DNA of 64,000 nucleotides from Geosiphon pyriformis uo1. Its lineage: Eukaryota; Fungi; Glomeromycota. Positions 1 to 64,000 of this stretch are shown one piece after another. Within the stretch, counting starts at the first letter, position 1. Each line of letters starts with the position of its first letter. The notes under the pieces are model-generated. The model was not told where the DNA came from, did no database searches, and was given only the letters and a program-made list of their open reading frames with translations. Where the stretch lies: NCBI GenBank assembly GCA_016748015.1, contig JAAOMT010000009.1, positions 390,459-454,458 of the forward strand, in the 5' to 3' direction. Both the position numbers and the translations under genes were made by a program.

Positions 1-289
1 GATTATACCCCAAATTTACCACGTGATAACAGTTAACTTACCTTTTTTGGCAAAATTTCATTCAGAGACGAACCAATTTTAATGGCAGTAAATAATACGC
101 AATTGCGCATTCAATTTTCATTCCCGGTCTTTTATTCGAGATCCTATCATTCTATTCATAGCTACAAACAAATGAGTCAAGTTTCTCCAAAACCTATTGA
201 AACCATTTTTTTTCATATACGTAAAGCCCCTTTTTTTTCAACTCATTCTTATCACCGCTTTTTCTGCTAAAATCACAGATTAAAAGGAA

Positions 290-1753
290 ATGGCATCTAA
301 AATCGCAACATCTTTTACGGTTATCGTGGTGCTTTTGGCCTTATTCTACTGTGATGTTTTGCTTTATTTGGAAATTATTGGTGTTTTTCGAAATGTCGAG
401 AGCTACGATGGGCGTGGGAATTGTCAGATAGTCCCTGGTATGCTACGCTCATTCTCAATAACTCGTTTAAATTTGTCCCTATTAGTAAAAGATGATGCTT
501 CTTTAATAAAAAGGCCCTGAAGCTTGCGAAGATCTTGTCATTCATCACCGTAGCGGTTACGCTTTCGCTGCTTGTGGCTCTCTAGAAGATCGTTTATCAC
601 AATGGTGGCCGCCCATCGCAAATTTTAGGAATTCCAGTTATGAACCACGTGAAAACCCATGGGTTTACAATATAAAGGTGATTGAAGATTTATCAGTTAA
701 TTTCACAAATTTTACTCTTACTTAAATCGTTATAATTTTTTTTGGAAAAGACCAATGAGGCTTTTCCTTTAATTTTAAAAAATTTTCCCGAAACAGTAGA
801 TGTCAGTCTCCTTGGCTTAAACTTCTATGACAATCCGGCTGATCCCGACAAAATATTTCTCTTTTTAATTAATTATCGACGTACTGGGAATGTGATTGAA
901 GTATTCGAGCATAGGATTGCCACCCATGAAATATTCTACCTGAGAACTATCTCCCACGAGCTGATTCGGACTCCGAATAATATCTTCCCAGTCTCCCCTG
1001 ATGAATTTTTTATTACAAATGATCATTATTTTAAGGCTGGGTTAAAGAGAAAATTTGAGCGTAACTATTTTAATTCACATCATATTTAAAAATCGACTTG
1101 ATTCTCATGAAAAACTTTTCATTCTCATCCAATTCTAATACTAGACTTTACTAGAAGACCTTGGGGAAATATCGTTTTTCATTCTTCTTCAAAGAATGTA
1201 ACACGTATTGCAACAGAAAAAATTGCCTATCCCAATGGAATTTCGGGAAATTGGAATGCATCGAGGGTTTATGTTTCTTCGATAGGTGATGGAGAATTAA
1301 TCATTTATGAAAGAAATTCAGATAATCAATTAATTGAATTTGAACGAGTCTTTGTTGGCATGCCAATCGATAATCATGGAATTGATGAGGAGACTGGTGA
1401 GATTTATGTTGCAGGTAAAAATCAAGTTTTCTGCTACTTTATATTTTCACAATTTCTTTGCAGCTAAAGGTTTCCTCTTTGATGGCAAAGGTGTACCCAA
1501 GCCTTTGAGAAATCATTTATATTACAGTGATCCTACGGGAAATTCACCAAAAGCACCATTCACTATTCTAAAAATATCAAACAACACGGCAAAAGATTTA
1601 TTTTTCGAGAAAAAATATTTAGTCACAAAAGTTCTTGAGGATGATGGCGAAATCTTTCATTTCGTTACGACACCGGCTGTTGATAGGGGACGCAATGCTT
1701 TGTTACTCAGTTCAATCTTCATGAAGGGTATTATAAGATGCAAGTTAGCTTGA
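290..1753 (+). CDS. Paraoxonase/arylesterase-like six-bladed beta-propeller hydrolase with N-terminal signal anchor (5 exons)
   Basis: Exons ~290-437, 514-677, 751-1060, 1145-1414, 1491-1753 with GT-AG introns. The spliced product has CQIVPGPEACEDL, TPNNI..FFITNDHYF, AYPNGI and MPIDN..IDEETGEIYVAG, matching the PON Ca-binding motifs. Confidence 0.88.
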
Positions 1754-2848
1754 ACTTCCCACATATCGTGGCGTATCATATAGTATTAAAAGCAATTGGT
1801 TATATCAATATCTTTCCCATCAAAAAATATTTTTAATTAACCTGATGGCAAACCTATATATTTTAAAAGTTAGGGAAGGAAACAAACGCCCTAATTGCAT
1901 ATATTAAAAATCAATTTGCTTAAGAGTCGATATTATTGAAAAAATTAGCAATTGAAATATCATGACACTCATTCACTCCTAATTTCTTGGTTGTGATTAT
2001 TTGTATTTTTCTCTTTGAATGTATACCATGCTAAAAAAATCGTGGTGATTGATAAGTTTTTTTTTCAAAATTTAATTATGTCCAAAGCAATTTAGTTTCC
2101 CTTCCATTAACATCAAAAGGTTCACTTTTGTTACAAATTGGGATTGTTGCTAGGACTGTTTTAAAATCAAAAAAACTAATTAAGAATTATTTATTTTTCA
2201 ACATTTACAAAACCCTGGTTTATTTTATAATTCATTAATATTTTATTTTTAAAGCAAGATCAAATTTGACAATAATAAATTTTTTTTTTTTACTTGTAAA
2301 TCATAAATATTTTTAAATAACTTTAAAAAATAGTGTTGGATATTTTAATTTTTTTTAATTTATCAAGCATCAATTAATTAATTATTTTATATTAGTTAAC
2401 TTACACTATTTAACAACTTTTATATTATCAGCACTCTTCTTTATTAGAAAATTCAAAATTTCACATTTGGTCAAACAAAAACCAATGAACCTCTTTAGGT
2501 CAAAAATTTAAATTAAATGTTTAGTGCTTTAATATGAGATAATTTTATAAGGGGAAACACATAAAGTGATTAAAAATTGTGGCTTGAACTTGTGAGTACC
2601 TAATAGGTTTGAAAAGCTTTGTTTTGATGCAAGCCCAAAACAATGAAAATTTGCAATATTATAAATTTCATTTGTATGAACAAATAGGTTTGAACTTGCG
2701 CAAACATTTAAAATAGGAATGATGCCCAAAATACTCTACGATCCTATACTAATCAATTGAGGCTCAGCAAGAGAGCCAGTCCGATTGCTTGTTTCATCAC
2801 CTATAAAATAAACATTGCTTTTATTAACAAGTATAACCATTCATTTAA

Positions 2849-4912
2849 TTATATTTCTAAAGAATTATTTCTCCCAGATGGATCATCTTCGATATCATAT
2901 AGTTTGGTATCATTATCTTGATCAAAGTTCTCGATTAAAACCTGTTCTTCAAAGTTAGCGTCCTTTGCTTCTTTACCCAAGGCTGTGATGACAATAAGCA
3001 GAATTAAACCGATAGTTAAGATGATTGATTGTATTAACGCGTAGTTAGGTGTTCCGTCGGGAAGTGGGACTTGCTCTGCCAAAAAAGCTTCCAGTAGAGC
3101 TGAATACGCGCCTAATAAGCCACCTAGATGTGGAACTAAACATACGTATATACTCCGGACTGTTGGTGGGGCAAGTTCACTTAGATGTGCTGGTAGTATT
3201 GCCCAGTGACCCTATTAAGTGGATTTCGGGTTAATAAATGAGAATTCTTAATTGAGAGAGCTTCAATCTCGTTGAAATCTAGATTTGTCCGAATTTACCT
3301 CAGTGAAAAAATGCAAAAAGAAGTTTCCAAGTGCAATCACAGATATGCTCAATGTTGGAATTGAAGTTAGTGGAATGAAGAGAGCGACCATTATTGCCGA
3401 AATGATAATCATGAATCTTCGTCCCCAGTATTGAGATAAATACCCAACGACTGTAGAGCCAATTATAGCCCCACTCGTTGAAAACATCGAAATTAACAAT
3501 ATTTGCCGCGGATTATATCCCAGTTGTGCCTTCAAGAAGGTTACGTAGAGATCATAGAAACCTAAATAAGTGTTATTTTTATGGAATACGATTAAATCAG
3601 CAAGATTTTTAACAAGAATGTTGAAAGGAAAATCTTGGAATACCCAAAAAACATACCACGTGTAAAATTATAAGCCCCCATTAAGATTATTCCATACAAA
3701 AATCGAGGCCATTGGTTTTTAATTAAATATTTAATCTCACTAAACCATGAAGTTCCTGTCAGAAGCCTATTGTCACGTTGCTGCTCCCAAACTTTGGATT
3801 CGGGTACCCAGAAACGAATTACGACAACGAGAAGAGCCGGTAAAGAGCCGATCAAAAACATTGCTCGCCAACCTAATCTTTCAATCGTAAGATAATAAAG
3901 TGCCGCAGCAAGTAGAGCACCGAGTGGATAGCCTTGTTGTAAAATTCCGGAAAACAGTCTTTAATAAAGAAAATATAAAGTATGTTAACTTCATTAAGGC
4001 TTTAGTGAAAAAAAAAAATTTTGATTTGCTAATGCATACCCTCTACAATCTTGTGGCAAGGACTCCATCGCTAATGTGGCACTAAGACCCCATTCACCTC
4101 CCATCGCTATGCCAAATATGGCTCGAGTGATGAAAAATATCGTGAAATTTGGGGCGAGCCCTGATGCTAACTCCATTATACTAAATAGTAATATATTTAT
4201 CATTAATGGCCACTTGCGTCCCAATTTCTCAGCGGCTACACTGAATATTATGGCACCAATAGGGCGAAGGTAAAGACCAATAGTAATACTGGTAAAATAG
4301 GAAGACATGACACCGAATGTGAGAGAATGATTTTATCCTCACAATATCAAATGAAATAATGAAATAACGAAATGTTACCTTGATGTCACAACGGAAACTT
4401 TTGTTTCAAACTCTTCAGCGATATAAGGCAATGTAAATGTCAGGATAGCGAAGTCAAAAGATCCCAAGATGTATCCAAGCCATGCGCAAATAAATGTGAA
4501 GGCTATGCATTTGAAACATATCAAAAAATCTCAAGTTTTGGATGATACGCTTTTCACTAGACCATGGTTTAAATTTAGTCATGTATTCCACACTTGGAAA
4601 CAATTAACGTTGTCCTTTACCTTGAGCCTTATTCAAGGATTTAATTAACATCCATGGGCTCTTTCTAATTTGTAGCTCTTCTTTTGGACCAAGAAGTGCA
4701 TTGTCAACAGTAAAAGAAAACCTTGACGATGTTGATTCCGCTGAATCTCGAGAGTCTACACTTGGGTCATTCTGTTAGTAGAAAGATTTCAACGAGAAAT
4801 GTCCTTTTGAATTATGGGATTAGAATATCAAACTATTGTGTGAATTTAGCAAATGTTATACCTGTGATGGTATAAGATTTCTAGTTTCATTATTTTTTGA
4901 TCCTGAAGACAT
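2849..4912 (-). CDS. MFS carboxylate transporter, JEN1/sialate:H+ symporter-like (multi-exon)
   Basis: Spliced motifs LRPIGAIIF..AEKLGRKWPL, RAIFGIAMGGEWGL..LAMESLP, QQGYP, RFWVPESKVW, GYLSQYWGRR, HLSELAPP and GKEAKDANFE. ATG at 4912. Confidence 0.88.
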
Positions 4913-5671
4913 TTTTAATATAGTGACTGTGCAAAGTAAAAATCCATGAATTAATTTTGACAAAAATTAATATTAAGGAATCCAGACAAAAAATTCAAAA
5001 AGAATTCAAACAATTTCCTACGATATTTTTTACAAGCGCAATTTGACCTGGAACGCGTGCAAAACGAACTTGAAAATTTCAAGTTGACAGACCAGTCGAT
5101 ATATATATATAAGCCTGCGTATCAATCGTTATCAACCGATTCCTTCGAAATATAATGATTATCTATAAAGTACAAAAACTGTTTTTCGCCCTCATCTAAC
5201 TTAAAATATAAAAGATGTGGGAAAACTTGCTTACCTAATCATTAACTACTTTTCATCAGCTAATTTTTGGGATCGCATATTAAATATAGTAATTGAAAAG
5301 GGATATCATTAGGCTTAAAATTCATTATCTACTTTGCGAGCAATGCATGCACTTTGACGGTGAATGGAGAAAATGTTAGTGAGTTACTAATTTCAGGTTA
5401 CTTTTAGAAGTTGATATGTTACAGCTTTTTGACATACAGCAGATATTATAGATTTAAAAAAAAGTCAGCTGGAAAGATTCCGAAAATAAATGTAAATCAG
5501 TTGGAATATTTTTTAAATTTTGAACTTTTCGCATTTTGAAAGGTTCGTGAAAATAGATCCCAATTACACACATGCAAATCGCAGCAAAAACTTTCAATTG
5601 TTAAAAGAGGGCAGAGAAATTTTTTTTATTTTCAATTTTGCCAAATGTTATTTTGGTATGAGTTTTACAAA

Positions 5672-5783
5672 AAATGAAAATGAAAATGAAAATGAAAGTG
5701 AAAATGAAAAGGAAAAGGAAAAGGAAAAGGAAAAGGAAAAGGAAAAAGAAAAAGAAAAGGAAAAGGAAAAAGAAAAAGAAAAA
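5672..5783 (+). repeat. Hexamer microsatellite (GAAAAT)n/(GAAAAG)n
   Basis: Direct tandem hexamers. They account for the spurious EKEK/FSFS ORFs. Confidence 0.9.
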
Positions 5784-6146
5784 CAAATGATAAAAAAAGG
5801 AAAAGTTATATACAGGAAGAAAAAAAATTTAAAAGTATTAGAATTGTATGCCAATTTACAAAAATTACGGGTATAGATACAAATTTATATAATTGTGATG
5901 GTTTTAAAAATGAAAAAATTCATTTTTAAAATACTATATATATTTAGGGTAAAAAAACTTTGAAATTTTTTAATGAGGAGGAGGAGGAGGAGGAGGCATA
6001 GAATATCTTATAAAAAAAGGCATTTTAATCAGAAGGTTAAATAAAAAGTTTTTCCATAAGGCTGAATTTAGAGATTGTTTTTTTGTTAAATGTTCATCCT
6101 AATGTATGATTATTAAATTGTAAATTTTTACAGGATTTTTCATTGA

Positions 6147-6467
6147 TCAATCAAAAATTTTCGGTTCTTTTGTTTGACGGCACGACAAAGCTTTAAAAAG
6201 CCCACAACACCGTAAATCCTCAAATTCGTCCTGTTGTCCATAAACTTCTACTCGTTTTTCCGTGGAAAATTGTTTGCGCAAGAAGCTAAGCGGACGTTTA
6301 CGTGGTTGGTCTTTGAGTCCTAATTTTACTATAGGCAGCATGTTATCCTGAGATGCTGAGAAATTATTATTAGCGTTATCATTTTTATCGTCCTTTCCGT
6401 TTCCGTTTCCGTTTCCGTTTGTTCGTCCAGAAGTAGTTATCAATGGGGTTACTGTTGGTGTATTCAT
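6147..6467 (-). CDS. Small orphan protein (106 aa) with C-terminal DEFxDxxC..KxLxCR motif, paralog A
   Basis: Intronless ATG ORF, GC-richer than its flanks, with TATAAAA upstream at ~6621-6628 on the minus strand. The C-terminal ~45 aa align with ORF 9568-9843. Confidence 0.7.
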   Translation of the reverse strand: MNTPTVTPLITTSGRTNGNGNGNGKDDKNDNANNNFSASQDNMLPIVKLGLKDQPRKRPLSFLRKQFSTEKRVEVYGQQDEFEDLRCCGLFKALSCRQTKEPKIFD

Positions 6468-6781
6468 TTTTCGCTTATTATAGTTTGAGAAAATTTCCTT
6501 TTTCGAATGATTGAGCTAGAAATTAAAGATTTTTTTCGTATGCGTTTTTTTTTTTTTTAATTGTAAAAATGTGATAAACTTTTGGTTTAAATTTCACTCC
6601 TCCCATTTAATTGACACTGCTTTTATATACAAGATTAAGTGAATTATTAACCAATAATGAATATATATTCTCATTTAGGGCATTATTTCATTCATTTAAA
6701 TTTTGAATCTAATAATCTGGCATCATTGTTTATAGCATTTTTTTTTTTCCAAAACATTGGCATGCTTATAGATCTGTGTGA

Positions 6782-6784
6782 ATG

Positions 6785-6818
<34 letters not shown>

Positions 6819-6870
6819 TGTATGTATGTATGTGTGTGTGTGTGTGTGTGTGTCTGTCTGTCTGTCTGTG
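6782..6870 (+). repeat. Compound microsatellite (TATG)n(TG)n(TCTG)n
   Basis: Directly visible. Confidence 0.9.
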
Positions 6871-7842
6871 TACTAATACTTACGCTATTTTTAGAGTTCA
6901 TGTTAGAATGGTTAAAACAAAGAAAAAGATGGAGCTAATTGGTTGATCCACTCGGGAGTAAAGTGGGCTTAATAAATTTTTCGCAACTTCCCGAGATCAT
7001 TTGTTTATATATATATTTAGATAAACTCATATTTTGACTTTAATCATAGGAGCTTATATTGGTTGGAAACTTTTCTACCTATAACTTTTAGATATCAATA
7101 ATTCAAATTGGTTAATAACTAAATTAAAGTAATTTTCGAGATCTTTTTTATGCCAAAAAAATTGATTATCCTATTCAAACTGATCTTTTTTTAGTAAGAT
7201 GTTATTTAATTGTCAATTTCTTATCTTGGGTGTTAAAACCTTTCTATCGATAGAAAGTAAGTGACTATTGCTCAGGCTGGCTGGTTTGCGCGAATAAGCA
7301 ATCAAAGAAACCTTATCTTTTTTAATTCTCGAGAAAAATGGATCCATATATTTGATCAGTTTTATTTTTAGGACAATCAACCTGACAAACATGATTACAA
7401 AGCTATTGATAAATTGGAAAGATCCTGTTGATTTTTTAAAAAGTAAGGTCCGAATCATTCATTCAGATTGAGGTTGATTAAAATATCTATGACGTATATT
7501 TGACGAAGTGTTTTTCCAAGTTTTTTTTTTTTGAATCCCAAATTATTAAAATATTTTTCGATTCTCATTTATTTTTTTTTGCATAATTAGCATTTAGAAA
7601 ATTTTAAGTTTCAGTTTCTGTCGAGATGGGTAAATAATTTTCAGGATCAAAAAAGTAATAACTGTAAACACGATTCATTTCCAATTACTGTGTGTCGATC
7701 AAGAAAATTAAAAAGTTAAATCACTTTTTTTCGAACAATTGGAAAATTATTTTCAGTTAAAATGAATTAAAAATCTGTGCAAGTTCGAATTGAGAATAAC
7801 ATTGTGACACGAATTTTAAATACTAATTCTTTTTTTCTTTTG

Positions 7843-7876
<34 letters not shown>

Positions 7877-9132
7877 GGTTTTTACAATTTGATATTTAAA
7901 TCTTATTTGGTCTATGTATATCTAAAATATATGCATGTAATTTGTACAAAAGTGAAGCGCAATTCTGCAGTTATAACTACATATAATTTCAATATGATTA
8001 CATAATAAATCTCATATAATATCAAAGACCATTTAAAGTAAGTATTTTCAATTTTTAAAAGATGACAATCGCTTTATAATTTTTGTATTATTGTATTAAT
8101 TCTTTTACTAAATTTAGTAAAAATTTATTTAAAAAATTGTCCATAATTATATTCTATCAAAATTTATTAAATATCCACAACTGACTAGTCACTTACACCA
8201 AAAGATGAAGCCTCTGCAAAAGGCCAAGATTTTCAAATTTCATTTCTTTTAGTTTCTCAGGTGTTAGAAGACACAAAAAATCAATGGGACTAAAAAAGAT
8301 TTTCAATAAAAAAAAAGAATAAAATTTTAAAATATTATGAAGATCAATTTAGGATTATAAAGATTTTTTAACCTTGATTTTCTTGATCTTGGGTCAATAA
8401 AAAACTGATTGTGATCGGGGATCTTTTATTTAATTGGTCGTCATTGAATCATCAATTTGTTTAGGGAGGTGTTGACGCCTCTAAATGAAAATGATTTCGG
8501 GCTAATTTAAAATCGGTAAATCAGATGATTGATTGGAATTTTCTTACTTTCTAGAAGTAATCAATCAGCGGAAATTCTTTCGAATAAATTTTTATTCCAG
8601 GCATAAATATAAGAGGAATTACTCCTTATGGATGATATGATGTTTGATTCAATGAAATCATAATATTATTTCCTTTTTTATATTGCAGCAATGATTCACA
8701 ATATTAAATTTGTCATGGATTATGTTTAATGGGTCACTCCTGAAAGCATGATCCAAACAAATAGCAAAATTTTGGTTTTTTTAACGAATCGCTGCTAACT
8801 TTGGTTAATCAATTTCCTTTCGACTCTGAAAACAAATTAATTTTAAAACTGCTGAGTAATCATAACCTTCTTCTCAGTTAGATCAATTCGATCTTGGATT
8901 TAATTAATTAAGTTGATGATCAAATTAGAATGATTCAATTTTATTATTAAGTATTAATGAAAATGTAATACAGAAGAAAACTATTTACAATTGAAGTTTG
9001 GCGAAAAAAATACGAAACATAACCTTTCTTATTTACATAACGTGAATTGGATTGGATTGGATTGGGTTGGGTAGGGTTGGGTTTGGTTTGTTTTGGTTTT
9101 TACCTTAAGGGCATATTTAGAATTGATTGATT

Positions 9133-9312
9133 GATTGATTGATTTTGAGGGTGCGGATACTTAAGAATTGATTAATTTTGAGGGTACGAATACTTTTGTT
9201 TTAATTGATTAATTTTGAGGGTGCGGATACTTAAGAATTGATTAATTTTGAGGGTGCGAATACTTTTGTTTTAATTGATTGATTTTGAGGGTGCGAATAC
9301 TTAGTAATTGAT
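9133..9312 (+). repeat. Minisatellite: five AATTGATT(A/G)ATTTTGAGGGT(G/A)CG(G/A)ATACTT units with alternating 33/37-bp period
   Basis: GAGGGT core starts at 9147, 9180, 9217, 9250 and 9287. Confidence 0.9.
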
Positions 9313-9567
9313 TTTGTTTTCATAACAAAAAAATATAAATTTAGGTAGATTGTTTCGTATCGCGAATTATAAAAACCTCGTAGTGATATGTGATGAAATA
9401 GAAATAAAAATAAAAATAAAAATACAATTGATAAAAAATGAAAATTTTTGGTAAAATAATTTCTGGATTTTAATTTTTTTTTTTTTCAAAAATTAGATAT
9501 GATTGTCTTTTTTTTATTTTTGTAAATCTGAAAAATTGTTCATCTCCAAGAAACAGGAGGCCAAATT

Positions 9568-9843
9568 TTAATAATGAGTTCGTACTCTGCAAAATAAGAT
9601 TTTAAGAAACGCTATACATCCTGAATCAGTAAATTCGTCTGGATTTCTATAGGTTTCAGTTCGTCGATTGATGACATCAGACATTCGTTGAGTTACGAAA
9701 CTTCGATGTCTTTTTTGCGTTGAAAATTTTACATGTGGATATTGTATGGATTGTGTTGATTTTTCATGATAAAGTTGTGGTCTGATATCACTGATAACTT
9801 CCATATGATCAGAAGTAATTGGGTGAACGTTATTGTAATTCAT
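9568..9843 (-). CDS. Small orphan protein (91 aa) with C-terminal DEFxDxxC..KxLxCR motif, paralog B
   Basis: Intronless ATG ORF with TATAAAT upstream at ~10020-10026 on the minus strand. Shares the motif with ORF 6147-6467. Confidence 0.7.
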   Translation of the reverse strand: MNYNNVHPITSDHMEVISDIRPQLYHEKSTQSIQYPHVKFSTQKRHRSFVTQRMSDVINRRTETYRNPDEFTDSGCIAFLKILFCRVRTHY

Positions 9844-11611
9844 TTTTTCAGTATGTTTCAGTATGTTTATTTATTAAAATTGATTGTTTTATCTGTTTTG
9901 AAATAGGTTTCTTTAATAGGTTCACTAATAATAAAAGAAATGCTAAATTCTCACTTTTTTGATCTCAAGAGAATTTTTGAGAATTATTTCTATGAATTGA
10001 GTTTGAAATAGCTGTTGTATTTATATCTTTTTTTTTGCGTAATAACTACCATATTGCGTCATAAACAAAATTCTCCTAATTACTTTTATCCCAGAACATT
10101 TGGAAATTTCCCCAATCAAAAAGTCTTCTATTGAAGAGCACTTTAAAGTAATTGACCCGATGCAAGAACAATTCTACATTACCCCCAACATGGAGCGATT
10201 ATCATGACATCACGTATTACGCTCGTATGACGGGTTTCCTTTTTTAATTGTGTGGCGAGGATTTTTTGATTGGGCAAAGGGCCGATCCAAATAATCTGAT
10301 CATTCATATTTCATTCTCAGGGTCGAATTCAGGGTAAAAAAAATAAAAATAAAACTATTATTAAATTTATTCAAATAATCAAGAATTAGAGAGAGATAAA
10401 GATTTAAAAGAGATAAAGATTGATAAGCACTATTTACTAACCAAGAATAATATTTCGGAATCATTTGCTATTTTCAAAAATGATGTAATGAGACATTTTT
10501 TGAAATATTCATGACCAATATTAATTCCTGACTCAAAAAAAAAAAAAACTTTTTTAGAAATTTAGATATCGTAAATTCGCGTGCACTCTCGAATAATCGA
10601 TAAAAAAAAATCATTTGATAAAAAACCATGATCTCATATTTCTCTCACGCTGGGCTCAACTATTAGATAGATCAAATTGGTGGCCATCCATTCAAATTGG
10701 TTGCTTAAGATTAAAATGCGTCATGTTGATCATTTTTAAACTCTTTGTGTTTCCCTACCTTTTGACGAATTTTCCGCTTTTTAGAATTATAAATTACTTT
10801 ATAATCGTGAAAAAATACAGAATTCCTTGATTTCCGAGTGACAGTTCCCAAGAAATTTTTTCGGACCAATTTGAAATAGTTCAAGGGTAGACCCATTATC
10901 TAAAGTTTGGGATCCCTTGTAACCGATCTGATGATACATTGTTTCCTAAATTTCTTTAGTGCTCGATTAACTAGATTAATATTATGTCATATGCAATAAT
11001 ATCAAGATAATACCCCTTTTTTTTTTTCAATTTTTTTGACGCAAAAATTCATGAGAAGCACTTTAAAAAAGTTTATAGTATCAGATAATGAAAAAATATA
11101 AATATATATACATAATTCATTATCTTACAACACTTTAAAAACCATTCAATTTTAACTACTGAATGGGAAATAGTTTATCTTGACAAGAGATCCAATAAAA
11201 TTTAATAATTATAAAGATATATTTACATCTGATTTTGCCAAAAAAAGAACTTTTTTTAAGTATATTCATGACACACACATATTTTGGGATGAATTTGTTA
11301 TCGTGAATATCCATTTTTAAAATAAACTGATTTTATAAATTTTTAGACCTATAGGTGTGGCAGAAACTAAATTTCATTTACTATAAAAATATGAATGCTA
11401 TCATTTTTTGGCTTGTTTTTTTATTTCCGCTCTAATGAATAATATTTTTATACGTAATTATTTTACATTTAATTAAATGTACATTTCTTTGATTTTTCCT
11501 TTATATTTAATATGCTAAAATTTACATGAACGACAATAGGGTCTGCAAACTAAATTAAGAAAAAGCCAAATTGTATATAATGTTTTTTTTCTATTATAAC
11601 AGATATGATTA

Positions 11612-12014
11612 CAGAGGGTGGGAATATTAATTCGACCACTCTTATTTCGGCTTTTAAATAAAAATGTGGCACAATGGTTTTTATAAAACTTTATTTTCTC
11701 ATGCTACTACAAAGATAAAAAGTTTTTTTTTAAAGCAACTAAAATACTCCATTTCTTATGATACCTGCTTCAATTTGATCAGGGCATACTTTTGATCAAC
11801 TTTTCGAGTGAAATATCTTACCTTGGCAATTCTACAATTCGAAAAATTTACACTCATTGCGGTAGAGTATAGCTTCCCGTTTTCCGGGGAGAGGAAGACA
11901 CATCTTTTAAAGTGTCCAGAGTCAAAAAGATAATTTTGTAAAATTACACTCAAGCTAAATAAATTTCTAGAAATATAAAAACAAAAGTGATCGAATTAAT
12001 ATCCACACTCTTTA
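11612..12014. mobile_element. Tc1/mariner-type MITE (~400 bp)
   Basis: Left end TA|CAGAGGGTGGGAATATTAATTCGACCACTC. Right end reverse complement TA|TAAAGAGTGTGGATATTAATTCGATCACTT. 30 of 39 positions match, with TA at both ends and no transposase ORF. Confidence 0.75.
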
Positions 12015-12506
12015 TAACAAACTTATTGAATATAAAAATGTTTAAGTGTCCAAGAATAAATTATAATTATTTTTAATTTTTTAGTTTTGATTTTATTCTT
12101 AATAATTTAAAACTTTAGTGATGAAATAATCTTTAAATGTACAATAAAATTTGCATTTTGATTTTAGTTTATAAAGAATTAAAATGATATGATTAATAAA
12201 AGAAAATCAATCTTAAAAGAATTATAACTAAAAAAATGAAAGAATAATTAATAAAAATTTTTAATATTAAAAAATTCTCAATTAGTAAAATTTTATTTAA
12301 TTCTTATTATTAAAATTAAAAAATTATCTGCATTATATATATTTAAATGATGCCGTTTTTAATTAATATAATACCAAATTATTTTGAAAATAACAAAGAA
12401 TTACATTTTTCTTGAACGACGCTTTCATTAACCATGAATTTTAATATTCCATCCAAGGAAAATTGCTAAAAAGCAAGAATAATTCACTTTGGAGAATTTA
12501 GTTTTC

Positions 12507-13493
12507 TCACTCAATACTTTCAATCTCCATTGGTTCTTCGTGAGCAATTTCTTTAATTGGAACAGAGATAAGAGGCGAGATTGGTTCATTGTGAACAATC
12601 GGAGCAGGAATAAGAGGCGAGAAAGGAACGTTCTCCCAAGGAACCAAAGATTCATTCATAGCAAGAACGTATCTCAAATCTTGCTGTACATTCACATTCT
12701 CGGTCGGATTCATTATATGATTGTCAAGCACTGCATCGTTACTTGACGTTTGAAATGAGCCAGGAATGGGGACCGCTGATTGATTGTTTACTCCCAATGG
12801 GAGAGTTTGTGTAGCTATCCGATTGTTATCCAAAATACTTATAGGTGTCTCAACGGTTTGTTGGCTTTGTGGTACAAATACAGGAGGTACTACGGGAGGT
12901 AACACTGTAGGACCCAGTGGAACCGAATGTATATCAGAGGTATCATTTTTTTTGCCTTCAGCAGTCGTTTGGCTATGTGTTTGTTTTTGGGTCATAGAAA
13001 GATCTTCGTTAGAACCTTTAGGATCATGTTCTTTTGATTCCTGATGATCTGATTTCGGTTGTTTCGATGGAGGATTATTATTTGTTCGAGGATTCTCTGA
13101 ATGCGAGGGAGCTTCAGCGGGTTTTTTTTCTTTATCAGTTTTAGGAACAGCTGTCGAATGTGATCTTTCTTCAGCAGGTTTTTTTCCTTTATCAGTTTTA
13201 GGGACAGCTGTGGAATGTGATCTTTCTTCAGCAGGTTTTTTTTCTTTATCAGTTTTAGGAACAGCTGTCGAATCTGTTCTTTCTTCAGCAGGTTTTTGTT
13301 CCTTGTTACCAGTTTTATGAACAGTTGTCGGTGTTTCCTTTTCTACCAAAAGAATAGCTTTACGTACTGAATTCGTGGGATCATTTGGGTCGATTAGAAT
13401 AAATTCTTTTGCCGTTTCTTCTTTATTTGTCTTTTGATCTTTTCCTGATCCGTTTTTTAGGGTCTCATCGATTTTTGAGCCACTTTTTGCCAT
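12507..13493 (-). CDS. Low-complexity orphan protein (328 aa) with 19-aa tandem repeats
   Basis: Long ATG ORF in AT-rich surroundings. The K/E/P/T-rich composition suggests disorder. A short extra 3' exon is possible. Confidence 0.7.
   Translation of the reverse strand: MAKSGSKIDETLKNGSGKDQKTNKEETAKEFILIDPNDPTNSVRKAILLVEKETPTTVHKTGNKEQKPAEERTDSTAVPKTDKEKKPAEERSHSTAVPKTDKGKKPAEERSHSTAVPKTDKEKKPAEAPSHSENPRTNNNPPSKQPKSDHQESKEHDPKGSNEDLSMTQKQTHSQTTAEGKKNDTSDIHSVPLGPTVLPPVVPPVFVPQSQQTVETPISILDNNRIATQTLPLGVNNQSAVPIPGSFQTSSNDAVLDNHIMNPTENVNVQQDLRYVLAMNESLVPWENVPFSPLIPAPIVHNEPISPLISVPIKEIAHEEPMEIESIE
13110..13330 (-). repeat. 57-bp coding tandem repeat (KTDKEKKPAEERSHSTAVP), ~3.5 copies
   Basis: ACAGCTG anchor at 13147, 13204 and 13261, with a degenerate copy at 13321. 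Confidence 0.9.
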
Positions 13494-14179
13494 TTTTTTT
13501 TGAAGATGGTCGAGTGGACATTAGATAGTGGCCTTATATGTTAAATATTCGTTATTTTATTTGATGATTGCGATAAATTATTATACTAGTATTACGGAAA
13601 AATGATGTAAATTTAATCGTGGCACAATACCATCAGAAACCAATATCAAATCAAGACCAAAAGGCTCTAGGCTACGAAAATTGTTGAGTGAGACATTCGT
13701 GCTGACTCATTTATTCAGTTGCAGTTCCATTACGCGGCGGATCCTTGATTCATACCCCATGTTAAATACATTGGCTCGAAATATTTTTTTAAAGAAATTT
13801 ACATCACTTGCAGTTAGTTTATTCCAGTGAAAATAACAAATTAACCTGTTAGGAAGGCCAAAAGCAATTGATTTTATTAATATAAAATTTAATATTCAAT
13901 TCTTTTCACCTTTACTCTCGATAATCAACTCGCAACGCTGCGACATTGGATTTACTAAATTTATTAACATAGTTTTTGGTAAAGAATTCCATATGTCGTT
14001 CCATATTTTGCGGCAATTTTTTTTCTACGTCACGTTTAACAATTTGCTACAGATTTATAATAGGATTTAGATCTGGATTAGGCAACGGCTAGTCAACAAC
14101 TTTTGGGGGGGGTACATTTTCCGCAAGAAATGCTTTAGCTCCTCGAATTTTATGTTTTGGATTTTATATTGTTGAAAGC

Positions 14180-14630
14180 ACTACTTCTTGCCAAGTCTTC
14201 TGTTGACTTCTCCAAACATGCTGTTACAATATTTCAACTTAAAAAACTTACCATCCATAATACGTCGAAAACAATGTTTAATTGTGTTTGGAAACAGTTG
14301 AAATACTGTTTTATCAGAAAATAAACTTTCGTCAGCATTGCAGAGTAATTGGTAGTCTTTCATATGTCCAAATAATTTTAAATTTCAACCCCCTCTGTAT
14401 CTAGCTTAGTAGCAATCTTTTCCAGATAAAAGATTTTCCACGAAAATATTGACCTACTTTTCTCGATACATGTTCTGTAATCTTCTTGCGAACATTGTCA
14501 TTGTGCCAAATTTCTCACATCGTATCGTACAGTTGAGATAGGCTGCTTAGTGAGTTGACTTAATTTTAAGATGGGACATTCACTTTCATTCCAGAAGTAT
14601 AATAGCTTTGAGTTGCTATTTTTCTTGGAG
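14180..14630 (-). mobile_element. Degenerate Tc1/mariner transposase relic
   Basis: Fragments LLYFWNE..LSQLTKQPISTVRY (N-terminal HTH) and LFSDKTVFQLFPNTI (first catalytic Asp region). They parallel the relic at 27 kb. Confidence 0.65.
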
Positions 14631-15739
14631 TTATGTACAAAGCTGCAAATTAATTCCGCTTTGGATATAGTGCAAATGGAGTCTATCACATGGATAGAAA
14701 ATGAAAAAGTCTCATATGTAGGTAACTTTTTACCTGTTGATTGTTAAATTTTTTCTTGTGAGGATGATTAACTAAGATGATTCTAGCTTTTAAAAGATTA
14801 GCCTTACCACTTCTTTAACATACATCATCCTGTTTTTCTTCTTAAAGTCTTGTTAAAGTAAGTAATCAGCCAATGTGCAGAAACGCTTTTAATATAAAAA
14901 TTTATAATTAGTTTCCCTAAATTATAAATAATAATAACCTTTTTATTGACCATATATTTTTTAAGTCATTCAAATCTGTCTAATTTCAATAAATTCAAAA
15001 AATAATTTGACAGTATTCAGATCCATTTTTTTGATTCTCAAGATATTATGCATTCAAATATTGCCAGTAAGGTGTAATTCATTAATGGATTAGGAAAGAC
15101 ATTAAAATTTATAAAGACTTTGTTGACGGAAAAAATGTATTGTGAGAGTTCATGTTCGTCGGGGATCGCATCGTCGAAGAGAACCACGAGTTTTGGAAAA
15201 TGGAGAAAAAAGTTATATTGAAAGAAGTCCAAGGCAAATCAGTAAAGCCTATCACGTTGGGTAATTTCCAAGATCATTCTGCGACTTGTTCGTTCCAATA
15301 GGGTCTCAAGTCCCGATCGTTTGAAATTGATAATTAGATGTAGTTTTTGTGAATGATAAAAAATTGGCCTGTGACATCAAGAGTCAAAATCAACCTTCAA
15401 CTTCTCCAAAATTTGGACATATGAGATTTACGATTTGATTCACTGGATTTTTAGCTTGTAGTTAATCTTTCCAAAATTTTATATTAAAAAACTGCGTTAT
15501 ATTGGATTTCGTGTTACGTCATGGTTAAGAAAGTTCTATATCCCTAAATCCTTTGTAGCCGCAGTTATCGTATATCTAATTACTGCGTACAATGAAATAT
15601 TATCATCTTTAGTTAAAATTGATATCCGCAGTTGATATCAACTTTGTTGTCCTGTACTCGTTTTTTAGCGATATAAATCGAACATTTTCCACCTTCCCAA
15701 TTTATAAAAACTAAATTTTTTAGAAATAATTTGTAAAAT

Positions 15740-17292
15740 ATGGAACTTCCACCCGGAGCTGAAGATACTGAATGTTGGATCGACTGGTTTGAGAATTTAG
15801 AGGAGCTTGAAAATATTTCCCTCAAATTGGATCCAGGTAAATAATTTGTCGACGATCTTGTTAATTAGACACCCTTGAACTTAAGACGATTTCTCTACGA
15901 TTATAGAGCCGACAATACACAATTCTTTTGTGAACAATAAATCATTGAATATGTTTACAACGAGATGTCTCTTGGGCTATTTTCAAAAGTTTGAAGTACA
16001 TCCACGTCACTGTCAAAATCACAATGGTCTCTGGAATCTGCCTGGACTCCAAGAGATGATGCTTTACTTTTTGATGGCAAATCGTGATCATTTGCTGCTG
16101 ACGCGGACGGAGATACCCGAAAAACAATTTAAAAACGCGGAGAAAAATACTGAATCAAGGTTGGTCGACGAGTCATTAAAAATTAGGTTAGTTGAGAAAA
16201 TTATACTTTCTAAATTTCTTTAAAAAAAAAAGCTATAGTAACTAATATTTTTGATTCAATTTCCTTAGGTATAATTGGTTTTTGCCTTCTCTCTGTTCTA
16301 TTTGCCTTGAATTGGAACATGAAGCAACAAGATGCGAAAAAAGCTCCGTCCACTTCAAACTAGAATATGCAACATATGAGGAAGTTAAAGAAATAGTTGA
16401 TGGTTGCCATGCCAATGAACGCTCTTTCTTTCAAAAAATCAGTTTTGAATCATACAAATTTGAGGACCAAGCATCCTATTTCGAATTGGTACAACTTATC
16501 AAACGCAATAAAATCACTATCCTTGTCCTTGAACTTAGGAATTTCCAATTTTCCGAGAATGTATTACTTGAAATTGCTGACGCATTGAAAAGAAATAATC
16601 ATATTAAACATTTGGGTTTGTATAATATCAAATTGTCATCAAAGACATGTTCTGCAATGGCTGAAGTTGTTCATTACAACCGAACATTAAACCATCTCAT
16701 CTTGGATTCGGGGGATGAAAAATCTATTGATTTCAACACAAATAATTTAATCGAATTTCGTCATTCGCTGCTCAATAACATACACCTTGAAACCTTGAGA
16801 TTCCAATGGATTAATGACCACAACTTATCAACGCTTAATTATCAAGGCCTAATAAAAGCCAAGATAAATATACGACAACATGAGTTGGCGTCTGAAGTCG
16901 GAACATCGATTTCCAAGCTGTTAAAAGAAAACGATTGGTATAACAAAAATCAAGGCTTAGCAGCCTTACAATTTCTCAGATTGTTGCGAGTAGTATTATT
17001 CAGTGCTGGTACTAAAACCATAAAGAGCAGTAAGAATCCCGTAAAGAAAAATTTAAAATTAACATGGCCTTTGGAGATTTGGCTAATGATTTTCAAAAGT
17101 TTTACGGAACAAGAAGGCATGTCACAAGATCAGGTTCAACGGGTGATGATGTTCGCCAGAACTACGATAACATTATTGTCTCGAATCACAAAGAGGCAGT
17201 TTTTGAATTATGCTTGTGGGACTTTGGGATGGGAAATTTTAATGGAAGATGAAGAAAGAGCATTGAAGGATAGCGTTACATTAAAAAGGTAA
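15740..17292 (+). CDS. RNI-like leucine-rich repeat protein with CCHC zinc-knuckle motif (3 exons)
   Basis: Exons ~15740-15837, 15907-16187 and 16269-17292 splice in frame. LRR units IADALKRNNHIKHLGLYN and MAEVVHYNRTLNHLILD, plus CSICLELEHEATRC. Confidence 0.75.
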
Positions 17293-17699
17293 AGGACATT
17301 TTCGTCTAACAGGATTGAAGAGAGAACTTTGATTTCATACATTACAATTGTCAGCATAAGACTTTATTGAATCCAATATATTAAAAAAATGTAAAATTTC
17401 AAATAAGCACTTTAAAAGTTTTGTTAGCTCATGAATAGAGGATGTTTCATAAATAGATCATATTGCCAGCAATTTATTTTTCTGTAGATGATTTGCATAT
17501 GTAACCATTTTTTAAAAATCAATATACATGTATCAAGTTTTCTACCTTTTTCGAAAAACGTTTTAATTTTTACGACTCGTCAACATTATATTATTTGTTA
17601 CGTGACAAAATGACGTTCACTTTTACACAGTTGGACCAAATTAAAAACAAAAGGAAAGATTCTGGCATACATGGAAACCATAAATATCGCTCAAATCGC

Positions 17700-18150
17700 A
17701 AAAAATTCTTGGAAATGACGTGAGACCATAACAATACGCCGATTTATTGACAAAGTACAAAAGAACAGGGAAAAAGTGAAAACTTAGCACGTTCCGGAAA
17801 GTTTGCAAGATAACGCGCCGATTCATACTGCGGAAAAAAATCGCGAAAATGTTTGATGGAAAATAAAATTATGACTATCAATTGGTGGGTGAATTCGCAA
17901 GACCTGAATCCAATTGAGAAACGCTTGGAGGCTGTTGAAATTTGTTGTCGAAACTTAAGACTGCATCTGTTCTCGAAGAAGTTATTGCCTTAATGTCAAG
18001 GAGGATTGAAGTCAAATGGAGGGCCAACAAAGTATTAATTAGGTATAATTTTTTATTCAGTATATAAATTGTTTAAAATAAAATAAACCGGAAAAGTGTC
18101 AGAATTTTCGTGTTCAATTTGAATGGCGCGTCCACTTTTTGGGGTACTCT
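17700..18150 (+). mobile_element. Degenerate Tc1/mariner (DD34E) transposase relic
   Basis: LQDNAPIHTA at ~17803 and WWVNSQDLNPIE at ~17883 are the Tc1 catalytic signatures. The frame is broken. Confidence 0.85.
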
Positions 18151-18329
18151 ACATTGGAATGTTTAAAAATACAAAAAACTTAATGCACTTTAAAATGCTA
18201 AAGTGATAGATTAAAAAAACTAAATGAGTGATAAATTATTCGAATATACATGATTAATAAAATCAAAAATTTATTTAGTCTAGAAAGAAGAAAATTTGTA
18301 GAATGAAAATAGGACGAAATTAATTGTTT

Positions 18330-19813
18330 TTAAGAGCTTTTATAAAAACGCCATCCACCGTGTATTTTTCCGTGTCTTCCGCACTTGTTTCCATGATGTT
18401 TGCCGTGGTACTTATTGGGATGTTGGTCTATATGATTTTTGACGCCATTCTGCTCTTTGTGATTCTTTCCATTTTGGCCAATTTTATTAAATTCTTTGTT
18501 ATCAATATCAACAAAAGTGGCAAGTTGAATTTTAGAACCAACAAAGTTACCATTTAGATTTTTGCTCTCTTGAAGACCAGAGGCAAGTTTATGTTGATTA
18601 TCTAGGTTAGCTTTGGCAATTTGTTTCTTCTCTTCTTCATCTTCTGCTTTATCATTTTTACCATCATCATCAAAATCAATCACAGTCACAAAATGAAAAA
18701 GGTTTCCATTGAAGTTTCCGTTCAGTTCACCACCCCCATTTCCATTATTATTTCCATTATTTCCTTTGGCACAAACTGTGAAATCAAAATCATTTTGACC
18801 ATTTTTTGATTTGTCAAGGAGTGTAATGAAAATGAAGCGATTTCCATTAAAATTTCCGTTCAGTTGGCCACCACCATTACCATTACTAAAACCAGAGCTC
18901 AAAGCTCGTTTTTGGTTTCCGTTATTGTTGCCATTTGAGTATCCGCTATTATTTCCATTAGCATTTCCATTAGAGTTTCCACCACCGTTACCATTTCGAT
19001 TTCCATTAAGCTCTTCACTTCCATTTCCGTTTATATTTCCGTTTTCTTGACCTCCACCATTTCCATTGGCATTCCCATTCGAGATTCCACTACCATTGCC
19101 ATTAATGTTACCATTTTTCTCGCCACCACCATTGCCATTATAATTACCGTTATCCTTGGAATGAATTTGTTTCCTGTATTGCGTACAAAGAGCTTTAGCG
19201 TCATCATGGCCTGGACGTTGGATAATTACCATTTGTTCAATGGAGTTGCCATTGAAGTTGCCATTCAATTTCCCTCCATTATTTCCATTGTAACTACCGG
19301 TGAAATCTTTAATAGGATATTGGAATAAATTTTTGTTATTTTAATGCTTATTTAAAAATTATAAGGTTATTATGATTTCTCACCTAAATTATTACTTTTT
19401 ACATTATTGTTGCTTTTTCGATTTCCATCACTTTTGTTGGAATTCTGATTTCCAGTCCCGAAAGCACTATTGTTTCCATTCTGATTGCCATTCTGATTTC
19501 CATTATTAGCATTACCATTTTCATTACCATTATTTATATTGCTATTGTTCCCATTTGCGTTCCCGTTCCCTGATCCTTTGTTCTGATTTCCATTATTATT
19601 CCCGTTATACATTAGACTGTTATTACCATTCTGATTCCCATTTTTATTGTTCGAATTTGCTTTGACGAAATTATTCGTTTCTGAAGCGTAGCTAGCATTT
19701 CGTTTCGATAAATGAGGGGTTGATAAATCTAAACCGTTTACGGTTAGAATAAGGGCACAAGAAAGGAATGTTGCAAAGCTGAGCATGGTAAGGTGGACAG
19801 ATTTTTTAGTCAT
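18330..19813 (-). CDS. Secreted Asn/Gly-rich repeat protein (2 exons, intron 19307-19383)
   Basis: Hydrophobic signal peptide (..LSFATFLSCALILTVNG). A GT-AG intron joins the 147-aa and 312-aa ORFs in frame. NGNxNGN repeats, two KR dibasic sites and a His/Gly/Lys-rich tail. Confidence 0.85.
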
Positions 19814-21498
19814 GACTAGATGAATATTTCAAAGATAAATAGGGAAATAAATAAAATGTAAAAATATTTTGATATTATAGTTATTTAAATCAAAGATTTT
19901 GTTGAGGTAAAGAATTTTCAAAAATTCGTTTGTCTCTAGAATTGGGAAAAGTGTCAAAGAATTTAAATGGATAAGAGAAAAAAAGAAGAATATAAGATTT
20001 GAGATATACTAGAAATTTGTGAATTCCGTTCAAGACAGAAGCTAAAAATACCAGATGTCAAGCTTTTGAGTGTGTTAAAATAGGAGTTTGTGGTGGTGGT
20101 AGTGGGTGAAGAGATGTAAGAGAGTGTGTGTGTGTCTTTCGACGAAAAAATTCAAGGGCTAACCATTTATATTATAATTCACAAAAGATTGTTATGAATT
20201 GGTTGAATAATAAACTTTCCCAAATATTACTGTGATACCCAACCTAATTTTTGACAACGGGGAATATTGTCTTTTATTTATCAAAGATAGATAAAAAAGT
20301 TGGTAAGAAAGACTTTTAGCAGAGTAAGTATTGATAAGCAAAATGGATATTATGAACATTTTTTAAAACATGTGGTTGATCACATTTTCCAAATTGGTAC
20401 AACAAACAGAGCTACATGGTAATAGCTAAAAATTTGAGGAATTAATATTTTTCCTCACAATCAAAAGTTTTAGCTATCTTATTTTTTTCTTTGTGGCAAA
20501 GGATAATTTTTTAACCCTTGAAAAACATATCAAATTAATGAAACATGTTTCAGTTTATCAAATATTGTATTCTGTCAAAATAGTGTGTAGGAAGATTAAA
20601 ATTTTAATAAAAGCAACAAATTTGAAAGAGTTAAAAATAATTTATCGATTGTTCGTTTTGGAATACATCAATTAAGTCCTTTTTCAATTGAACAAAACTT
20701 TATTGATAAACAAGACTTAATTGATAAACATACAATTTTAATCGAATAATGAATGTATTTATAAATCAAAAACATTAAATATTTTACACATTAAAATGAA
20801 TTATTTTCTGTTAATAATGATCTTTAAAAAAGTCCAGTTTCCAAACAAAACAAAAAATCCATCTACAAGAGTCAAATGCCACTGCTCTAAAATAATTTAG
20901 TAGACTTTCTTAAATTGTTATCAAATTTTTCAATGAATCTGTCTGTCAATTAACAAAGTCTTTGGACATTCGATGATTCAAAAGAAAATGATATCATTTA
21001 GATATTATATTTTTAGTAACGATCCAAAGATGTTTATAAATAAAGTTTTTTTATATAATTACCAGATTCAAAAAAGAATTCATAAAAAGGAATTATTATT
21101 AACGTTTGATTTCATTTGCTTTCTAATGAATTTATGAATAATAAGAAATTAATCTGTCAATGAATTAGATCCACTATTTGAAAATAGAAAGAATGTCATC
21201 AGAAAAAACTTTTATTAAAACATGAATTTGATGATGTGTGTGTGTAATATTTAAATTCATTGTTTTACTCAACTTTATTTCATAATAGGTGATTGATGAA
21301 TGAGTTAAGATATTTCCAAAAGTGATTCAGCTACTTGACACTTTTAATAGAAATCCTTTTATTAAACTTTTTTATATTTCAATAATTATGAAAATTTATG
21401 ATCAAACCAGTCCCAGCATAGAATAAAAATTTTTGTTTTATTAAAAGTTTTGCTTTCTTCTATATATCTATCTATATATTTATTAGAAAACATATTAT

Positions 21499-21499
21499 G

Positions 21500-21554
<55 letters not shown>
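21499..21554 (+). repeat. (ATT)n microsatellite
   Basis: Directly visible. Confidence 0.9.
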
Positions 21555-21555
<1 letters not shown>

Positions 21556-21896
21556 ATAAAAAAGGTTATATTCTAAAATTAAACTTTTGCTTTCAATTTT
21601 TTACCTGTATGCTTATTTCAAAGCGCAAATAACTATCTATTGATTTTCATAGATTAATCAGGAAAATTTGAATCGGTAAATGAATAGTAATACATTTATA
21701 ACGTTACATGACCTATACCTTGTTGTTTCTAAAATCAACACGGTTATTAAATTGCTCAGGAAAGGTATGAAAGGAATAATTCAAATAATTTCAACTATAG
21801 AAAAAATTAATAAGGGTTTCAAAGATGTCATCAATTGGAATCATGTTGCAGCGATTTTTGGGAATAAATATAATGTATAAATAAATAAATTTAGTG

Positions 21897-21938
21897 TTTT
21901 TCATACAACAATATACATGTATATTGTTGTATGAAAAA
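21897..21938. repeat. Perfect 42-bp palindrome
   Basis: TTTTTCATACAACAATATACA|TGTATATTGTTGTATGAAAAA, with no loop and no mismatch. Confidence 0.95.
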
Positions 21939-24007
21939 ATATAATTGCCACATGGTTCCATTCCCAATGAAGTTGTTTAGTAATGCATAATGCTCCTTGT
22001 TGACATCGCTGCCGCCATTTTTCTATCGCAGTTTAAAACATTGTCACCTTAAAAAAAATACTTACAGTGGCTCATAAAAGTCATCGTATCACCCGAGAAA
22101 GATTTAGATATCCTGTTGGTGATTTGAAATAAAAAATTTATTCACGAATATGCGTGCAAATATGGTTATGATAAACAATTGTGTTATGTTTATATTATCC
22201 TAACCTTTACAATATCCGCTATCCTATCGGAGCAATTAACATGAAAGCATGCTTATCAGATTCAAAAATTATTCAAAATAAATATCCTACCTTTTTCATT
22301 TTGCTGAATTAACTTCTCAAAATCTTAATACAACTACTACCATAATTTCCAACATATTTATCACCAACTCTGTTATTGAACCCAAAAAAAGTTATATTTA
22401 CATGAACAACATTTAATTGTTAAAATTAATATATGCAAAAATACATATTAGATATATTATATATTATTGTTAAAAATAAAGTTTATATGTTAATGTCTAA
22501 AAAATTGAAAAGTTTAAAATTTAAAAATGTTGAAATTATAAATAAAAATGTAGAATTAAAAAAAAATTTTAAACAATATTTGATTCTTTTTAAAAATTAT
22601 GCAGAAAAGAGTAATTATATTTAACAAAACATTGATCACACTAATTTGCACTAAAGATTCTGTGGAATTATGTTTTACTTTTTCAAAATCTGATCTAGTT
22701 TACAAATGCTTAATGATTAAGGTTTTCAAAATTTCCATTTGAGTTAATAAAAAAAAACTTAAATAATATTTAAGTTGGAATTTTGGGCTGGTCATAATAA
22801 GACTTGTATAAGTGAAAAAGAAAAAAAGCTATAGACAATCTTTGCATTGTGAATAAAAGCATTATTTTCTTAAAAATAAGATTTTTAATTATTGGATTGT
22901 CATTCTTGACAAGTATTTTTTGATAAGCTTTATCATTAACTAATTCAAAGAGTGAAAAAAAAAAACGTGGTTAAAAAATTTTTGTGAAAAAGTCTTTAAT
23001 TGTTAATGGAACATGATCTTTATGAAATTTTTCTCCTGATTCTTTCTATATACAATTCCATCTTAACTTTTAGAATTGTGTAAATGTAGATTTTATTTGA
23101 TTAAATAACCTTTTTTCAACCTTTACTATCCAATAAGTTTGTTTTAAACACCAAACTAGTTGTTTTAATCCCTTTCTATACAAGAATTAACGCGTTTTGA
23201 ATTAAAACTATTGTATTTACCAATTAGGCAAGTATTATACCTATTACTAATTGCCTGGATTTTATTTTCTGATGTAGACAAATTTATAATGCATTGAGAC
23301 CTCGAGTACAATCGAAAAGATATAAAAGTATATAAAACTGAATGAACTTGATATATTGTAACTTTGTGAAAAAAAAATTATAATAGAATTTCAATCAAAA
23401 GATGAGTCAACTGAATAGACGAAACTTTTTTAGCATTTAAACTTTTTTAACATAAAATAGAGTTTTCATTCATGATTATTGACTCATTTGAAAAGTATCG
23501 TAGTAAATAAAATAAAACAAGATAGCGGTTGAATAAGAAAATGTGCATATAACAAATGAGATGCTTTTTAAGTGTGTGACTGCTACAATTTAAAAAAATT
23601 TATTAATCAAAGTTCATCCCTTAGTGTGTGCGTTTCCCTAAAGAGAAAAGATTCAAGGTATAAAAAAAAGTAAACCCGTTGTGGAAATTTGAAATATGAT
23701 GTTCAAAATTAATCTTTTAAAATTCTCTGCTTTGGGTATGTGTGTAATCTATCAAGCAGACTTCTAAGAAGATCGACCTTTTTTTAATTAATTATAGAAA
23801 CCGATTTGGAGTACAAGTAACTCTTTAAGACATATTGATTTTAATGTATTTATAATTTTTTTCAACATAATGATCGAGATTTTGAAATAAAAATTATTTT
23901 CCTTTTTCAAATAAACTTTTAAAGTTTTAGTTTAAAATATTACATTTAAACTTTTTTTTTGTTTGAACTCTGTTTGTTTGTATATAATTGAAAATTTTAA
24001 AATCTTT

Positions 24008-24038
<31 letters not shown>

Positions 24039-24912
24039 GGTATTTTATGAAAGTTTTGTACATGAGAATTTTCAAAGAATCATAGTTAAATTTTGAGAAA
24101 ATCACCAATCGGAATTGTGCGGGATAAGAAATGTTTCTGATTTATCTTGCCAAAGACTGAAAATCTACAAATTCCAAATTGAGGGTAATGATCACGAATT
24201 TAAACATTTGAAACAGCGTCCGATTGTGACTCTTTACTCATTTTTTTTTGTGAACACTTTAATTTAATCATATATATATATGAGATTTGTAGTTAATGAA
24301 TCTAATATTAGAGATCATAATTAAAAAAATTCAAATTTAAAAAAAAAATTATTTTAATCAATTTAAGGTTTTCACATGCAATATTCGATCTTTTAACTAC
24401 AATCAAAAGAAAGTTTGTAAGCATTGAAGATTACCTTTCAATTTGACTTTTGTAGTTTTTTTAACGGTTTAAATTTTAAATATAAAAAATTTGATTATCA
24501 TCCTAAACCCTTTTTATAAATGATCATAATGTCAAAACTCACAAACCTTGATTTCTTTTATTAATAGTTAAAATCTATCATTGGTTTTTTTTTTAAGACG
24601 TAACCTTATACAAATACATATATGTAATTACATAAATTTGTGCATGCATCTTCCAAAAACGTAAATCTAATTTGCATTCATTCTTTGGTACCGGTATTTT
24701 ACTAACCCGCTGCCAAAAGTTAAAAAATTCTTAAATTAACAGTTAAAAAAACTATTTTTTCGATTACATGTTCTTGTTGTTCATTTATTTTTCTTTCTTA
24801 ATTTCTTCTCAATAAAAATTTTTGGTCCTCTTTGTTTCTTTTCTTTCTTTTTTTTTTGCAACCATTTTTTAAACGACTTTTATATCTATTCTATTTTTTA
24901 CTCGATTAAAAT

Positions 24913-26193
24913 ATGGGTGTTTCAGGATCGACTCCGGATAAAGTTTATCAGAATACTCAATATTTAACAATAGGTATTTATCAAGTCAAGCTTTGCGATG
25001 AAAACATATCTTGTTTGATGTTTGATAGTACAAGTGCAAATTGTTTCCGGCATTTTTTTTTCATAGTAAATGAAAAAGAAATAGAGCGACTGCAAATAGA
25101 GGATCATATGCTGAGAGCATTATGGCAAACAAATTTTTCGAGTCCCATAATCGAAATCTTGGAAAATGGAGCAGAAGTACTGGAAGTTGGTAAGTGTGGT
25201 GTAATAAAATTTTTATCAGAAAATTTCTCTGGGAATCCACTCACAGAAACAATATTTATTACAGGTTGTGCATCAGGAACCTGGTATCTGAATATTCTAA
25301 CTTGAAGCTTTCTACAATGTTCCAAAAGATAAACCTGTCAAGGTTAACTTTTTTTTGATAAATATTTGTTCATAGGTTATGTGACATGGCAACAGATTTC
25401 CCAAAAACAAAATTTATCGGACTAGACACTATCAACGGATTTTCTTCGATTAAACCTTTTAATGTGACCTTTTTCCAAAATCAGCAAAAGGGATTACCGT
25501 TTCCAGGTACTTACAACAACATTACTATTCTCATGAATGAATATATTTTGATTTATAAAATACAGCCAATTCTATGTGAAGCTCATATGAACATTATATC
25601 TCATTTTAAAACTTTATCAGATTCAAGCTTCTCTTTTGTAAGGATATCCCGTCTCATGATCATCCTCGGATCAGGAATATGCGATATTAATGAATTGGTG
25701 AGAGTTTTAAAACCTAATGGATGGTTAGAAATAAGTGATTACGAACCTTTTATACATAATTCTGGCCCGCAAACCACTCGTATACTGAATAAATGTATGT
25801 GTATTGATATTGTATATTTCATATTTAAATATATATCAATTTCTTCATCAATTTCTTACCTATCTTCTTCCATTAATTTTCGTCAAAGTTTTATCAAACA
25901 TGAAAGCCCGCAATTTCGACCTTAAAATCTACGAAACCTTAGCATCAAAGATGGAAAATACAGGAAAACTCATCAAAATACAACATAGTAATCGAATAAT
26001 TTCTCTGAATAGAAAGGCAGGCCTAATTGCTACTTCTGGTGCCATCACTATTCTTCAATGGCTCGTTAACTATTCAGTCGAAAATCTGGGTAAATCAAAG
26101 AAAAATTATTTTGAGACGTTATGCGCTGAAACAGAGTTACATAATTCATATGTAAGGAACTATCGATTCTATGCCCAGAAAAGGCAAAATTGA
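24913..26193 (+). CDS. Class I SAM-dependent methyltransferase (LaeA/TAM-like fungal family, multi-exon)
   Basis: EKEIERLQIEDHM..WQTNFSSPI, VLEVG|CASGTW|LCDMATDFP (19-nt micro-exon 25265-25283), FIGLD, GLPFP|DSSFSFV and ELVRVLKPNGWLEI. Confidence 0.88.
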
Positions 26194-26838
26194 ACTATTT
26201 TTTCTTTTCAAATTTCAAAGAAAGATTAAGCTTTATGTTTTTAATTTCGAATTTCTTTTTTAATCGTTAATCGGCAAAAAAAAACAAACCATTTACGATA
26301 TTTAAGTCAACAAATAAAAATTTATCTAGGTGCACTTTTCTAATAATAAATTTACGATTTCAAATAACTTTTTATATTCTTTATTGCTCTTTTCATAGCT
26401 TGTGGAAAAATAACTTTAGCGTTTATTGAAAATTTTTATTCTAATTTTAAAAAATGCGTTTCAATAATCTAAAGAAAGAAAAAGAAATTCGTCTTGTTTT
26501 TTTTTATATTATTAATATTTAGGTTCAAATATTGTTAATTGACTGGAGGGTAATTTAGAAAATAAGCCGAGCAACCAATTACGTTTTGTTTCATGTGACT
26601 TTTTTTTTTGAATTCAAATCTGATATTAACTAGCAATTTTTAAGATCCCTCTCTAAATTTTCCCTCATTTTTCATCCAATTTACAACCTTATAGGTGGTA
26701 TTGAATTTTCTGAGTAACATTATAGGTACTTTTTCATGGTACGTGTATTAGGTGTTTAAAATTTGGTCAATAAATTTAATTGGCTCACTTTTGGTACAAC
26801 TTGATAAGAAGTACGTGCGTTCTTTATGCCCGGCTATT

Positions 26839-27400
26839 TACAGTATGGGACAAACCTTTTTTTTTTTTGTTCGAAAAAATATGGGCACCACATAAAGACT
26901 TCTAGTTTGGGTGTCTGATTATTACAATTTTTTACAAAAACTAATGTAAAATTCCGCGAAAGAAACACAACGTCAAAACTATTTTATATTTGTGGAACGA
27001 AGGTATGCGAGATGCAAAAGATTTACGGATGCAAAAGAATTACGGACGTGAACAAAAACATCCCCCTCTCTACAATACATTATAACCTCGAAAAAAAAAA
27101 AGGAACAGTGAAACATATCCATGCTGGAGAGCAACCAAGAAAGATTAAAGAAAACGTTTCGCGAGCGTTGGGACAATACATTAGTCGGGATTCTTCTATT
27201 TTGACGAGAATTTTGACAACGTTGTCGAAAACGGGCATAAAAGTATCCTATAGAACAATTGGAAGGCATTCAATTCTTTTAAATTTCCATAAAGAAAAGC
27301 GCGTAATTTGAACGACCATTGGAATCAGACTATTTTTACTGATAAAACAGCTTTTTGTCTATTGAGAAACACGGTAGAACGCTTGTATAGAAATTTTATC
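26839..27400 (+). mobile_element. Truncated Tc1/mariner element (left end and N-terminal transposase relic)
   Basis: TA|CAGTATGGGAC end. Fragments ILYLWNEGMRDAK, NIPLSTIHYNL, SRALGQYI, VSYRTIGRH and DHWNQTIFTDKTAFCLLRNTVER, with frameshifts. Confidence 0.8.
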
Positions 27401-27627
27401 TACTCAATTCAGATTTATACGGAAATTACTTGATTTAATTATTAAATGAGCTATTTTTTGTGACAAAGAACCTAATTTCATTTAAAAAAAGTCACGGTCC
27501 CAACCTTATAACCCAAATTTAGTTTTTTCCAAATATAATTTATTATTAATACTAGACGAGGCAAGTATCTAATAAAAGAACAAATGAGGTCAGTCTATAT
27601 GAAAAGTTACTAATATTTTTACTCGAC

Positions 27628-30453
27628 TTATGTGCTTGGAACAGTGGAATCAGAGGGAACGGGGGGAATAGAAGTAACAGATGGAATAGAGTGAGCTGTA
27701 AAAAAAGGCAAGATATGAATAGGAAATCTTATTAATTCATAAATTAAAAGAATTTTAAATTTTCAAAATAATGCTAGCAATTATTAAATAAAAACTTACG
27801 GTCGAACTTTTCAAGATTTCCTGAATTTCCCAAAATTATAGTTTGCAGAATTTTTTGTGAAACGGCGGGTTGATCGGAATGAAGGAAATGACCAGCATCA
27901 TTGACAAGTACATAGGTAAGATTACGCTCGGTTTGTGACTGGGCGACTTGCTTATGATTCGTATCGAAAATGGGCTGCATTTTGGAATTCTACAAAATAC
28001 CCATTATGAAATTAATAAATTGACTTTTTCTTTTTCGTAAATTTCAAAAATTTCAACACAATATTACCTCAAAGCCGGATTTGCCACCCCAAGTCATATT
28101 TCCAATTGCCCATTCTACACCAATATGATTGATAGCTGCATCTTTATCACCACTTTTAATTTTGGATTACAAAAGGAAATTAGTTTGAAAAGGAAAAAAG
28201 GCCTCTTTTCATGATATAATACTTGGGTAGGGATACTCACTTCCAAATAACGACTTTGATGAACTTGGTCAACTCTGGAATCAAATTGACGGTAACCAAC
28301 GAATTATCAGGCTCTAATATTCCATGAACGCAAGCTTCATATGGTGGTGCTTTATCTGAAGCATGAACTGCAGCGAGGAAATTAGCTTGCTAGAAATTTA
28401 TAAGTCAATTGAACAATATTTTATCAATATAATGATTCAATTTGGTACAATTTCGACCTCCAAACTTGAAAAACTTACACGAGCTAAAAGGATATAATCA
28501 AAGGGTTTTTTGTCGTGAAAGAATTGCGGGGCTGGGTTTTCACAGTTATATCTAATGTCATAAACTGAAAAGCATCTGTTTTAAAAGAAAATGCCATGAG
28601 AAATTGAATGAGTTTCATATTTTCAAAATTTAGGAATTTAAACTTTGGCTCAACATTATTGAAAATGTACTCACTTATTTGACTTTTCTAAAATGGTGGC
28701 AACAGAAGCCATGGAAATATCACATTGCCCTAAACCTTTAAAATATTCAACCCCGGTGGCTTCAGAAGATGACTTATTTCCGTACAAAGGTGAACATTGA
28801 TCAAAATTTTCTTGAAGATTTTTCTATTTAATTATAAAGAGAATACTTTAATGGCTTGTATTGATTTTATCAATTTTAGAAAGAGATTAAAAGATTTTCT
28901 TTCAGACATTACTTGATCTTGTGGTTTTAATAACTTTTGCTCTTTTACGTAAGGGATAGCTGAAGCTGCAGTTTGGCGCCAGTATTGGTCAATGGTTGGG
29001 TCATTGATTGAGATACCTTTCAATTGGAACTAAAAATAGCAAGGATAATTTTCAACTTTTGTCCACTCAAATTACGTAACAATTTCAAAGTCTCCCAATT
29101 ATTTAGGCTGACCTTTTTCTGGTCAAGAATGGCCTTTGCTGCATATGGAACATAAAAGCCAGCGTAACTAAAAAAATTGTTTTTATAAACATTCTAATTA
29201 TTAAATGATCACATGGCCAGAAAATTTTGAAATTTTGATATTACCTTTCACCCGCAAGGTATAGATCTTTCTCGTTCAATTTAGGAAATACTTTAAAGAA
29301 GTTTTCAAGGAAATTTACAATAGCTTCTCCCACCTAATGCCCAAAAATTGAAAAAAAAAACAGTAAAATAAATGACATATTGAATAATTATTGTTTTCAC
29401 GAATAAAAACCATTGTAACTACCTGAGATTCATTTTCAACTTTGGACTGTCCAGGTAAATTTGATAGACCAACACCGAAGGGCTTTTTTAAAGAAAAAAT
29501 CCCAATTTAGGAGCCTGCATTATCACTTGATTTTTTAAATTGACGACAACGATTAAACCACAAACCTGGTCCACTATTAATTTTATCAAAATAAAAATGT
29601 AAATAAAATTCAATCAATATTTTTTCATTAATAAAAATAGTTGAAAAATTGATTGTTTCTTTTTTTTTCTTACCATAGACGATGTGAGCATCCTGATGCC
29701 AACTGTATGGATTATTAGTCAAGGTTTTTTTGACTGAATCGAAAGCTGAGAAAGGTCCATGTCCTATAAACATGCTACCAATCGAGGAACTGGCAAAAAA
29801 GATTTACGTATTAAAAATTGCTTAGAGCATTAGCAATCAAAACCTAAAAAAGAGTCTCATGAAAATGTTATGCATACCATCCTGGGCCTTTTAAAATTGA
29901 AGCCAATAAAAAGTTTAAATTTGGTTAACTTGGCCTGTTACACAACGCTAAAAAACACTAAAAGAAATCCACAACACATTACCTCCAGTGAACCAGAACA
30001 CCTTTAGATCAAGAAAAAAGTCGAGTTTTTTTTTTTTTAAATTTAATTTATAAAATTTAAAGGGTTCATTTTATAACCAAACACTTACCAAATTTTTTGA
30101 AGGGCTTGATGGAACAAAATACCAAAAAAATAATTTATCATTTTCGTTGATACTATTGGCAACTGGCAATAATCCAGCGTAACTCGATAGTGATCCTTCG
30201 TATGTAATATTAGGTAGCTTGTGAACGTCAACCAAAAAGTCATGAGCTATTGAATTGTGAAAAAGTAAAAAATGATTGATATTAGCATATTTTTCTATTC
30301 TCATATATATATATATACATCTCAATATTCTAATTTATGACCTGATGGAAGTTTAGGTGTTGCGCTAACAGGTTCCCCCTTGATTGGATCCTTTGCCGCA
30401 ACGAAGGTGGATAAAGCCAAAGCGCAACTGAATAATTTAAAGATGGTTTTCAT
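27628..30453 (-). CDS. Secreted serine carboxypeptidase, family S10 (many exons, including micro-exons)
   Basis: Signal peptide MKTIFKLFSCALALSTFVAA. Motifs SYAGLL, LFFWY, WFTGGPGCSS, NPYSW, YVDQPFGVGLS, catalytic GESYAG, GDKD and DAGHF. Confidence 0.92.
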
Positions 30454-31798
30454 GATTAAATATCTATGTAATGCTGATGATGATGATGATGGTGATGGTA
30501 TTGGGGATTAGGAGGGGGGGGGAGGGGGTGATGAGGATTATGTTTGAAAGGAAAAAGAAAAAAAGGATTGTATAAGATGACAAGTGTTGAAAAAGAACAA
30601 TATGCTCTATATTATATATAATCTATAATTAAAAATGCAAAAATGTTATTTCACAACCCTGCAGAAAGATGCTAAAAGTAATGCTTTTTTTTTCTCAAAG
30701 AATAATTCTACCTCTATATATTTTAATGGTTGCCCGATTATTTGTTCATTGAAAAATTTTCCAAATGGTAAATCATGTTTTACCAATTTAGTAAAGAAGC
30801 GTGAAAAAAATTATCAAGTTGTACATGTACAATAGTTTTTGAGTAGTGTTAAATTAAGTTTTAGTATTGGAGGAGGGAGGGGGAGGAGATAATTACAAAA
30901 GTGAATATTAAATTCAAAAAGTTTCTTTTTTTGAAATCAAAAGTTACATGAATTAATGAAAGGATATTAAATAAGTAATAAGACGTCATAATAATTTCCC
31001 AAAGTGATTATGATTTTCTATGCTTTTGAGAGAGAGTGTGTGTGTTTTTAGGTTTTCCTTGTATATTTTTTTTTAAAAGGGTCATAAACGATTTCCTTTG
31101 AAAGTTTTTTTTTTGATGGGGAAAATTTGTGATCAATAATAAAATGTTGTCAACCCAACAAATAAGTATACACGGTTGTACATTCATTAAGTATGAATAT
31201 AAAAGCAATATCAAGTTTGTAAAACCGACCCGAGTGTGATGAACGAATGGTAAAGTCATGATTAAATAATATATGCATTTTCTTCTCAAATTAGAATGTG
31301 GGATGAAATATGTTACAAAGTCTTGCATGAAGACCTTATCAAGTGAAACATTATCTTTTATTACCTACAGAATTTTGTATGAATTGATAGCAGGGTGATT
31401 TTTTTGAATATATTTTACATGTATAAAATTTTTCTAAATTTCTAATTTAATTAAGATTGCTCATAGATTAATTCACACAGACAAACACACATTTTAAAAT
31501 GTTATACCTTTGGAACAAAATTAAATATATAAAAATTCTTTATCCTTTGCTCAAATTCTGAAAATTTAGAATCAACTCTTTTAGTTTGAATATTAATTTT
31601 GGATATATTTTTATGAATTAAAAAAAAACATTTGTTTGTGTGAATCAAGAAATATCTTTTAATTTGTGTGAGAGAAAAAAAAAATTTTGAAAAAATTCGA
31701 TTTAATACCACTACTGTATAAAATTTTGATTTTTTAATGTTATTTGAAATATATATATATATATATATATGTATAGCAGGACAGACTCACATTGTCCA

Positions 31799-32788
31799 CT
31801 AATCATCATGGTAACCCCTGAAAATTCTTAAAATTTCTGACCCTGAGCAAATTTTTGATCGTCTATATAATTTTATGGCCTCATGAACATCTTTCTTTGT
31901 ACCAGTCCCATATTCATGTAGTATCCCTAAATATCTTTCGGCTTTTAAATTTTCTTTTTTCGCCGCTTTATTAAGCCAATAAAATGCTTTTATCCGATTC
32001 TTTTCGGTTCCCTTTCCTTGGCCATAAGACATTCCGAGAAAGAAGTATGCATCATCATTTTTACCATTGACAGCTTTTAAATGCCATTCGAAAGCTTTCA
32101 TATAATCTTCTTTCATAAGAGCATAAAACCTGGCAAGAGCTAGTTGCCCGTCATGATTTCCAGCTGTTGCGGATTTTCTAAACCAATAAAAAGATTTCTT
32201 TTGACTCTTTTTCGTACCAATGCCATGTAGATGACAAAATGCTAACCAATGTTGTGCATTGCTGTTTCCCCCTTGGGCAGCTTTCTCTAACCAATAGCAT
32301 GCGTAACCAACAGATTCGATTATGATGAATGGCTCAAAGTAGCAATGTGCTAGCCATGATTGTGCGTTTGGATTACCAAGTTGAGATGGTAAGTCAAGCC
32401 ATCGAATAGCCTCTGTAACATTTTCAAATGTTCCACGACCCAAACGATAGCATCTGCCTACAAAAGCTTTACCATATAAATTACCATTTTCAGCTGTATC
32501 GAGATAGATCTTGAACGCGGTTTCGAGATTTTTTCTGGTTCCAATCCCATTTTCGTAAAGAAAGCCCAAGAGAACAGAGCTGAATGAATTTTCTGGGGAT
32601 CTAAGTCGAGTTATATGAAAAAAGAGTTGAGCATTTTCAAGATTTTCTCCTAGGTAATGCCAAAGTTGATTACAGAGGGATTCTGTATTTTTCCCTTGAT
32701 CCAACATTTCGAAAAAATGACGTGTAATTACGTCTTGGTCACATGGCAATCCTAGGATGGATTTAGTTTTCATTGAAAGTTCCTCCAT
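31799..32788 (-). CDS. Sel1-like repeat protein (intronless)
   Basis: Repeated AQxxLxxCYxxGxGTxKNxxKAFxWxxKAA units. First in-frame ATG at 32788. Confidence 0.92.
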   Translation of the reverse strand: MEELSMKTKSILGLPCDQDVITRHFFEMLDQGKNTESLCNQLWHYLGENLENAQLFFHITRLRSPENSFSSVLLGFLYENGIGTRKNLETAFKIYLDTAENGNLYGKAFVGRCYRLGRGTFENVTEAIRWLDLPSQLGNPNAQSWLAHCYFEPFIIIESVGYACYWLEKAAQGGNSNAQHWLAFCHLHGIGTKKSQKKSFYWFRKSATAGNHDGQLALARFYALMKEDYMKAFEWHLKAVNGKNDDAYFFLGMSYGQGKGTEKNRIKAFYWLNKAAKKENLKAERYLGILHEYGTGTKKDVHEAIKLYRRSKICSGSEILRIFRGYHDD

Positions 32789-33278
32789 GTTAAATTTAAT
32801 CAAGTCTGATCGGAATTCTTGCTTTTTGATTACAGTAAAAAGAAATCGATTTCTGACGAATCGTATGAAATTCTATGAAATCCTTAAATTTCTAGTCTAA
32901 AGGAAAACCCTGCAGCAACTTTTTTATATAACTCTGGGTTTTCTGCATATGATGAAGAATATTGATATTTTCAAAATTTTGATGTGATCCTGAAAAAAAA
33001 AACCCATTGATATCTCATGAAGTTATCATCATGATTCCCTTCATTTCATTCCATTCCATAAAATGATTTAAAAAACATGAATTTTTTCAAAATTAGTATA
33101 AACTACCGAATCGAACAACATTTCATAAAAAAAAAAAGGATTTAAAATAAGTTTTATATCTTGATTCAGATGTTCAAATAGTTGACAAAAAAGTGTTGAA
33201 TTCATATTTGTTTCATATATAAAATCTATTGAATAATGCTGAAATATTGTTTTAGAAATTGATGAATTGAATCAAACT

Positions 33279-33362
33279 ATTTATTTATTTTATTTTATTT
33301 TATTTTATTTTATTTTTATTTTATTTTATTTTATTTTATTAATTCTTTTCTTTTCTTTTCTT
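33279..33362 (+). repeat. (TTTTA)n/(TTTTC)n microsatellite
   Basis: Directly visible. Confidence 0.85.
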
Positions 33363-34532
33363 AAAATTCTCATCTTTACAATAATTTTTTATTATCCTTT
33401 TTATTCAATTTTTACATCCATTCTATAATCAGTCTTGCAAATTTCATTATCAAAACAAAAGTTTTATATTAAAAAAGAAATTTTTTTTTTAATTTCCATG
33501 AAAATCCGAAATCAAACGAACTTTTTGAAACATTAAACTGTACTTTTTTTAATTAATTTTACTTTTAAAAAGAAATTCATTTTATTTGGAGAATTTTTAA
33601 TATTTTTTTTTTTTTTTAAAAGTGTCTGAATATTTGAAATTCTTTTATTCTTTGATCTTTTATTGTTTATAACAAGAGAATCTTATAATATCAATTTTTT
33701 TATCTTCGTTATTATGTCCCTAAAAATATATATATAATTCAAAGAAAATAATCTTTATAAAGTTTTATAATAAATTTATTTTTTAAAAAAATAAAATAAA
33801 ATAAATAAATGAGGCTTCTCAATTTATATTTCACATTTTTGTAATTAAACAATGCTTCATATTTTTTTTTGTAAATAAATTTTTTATAAGTTTATTTTTA
33901 ATACAGATACACACACATATATATCACTTCCAAAGATGAAAATAAAAAAAAATTTTTTTTTTTTTCAATCAGAATATTGTAATTCTTATCATCATTTTAT
34001 AAATTAAAAAATAATTTGATTAAGCATCATTTAAAATCTGGAGAAAAATAATCAAATTTGATAATAGTGAATGAACACATATAAAATTTCAAAGTTTGTT
34101 AAACAATTTAATAAAAGTTCAAATAAAAATTTTGAATTTAATATATAAAATAAAAAATTAAAACCTTGACCAATTTAAAAAATAAAAATTTAGAAGAATG
34201 AAAAAAACTTTTTTTTAAAAAATAAGTGTCCTAATATTTTACATTATAACTATTAGAATATTTGTATTTTGAGACTTTCTCAACCTCAAAAGTAATAAAT
34301 TGTGATAAAATTACATGTTTTGATTATGATTATTTTACTATCAAAATAGCTCAAGATTTTAATCAATTTGATCTGAAAGTTATATAATTATTTGAAAAAG
34401 AGATAACAGAAAGAAAGAATACATGTACAAGAAAAAATGAATACTTTATCGATGATCTGCCAAACCAGGTTTTTTCAAAAAAATATAATTACAAAATTTT
34501 GGATTTTCTTAATTCTGAATTCATAGTTCACT

Positions 34533-34799
34533 TTAAAAATCTCCATCAATCCCATCCAATAATCCCGCAGAAACTAAAGCACGATAAATAACACGAGTTT
34601 CTTCTAAAATTCGACGTGACTCCTCATCAGGTTCTACCCCACTGTTCACATTAATCACTTCATCATATTTTGGGGGATTGTTTGTTACAGTTTCATTGTA
34701 GCTTGGTGGTGGTGCTACATCCGAAGACGAATATTCAGTACAATCATTACCAAATTCTGCATCTTCTATCATGTTCACTATTGTATTTGTTAATAGTTC

Positions 34800-34834
<35 letters not shown>

Positions 34835-35018
34835 CTTCTTCAAGTAATGGTTGAGTGACTGTTTGATCATTGCTCAAGTTAACGATCGTGGTAGTTGATT
34901 CAGATTGAGAAATTTTCGTAAATAATTGTTTATGCGCATAAAAAAGAATTCTTGAAATCGCAGAAGAAAAATAAAATAATAAAATGGCTGCAAAGAAAAC
35001 TGAATAACCTGCTAACAT
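34533..35018 (-). CDS. Small single-pass membrane protein with polyQ and two PPxY motifs
   Basis: N-terminal hydrophobic helix, a glutamine run, APPPSYNE and NPPKYDEV. Confidence 0.75.
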
Positions 35019-35464
35019 TTTAAAACTTTCTTTTAAAGTTTCTTATTGATATCTATTATTGAAAGTTTTCAAGAGTAGTTGATTGAATATAGAAACTTTT
35101 TTAGTGTTTATAAGGGAAAGAAAAAATTTTAAAAATTCTTCCGTTCTATGAATCTCTTCAAATTATATGTGTTTCTTAAAAAAAGAATTATAAGGAAATG
35201 GACTGTCACCATAAAGAAAGTTGTAAAATGGAGAAATATGTATTAAAAGAGTGAAAAGAGAAGAACATTAAAATCTTAAAAAATAGTCAAAAATATCAAA
35301 AAAAATCAATAAAAAAAAAACACCTTTACTCTTTTCGTTTTATAGTTAAAATGATTGTGATTGTGATAATGTTACCAATTTTAAAACAATATTATATAAT
35401 CGTCGATCGTAAAACGCCGTGAAAATGAAATCATACGATAAATGATGATATGGCTTTTTCTTTT

Positions 35465-35518
<54 letters not shown>

Positions 35519-35554
35519 TTTTTTTTTTTTTTTTTGTTTTTTTCTTTTTTTTTT

Positions 35555-35602
<48 letters not shown>

Positions 35603-35628
35603 TTTTTTTTTTTTTTTTTTTTTTTTTT

Positions 35629-36065
35629 NNNNNNNNNNNNNNNNNNNNNNNNNNNNNNNNNNNNNNNNNNNNNNNNNNNNNNNNNNNNNNNNNNNNNNNN
35701 NNNNNNNNNNNNNNNNNNNNNNNNNNNNNNNNNNNNNNNNNNNNNNNNNNNNNNNNNNNNNNNNNNNNNNNNNNNNNNNNNNNNNNNNNNNNNNNNNNNN
35801 NNNNNNNNNNNNNNNNNNNNNNNNNNNNNNNNNNNNNNNNNNNNNNNNNNNNNNNNNNNNNNNNNNNNNNNNNNNNNNNNNNNNNNNNNNNNNNNNNNNN
35901 NNNNNNNNNNNNNNNNNNNNNNNNNNNNNNNNNNNNNNNNNNNNNNNNNNNNNNNNNNNNNNNNNNNNNNNNNNNNNNNNNNNNNNNNNNNNNNNNNNNN
36001 NNNNNNNNNNNNNNNNNNNNNNNNNNNNNNNNNNNNNNNNNNNNNNNNNNNNNNNNNNNNNNNNN
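35629..36065. other. Assembly gap flanked by low-quality poly-T and poly-C
   Basis: Run of N. Confidence 0.99.
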
Positions 36066-36625
36066 CCCCCCCCCCCCCCCCAAAAAAAAAAAAATGGTGA
36101 TAAACACTTGTGGCGATGTTCGATTAAAAAATCCCCGCGCCCATTCAAACTCCAAAAATCTTGAATCTTTTAAAATTTTGTTTAAAATGAACATACCACA
36201 GTCAACATTATTCAGCAAAGCCGACTTTTCATATCAACGTCTCAAATATTATCGCCTCACTAAGATTAGCTTGTTTCATTAGATAATAAACCAACATCAT
36301 GTTGAACTGATAAATCATTTTTTATTTCGCAAAAAAATTTTATTAATTTTAAAATGCTATAATTCTTTCATTAATATACTATACCTTGAAAAAAAAAAAA
36401 AAATTGGCCTTTATAAAATTATGATAACGTTATGCGTGTGTTGAATATACAAATTTTGATTTTATACAGAATGGAAATGTGAGAAAAAGGTCTGAATAAA
36501 ACTTGCAAGGAGAAATTAATTTACAAAAACTCTTTCAACTTCTTGTGCAATATTTTTTTGACCCTTTCACATTATGACTGACCCTCCCTCCTCATCCTCC
36601 TTCCAATGTAAAAATTAGCCTTCTA

Positions 36626-38093
<1,468 letters not shown>

Positions 38094-38148
38094 AATTTTA
38101 AAAAAAAATTACAAATAGAAGGGGGACAATGAAGCTTTATCATTACAC

Positions 38149-38182
<34 letters not shown>

Positions 38183-39004
38183 ACTTGTGGTCCCACCTCC
38201 GTTCCTGTTTCGTCTCTGTGCGGTAATACAGGTTGACAATTTGCAGTTGAAAATCTAGCCGTCAGACAATACTTACTTTGAATCAAATGAAAGATCAACT
38301 CCAATCTTTTTTTTGATCTTACTGTGAAACTCAAAATTAACGATTTAACGAACGACTCCAATTTAAGGAGCGCCTGTGTTGGATGCGGCTTAAGCAGGCT
38401 TTGTGTTGGTTTTATAGGCCCAAATTAATCCCTTTAGAACCTGTTTCTTGAATCAGTTTTATTGCACTAAAAAAGTTAAATCTTATCCATTTCTATTGTA
38501 TAGACAATGAAGCGAAAAATTACGCGGCAGGGCAATTATAAAGTTTTCCTAATTAGTGTCAAGATCAAGATCTCTTAAAATTCAACTTTCAAAATTTTGT
38601 CCAACTCTTTTAAGTTAAAGAATCGCCTAGCATTTAATTTAATATTTGTCACTTTGGTGACTCCAAAGAATTTCTAAAATCAACTGATACTGATACTGAT
38701 ACTGATCCCACAATTTTTCCATACCTTCTGGCTTAACTCATCAATTCCCATTCTTATAGAATTTCATGTCAATCATTCATAAACTAGAATTCTGCCTGAA
38801 CGTGCTTACATACAAATTTCGAAAATTTTGTATTCGATGAACCTTCAGTCCTGGTGATCTAGTTAGATAAAAACATGGATAAATATTTGAGAATGCCCAT
38901 TTTCCTATTTATGCGTTAGTCTTTGGGCGGTTGTTTTATCCAACAGTTTTCTCGATTATGAGGGAGAAAATGAAAATCGATTGGAAACTTTGAACCTGAG
39001 AATT

Positions 39005-39077
39005 TGTAAAAAAAAGTTTATGTAAAAAAAGTTTATGTAAAAAAAAGTTCATGTATAAAAAAGTTCATTTATAAAAA
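39005..39077 (+). repeat. ~15-16-bp tandem repeat TGTAAAAAAAGTT(T/C)A, ~5 copies
   Basis: Directly visible. Confidence 0.8.
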
Positions 39078-39132
39078 CTAAGCGTTTATTGCCTTTTGCT
39101 ATTATTTAGCCTTCTTGATTTCAAAAGCTTGC

Positions 39133-39181
<49 letters not shown>
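39133..39181 (+). repeat. (AAT)n microsatellite
   Basis: Directly visible. Confidence 0.9.
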
Positions 39182-39183
<2 letters not shown>

Positions 39184-40761
39184 GTTATTATTATGTAACA
39201 AGTTAACAAATTACAAACACAAATATTGAGGATTTGTTTATCGTTTTGTTTTTTAAGCCTTTAATTTGATAGTTTTTTCAAATTTTTTTTGGCTCAGTAT
39301 CTAAATGAAGTTCAATTGCTTATTCAAATACAGATTCAATTGGAAACAGGGTAATAATGATACTTGTAACTTTCAAAAAAAAAATTTTAAAGACTACCAA
39401 ATGAACGTTGGTTTTTTTGTTGTTTTTAGTTTTTGATGTATGTTCAAGATGCAGAGGTTTTTTTTTCATTAGTTTTCGTTAAAAATTAAAATTCTTGATT
39501 ATTTTTACTTTTGGTGTTATGATTACATTTTAGATTTATTTTAATTTTTTTAATAACGTTAACATGATTATACTTAATTATGCTTATTCTATATTCTATG
39601 TTCTATATTGATTTAAAAAATAGTGACTCTTTATTTGTATAAATCGATTTTATATAATTATTAGTCATATACTTAAATATAATAATAATCTTTTATGTCC
39701 TATGTTTTTATTTATTAATTAATCTAATTTTTTTTATGATTCTATAATTATTTTTTGTTGTTGTCTATTTTTATAAATTTTCGTTTTCAATCTTAACTTT
39801 TTTTTTAAATAAAGCTCAATTTAAAAAAAAATCTTAAAATAATATGAGAAAACAATAATATTGGTTATTTATAAAATTAAAATTTTATATAAAATTATTA
39901 TAAAAATGATTTAATCACACTGTAAAATTTTATTTAATCACACTGTAAAATGTTATAAAAAGATAATTTAATTACACTGGATAATCTTTTTTTATTATTA
40001 TTATTAATGAATACAAATGAATTTAATAAATGCTGTTTCAAAACTCAAAAAAAAAAAAAAAATTGTTTTTAATCAGTTTTTTGAAAATTAATTAAATAAT
40101 GACTTGTAAAAAAAATTATAATATTTTCAATAAATATTACTGAATTAAGAATATATTTTTACATGAAAAAATTATATGTCAAATATGCTAAATATAAATG
40201 ATTAATAAAAATTAAAAAAAAAAAAAAGATTTTTCTATATTTTGCCAAAAAAATGTGAAATAAACTAACTTTTTTTTTTAATTTTTTAATATTTAATTTA
40301 TCATAAAGTTTATTCTTAAAAATAAATTATATGTTGCATAAAATTTATTCAATTTTAAAAATAATGTTTTTAATTAATATAAAACTAATAAAATTATTTT
40401 TTTTAAAAAAAAAAAGGTAAATATTTATGGTTTTTTTAATCACCAATTTCATTAATTTAAACTTAATTATTATATTTTATTAAAATATCTTGACATATAT
40501 TTACTCTAATAAAGAAAAGTCACATACACCAAACCATTTTTACGACAAATAATTTTATTTGTTTGTCGTTAAATTATAGCCAACCAAATAATGTTATTAA
40601 CTTTTTAACTTAAATTTCATGTTTATACAAAATTATAAAAGAACAAAATTATCATGAGTATCTTTTTTTTTTGCTAAACAGATTGATAAAAGATCAACAA
40701 AAGATTTTTTTTTTCTTAGAATAATGAAAATTCCGATCTCTTTTAAATTTTGATTTACAAA

Positions 40762-41538
40762 ATGAATTTCAGTGGAAATTTATTTTATTCTTTACTTTTT
40801 ATTATACCAGTATTCCAGAGCTTAGGTTATTGTTGCGACCTTTTGCAGGACAGATATAGTTCTCACGAGATTCAGTTGAAAAATTCTCTTCATATATCAA
40901 TTAATGTGCCTACAAATATTCCATTAAATGTTCGAGAATATTGGATGAAGCAAGGTATCATTCAAATTTCCATTATACGTTCAATCAACCCACTCGATCT
41001 CATAATCATCTACAGTATTTTAAATTATTCAGCTGTAGACCATCTAAATCGTCACTTGGGTCCACGTGGAAAGTTCCCATTCGCAAGCGTGATCGTGAAC
41101 CATACCTTAACCTCTCGAAAAAACCAATATGGAACTCCAATTTGCTATGGCTACAACAAAGTTTCCAATGACTATGATCCAACAGCACATGGTGAAATTG
41201 TCGCCATTCGGAATTGCACTAGTCTTACCAAAAATATGAACGCCGTTAGTGGTTTATCATTGTATACTACCGCTGAGCCGTGCCCGATGTGTACATCGGC
41301 TATTATTTGGAGTGATATTGGAGAAATTATTTTCGGGACGAGTATTAGACAGTTGATTAAATATAATTGGGCACAGATTGACATTTCTGCTAAGGAGTTT
41401 TTAAAAATTCCACTGGTGAATAAGGAAAAAAGAACCAAAATTATTGGTGGAGTTTTGAAGAATGAGACGGATACGTTGTTTGAATGGCAGTTTACCAAAA
41501 AGAAAGTGGTGGATGAGGTATGTTCTGTGAAGTATTGA
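40762..41538 (+). CDS. Zinc-dependent nucleobase/nucleoside deaminase (CDA fold, guanine-deaminase-like) with predicted signal peptide
   Basis: DPTAHGEIVAIRN and LYTTAEPCPMC (HxE...PCxxC). A 78-nt GT-AG intron at 40955-41032 restores WMKQ|AVDHL. Confidence 0.9.
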   Translation: MNFSGNLFYSLLFIIPVFQSLGYCCDLLQDRYSSHEIQLKNSLHISINVPTNIPLNVREYWMKQGIIQISIIRSINPLDLIIIYSILNYSAVDHLNRHLGPRGKFPFASVIVNHTLTSRKNQYGTPICYGYNKVSNDYDPTAHGEIVAIRNCTSLTKNMNAVSGLSLYTTAEPCPMCTSAIIWSDIGEIIFGTSIRQLIKYNWAQIDISAKEFLKIPLVNKEKRTKIIGGVLKNETDTLFEWQFTKKKVVDEVCSVKY

Positions 41539-41851
41539 AATAACATAGCAATCCATCTAATTTAAGATTTCTCATTTGAAACCAAAGTCAAACAACTTAC
41601 CCATTCCCGAATATTGCTTAGTAAATAAATTATTTTCAATTTTTCCTAAATTTTTTTTCTAGTGGTAATTTTGCAAAAATCTTCACTTTAAAATATCTAT
41701 TAACACAAAATATAATTACAAAGAGAAATATAAAATATATATTTTATAAAATATCCCAATTTTGTTTGATTTTTTAAAAGTGAAATGCCTTGAAACTTGA
41801 GTCTCTTTATTCAAGGTTTTATCCACTCAATCCATCAAAGCTAGATGTTAT

Positions 41852-43001
41852 TTAACGGATCCAGCCTACTTCTTTGAAGAATTCCCAAAGCTTACACGCT
41901 TTGTTCACATCAATCCTCACAGTCTTTTGTGCATCAACCTTTCGAAATGGTAAACCAGCTTCGCAATATTCCTTAGCAGCAGACAGGATTGCCAATTTGG
42001 CATTAAGATACTGTAGGGGAGTCATTCGTAATATTGAAGCTGCTTTAGCCTCGAGTCGATGCAATAAGTTTACGTGTGGCTGGCCTTTGAGATTAGCTGG
42101 ATAACCTTTCCAAGTTATTTTAGGCTTTTTAATAATATCTAGCATCTTTTTATCCAAATATAAGTCCCCAAGAGCATCAGTTAATTCCATAATCGACATA
42201 GAAGGTGGTGGTGGTTTAGTCTTGTCTACTACGGTTTCAAAGAAAGAACCTTCTCGTGAAGACTTGGTTCGCCTAAAAGGGAGATTGGACTCCCAAAGTA
42301 ATCGTGGGTTCTTTGTGTAGATATCAAAGACATTACAGGTAAAGCTAATACTATCATTCTCAAAATCCTCTTTAGCATATGATTTTTGAGGATTTGGATT
42401 TTTACGAGGTGGTTTCCGACGTGCAGGATTACTTCCCTCCGATTTTATGATAGGAATAGAGCTAGAGGATTCAGCCAATAGATTTAAAGAAGCTTGGGAC
42501 ATTTTCTCAGTATTGATTGAAGCCTGTTCTGCTAAACGCAAAAGATCCTCAGGAGCCTCAGAAAGTTTCCAACGAAATTTCGGTTTTTGTGATATTTGTA
42601 TGGGAGTAATATTTTTTTCGTGAGTAATTTCTGGGGATGACTCGACAATCTTTTCACTTATATAACCCCCTTCAATAATTTGCGAGTGTTCTGGTGACCC
42701 GTCCGTCTCATCTTCACTTGGTGATGGTGTATATTCATGTGGGTCCCTTCGATGTTTAGACGACAAAGAATCACGTGGCATAGCGAGTAATGCATCCATA
42801 AAAATTTCCTCTGGTAATGAAGGTGACTCTTGGTCAATAGAGGACTCAGGTGTCAAAGTACCACTTGACGAGGAAGCAGAAAAAAGGCTTTTTTCTTATC
42901 AAATAAATATGAAGCTCAATTTAGAATTTCTTAAAAATATGCCAGGGCAGTGTTTATTGAAAAAATAATCAATACGAACCTTGAGAGTAGTTTTCTGTCA
43001 T
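41852..43001 (-). CDS. SWIRM-domain protein (Fun19/YOR338W-like)
   Basis: WKG..P..LLHRLEAKAASILRMTPLQYL..K..FRKVDAQK..RIDVNKACKLWEFFKEVGW. Short first exon from ATG 43001. Confidence 0.88.
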
Positions 43002-44031
43002 ATTTATTTGTAATAAATATATTCAGCAAGGGTGAATTTTTTGAAGCGGAAGAGTCAAAGATAACTTACACAGGAATATTATGTTGATTTATATTATACC
43101 AGAGTAAATTTATCTTTTCATAATCAGCTTTATGATCCCCTTGATGATATTATCTTTTGTCATCCAATACAAGGAAATTTGTTCTTTATCAGAATAGAGA
43201 ATTAGTATCGTGTGAATACCGAAAATTCATTATGTCTTTAGGCGTGAAGAGGGCACAAAAAGTTTTAATGCAGCATTAAATATAAAGTTTTTTAGCGAGG
43301 AATTGCCTCGTAAATAGACAAAAAAATTTCCCGTATCAAATTTTGATACTATAATAATTTAAAACCTAAAAACCTTTAAAGTGCACGAAAATAAGATTTG
43401 AAAATAGGTTTTGCTTCTCTTAAATCTAAAATCTCAAAAAGGTTTTCAAGAATGGATTTCAAAATGAACTCCTTTTGCGTGCAGCTCCTGGTTTATTTTA
43501 AAAAATCTTGCGACATCTTTGAGTAAATGTTATTTCCTCCATTGGGCTACAAGATATTTTCTTTGCCCAATTTTAAAGAATAATTGAATTCAAAATTATT
43601 TTTGTGTATCATCACTCTGTATTGAATTTTAAATCACGTTATGAATGATATGTAACATTAGGGAAACATTTTACTTTGTAACTACACGATTGTATTTTAA
43701 GTCTCAATTATTAATGCACTGGACAAAATATTTTCTTTGTTCAAGATTTCGGATTTCCCAACTACATTGTGATACACTAATTTCATAAGACACCAAATTA
43801 GTGAATGAAAAAAATTCAAATTCTGACAAATTATTTGTTTATGGGTTAGTTGATTAGATGCATTGATTCCCGAATTCGCATTTAATAATTGAAACTTGCA
43901 AATTTAAAATGATTTTTCTTGTTGAGTTTCTCCAAATCAGATACCATCTAAATTTATATCGTTCATCCAATATTGACTATAAGTCTTTAATAACTAGTTA
44001 GCTATGTTTAAAATATATTTTAAGGTTATCT

Positions 44032-47000
44032 TCAAGCCCAGATGGACTGAAATTTTGCTTCAAATTCCTCCCTTACAAGTTTAAATCCTTTCAAGACATT
44101 CTCATCGACACCATCCAAGGTATTCAGTGATACACAAATTGCGTTCAAGATGTATGAAAAATCTTTCAAAAATTTCCAAATTTCGCCACCTCTGATCCCG
44201 TTTGCCTCGATCAGTGCCTTTTGCTGGCCATGTAAGAAAAAATCAAAAAGATACGCGTTAAGGTAACGGTCAGTATCTATAAAGGGGACACTACGAGCTT
44301 CCAGGAAAATAGAACTACGCAAATGAGAGGTCAGATCATAAATGTTCCTAAACAGATCCCCTTGGCCACTGCAAATTGCCATAAATGAGGAGCGAGCGAC
44401 ATAGGGAACACATGTGGACTTAAGTTGACTTAATAATTCCCCATTGAGATCGATATATTCAAAAGGAAATCGCATATTTGATAACGGGAGTTTATCGTCT
44501 AATTCGATGATATTCTGAGCAAAAGTAATCACATATGTGGAATAAATCTTGATGACTCGATCATTATGCATATCCAAGATTTGCTGTACTGACGTTGGAA
44601 TTGGATCAAGCACAATTCTTGAAGGATATTTTTTTCTTAATGTTGAAATCCATGCTTTCCCTAGACGTCGTATTGGGATAATATTAAAAAGATTCGAGAG
44701 TACAAGCATAAGCATGTCCATCACGTCTTTTGAGTTCGTTTCCACGTCTCTGCATATTTTGTGCCATACTCCGTGCTTGTAAAGAACGACAAAGGCAAAG
44801 TTACTAGGCTCAGTATAATGTAAATGAGTGACTGCCCCAGCCAAGTTCAGCAATTGGCCGTTTTTATCGAGCAAATTCTCTCGCATTAAATATTGAATAG
44901 AAAAAATAAGATGGTGTTTAATCTGATCTGAGAGATGTTCCCGACCTAAACAGAAAAATGTCTGTCCAAGTAACCCTTTAATTGCTTCCTCAGCATTGAT
45001 AAGATTCTTCGTCTGCGTAAGTAATAGAAAAGAACGAAGCGCTAAAGTTGTTGTCATAGGGAAGCTCCCATTAAGTTTAGGCAAATCGGAAATAAGCAGT
45101 CGTGAAATCTTAGTCCAAGTAAGCCCAAAAAATATAACATTTCCCACAAGATCGAAGCCTCGACGACCACTTCTTCCAGCCATTTGTCTGGAGAAAAACA
45201 ATAAAAGATACGATTAACAAACAATAAACAAGGTCTCAAACATCATAAATAGAGCCTGACAAATACTTGCCTATAATTAAGTGCCGTTAAAAAAACTGAA
45301 TCGCCACAAAAGACGACAGTTTTACATGGCATATTTATACCTAAGGAACAAAATGACGAAATTGTCAAGATTTAATAAATTCAACTTAAGAAACCTTAAA
45401 AATCAATCTGCATTACTTGAACTGTAAAACAGCATAAAATTAATCAAATACCTAACGCAAGCGTTCCAGTTGCTATTACAATACGAACATACTTTTGGCG
45501 GAATAAAATCTCGACTGCTTGAAGGTATTTTTTTGGCATGCCTCCATGATGTACGGCTATACCCCTTTCTAAGGCTCTCAAAAGGAAAATGTTATTTCCT
45601 TTCATTTGCTTTTGAGAATACTTTAGTAAAGCTTCCAATTCTTGTTTGGAGACATTGGATTGTATGTGGGCAAAAGTAAATCTTGGATCATGCTTCTCCC
45701 AATCAAAAATTTCTGGTGAATCTTCAGGAATAGAGGTTTCGTTGTCGTCCCAATTATCACTTTTGCCTCGACCTACTTTTTTCTTCCCTTCTGATCCCTT
45801 TTTTGTCATCTTTTCTTTTGCGTTCGTTCGAGCTATAGCCTCTCGCTTTCGTTTCTGGTAATCCATATCGTTCTCCCGTGTCTGGGTCTCATATAATTCT
45901 AATTTCTCAAGTATTTTTGATGCGAGGTGAATACACCCATGCCGATCAAAATGAAAAAAAATAGCCGGAAGTTTATTCTGACTGTTGAGCTCAGAGGCTA
46001 AGTGAATAATTGAGCATTCGAGAAAATTATTGTCATAAACATTGTGTTTGGCATCAAAATCTTTTTCCTGAATCGCGCTAGCTTCTAATTTTGAAAATTG
46101 TTCATTGATTGGAGATTTAAAATCGTTAATAATTTGTTTGACCGCTGGGATTGTTGAGTCTTCAATGGCCCAAAGTCGAAAATATTCCTTAATCTCCTTC
46201 TCATATTCGTTTGTGTCCGCCTTTCTAATTGGAATCATTTTTCGAAACCAATTATCTGGATTTAGTCGGTTCAGAATTTTACTCTCATTTTTTCCAGATA
46301 TTTGCCTCATTTTGTCGTATAAATTAAGACATTCATCTGGCAGAATCTTCATGTCTTTTGGGAATCCCTTCTTTCGCAACATAATTGGTGACAAGGCAGA
46401 ACATGGATGCACCCGAACAAAAGAATTGGCTACTTCTGGACCAACAGTGGTAAAAGTAGGAAATGGTAAGGAAGGAATATAAGCAAACTTCACTAGCTCC
46501 GAGTACCTCTTGTCAGTTTGTATTAGATGCATTTTTTTCCCTCTCAACTTTTGTGCCTTTTCGATCCAACTACTAAACTCTTCTGGATTACCAACTGTTG
46601 CAGAGAGTGCAAGGATTGGGCATTGAGCAACAAGCAAAAGATGTTCCCAAACAATTCCATTATCAGCTTCCCCTATCGAGTGAATTTCATCAAAGATAAT
46701 TCGCCGAATTTTTGGTACCCAGTCATCTGACCGAATTGGCGATAACATGAGGATTTCAAGCATCTCGGGCACAGTTATAAGAATTTGGCAACAATCGTGA
46801 TTTTCACGGTATTCACGAGTGTAAATTCCCCAATGTGACATTCCAGAATTTTCCGGGTAGTTTTTCTTGAATCTTCCGTAGACCTCAGCAGTAATCTGAT
46901 TGACAAGTGGTTTTGTAGGCGCCACATATACAATTATTCCTGGGAATTCCAAACGAAATAAGAACATCAAAGTTGGCAATTTAAAGTAAATTTGAAATTT

Positions 47001-49672
47001 ATTAATTTACATTTGAAACCGACCATCATCATCCTCTCTAAGAACCTGCTCCATTGCATAAAACGCTATGAATGTTTTGCCTGACGACGTCGGACAACAG
47101 ACTAAAGCGGATTCCTTTCGATCAATAACATTCAATACTTCCACCTGCCAATCGTCAGGTTTAAATGTTTTAACTCTTGAGTCATATACCGAGTTTGTAT
47201 CATGATCCATGGAGTGACCACCATATTTCAACTGAAAACGCGCATCTGACAGGTTAACCGAAAGTTTAATTGATTTCAAAGGAAACTGAAATGAATATGG
47301 AGTTGAAGAATTGCTATTGATGGTACGGAATTCCCGAATTTTCAATGCGGAATTTTCTAGGCCAAGTCGAACCAAAACCTAGTTTTTAATGAAAATATAT
47401 TATTATATATCGATAAATATCTTCAACGCTTGATATTTACCTCATCCAAAATTTCAACAACTTGGCTTGTTAAAATTTCTGAAAATTTGTAGAATATATT
47501 AAACACTTGACGATATATATCTATAGCCTTAGAAAAGTCTGGATTATTTCCATTTGTCTTCATTTCTTCGGCCCACAATTGAAGTTGTAACTGCAAATCT
47601 AAAAGCTGTGCGCCCATCATGGTTGGTGGATGCTTCAACTTCCCAGAGGATCTTATGAACTCTGATAGCCTATTTAATTTGCTTTTGGTAGTTTTTAGAG
47701 TTGAAATTTCTTGGTTAAACTTTTCCATATTTCTTCGAGACTCGGCTTCAGCATTCTCAAGTTCCTTTTTCTTTTTTTCATCACGGATGGCTTGTGCCTT
47801 TTCACTTACTTTGCTTGCTTTTCTAGCTTCTTTTTCTTTCTTTTTTGCCTGTTTTTCAATAACTTTTGTTTCTTTCATGAGGGTTTGGGGGCTCCTAGTT
47901 TCACTTGCGTTGCTTACTAATTTCTTCTTGGAAATACTCCGATCAGTTATGATGAGTTGATTATGCTTGCTCCCCAATGAATCACTGTATCTTTGCATGA
48001 AATATATGTACTTTTGGGTGCTTCTCTGTTTGAATTTACGAGCCGATGCTTCATCCCAAGGTTTGCCCTTAGAAAAGGCTTTCTTTTCCAAAGGTTTGAG
48101 AATGTGCCAATGATAAATTTCAAGAAATTTGAAGTTCCCTTCCAAACCATATAGTCCATAGTCAATATTTTCAACCTTTTCAGGTGCTTTCCTAAGATTC
48201 AGATTCATATCACCGAGATATTTATCAAAGAATGGAAATTGAAACGAGAGAAGGGAAATTTCATCTGTAGGATTGATTATTTGGGCCGCTGATTTAATGA
48301 TTGCCAATGGTTCTTTGATATCATCTGTACTTTGGGAGGACATGGAATTATACGATTGAGACAGGCTTTTAACCATGTTCAACATTAATTTAGCAATTCT
48401 TTCAACTTCTACCGGAAAAACAAGATCGCAATCGGATAAAGCGCAAAGAATTCCAAACAGTCTGGTATCAATGAAGTCACCTATGTTACATTCCAACTGC
48501 AATGAATTCACCACATGTCTCCAATCTTTACCTATCAACAAGTGAGCACATTCTTTGTAAAACTCTTCTAAGAAGCTGATAATTATGGGTGAAGTAGAAT
48601 TTAAGGCCTTTTGAGCGCGTAATTGAAGTGGTAGGTAATCCAAAAGCACGGCATGGTAAACAAAGATTTCGATGATTTTCTGAGGAAACTGCTGCTTTCG
48701 AACAATCGGGATCATTGAAAGAATTATGAAAAACATTCTTTGATTGCCCTTACGTAGCACTTGCTTATAGGATTCATTGGTCAATAACTTAGTAACAAGA
48801 TCCTCTGAGTCCAGGTTTGATGCATGGACTGAAAAATCCTTGCACCAAATTTCCAAAAACTTGGTCATTTCATCTACAAATCTTGGATTTTTAATCATAT
48901 TACCAATCCTGTCAAAAACAAAGGCAAAAACCCGAGAGTCTTGGAAACGTATGCTCGGAATCAAAGCAATCGATATGTCTTTCCTTATACAAAAGAACAT
49001 GAACGCCTGACAGAAGCAACCCAGCCTTACTGAGATATTTTTAATACTATTGGATAAAATTGTATCCTCTGTAAGTAACGATTCTGATGAATAAGAATTT
49101 TCTGTCGTTCCATCGCCCAACAAAACAAACAGTGGTTGCCATGCATCGAGATATTCCTGCCACTCTGTACCCCACCAATTATCAAATTGGAGCAGTTCAA
49201 TAAGCTTGGCTTTTTCCTTTAAATGCTCTATTATAGCGTGTCTAAGCACTAGGAGTTTTGAATTCTCAGCCCATATAACTTTATGTGCTTCGAAAAAGAC
49301 AAGGTTAAAGTTGCAGCTACGGTCCAACAGATTTTTAAGGAATGTCTCAAAAAGAAAAGTGAGCGCAAGGAATTGGCCACCACCCATTGGGTCAGTAACA
49401 TTGAGCCAGTGAGTTTTGGGATCCAAAAAGAAGCTAAATAACAAGCTATCTCCATCGATTATAAATAGCTCACGACCGCCAAAGTCACCCACAAGATCAA
49501 TATAACGAGGGTTTACGTTGCTGTACCATTTATTCAATCGATCACTAAAGGAATTTGCCTCTTGATCTTGCTCTGGCTCTTGCTGTTGCATATTGTAATA
49601 ACTCTGAAACACAGCTTCTTGTATTGGCTTTGGGCTTGCACTCGAGGGAATCTCCTTTGGTAGCCATAAATG
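44032..49672 (-). CDS. DDX60-like Ski2-family DExH RNA helicase with N-terminal PIN-like domain (at least 5 exons)
   Basis: [87 protein letters not shown] and LNAYLFDFF. The start is uncertain (in-frame ATG ~49591, or a missing upstream exon). Confidence 0.9.
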
Positions 49673-49849
49673 CTTAATAATACATACTATTAAATATAAG
49701 AATACCTGTTTTTTTCACATGCACGAATAGGTTTTAGTATAAAATATGTTTTTTCATTATGCTTTATGTTTTATGATAAACGCGAGTCATGTGTTTTCTA
49801 TATGTAATCAATCATTCAAACTGAGGTTTAAGCTATTTTATTTAATAGT

Positions 49850-52800
49850 TTACAAATTTTATAAAACTATTAAAGTAATTTATAAATTTTACAAAATCAT
49901 TAAATAATCTAAAATATTATTATTTATTAACAACTTATTATTTTATTTTATTTAAATAATGTATATTTTTTATTTTTTTATTTTTAACCAAGTTTTTTAT
50001 TAAACTAGCAAATAAACTGCCAAATTTTTTAATTTAAATTTTAAAAAAATATTATATTAAACTTGTTTTTAACAACCAAAAAAATAATATAATTATTAAA
50101 CAACTAATAATTCTATTAACTAAGTTAAATTTTGTATTTAAATCTAAATTAATTATTTAAACATATGTTAAAACAATATTAAATTAATAAATTTATTTTT
50201 TATAATAAATTTATTATTAATTTTTTTTTATTGCTTTATAAATACAACTCAATTATTATTTAATACAATACAACTGTTTAGAATTCTAAATTAAACATAA
50301 TTTACATATTTTCTATATATAATTAACCACTTAGCCAATTAAAACAATATTATACAATTATATTAACAAAAACATTACTATTAATACTAATAAAACACAA
50401 ATAATCAATCTTAAAACCAAAATTTAACAATTTAACTTTTTACTATTCTTAACAAATATGTTACTTTTTTTTAAAAAAAATTCAAAAACTTTTAAACAAA
50501 AATTGGTTTTAATTTAATATTAAAAAATAAATTACTTTTTTCTATTTTTGTTCAAAGTTTTAAATTAGATAACCAAATTTTATTTCTGTAATTACTGATT
50601 AAACTATGTATAAAATTCATTAAATAAGAAATGACCAACTTAATTTCTTTAAAAACAAATATGATCTTAGTTAACTAAAACTTAAACATAAAGTTTTTAC
50701 TAAAATTAAATATAAATTAATATTAAAAATATTAAAATACAAAAACTAAAAAACAAAAAATAATAACAATTATACAATAATTAAAGACATTTAAAGTTTA
50801 GAATAGTCAATTAACAAATTTTTATAAATAAAAAAATCTAAACTACAAACAAAATTATAATCAAAAAATTTTATTTTATCATAATATAAATATAGTAATA
50901 TTTATATAAAGTTTTTTTCTAATTATAATAAACAATCTTTTGCATAAAACTTTTATTATATATGTATACAAACTTATTATAAAGTTGTTAATATATTTAA
51001 TAATTATATGTAAATTAGAATATCAAATTAAAACAGTAATCTTTTATTTAATATTATTAATATATAAAAAATTTATAACATTAATTCTAAAATCTACTTT
51101 TTATAAAATATATTAAACTATATTGTTTATTAATCCAATAAAGATATATATATTTTTAAAAATAATTTTATTATTACAACTACAATTTTTTTTTAAATAT
51201 TAACTAATAATATTATATTAAAAAAAAGTTTAATCTGTTAATATATTAATATACTTATTATTTAAAATATTAAAATATTTTTTTATTTTTAATTATTTTA
51301 CAAAAATATTCTTATTATAAATAATATTAACAATATAATAATATTTTATTCAATATTTATTATAAAAATTTGATATAACTATTTTCAATTTAGCTTAATA
51401 AATATTTAAAGTAATTTGACTATTTATATAAATTATAATACTAGTAAATATTATAACATAAAATAAACTAAATTTTTGAATAATTTATTTACAAAAATTG
51501 TAATCTTAAACAAATAAATATTTCTTAAATCAAAATATATTTTTCAAATTTAATATATTTATTTTGAATAACAAACTAGATATTTATAAACAATTTTTAG
51601 TTAGATTATTAACAATAATAAATATTTATTATTATTAAGTATTTTTTTATTTTTAAGTTTAATTCTTAAAAAAAATTTTGGTTTTATTAAAATTAATTGA
51701 TATATTTTTACAATATTAATAAAAATTTTTTTTTTTCTATGTTCAAAATTTCCCAAAGTATTTTTTTTCAAAAAAAAGGTTTTTTATAGTCTAGTTAAAA
51801 GTTTTTGTTGATAATATCAAGCATTTTAATAATAAAAAAATATTTTTTAGGTCAAATTTGGTTTTGAAAATAGTATTTATTCAGATATAAATAATAAGTT
51901 TAGTAATAATAAAAGTGATAATATTTTAATAAATGCTAATAATAGTTTTTTTTTGGTTCAACAATAATAACTTTTAAAACTAAAAAAGTTAATACTAGTT
52001 TAAAGTATAATTTTTTTATTGATTTAATTAACTATGATATAAATAAAAATAAAAAACTCTTTTTTTTTTTTAATATTTCTTTAAACAAAAAATAGATTGA
52101 TCTTAAAATAATGAAAACTTAAGTTAAAATAACTATTAAAAATTTTTTTGCTTTGAATATCAATTTATTAACAATTAAAAATAAATTAACAATAACAAAA
52201 ATACAGATCATTAAAAAAATTTTCTCAAAAATAAATGATTTTGAGAGAATTATTACTTTTTTAATATTTAAAAAGATTATTAAATTTAAATTTACATCTG
52301 AAAAAAATATAAAACAAGCAATTTTATTAACAAATAATAACAAAATTATAGTAAATAGTAATAATAAAAAATAAAAAATTTATATAAATATGTTTAAAAA
52401 AAAGATTATCTTAACTTTATTTAAATTTGGCTAAATTGTATTAATCTAATTATAACTTATTAATTTATGACAAAAAATTATAATAGAATTTACTAAATTA
52501 AATCAGATAAATAATTTTATAGTAAAATAATATGTTTTAATTAAAAAAGACATAGTATATATAACCAAAACTATTTTAAATCAAATTATTTAAATATTCA
52601 AATATTAATTTAAATTATTATTATTTATTTTGCTTATAAAAACTATAGTTTATAATTTAAGTAATTTATTAAATAGAATAGATAAAAAACCTTGTGTAAT
52701 TAATTAGTTTTGGTCATTAATTCTATGTTATACTATGTAACAATAAGTTTTAAATTAGAAAAAAAACTCGAAATATGCTTTTTATATTATTTTAATCTTT

Positions 52801-55800
52801 AATAATATCAAATTCTTATAGGTTAAATCGAATTTGGTTTGCTATAATAAATGTAATTACTTTGATTACTTAGCTTTAGAATATAATTAGATTAACACTT
52901 TTCAATTTCTAATGCAAAAACCAAACAAATTATCAATTTTTAAGAAAAAACATATATAATTTGTCTAATTTTATATTAAAAAACAAGTTTTTGTCTTTTG
53001 TTTACTAACTTTTAGTGATTTGTTTTAAGCTTAAGTAGTTGGCAACAATACAATTTACTTTTTATTAAGTGTAAATTTTCATGATAATACTAGTTTTAAT
53101 ATTTAGTTAGTTTTGTTTCTTCTATTTTTTTATTTTTAAATTTTTAATTATATATACTTGAACAGTTATTAGAACTATTAAATAATCAAATTTTCAAAGT
53201 TTTTACCAAATTAAATATTTTAATTAAGTTTTCAATGTTTTTAGTCTCTTAATCTTAATTTTTTTAAATTTACTTATTAGTAATATAATTAGTCTTAAAA
53301 TAAGTTTATTAAATACATTTTTTCTACTTATTAGTCCAATAGTTGGCAATATTTTATAGTTTTCTTTAAATAACAATAAGTTTTTACAACTAAAATTAGA
53401 ATCTAAAATTTAAATTATTAGCTTTAAATAGTTTTGTTAGTATGATTTTAGCTTAGTTAAATCTATTGGTTTTTAATAATGATTTTTTAATTTTTAATTT
53501 TTTTTAATAACTGGTTATATTTAAAAAATTGCTATGTATAATGTTTGTAAGATTAATAATTCTGTTAAATTAGCAAATATGATTTGTTGACACAAAAAAA
53601 TACTATATTTAATTTTAATACTTTTAGAAACTAAGTTATAGGCCAAGTTTGATCATAAATTGTAAATAAGTTTAATAATATTAATTTTAATTATATAAGC
53701 TTTGATATTATAATTATATTAAACAATGATTTAATTATGCATATATACAAAGTCTTAAAAATAACTAATTAATTTTTATGTATTTTTTTAGAAGATATTT
53801 GTTAATTTTTACTTTAAATTTATATGTTAAAATCATATTAAATAAATAGTTGCTTTATACTAATAAAATCAATTTTTTAATTATTATTGCTATAAAAAAT
53901 AGCTTTTTTGTAATTTTAAATAAAAATTTTAATAAAAATAGTACTGACCATAATACAAGTTTCAAAAAGCTTAAAATTTTGAATTTATTTGATTTTCTAA
54001 TGAATTCTTTTTTTTGTAGTTATTTTATATAATTGAATTTTAAAAAAGTTAAGAAATATATAAACTTTATTTTAGTAAATAAAAACTTTTATAATTTTTT
54101 AATTAAGCATAGCATTTATTAACTTAATAAATTTTTTGTATTTAATTATAGTACTGTATTTGTAAAAATGAGTTTAAAGAATTTGATTAATTTTTAATTG
54201 AATTTTATATATAAATAAACAAATAAAAATAGGTAAAAATATTAAATTAATAGTATTAATAGCAAGATTTAAAACAGTTTTAAGGTTTTTTTTGGGTTTT
54301 GTATTATAAAATATATATATTTTTAATAGATATAAAGTTACAGATAATATTAATAATATATGGTTTTTATTATTACTAATAATTTTTTTGTTATTAATAA
54401 AATACTTTTAAAAACTTGATATAAAATAAAAAATATAATTAAAAATGCTACTTTTTTCAAATTTTATAAGTTGGAGTTACTTGTTTTTAAGATTTTGTAT
54501 TTATTTAAGTCTAATAAAAATAGGCAGTCTTAAGTTGTTACTAAAAAATTAAACAAAGTTAAATATTATAAAGACTATAAAATTTTAAGAGTTTTTTAAT
54601 AATAATCTTAACAATATTAAAGTTAAATATGTTGTCTTAATTTAGGAAAATTTATTATGATTTCAAAATATTTAAAGCTAAATCTGCTAAAAACAATTAT
54701 ATCTTTAATATAATTATAAAATAAATAAACAACTTTGCCAACAATAAAAAGTAAATAATTTGTAATATTTTAGAATATCTATTTAAAAAAATTATGTTAA
54801 ATTACTTGATAAAAAACAAAAAACTTATTTTAGAATCTGATTTGATTAAATACAAAATAGATTTTATTATAAAAGAATAGACTAAAAAGCATATGGTTAA
54901 AAAAATAACTTTTTTAATTTGATATTACCAATAAAAATCTCTTATTTATATTTAAAATAATGCTTTTTTTAGTATTATAAAGAGAATTAATTTAAAAAAA
55001 TTTAGAAAAATAATTGAGTTTCTTTTAAATAACAAAGCAATTAAACTTTCTGAAATTTTTAATAAATTGTAAAAACATAATAATTTTTTTATGTAAAACA
55101 TGCTTTTTATATTAATTAATAAGTATTTAATATTAGAAATGGTTTTTGATACATAGAAAAAAGTTAGATTTTGATAATTCTAAAGTTCTATAAATAAAAA
55201 AAGATTTGAATTAATATTTATTCTATTGTCTTGATAAAAACTATAAGAAAAATTTTCTTCAAAATATTAATAGATTATATTTTAAGTATATATAATAAGT
55301 ATAATGTTTTAAAAAAAAATAATTTTTTGGTTTTAACAAGTATTTTAACTTTTTGTTGTAGACTTAACAATTGAGAATATTTTGAAAAAAAACAAAAAAA
55401 TTTGATTAATATATTAAAACATAAAAAAAACTTATAATTTAATGAACTGACTATATTTATAAAAAAGCTTGTTGAGAATAAAAATGTGCTTAAAGTTTAT
55501 TAAATTTTTTGGTTATATTCACAATAGTTGTACCAACAGAATAATAATAAATTTTGGTTTAATTAATAAATATGCAGTTTATAATAACCTAAATTAAGAC
55601 AAGATGTTTTTTTTTATGTGAAGAATTTTTTATAATCTACTTCTATATAAAATCTGAAAGCATAAAACTTTTTTTGATTATAAAATTGATTCTAAATATG
55701 TGATTAAGACTGATAAAATAAAATTTAGTGTAAAATTTATATTATTTTTGGCAACATATGTTTTTATCAACAATAGAATTTGGATTAAATATAGCTATTT

Positions 55801-58800
55801 AGCTATATAAAACATTTTAAATATTGTTAATGAATTTTTTGATATCAATAATGTGACTATTAATTTAAACAAAACTATTAATATACTTATTAATATAAAA
55901 ACTTTAAAAATTAATCTGGTTGTTAATAATACTGCTTTCTTAACTATAAAATTTAATATGTCTTATAAATATCTAAAAATTTATATATATTTTTAATGAA
56001 TTTTTTAGTACTTAACTTAAAAAAAACCAGTTTTAATGTAAAATTTTTTTGGTAATGGTTTTTTAAAAAACAATTTTAGATAAATAATTTGTGTATTTAA
56101 TTTTTATTCTGTATTTTATTTTGTGCTATAGAATATAATTTAGTTTTGTTAAAAGTTTATATGCTAAATAAAACCTAATATTTAAATAAAATTTGAAGTT
56201 TAAAGCTGGCTAATTAAAAATTTTTTCAAGTAACATAATGTATTATTTTTTATTTTACAATCTAAAATTTTTCAATCAAGCTTAAATTAAGAATAAGATA
56301 ACTTTTGCTGTTTATTTTATTAATATTAATAATATTCTAAAGAATTTTTTAAACATAAAACTATAAATTTGCAAATTATTATTTGAATATTATATAGTTT
56401 GCTTTTATTTTTTGTCAAATTATTGATTAATTTTTTGAACAATTTTTTGACAAATATTATTAATTTTTTTTTGGTTTATATGTTGTTATTTTTTATTTGT
56501 ATTCTTAATGTTTTTAAATATTATTATAGTTCTTTTGTTTTAAATATTTTGGATATTACTAAGTATTTTAAGATTATTAAATATTTAAAGTATTTTAAAA
56601 TAATTTTTACTAGACAATTTTTAAATAGTTATAAGAAATGTTTTTTTTAAAAGAATTTTTAACATTAAAAACATTTGAATTTAAGAAGTTCTATTCTTTT
56701 TGGGTTTTTTTAATGTTTAAGTTTATACTTTTAGAAAGTTTTATAAATTTTGGCTTATTTTTTTAGGTTTTTTTTGGTTAATGTATTGAGTTTGCTAGGT
56801 TTTTTTGGTATTAAGTCTATCTTAAAATTTAATAACTTGAGTGTTTTATTAGTTTTTACAAATAGTTTTGTCAATATTTTTAACTTATTTTTTGTTGCTA
56901 ATAGTACTATAATATATTTTTTAATTTAAATTCAAGCATAAGTATATAAATAGATAGTTTTTTTCTTAATTTTGGCTAAATTAATAACTATTGTTTTAAT
57001 TTTTAAGTATATTCCTTTTTTTTTTATGTAAAAATTTTTTAAACAGTATTACTAAAGGTTTTTGGTTTCTTTTCTTGAATATTGTTACTGTCTATTTGTT
57101 GTGAATTTACGTTTTTTGGAAGCTAGTAAATCTCTAATAACTGAATTTATTTTCAAATTATCTCTTTTAATTTAAACTGTTAAGCTTATAAATAGAATGG
57201 CCAATTCTGTACCAGTTACTTTATGTAGTTATATTATAGTAAATATTAACTCTTTCTCAGGAATTGCTTATTTGAAAGTTCACTAAAATGTGTAGTTACT
57301 TTGCTGTAAAAGTTAATTTTTTTACAAAAATCTCATCTGTAGACTACTTTAATAAATATAATAAAAAAATAAAAGAAAATAAAAGAAATATACAAGAAAT
57401 AAAATATTGTCAAAAGAATAATTTTTTATCCAGGTCTGAAATTACTAATAGTTTATTGAAATTGGTAACTAATTAATTTCAAAATATTAGTTGAATTTTG
57501 AGAATTGCAAGTATAATAATTAAAAATTTTAGATTTTTGAATGTTTGATTTTTATTTGATTTGTAAAAATAATTCTAAAAAAAATAAATCTAAAATAAGA
57601 TATCTATAGTAAGATATATTTTCTTGAAGAGAGAAATTTTTCTTTTATACAACTTGTTGTAATATTAGTCTATGAACTTAAACTTTCTTTTTTGCTATAA
57701 TTTTAATGAACTAAAGATACATTTCAGTAAACTACAAGTTATTTCAATAAACTATTAATTATTTTGGAGAATTATTTATTATTTCAGCAAATTTTTACAA
57801 ATTTTGACAAATTCTTAAATGTTAAATAATTTAGAGTATTGTGTAATTTGATCATCTTAATTTCTATAGTACAAATTGAGTTATTAATTAAATAATAATA
57901 TTCAATAATTTGATTAACTAATAAGTGATAATTGAAGTAATAATAATATATGCTAGTTAATAATAAAAATTATAAGAATAATTTTATGTTAATTACTAGC
58001 TAAAATTCTACTGATAATAACAGTTAAATTGTTATTAATGCTTATTATTCTAAGCTGTAGTTATTAAAGCTCAATCTTAGAAATAGTTGTTAAATAAAAT
58101 ATTAATATATTGTCAATATTATTTATAATAGAAATTTGTCTGTTAAATAAATAAAAGTAAAAAGATATTTAAGAGTTTTAGTAATAAATATGCTAATATT
58201 TTAATAAATTTTACAACTTATTTTGGCTTGATATTTTCTATTAATATGTCTAAAACTATGTAATAACTAGTAAAAAAACTGTTTGGACAATATTTGTTAT
58301 TTTGTTAAATTTTTGAGTAATTCTGTTTAATAAGTTTTATAAAAAATAAGTTTTAGTATAGATATAATAAATTTTTTAAATATTAATAACATTAATTAAG
58401 AAATTATAGTCTTGGTTTAATATTCTAACTTATATATAGTAGTTAATTTTATTAGCAAATTTATAGTTAGTTTATATATCTATATTATAAAAATTTTATA
58501 TTATAAACTACTAATAATTATTAGAAAAAAACTTTATAATAAATACTATTCTAGTGTTTTCTATATATATTATAATAAAGATAAATTTTTTAATTATATT
58601 TTTGCTTATTAAAAAAACTAATTAGTATAGTATAACTTTTTGGCTATATATTTATTTTAGTGGTATTTTTTGTTTATACTAATTTGTTTTTATTATTATT
58701 CTCTAAGACTTGGTTTTAAATGTTTTTAATATAATTTTGTATATGGTTTTATATAAAAATTTTGTGTTCAAATCTTGGATACCTAATATTAAAAATTTTT

Positions 58801-60390
58801 TTGATTGTATTTCAAGTAAAGTGGTTTTTTTGCTTAATATTAAAAAGAGTTATATAGTTTGCTTTAAAAAATAGTTTTGTTATTTGTTTTTTATTGCTGT
58901 AAATAATATAATAAGTATTGTAATTTTTGTATAATATAGTTTGAATTAACCAAATAGCTGATTATATGTAGTTAATATATAAGCTATATTTAATTTAAAA
59001 CTCTAAATAGTTATATTGTATTAAATTATAATTAAATTGTACTCATTAAATAATAATAATAATAAAACTTAATACAAAACTTTTAAATTTTTAATTTATT
59101 ATTATTATTATTATTATATAATAAAAAATTGATAAATTAAATATTAATATAAAAAAAATAACAATAAAAAAAATTGTTAAATCTGAATATAATATAAAAT
59201 ATTATTTTAAAGTTATATATTTTTTGGTTAATAAAATATTTGTTAAATATATTTAAAAAATTTAATAATATTTTTAATAAGAATTTTTCTAAATTTTATA
59301 TATTAAAATTTTAATTTTAAACATATTTAAATTATTAAAATTAAGATTTAATAATTAACTTATTTTTAATAAATTATTAGTTATTTTTTGATAATATTAA
59401 GATTAAATTTGTTTTATTTAAAATAAAAAAATTATATTATATATCTATAAAATTAAAAAGTTAAAAATTAAGTTTGTTATTATTAAATAAATAAAAAATT
59501 TTACTGTTAATAAGAATTATAATATTAAAAATATATTAGAATAGTTATTTTACAAAGTAATTCTAAATTACTTGGTTGTAAAAAATAAGTTGGTTTTAAA
59601 TTTTGTTGAAATCAAGTTAAAAATAAATATAATTATAAAAAATTAAACAAAAAAAAACAGTTTTGAATAATATTCTTAATTTGTAATATTATTAATATTT
59701 ATTTTATATTAATGATAATATTTTTTTAATAATAATAAGCACAAAAAATTATAATTAAATATATAGTATAGTTAAAAAATTTTTAAATAAAAAAACTGTT
59801 AATTTATTTAATATTACCAATAAACTTTAAAAGTATTATAATAAATTTAGTCTAAAAATGTTTTTAAATCTATTAAATTCTATTTATTATATAATTTAAT
59901 TTTTTATCTTTTGAAAAAAAGCTTTAAAATTTATAATTTCTAAATTTTATAAATAAAAAAAAGTTTTAATTAACAACAAACTAATTATTTTAATTAAAAC
60001 TATTTAAAAAGTTTTTATAAAAATTTTTTTATAGATTTTTTTTGGTTTATAGCAAATTTAATGTTTTTTATAGTGATAATTTTTTTGTTTTAAAAAATAT
60101 TTTAATTCAATTTTTTATTTTTGTAATAAGTTTAATAATAAAAAATATATTAAAAAAAAATTATAATTTTTAACTAGTTTTTTAAAATATGTAAAAAATT
60201 TACAATTTAATTAATTAATACTATTAATAAACAGTTTAACTAAAATTAAAATATGCAAAAAATTTAAAAATTTTTTTGTAATATTTATAATAATAAAATA
60301 TAAATAAATATAAAATACATAATAGTCTGAATTAGTATAATTTTTTTTTCTATTACTTTAAAAAAAAATTTAATTATTTATAAATAAAAA
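49850..60390. other. Extremely AT-rich block of hypermutated transposon remnants
   Basis: Abrupt G/C loss. For example 1 G/C in 60 nt at 59101-59160 and 8 in 60 at 52081-52140. Confidence 0.9.
51740..58900 (+). mobile_element. Full-length non-LTR retrotransposon (LINE) ghost: ORF1, APE, RT, RNase H and CCHC, erased by C>T/G>A transitions
   Basis: Colinear with 60518-64000 (52081 aligns with 60902, 53520 with 62392, 55030 with 63930). Back-mutable motifs: FINN from FVDD at ~55763, YLKI from YLGI at ~55970, *IKVKRYLR from WxKVKGHSG at 58148, and YIYY..NYIFAY from CxxC..DHxFxC at 58562. Confidence 0.85.
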
Positions 60391-63300
60391 ACTTCTTTCT
60401 CTCCTACCTCTAAAAATCTTTAAAAAAGCACATTTTCTGAAAAAGAAGTTTTTTATTTTTATTTTTTTTTTTTTTGTTAGTTTTTTCAACATTTCTTTAA
60501 ACAACAACCCCTTTGTCATGGATTTGAAGGCTGCTTTGAGCAGTGATATGTTGAAAAAAAAGGCACCTAAAGGTACTTTCTATGGTCCTGCTAGTGGTTT
60601 TTTTGCTCAGAAAAAAAAGATGGTTCTTGGCAATGTTAAACATTCTGATAATGAAAAAAATATCTCTTTGAGTAAATCTGAGTCTGATAATAGTGTGTAC
60701 TCTGATGTGGATAGTCTGTCTGGTAATGATGAGAATGTTGGCATGACAGGTGTGTATAGAGAGTCTCTTTTGGGTTCAGCTGCAACCATTCTCAAGGTGA
60801 AACATGTAAATACTAGTACAATGTTTGGCTTTCTGTTTGGCTTTCCTGATTTCACTATAGATAATAATGAAATTGTGCTTCCCCCTCACTTGCCTATTTC
60901 TCTGGAAAAAAAGTGGATTGATCCAAAGATTATTAAGACTCTTGTAAAAGTGTCAGTTAAAAAGTTATTCACTTTAGATATTAATCTCTTAGCTGTGGAA
61001 GGAAAATCTGCAATGGCAAAAACTCAGTTAATTAGAAAATTTTTTTCACCAGTCAATGATTTCGGGAGGGCCATTACTCCTTTAAAATTTGAAGGAATCA
61101 TCTGATCTACCTTTACTTCCAAAAAAAAATGAATATGGCTGCATCTTTGGCCAGGAAAAGAGAGATTGTCATAAACACTAATCTTAAGAAATCAAAAGTG
61201 CATTCAGATTGGGCCATAGTAATCAAAAAAATTCCCATGGATACACCTAAGGAAATGATCGTCACCGCAGTCGCCAAATTTGGTGATATTAAATCAATCA
61301 AGATTCAGTTAATTGGTATGTGGCGGAAGGCTGTGGTGGAATTCACTGATTTGAGTCAAGCCAATTTGTTAGCGTCAAGATGGTCATTCCTGATCAGGAA
61401 AGACTCAGTGCGTATGGCAAAAGCTGTGGGAAATCATAATATCTGGGCATCAAAAGACTGTTTTAGGACAATTTTGTTTACTTTGCCAGTGGAAACAACT
61501 GCACACAATCTTGGTACTCTTTTGGATGGGGCTGGCAATAAGACTTGTATCATCAATCAATTTTTGAACACTGGCAATAGGTTTTGTTGTGCTGTGATTG
61601 GCTTTGAATCTGAAAAGAATTTGGATTCAACATTTTGCACTGAACCTGTTTTTAGTGATGTGTGGCTCTTATAGGCTAGATTGGATTTGGTTTGGTATGG
61701 GAAATGTGGGTGTTTTAGGCATTCAGCTCTTGAGTGTGATGCTCCAATTGGTTCTATGTTATTGTTATCTTTGGTTAAGTCTTTTAAAAGTTTTGTTTCT
61801 GAGGAGAGGCATCTCCAGCTGGCCAAGTTATATAAAAAAAAAGAGGTTTTTATCTCCCACCCTGTTGCTTTTGGTGAAAAATTCTGGGCCCAAATGGTCT
61901 TAGCAGCTTCTTTTCTCTCTCATGGTTTTCCTGCTGGTCCCAGCTCAAATCTTCTTTCTTCTTCTTATCATGACATTGGTGATGTTTCTTCTTTGAATGA
62001 ATGCTTGGCCTCATTGAAATGCTCACTTGAGCTTCTTTTTGACTGGGTGTCCACTATTGTTAGATGTCTTGATAGTACTGAATTGGTGTCTTTGGTGTCT
62101 TCCTCTTTTGTTTCTTCTCCTAATGCTTCTGTATCTTTGGCTTCGGGTTTAGGCTCAGATATGGTTTTGGATGGCACTTCAATACTGTCTGCTCCCTCTT
62201 CTTCTACTGTTGATGTTGATGTACATGTTCTCAGTTCTAGTAGCTCCAGAATTCCCACTGGCAAAGTGGGTGGCTTGGAGTCTAAGTTGGCATCTTTGGA
62301 GACTTCTATTGATTTAGTGTTAACACGTTTGGATGGCTTGTGCTCTAGTTTGAATGCTCCTTTGTATTCTCTTTCCAAATGAATAACCTAGTTTGGAAGT
62401 TCGCTATGTGTAATGTTCAGGGTCTCAATGTTCCAGCCAAATGGGCAGACATTGTTTGTTAACATGTAAGCTTTGGAAGTATGGTTTTTTTTGTTACTGA
62501 GATGAAGTTGAGGCCTTCCTCTGGACCATAGATCAAGGATGAATTTGAGGGGGTCCAGATTTTTACTTCTGGTTTGGATGTTGGTTATCTCAGTACTAGT
62601 GTTGCTGTGATTATAAACAATTCTTTGGCTCACCATGTTTCTAAGGTTGAGGTGGTCTCTGGTCATGTTATCTTGGTGCATCTTCTGTTCAAGAGCAAGC
62701 TTTCAGTGACTGTGCTTGGTTTGTATGCTGGTGCCTCTTCTAGCATTCGTTTTGGACAGGCATTTAAGGTTAATTCTCTTATTGCTAAGGCTGTTAATAC
62801 CAGCAATTTTGTTGTTTTGAGTGAGGATTTTAATGAAAATGGGTCTGGGAAGAGCGTGAGTTTCAGGTTTTGTCTGGGTTTTGGTCTGGTCAATTCATTT
62901 GCCAGTCATCAGTTGGCATTGGCTCCTACGTGGTGCAACTTGAGAGGGATCAAAAAGACTATTGATTATATTTTAGTTAGTGAAAGTCTGTTATTCACTG
63001 TTGCTATGCATTGGGTTGAGTCAGTTTCAGATTTTTTTGACACGGATCATAGTGCTGTCATGGTGTTAGTAGGTCTGGGTGGGCTTTTGGATGTTCAATT
63101 AAATAGCTTGCACAGGCAGACTAACAAAGATTGTTAGAAGTTCAAGATTAAGGATGTAGATGTGTTCAAGTGGGATAAGTTTAGGGATTGTGTTTTGGTA
63201 AGGCTTTTGTTGGTCAAAGGCATCTTTGCTGATGTCAAAGCTGGTGGTAATTTGGATACTATGTGGGCAATTTTGGAAAAGGAGATGGTTGAGTCTGCTG

Positions 63301-64000
63301 ATAAAATTTTTTCCAGACTGTGGTTTAGCAAATTTTATTGCTTTAGGAACAAACATTTTTCAAAGTTCTTTGGATTGGGGTTGCTCATTGTAAAGATTCT
63401 TGGTGTGGTCCACTCTGGCAACATGCTTGAAGTTGTCTGTCTCATAAAAAAATGGTCCACTTTGGATGAGGACAAAGCTTGCGCATTCTCTAATTTGGTT
63501 AGATTGGATGAGGATAGTGGGATTCTTCTTAAGCATCTGTTTTTGTTTTGCAAGGAATACAGAAAATCAAAAATGTTTGAATCGAGACTAGCTGAGGAGG
63601 CTTTTGTTAAAAAGGCTATAGAAAAATGCATGGAAAGTTTCACTTTCAATAAAAAGTGCATGATCAAAAGTATTTTGGATCGGCCTTTTTGCAAGGTGGT
63701 ACTTGATCATTTGGTGGTTGATAAAAGCTTGGTTTTGGTATCTGCGGAGGTGAAGTCTAAAATAGATAAGATTATGGCAGGATAGACAAGGAAGCAAGTG
63801 ATACCTATGGTGATGTCTGATCTTTGGGCTTGCCAATATGTGCTTTTAGATTATGTGTGGAACAATGCTTTTTCTGAGGTAATATGTGAAATCAGTTTGG
63901 ATGAGCTGCTCTCAGTGGTTAATGATCTTCCTGATGACAAGGCTGCTGATTTGTCTGGCATTCCTAATGAATTGTGGAAACATAGTGGTGATATGGTATT
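60391..64000 (+). mobile_element. LINE retrotransposon, 5' part (ORF1 and APE-containing ORF2), inactivated; runs off the window
   Basis: ORF1 60518-62382 has an RRM-like region and a degenerate knuckle YxxCx4Hx4C. ORF2 from ATG 62379 has APE motifs CNVQG, TEMK, GLYA, EDFNE, TIDYI and DTDH. In-frame stops and a frameshift are present. Confidence 0.92.

What the first reader, a model, noticed from the sequence alone, without database searches (positions are those of the whole stretch)
51740..58900. A whole LINE erased by C>T/G>A transitions: candidate RIP-like genome defence in a non-Dikarya fungus
Seen: 52081-52281 aligns without a gap for 67 codons to 60902-61102. Most first- and second-position differences are G>A or C>T in the old copy (TGG>TAG, GTG>ATA, GCA>ACA, GCC>ATT, CCT>TTT, GAA>AAA). 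G+C is 8/60 in line 52081 versus 18/60 in line 60901. RT, RNase H and CCHC motifs reappear when A>G and T>C are reversed (AGA TAT TTA AGA from GGA CAT TCA GGA). Both strands are hit, contexts are not limited to CpG, and indels are few, unlike slow neutral decay. Established: RIP (RID-dependent, CpA>TpA) is known from filamentous ascomycetes, with RIP-like CpG signatures in some basidiomycetes. To my knowledge it is not established in Glomeromycotina. Inference: a repeat-targeted cytosine hypermutation mechanism, either RIP-like or dense non-CpG methylation with deamination, acts in this genome.
Basis: partly seen in the sequence, partly recalled or inferred. Interest (0 to 1): 0.9.

Follow-up and report, generated by a model that had tools for sequence, protein, structure and literature searches.

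The report
Transposons erased by C-to-T hypermutation
In the fungus Geosiphon pyriformis, a relative of the arbuscular mycorrhizal fungi, inserted transposon copies are riddled and finally erased by almost pure C-to-T changes on both DNA strands; this resembles a genome defence (RIP) so far documented only in ascomycetes and some basidiomycetes.

Summary
Window 51798-58778 is a colinear relic (GC about 14%) of a 6.85 kb LINE. It carries a nested solo LTR at 57049-57992 and has two more LINE relics beside it.

At columns conserved across all four LINE subfamilies, the relic has lost 62% of its C/G by C>T or G>A, equally on both strands and in every sequence context.

The strongest evidence comes from 24 "young" copies (GC 37-41%):
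- Each already has 11-17% of C/G converted.
- Transversions are almost absent (within-subfamily ts/tv 23-55).
- Each carries 0-13 stop codons (only one has none) and 0-5 indels.
- The changes are neutral with respect to coding.
- The inferred subfamily ancestors are open, with GC3 of 0.45.

Further support:
- The two LTRs of one retrotransposon differ at 26 sites, all transitions, so the process acts after integration.
- A duplicated methyltransferase gene pair of similar divergence shows ordinary ts/tv of 2.4.
- Non-repeat intergenic DNA has about 28% GC, so this is not the genome-wide mutation spectrum.

The organism is Geosiphon pyriformis (Glomeromycotina). The context preference is CpG > TpC > other, not CpA. 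I found no strand-coordinated runs and could not confirm a RID homologue.

I read this as RIP-like in outcome, not shown to be canonical RIP. The scan's first readers noted similar relics on two other pieces of this genome.

The parts
50213..51460 (-). LINE relic i: the 3' part of the element (matches L034:7281-8491), reverse orientation, GC about 11.5%
   Evidence: BLAST with transitions collapsed gives 654-690 bits against 81 for the reversed control. Composite RIP index +0.32.
51798..57023 (+).
   Evidence: Colinear with L034:1920-7260. At family-conserved columns: C/G>T/A 62.5%, C/G transversions 13.5%, A/T transversions 12.7%, A/T>G/C transitions 3.4%.
57049..57992 (.). Solo LTR (TG..CA, about 945 bp) of an LTR retrotransposon, nested in relic ii and itself half erased (GC 19%)
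   Evidence: 78% identical to five copies with GC of 27-30% (L006, L009, L016, L021, L024). 49% of its C/G are converted to T/A.
58018..58778 (+). LINE relic ii, 3' part (RNase H and CCHC region); may run on to about 59100
   Evidence: Aligns to L034:7280-8048, score 121-129 against 23-24 for the control. The mutated KGHSG codons lie at 58163.
59485..60299 (+). LINE relic iii (RT region), GC about 9%, the most heavily converted piece
   Evidence: Score 214 against 27 for the control. C/G>T/A is 74.7%, yet transversions are fewer than in relic ii (8.6% at C/G sites, 9.4% at A/T sites).
60359..64000 (+). Young LINE copy, GC 37-38%; runs past the window end to about 67200 in window coordinates (L031:1359-8200)
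   Evidence: 85% identical to subfamily relatives. 17% of conserved C/G converted and 7 in-frame stops.

Best explanation
Geosiphon pyriformis has a process that converts cytosine to thymine in integrated transposon copies. It acts on double-stranded genomic DNA after insertion. It hits both strands equally, the whole length of the element, and all sequence contexts, with the preference CpG > TpC > CpC > the rest.

It quickly fills a copy with nonsense and missense changes while leaving it almost free of indels and transversions. Continued or repeated action drives the copy towards 9-15% GC. Ordinary slow AT-biased decay then adds transversions. Window 49.7-60.5 kb shows the end state: three LINE relics and a half-erased solo LTR. 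The copy starting at 60359 shows the early state.

Shown: the direction of change, the strand symmetry, the contexts, the action after integration, the absence of selection on the changes, and the contrast with a gene duplicate and with the active LINE lineages.

Inferred: the target is recognised as a silenced or methylated transposon, and the chemistry is deamination of cytosine or 5-methylcytosine linked to a C5-methyltransferase-family enzyme. The genome encodes one DNMT1 with an RFD domain, two BAH+DNMT genes with no detected RFD domain, and a pair of stand-alone prokaryote-like DNMTs shared with Ambispora.

It works like RIP in outcome, but it is not shown to be canonical RID-dependent, premeiotic, duplication-sensing RIP.
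For: 1. Private changes in 21 copies of three of the four subfamilies (A, B, D): C>T 7-10% per C/G site, against T>C 0.3-0.8% and each transversion class 0.02-0.3%.

2. Pairwise comparison with no ancestral inference: transitions 9.6-12% per site against transversions 0.17-0.5%, so ts/tv is 23-55 within a subfamily. Between subfamilies it is 3.0 for copies and about 1.7 for the inferred ancestors.

3. The inferred ancestors have 0-1 stops in about 1000 codons. 23 of 24 copies have 3-13 stops and 0-5 indel events. Genome-wide, 42 of the 43 best ORF2 matches carry in-frame stops (96 TGA, 95 TAG, 28 TAA), and most of them span the ORF full length in a single frame.

4. C>T and G>A are equal in every copy. 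There is no 5'-3' gradient. The ratio of nonsynonymous to synonymous hits is 0.88-1.28 of the neutral expectation.

5. The two LTRs of one element, identical at integration, differ at 26 sites with no transversion; 19 polarise as C>T or G>A.

6. The ratio of C>T to transversions falls from about 70-110 in young copies to about 9-17 in the relics. Relic iii has more C>T but fewer transversions than relic ii. A constant genome-wide clock cannot give this.

7. Controls: the DNMT gene paralogues have ts/tv of 2.4 and unchanged GC. Intergenic 43000-44100 has about 28% GC, and the window's GC distribution is bimodal. The ancestors' GC3 is 0.45.

8. At least 37% of the 34 kb of AT-rich DNA in hand is recognisable as relics of the few TE families available to me.
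Against: - The sample is small: one LINE family, one LTR family and about 250 kb of a 128 Mb genome. No DNA transposon could be tested.
- There is only one non-TE duplicate as a control, and it is a gene under selection.
- C>T and G>A hits are not strand-coordinated (mean z -0.44). This fits scattered spontaneous deamination of 5mC as well as it fits an enzyme.
- There is no CpA preference.
- No methylation data exist here for non-CpG sites. The only arbuscular mycorrhizal fungus (AMF) methylome I found measured CpG alone (PMC8647823).
- No deaminase candidate was found, but the control genomes did not ring either, so those searches are uninformative.
- The raw-read check of the base calls could not be run.
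Confidence: 0.72

Rival explanations
1. Canonical RIP. Duplicated DNA is sensed by homology in a premeiotic dikaryotic stage and deaminated by a RID/Masc1-type methyltransferase homologue, as in Neurospora.
For: - The outcome is the same: transition-only damage, stops without frameshifts, AT-rich relics with a positive composite RIP index (+0.19 to +0.45).
- All sampled copies of four subfamilies sit at a similar 85-91% pairwise identity, as a homology-limited process would leave them.
- A catalytic-domain-only DNMT with intact motifs I, IV, VI, VIII, IX and X exists in two copies.
Against: - There is no CpA>TpA preference; CpA 0.09-0.11 equals CpT.
- There are no strand-coordinated runs.
- A linked gene duplicate of about 1.1 kb at 90% identity, 32 kb from its partner, is not hypermutated.
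- The stand-alone DNMT has no close relative except in Ambispora. Its more distant relatives include a cyanobacterial DNA methyltransferase, and no RID was available to compare it with.
- No sexual cycle is known.
- A less damaged LINE subfamily with 1-3 stops per copy exists, so the similar loads may reflect which copies were sampled.
Confidence: 0.12
2. Editing coupled to retrotransposition. An APOBEC-like deaminase or an error-prone reverse transcriptase with skewed dNTP pools mutates the RNA or cDNA intermediate, so each new insertion is born mutated.
For: - Both affected families are retroelements.
- TpC is the preferred non-CpG context (0.14-0.17 against 0.07-0.10), reminiscent of APOBEC3 enzymes.
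- Every copy carries its own private set of hits.
Against: - C>T and G>A are equal in each of the 21 copies of subfamilies A, B and D examined, whereas cDNA editing is strand-specific.
- There is no gradient along the element.
- The two LTRs of one integrated element have diverged by 26 transitions and no transversion.
- The relics reach 62-75% conversion, and the nested, younger LTR has less than its host. Damage therefore keeps accumulating in place.
Confidence: 0.07
3. Ordinary neutral decay. The genome-wide mutation spectrum is simply very AT-biased, and the relic is just an old copy at compositional equilibrium.
For: - The relic carries 10-14% AT-ward transversions, so it really is old.
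- The equilibrium GC predicted from the copies' spectrum (4-8%) matches the GC of the AT-rich blocks (6-15%).
Against: - The ratio of C>T to transversions is not constant across ages: about 70-110 in young copies against about 9-17 in relics. Relic iii is more converted than relic ii yet has fewer transversions.
- The gene paralogue pair has 1.9% transversions but no GC loss and ts/tv of 2.4.
- The LINE master lineages diverged by 6-10% transversions while keeping 45% GC and GC3 of 0.45.
- Non-repeat intergenic DNA has about 28% GC, and the GC distribution is bimodal.
Confidence: 0.05
4. Artefact. Assembly, polishing or DNA-damage errors create false C>T differences between repeat copies.
Against: - Damage or polishing errors would not spare neighbouring genes (the 389, 511 and 729 aa open frames of the helicase gene at 44032-49612) or a gene paralogue pair.
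- They would not produce 10 kb blocks at 9-15% GC.
- They would not reproduce the same context hierarchy in three subfamilies.
- Contigs from other public runs, one of them from a different study, hold the neighbouring gene region 44000-48000; the relics themselves were not checked.
Confidence: 0.02

Closest known systems
Repeat-induced point mutation (RIP) of Neurospora crassa and other Pezizomycotina (RID-dependent, with a second DIM-2-dependent pathway)
   Same: - C>T and G>A transitions only, acting on integrated repeated elements.
- Copies are killed by nonsense mutations with few indels.
- The end products are AT-rich blocks with TpA/ApT above 0.89 and a positive composite index.
   Different: - The context is CpG > TpC > other instead of CpA.
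- There are no strand-coordinated runs.
- A linked gene duplicate was spared.
- The host is a glomeromycete with no known sexual stage.
- No RID orthologue was demonstrated.
- A kingdom-wide k-mer screen found such signatures only in ascomycetes (PMC12543289).
RIP-like hypermutation at TpCpG/CpG in Pucciniomycotina and other basidiomycetes (e.g. Microbotryum; from my own knowledge and the reference list of PMC11105155)
   Same: It targets TE copies, CpG is the hottest site, and a 5' T raises the rate.
   Different: Here more than 95% of the hits are outside CpG, and TCG is no hotter than other NCG sites (0.28-0.32 for all).
Deamination of 5-methylcytosine in methylated transposons (the mutational decay of methylated TEs known from animals and plants; CpG methylation of TEs in Rhizophagus irregularis, PMC8647823)
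   Same: - It is TE-specific, strand-symmetric, scattered and post-integrative.
- CpG is the most mutable site.
- The LINE ancestors are already CpG-depleted (observed/expected 0.43-0.60).
   Different: It would need dense methylation of cytosines in all contexts, which has not been measured in any glomeromycete. The ratio of C>T to transversions (70-110) is at or above what I recall for methylated mammalian CpG (about 40; own knowledge, not computed here).
APOBEC3-type restriction of retroelements
   Same: A TpC preference and heavy C-to-T load on retroelements.
   Different: Both strands are hit equally, LTR pairs diverge after integration, and no APOBEC-like domain was found, although that search was uninformative.
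Composite-index hint of RIP in Zoophthora radicans (Entomophthorales), eLife 2024 (PMC11105155)
   Same: A claim of RIP-like activity outside Dikarya.
   Different: That claim rests on window composition indices only. Here the mutations are read directly from polarised alignments of copies, with controls.

Membership tests
RIP (canonical, Neurospora type) | Mutations in repeated DNA are almost exclusively C:G to T:A transitions | tested here: met
   Within-subfamily ts/tv is 23-55. Private C>T is 12-26 times T>C per site. The LTR pair differs by 26 transitions and no transversion.
RIP (canonical, Neurospora type) | Strong CpA>TpA dinucleotide preference | tested here: not met
   CpA 0.085-0.113, CpT 0.071-0.115, CpC 0.12-0.13, CpG 0.29-0.34; the 5' neighbour T gives 0.14-0.17.
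RIP (canonical, Neurospora type) | Acts on any duplicated sequence above a length and identity threshold, including gene duplicates, especially linked ones | tested here: inconclusive
   The single non-TE duplicate available (DNMT paralogues, about 1.1 kb, 90% identity, 32 kb apart) shows ts/tv of 2.4 and no GC loss. With n=1 and a gene under selection, this is only suggestive.
RIP (canonical, Neurospora type) | Individual events mutate one strand at a time, giving runs of C>T or of G>A | tested here: not met
   Runs test on 24 copies: mean z -0.44, combined z -2.2. Many superimposed rounds could blur such runs.
RIP (canonical, Neurospora type) | Requires RID/Masc1 (or DIM-2 for the second pathway) | tested here: inconclusive
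   PF00145 hits at seven places. By domain content they include one DNMT1 with RFD, two BAH+DNMT loci with no RFD hit, and two stand-alone DNMT copies; two further loci (C646, C692) were left unclassified. None could be assigned to the RID or DIM-2 clade.
RIP (canonical, Neurospora type) | Occurs in the premeiotic dikaryotic phase of the sexual cycle | not testable with these tools
   This needs crosses or staged material. No sexual cycle is described for Geosiphon.
RIP (canonical, Neurospora type) | Relics have TpA/ApT above 0.89, (CpA+TpG)/(ApC+GpT) below 1.03 and composite index above 0 | tested here: met
   Relics: product index 1.07-1.14, substrate index 0.69-1.00, composite index +0.07 to +0.45. 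Young copies, genes and intergenic DNA: composite index -0.6 to -1.0.
Methylation-driven decay of TEs (5mC deamination) | Hits concentrated at the methylated context | tested here: inconclusive
   CpG is about 3 times hotter than other contexts, but more than 95% of hits are non-CpG. Non-CpG methylation is unmeasured.
Methylation-driven decay of TEs (5mC deamination) | Target DNA is cytosine-methylated | not testable with these tools
   No methylation calls are available. This needs bisulfite or EM-seq data, or raw nanopore or PacBio signal.
Non-LTR retrotransposon (LINE) with APE endonuclease, RT, RNase H and a CCHC-type zinc-finger motif | RT and endonuclease domains, an RNase H motif set and a C-terminal CCHC | tested here: met
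   Pfam RVT_1 at E 3e-6 and Exo_endo_phos_2 at E 1e-3, both below Pfam's gathering scores. By eye: YTDGS...ELQA...LDSQAA...KGHSG..N..AD motifs and CX2CX7HX3C in L031, L032 and L034.

The most novel reading that the evidence does not exclude
A genuine homology-dependent RIP system exists in Glomeromycotina. It evolved independently of, or predates, the Dikarya RID system, and is perhaps run by the Archaeosporales-specific stand-alone C5-methyltransferase (G9A89_012587 and its paralogue). If it acts premeiotically, its fresh traces would be a molecular footprint of a cryptic sexual or parasexual cycle in a lineage long regarded as asexual.
Probability: 0.15. Interest if true: 0.93.

Novelty: new variant of a known kind. 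Interest (0 to 1): 0.78.

Why it matters
**RIP-type hypermutation is currently held to be restricted.**
- A 2025 screen of 1,239 fungal genomes concluded that such signatures are unique to ascomycetes (PMC12543289).
- The literature on arbuscular mycorrhizal fungi (AMF) states that no RIP signature has been detected (PMC8647823).
- A 2025 survey of AMF transposons that included Geosiphon does not consider RIP at all (PMC11952901).

**What direct, polarised alignments show here.** In Geosiphon, transposons are inactivated and then erased by a cytosine-specific process with a different context signature.

**If this holds genome-wide, it has five consequences.**
1. It adds a third layer of genome defence in Glomeromycotina, beside CpG methylation and RNAi.
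2. It explains the AT-rich deserts and the low overall GC content.
3. Kimura-distance "ages" of AMF transposons would be strongly overestimated. This would help explain why Geosiphon shows no "recent" TE peak.
4. It gives a tractable question about cryptic sex in AMF.
5. Screens based on composition or on CpA can miss such systems. Here the young copies, with 11-17% of C/G converted, still have a negative RIP index.

Tried and rejected
- **More genomic copies.** Fetching DNA transposons, short fragments and intermediate-GC relics failed.
- **Raw-read check.** The base calls were therefore not checked against raw reads. 
- **First global alignment.** It collapsed to a trivial solution. The first relaxed blastn was swamped by AT-rich flank matches. 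Both were replaced by a transition-tolerant local aligner and by BLAST on transition-collapsed sequences, each with reversed-sequence controls.
- **Strand-coordinated runs.** None were found.
- **5'-3' gradient.** None was found.
- **Kinetics from L031 and L022.** Their extra transversions come with matching extra T>C changes, so they reflect sub-lineage divergence and say nothing about kinetics.
- **L034's open 1077-codon ORF2.** I asked whether selection kept it open. The nonsynonymous to synonymous ratio of its hits is neutral (0.94). With context-adjusted expectations of about 6 stops, one stop-free copy among 24 has roughly a 6% chance. I treat it as chance.
- **Other AT-rich blocks.** 33101-34400, 35301-36100 and 39501-40600 could not be tied to any TE in hand. 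Their scores equal the controls, and 35301-36100 looks like simple sequence.
- **Deaminase searches.** OTT_1508 and APOBEC_N gave no hits, but OTT_1508 rang in none of the control genomes and APOBEC_N rang in one only, below its cut-off. This is not evidence of absence.
- **BAH+DNMT genes.** They could not be assigned to DIM-2 or DNMT1 from single exons.
- **Genome papers.** The original Geosiphon genome paper is not held, so I cannot exclude that it, or the 2024 metagenome paper, mentions RIP.


Full report
**1. The observation**

The best shifted register gives 83, and the best of 2000 shuffles gives 85. Of the 69 differences, 40 are G>A or C>T towards the AT-rich copy, 5 are the reverse transitions and 24 are transversions. 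The details check out: 8/60 against 18/60 G+C, TGG>TAG, and AGATATTTAAGA at 58163, where younger copies encode the RNase H motif KGHSG.

The window's GC profile shows a 10.8 kb block (49.7-60.5 kb) at 8-19% GC, against 25-41% elsewhere. The distribution of 200-bp windows is bimodal, with modes near 0.12-0.15 and 0.30-0.36.

**2. Anatomy**

The GC-normal partner at 60359 onward is the 5' part of a 6.85 kb non-LTR retrotransposon. The reference copy is L034:1670-8513.
- Pfam gives weak RVT_1 and endonuclease matches.
- RNase H motifs and a CX2CX7HX3C knuckle are readable in translation.
- The family has thousands of candidate matches in the 128 Mb genome.

A transition-tolerant alignment places window 51798-57023 on L034:1920-7260 and 58018-58778 on L034:7280-8048. 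Scores are 1042, 54-68 and 121-129, against 23-30 for reversed controls.

The gap between the two pieces is a 945-bp solo LTR (TG..CA) at 57049-57992. It belongs to a family with five copies of 27-30% GC in my loci.

BLAST on sequences with transitions collapsed shows two more relics of the same LINE:
- 50213-51460: the 3' part of the element, minus strand, 654-690 bits against 81 for the control.
- 59485-60299: the RT region, plus strand, 771 bits against 87 for the control.

**3. Spectrum in the relic**

I aligned 30 copies (L005-L034). 24 of them fall into four subfamilies (A-D) that are 70-76% identical to each other. I then scored the relic only at the 2,809 columns where the inferred ancestors of at least three subfamilies agree.

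| Change in the relic | Fraction of ancestral sites |
|---|---|
| C>T | 58% |
| G>A | 65% |
| C>A / G>T | 11-14% |
| A<->T | 10-12% |
| T>C / A>G | 3-4% |
| Other classes | about 1.5% |

All sixteen trinucleotide contexts are affected, at 43-83%. Three conclusions follow:
- The loss of G+C is overwhelmingly by transition, on both strands, and is not limited to CpG.
- The relic has also aged, because it carries transversions.
- At most 58 gap events occur in 4.7 kb. In the full pairwise alignment to L034 (6,209 columns) there are about 2,500 substitutions.

**4. The decisive evidence is in the "young" copies**

*Private changes.* These are sites where a copy differs and all its subfamily relatives agree. 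They are nearly all C>T or G>A. For example, L033 has 74 against 4 of all other kinds, and L015 has 61 against 1. Per site, C>T is 7-10%, T>C is 0.3-0.8%, and each transversion class is 0.02-0.3%.

*Pairwise comparison.* Without any ancestral inference, differences within a subfamily are 9.6-12% transitions and 0.17-0.5% transversions (ts/tv 23-55). The subfamily ancestors differ from each other with ts/tv of about 1.7.

*Direction of change.* The inferred ancestors have 0-1 in-frame stops in about 1000 ORF2 codons. 23 of 24 copies have 3-13 stops and only 0-5 indel events.

*Genome-wide.* 42 of the 43 best ORF2 matches carry in-frame stops (96 TGA, 95 TAG, 28 TAA), and most of them span the ORF in one frame. 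These are the stops that single C>T or G>A changes create from TGG, CGA, CAG and CAA.

*Nature of the hits.*
- They are equal on the two strands in every copy.
- They are uniform along the element.
- They are neutral with respect to coding: the nonsynonymous to synonymous ratio is 0.88-1.28 of expectation.
- They are over-dispersed among sites.

*Context.* CpG 0.29-0.34 > TpC 0.14-0.17 > CpC about 0.12-0.13 > the rest at 0.05-0.10. This order is the same in three subfamilies. CpA is not preferred.

*Strand runs.* C>T and G>A hits are not grouped into strand-coherent runs (mean z -0.44).

**5. The process acts after integration and is not confined to LINEs**

Loci L009 and L021 hold the two LTRs of one LTR retrotransposon that sits inside a LINE copy on contig C564. 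The two LTRs are 97% identical and differ at 26 sites. All 26 are transitions, and 19 polarise as C>T or G>A. LTRs are identical at integration, so these changes arose in chromosomal DNA.

Other copies of the LTR carry 19-23% conversion with 2-4 transversions (one copy, L006, belongs to a divergent LTR subfamily and has 40). The window's solo LTR carries 49%. That is less than its host relic, as expected for a later insertion.

**6. It is not the genome-wide spectrum**

Four observations argue against a genome-wide spectrum.

(a) *Gene paralogue control.* The copies' spectrum predicts an equilibrium GC of 4-8%. Two paralogous methyltransferase genes, 32 kb apart and 90% identical over about 1.1 kb, differ by 40 transitions and 17 transversions, in both directions, with equal GC. 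They have about ten times the transversion divergence of the young LINE copies and none of the C>T excess.

(b) *Intergenic DNA.* The non-repeat stretch 43000-44100 has about 28% GC.

(c) *Active LINE lineages.* They diverged by 6-10% transversions while keeping 44-46% GC and GC3 of 0.45.

(d) *Changing ratio.* All pieces were measured through one pipeline at family-conserved columns.

| Piece | C/G>T/A | A/T transversions |
|---|---|---|
| Young copies | 0.11-0.17 | 0.000-0.006 |
| Relic ii | 0.625 | 0.127 |
| Relic iii | 0.747 | 0.094 |

Converted to rates, C>T relative to transversions is about 70-110 in young copies and about 9-17 in the relics. The more converted relic has the fewer transversions. 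A single constant clock would have removed essentially every cytosine by the time 5-10% transversions had accumulated, yet 17-24% of the ancestral C/G remain. The C>T process is therefore intense early and slows or stops later, and its dose varies between copies. This step is inference from the counts.

**7. Extent**

Of the 34 kb of DNA below 17% GC in the window and loci, at least 37% is recognisable as relics of the handful of TE families for which I hold GC-normal copies.

A search with the relic itself finds many other AT-rich fragments, 69-80% identical, across the genome.

Classical RIP indices are positive in the relics (composite index +0.07 to +0.45). They are negative in the young copies, the genes and the intergenic DNA. 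Composition screens would therefore see only the end state.

**8. Organism and candidate enzymes**

The window ORF at 40750-41538 is a Tad2/TadA-type tRNA adenosine deaminase, an ordinary housekeeping gene. It is identical to G9A89_016958 of Geosiphon pyriformis, on a contig of 2,355,860 bases, which is the length of C701. Geosiphon belongs to Glomeromycotina, order Archaeosporales.

The genome has C5-methyltransferase domains at seven places. Two of them (C646, C692) were left unclassified. The others are:
- One DNMT1 with an RFD domain (C371).
- Two loci with BAH domains upstream of the catalytic domain and no RFD hit (C702, C666). Their class (DNMT1 paralogue or DIM-2-like) could not be settled from single exons.
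- A stand-alone enzyme of about 360 aa in two copies on C657, with motifs I, IV, VI, VIII, IX and X. Its annotated protein is G9A89_012587. Its only close relative is in Ambispora leptoticha (56% identity). More distant relatives include a cyanobacterial DNA methyltransferase.

Searches for OTT_1508-like and APOBEC-like deaminases found nothing. OTT_1508 rang in no control genome and APOBEC_N rang in one only, below its cut-off, so those blanks carry no weight.

**9. Mechanism**

*Best reading.* Integrated transposon copies are recognised, most likely as silenced or methylated chromatin, and their cytosines are deaminated on both strands in all contexts, fastest at CpG and TpC. This kills a copy by nonsense and missense changes long before ordinary mutation would. 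Repeated or prolonged exposure drives it to about 10-15% GC. Slow AT-biased decay then adds transversions.

*What the data do not tell.*
- Whether the deamination is enzyme-catalysed in bursts (RIP proper) or is spontaneous decay of dense 5mC.
- Whether recognition depends on sequence duplication.

Features that lean away from canonical RIP: the lack of strand-coordinated runs, the CpG maximum and the spared gene duplicate. Features shared with RIP: the all-context spectrum, the very high ratio of transitions to transversions, the unequal dose between relics, and stops without frameshifts.

*Rivals that I consider largely excluded.*
- Editing during retrotransposition: excluded by the strand symmetry, the LTR pair and the continued accumulation.
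- Genome-wide drift: excluded by section 6.
- Artefact: the neighbouring genes and the gene paralogues are clean.

**10. Literature**

- RIP signatures are reported as "not detected" in AMF (PMC8647823, citing work on Gigaspora).
- A 1,239-genome k-mer screen found repeat-directed signatures only in ascomycetes (PMC12543289).
- A 2025 AMF transposon survey that includes Geosiphon does not mention RIP, and notes that Geosiphonaceae lack recent TE peaks (PMC11952901).
- The Geosiphon genome paper itself is not in the library, so prior mention there cannot be excluded.
- First readers of this scan noted similar relics on two other pieces of this genome, and an "early stage" in the young copy of this window. 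I confirm the early stage but not its proposed CpA preference.

**11. Limits**

- Only retroelements were tested.
- There is only one non-TE duplicate as a control.
- No methylation data are available.
- No raw-read confirmation was possible. 
- The per-column ancestral states were used only inside scripts to polarise changes in this fungal LINE. No reconstructed sequence is given.

**12. Verdict**

I class the finding as a new variant of a known kind: RIP-like hypermutation in a new phylum-level lineage, with a different context signature.

Noticed in passing
L034:3837-7067 (G000:C659:637596-640826): This is the only one of the 43 best ORF2 matches in the genome with an uninterrupted 1077-codon frame. 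It nevertheless carries the same C>T load as its dead relatives (220 of 1334 C/G sites), and the ratio of nonsynonymous to synonymous hits is neutral. I judge this to be chance (roughly 6% across the 24 copies), but it may be worth checking for expression.
   Followed up: partly
L037:987-2314 and L039 (G000:C657:788 kb and 821 kb): A pair of stand-alone, prokaryote-like C5 DNA methyltransferase genes 32 kb apart (G9A89_012587 and its paralogue). The only close relative is in Ambispora leptoticha. The annotated 540-aa model appears to skip the exon piece encoding motif X (GNAVSPPLA), which is present in the DNA.
   Followed up: partly
L009:511-1470 and L021:2719-3678 (G000:C564, about 10 kb apart): An LTR retrotransposon is inserted into a LINE copy at about L034 position 4062-4091. 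Its two LTRs are 97% identical and differ only by transitions.
   Followed up: yes
window 40750-41538 (+): A Tad2/TadA-type tRNA adenosine deaminase gene (G9A89_016958). It is a housekeeping enzyme and not a candidate DNA deaminase. It lies directly beside an AT-rich block (39501-40600).
   Followed up: partly
window 44032-49612 (-): A large helicase gene in three long open frames of 389, 511 and 729 aa, with a DDX60-type PIN-like domain and a DEAD/ResIII domain. Also seen: a SWIRM-domain gene at 41852-42856 (-) and a Sel1-repeat gene at 31799-32803 (-). All have normal GC and no sign of hypermutation.
   Followed up: no
window 35301-36100: This stretch has 8% GC yet shows open frames of 216-290 codons on both strands, which suggests a simple or low-complexity repeat rather than a TE relic. 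It resembles a stretch at about window 5670-5830.
   Followed up: no
window 33101-34400 and 39501-40600: AT-rich blocks (14-16% GC) with a negative composite RIP index and no detectable relation to any TE in hand. Their origin is unexplained.
   Followed up: partly
G000, table (e.g. C667:715325-718555, C600:335889-339119, C633:586630-589860): A further LINE subfamily (62-64% amino-acid identity to L034 ORF2) has full-length single-frame copies with only 1-3 stops, so it is less damaged. It would be the best material for studying the earliest stage.
   Followed up: no
   Followed up: no
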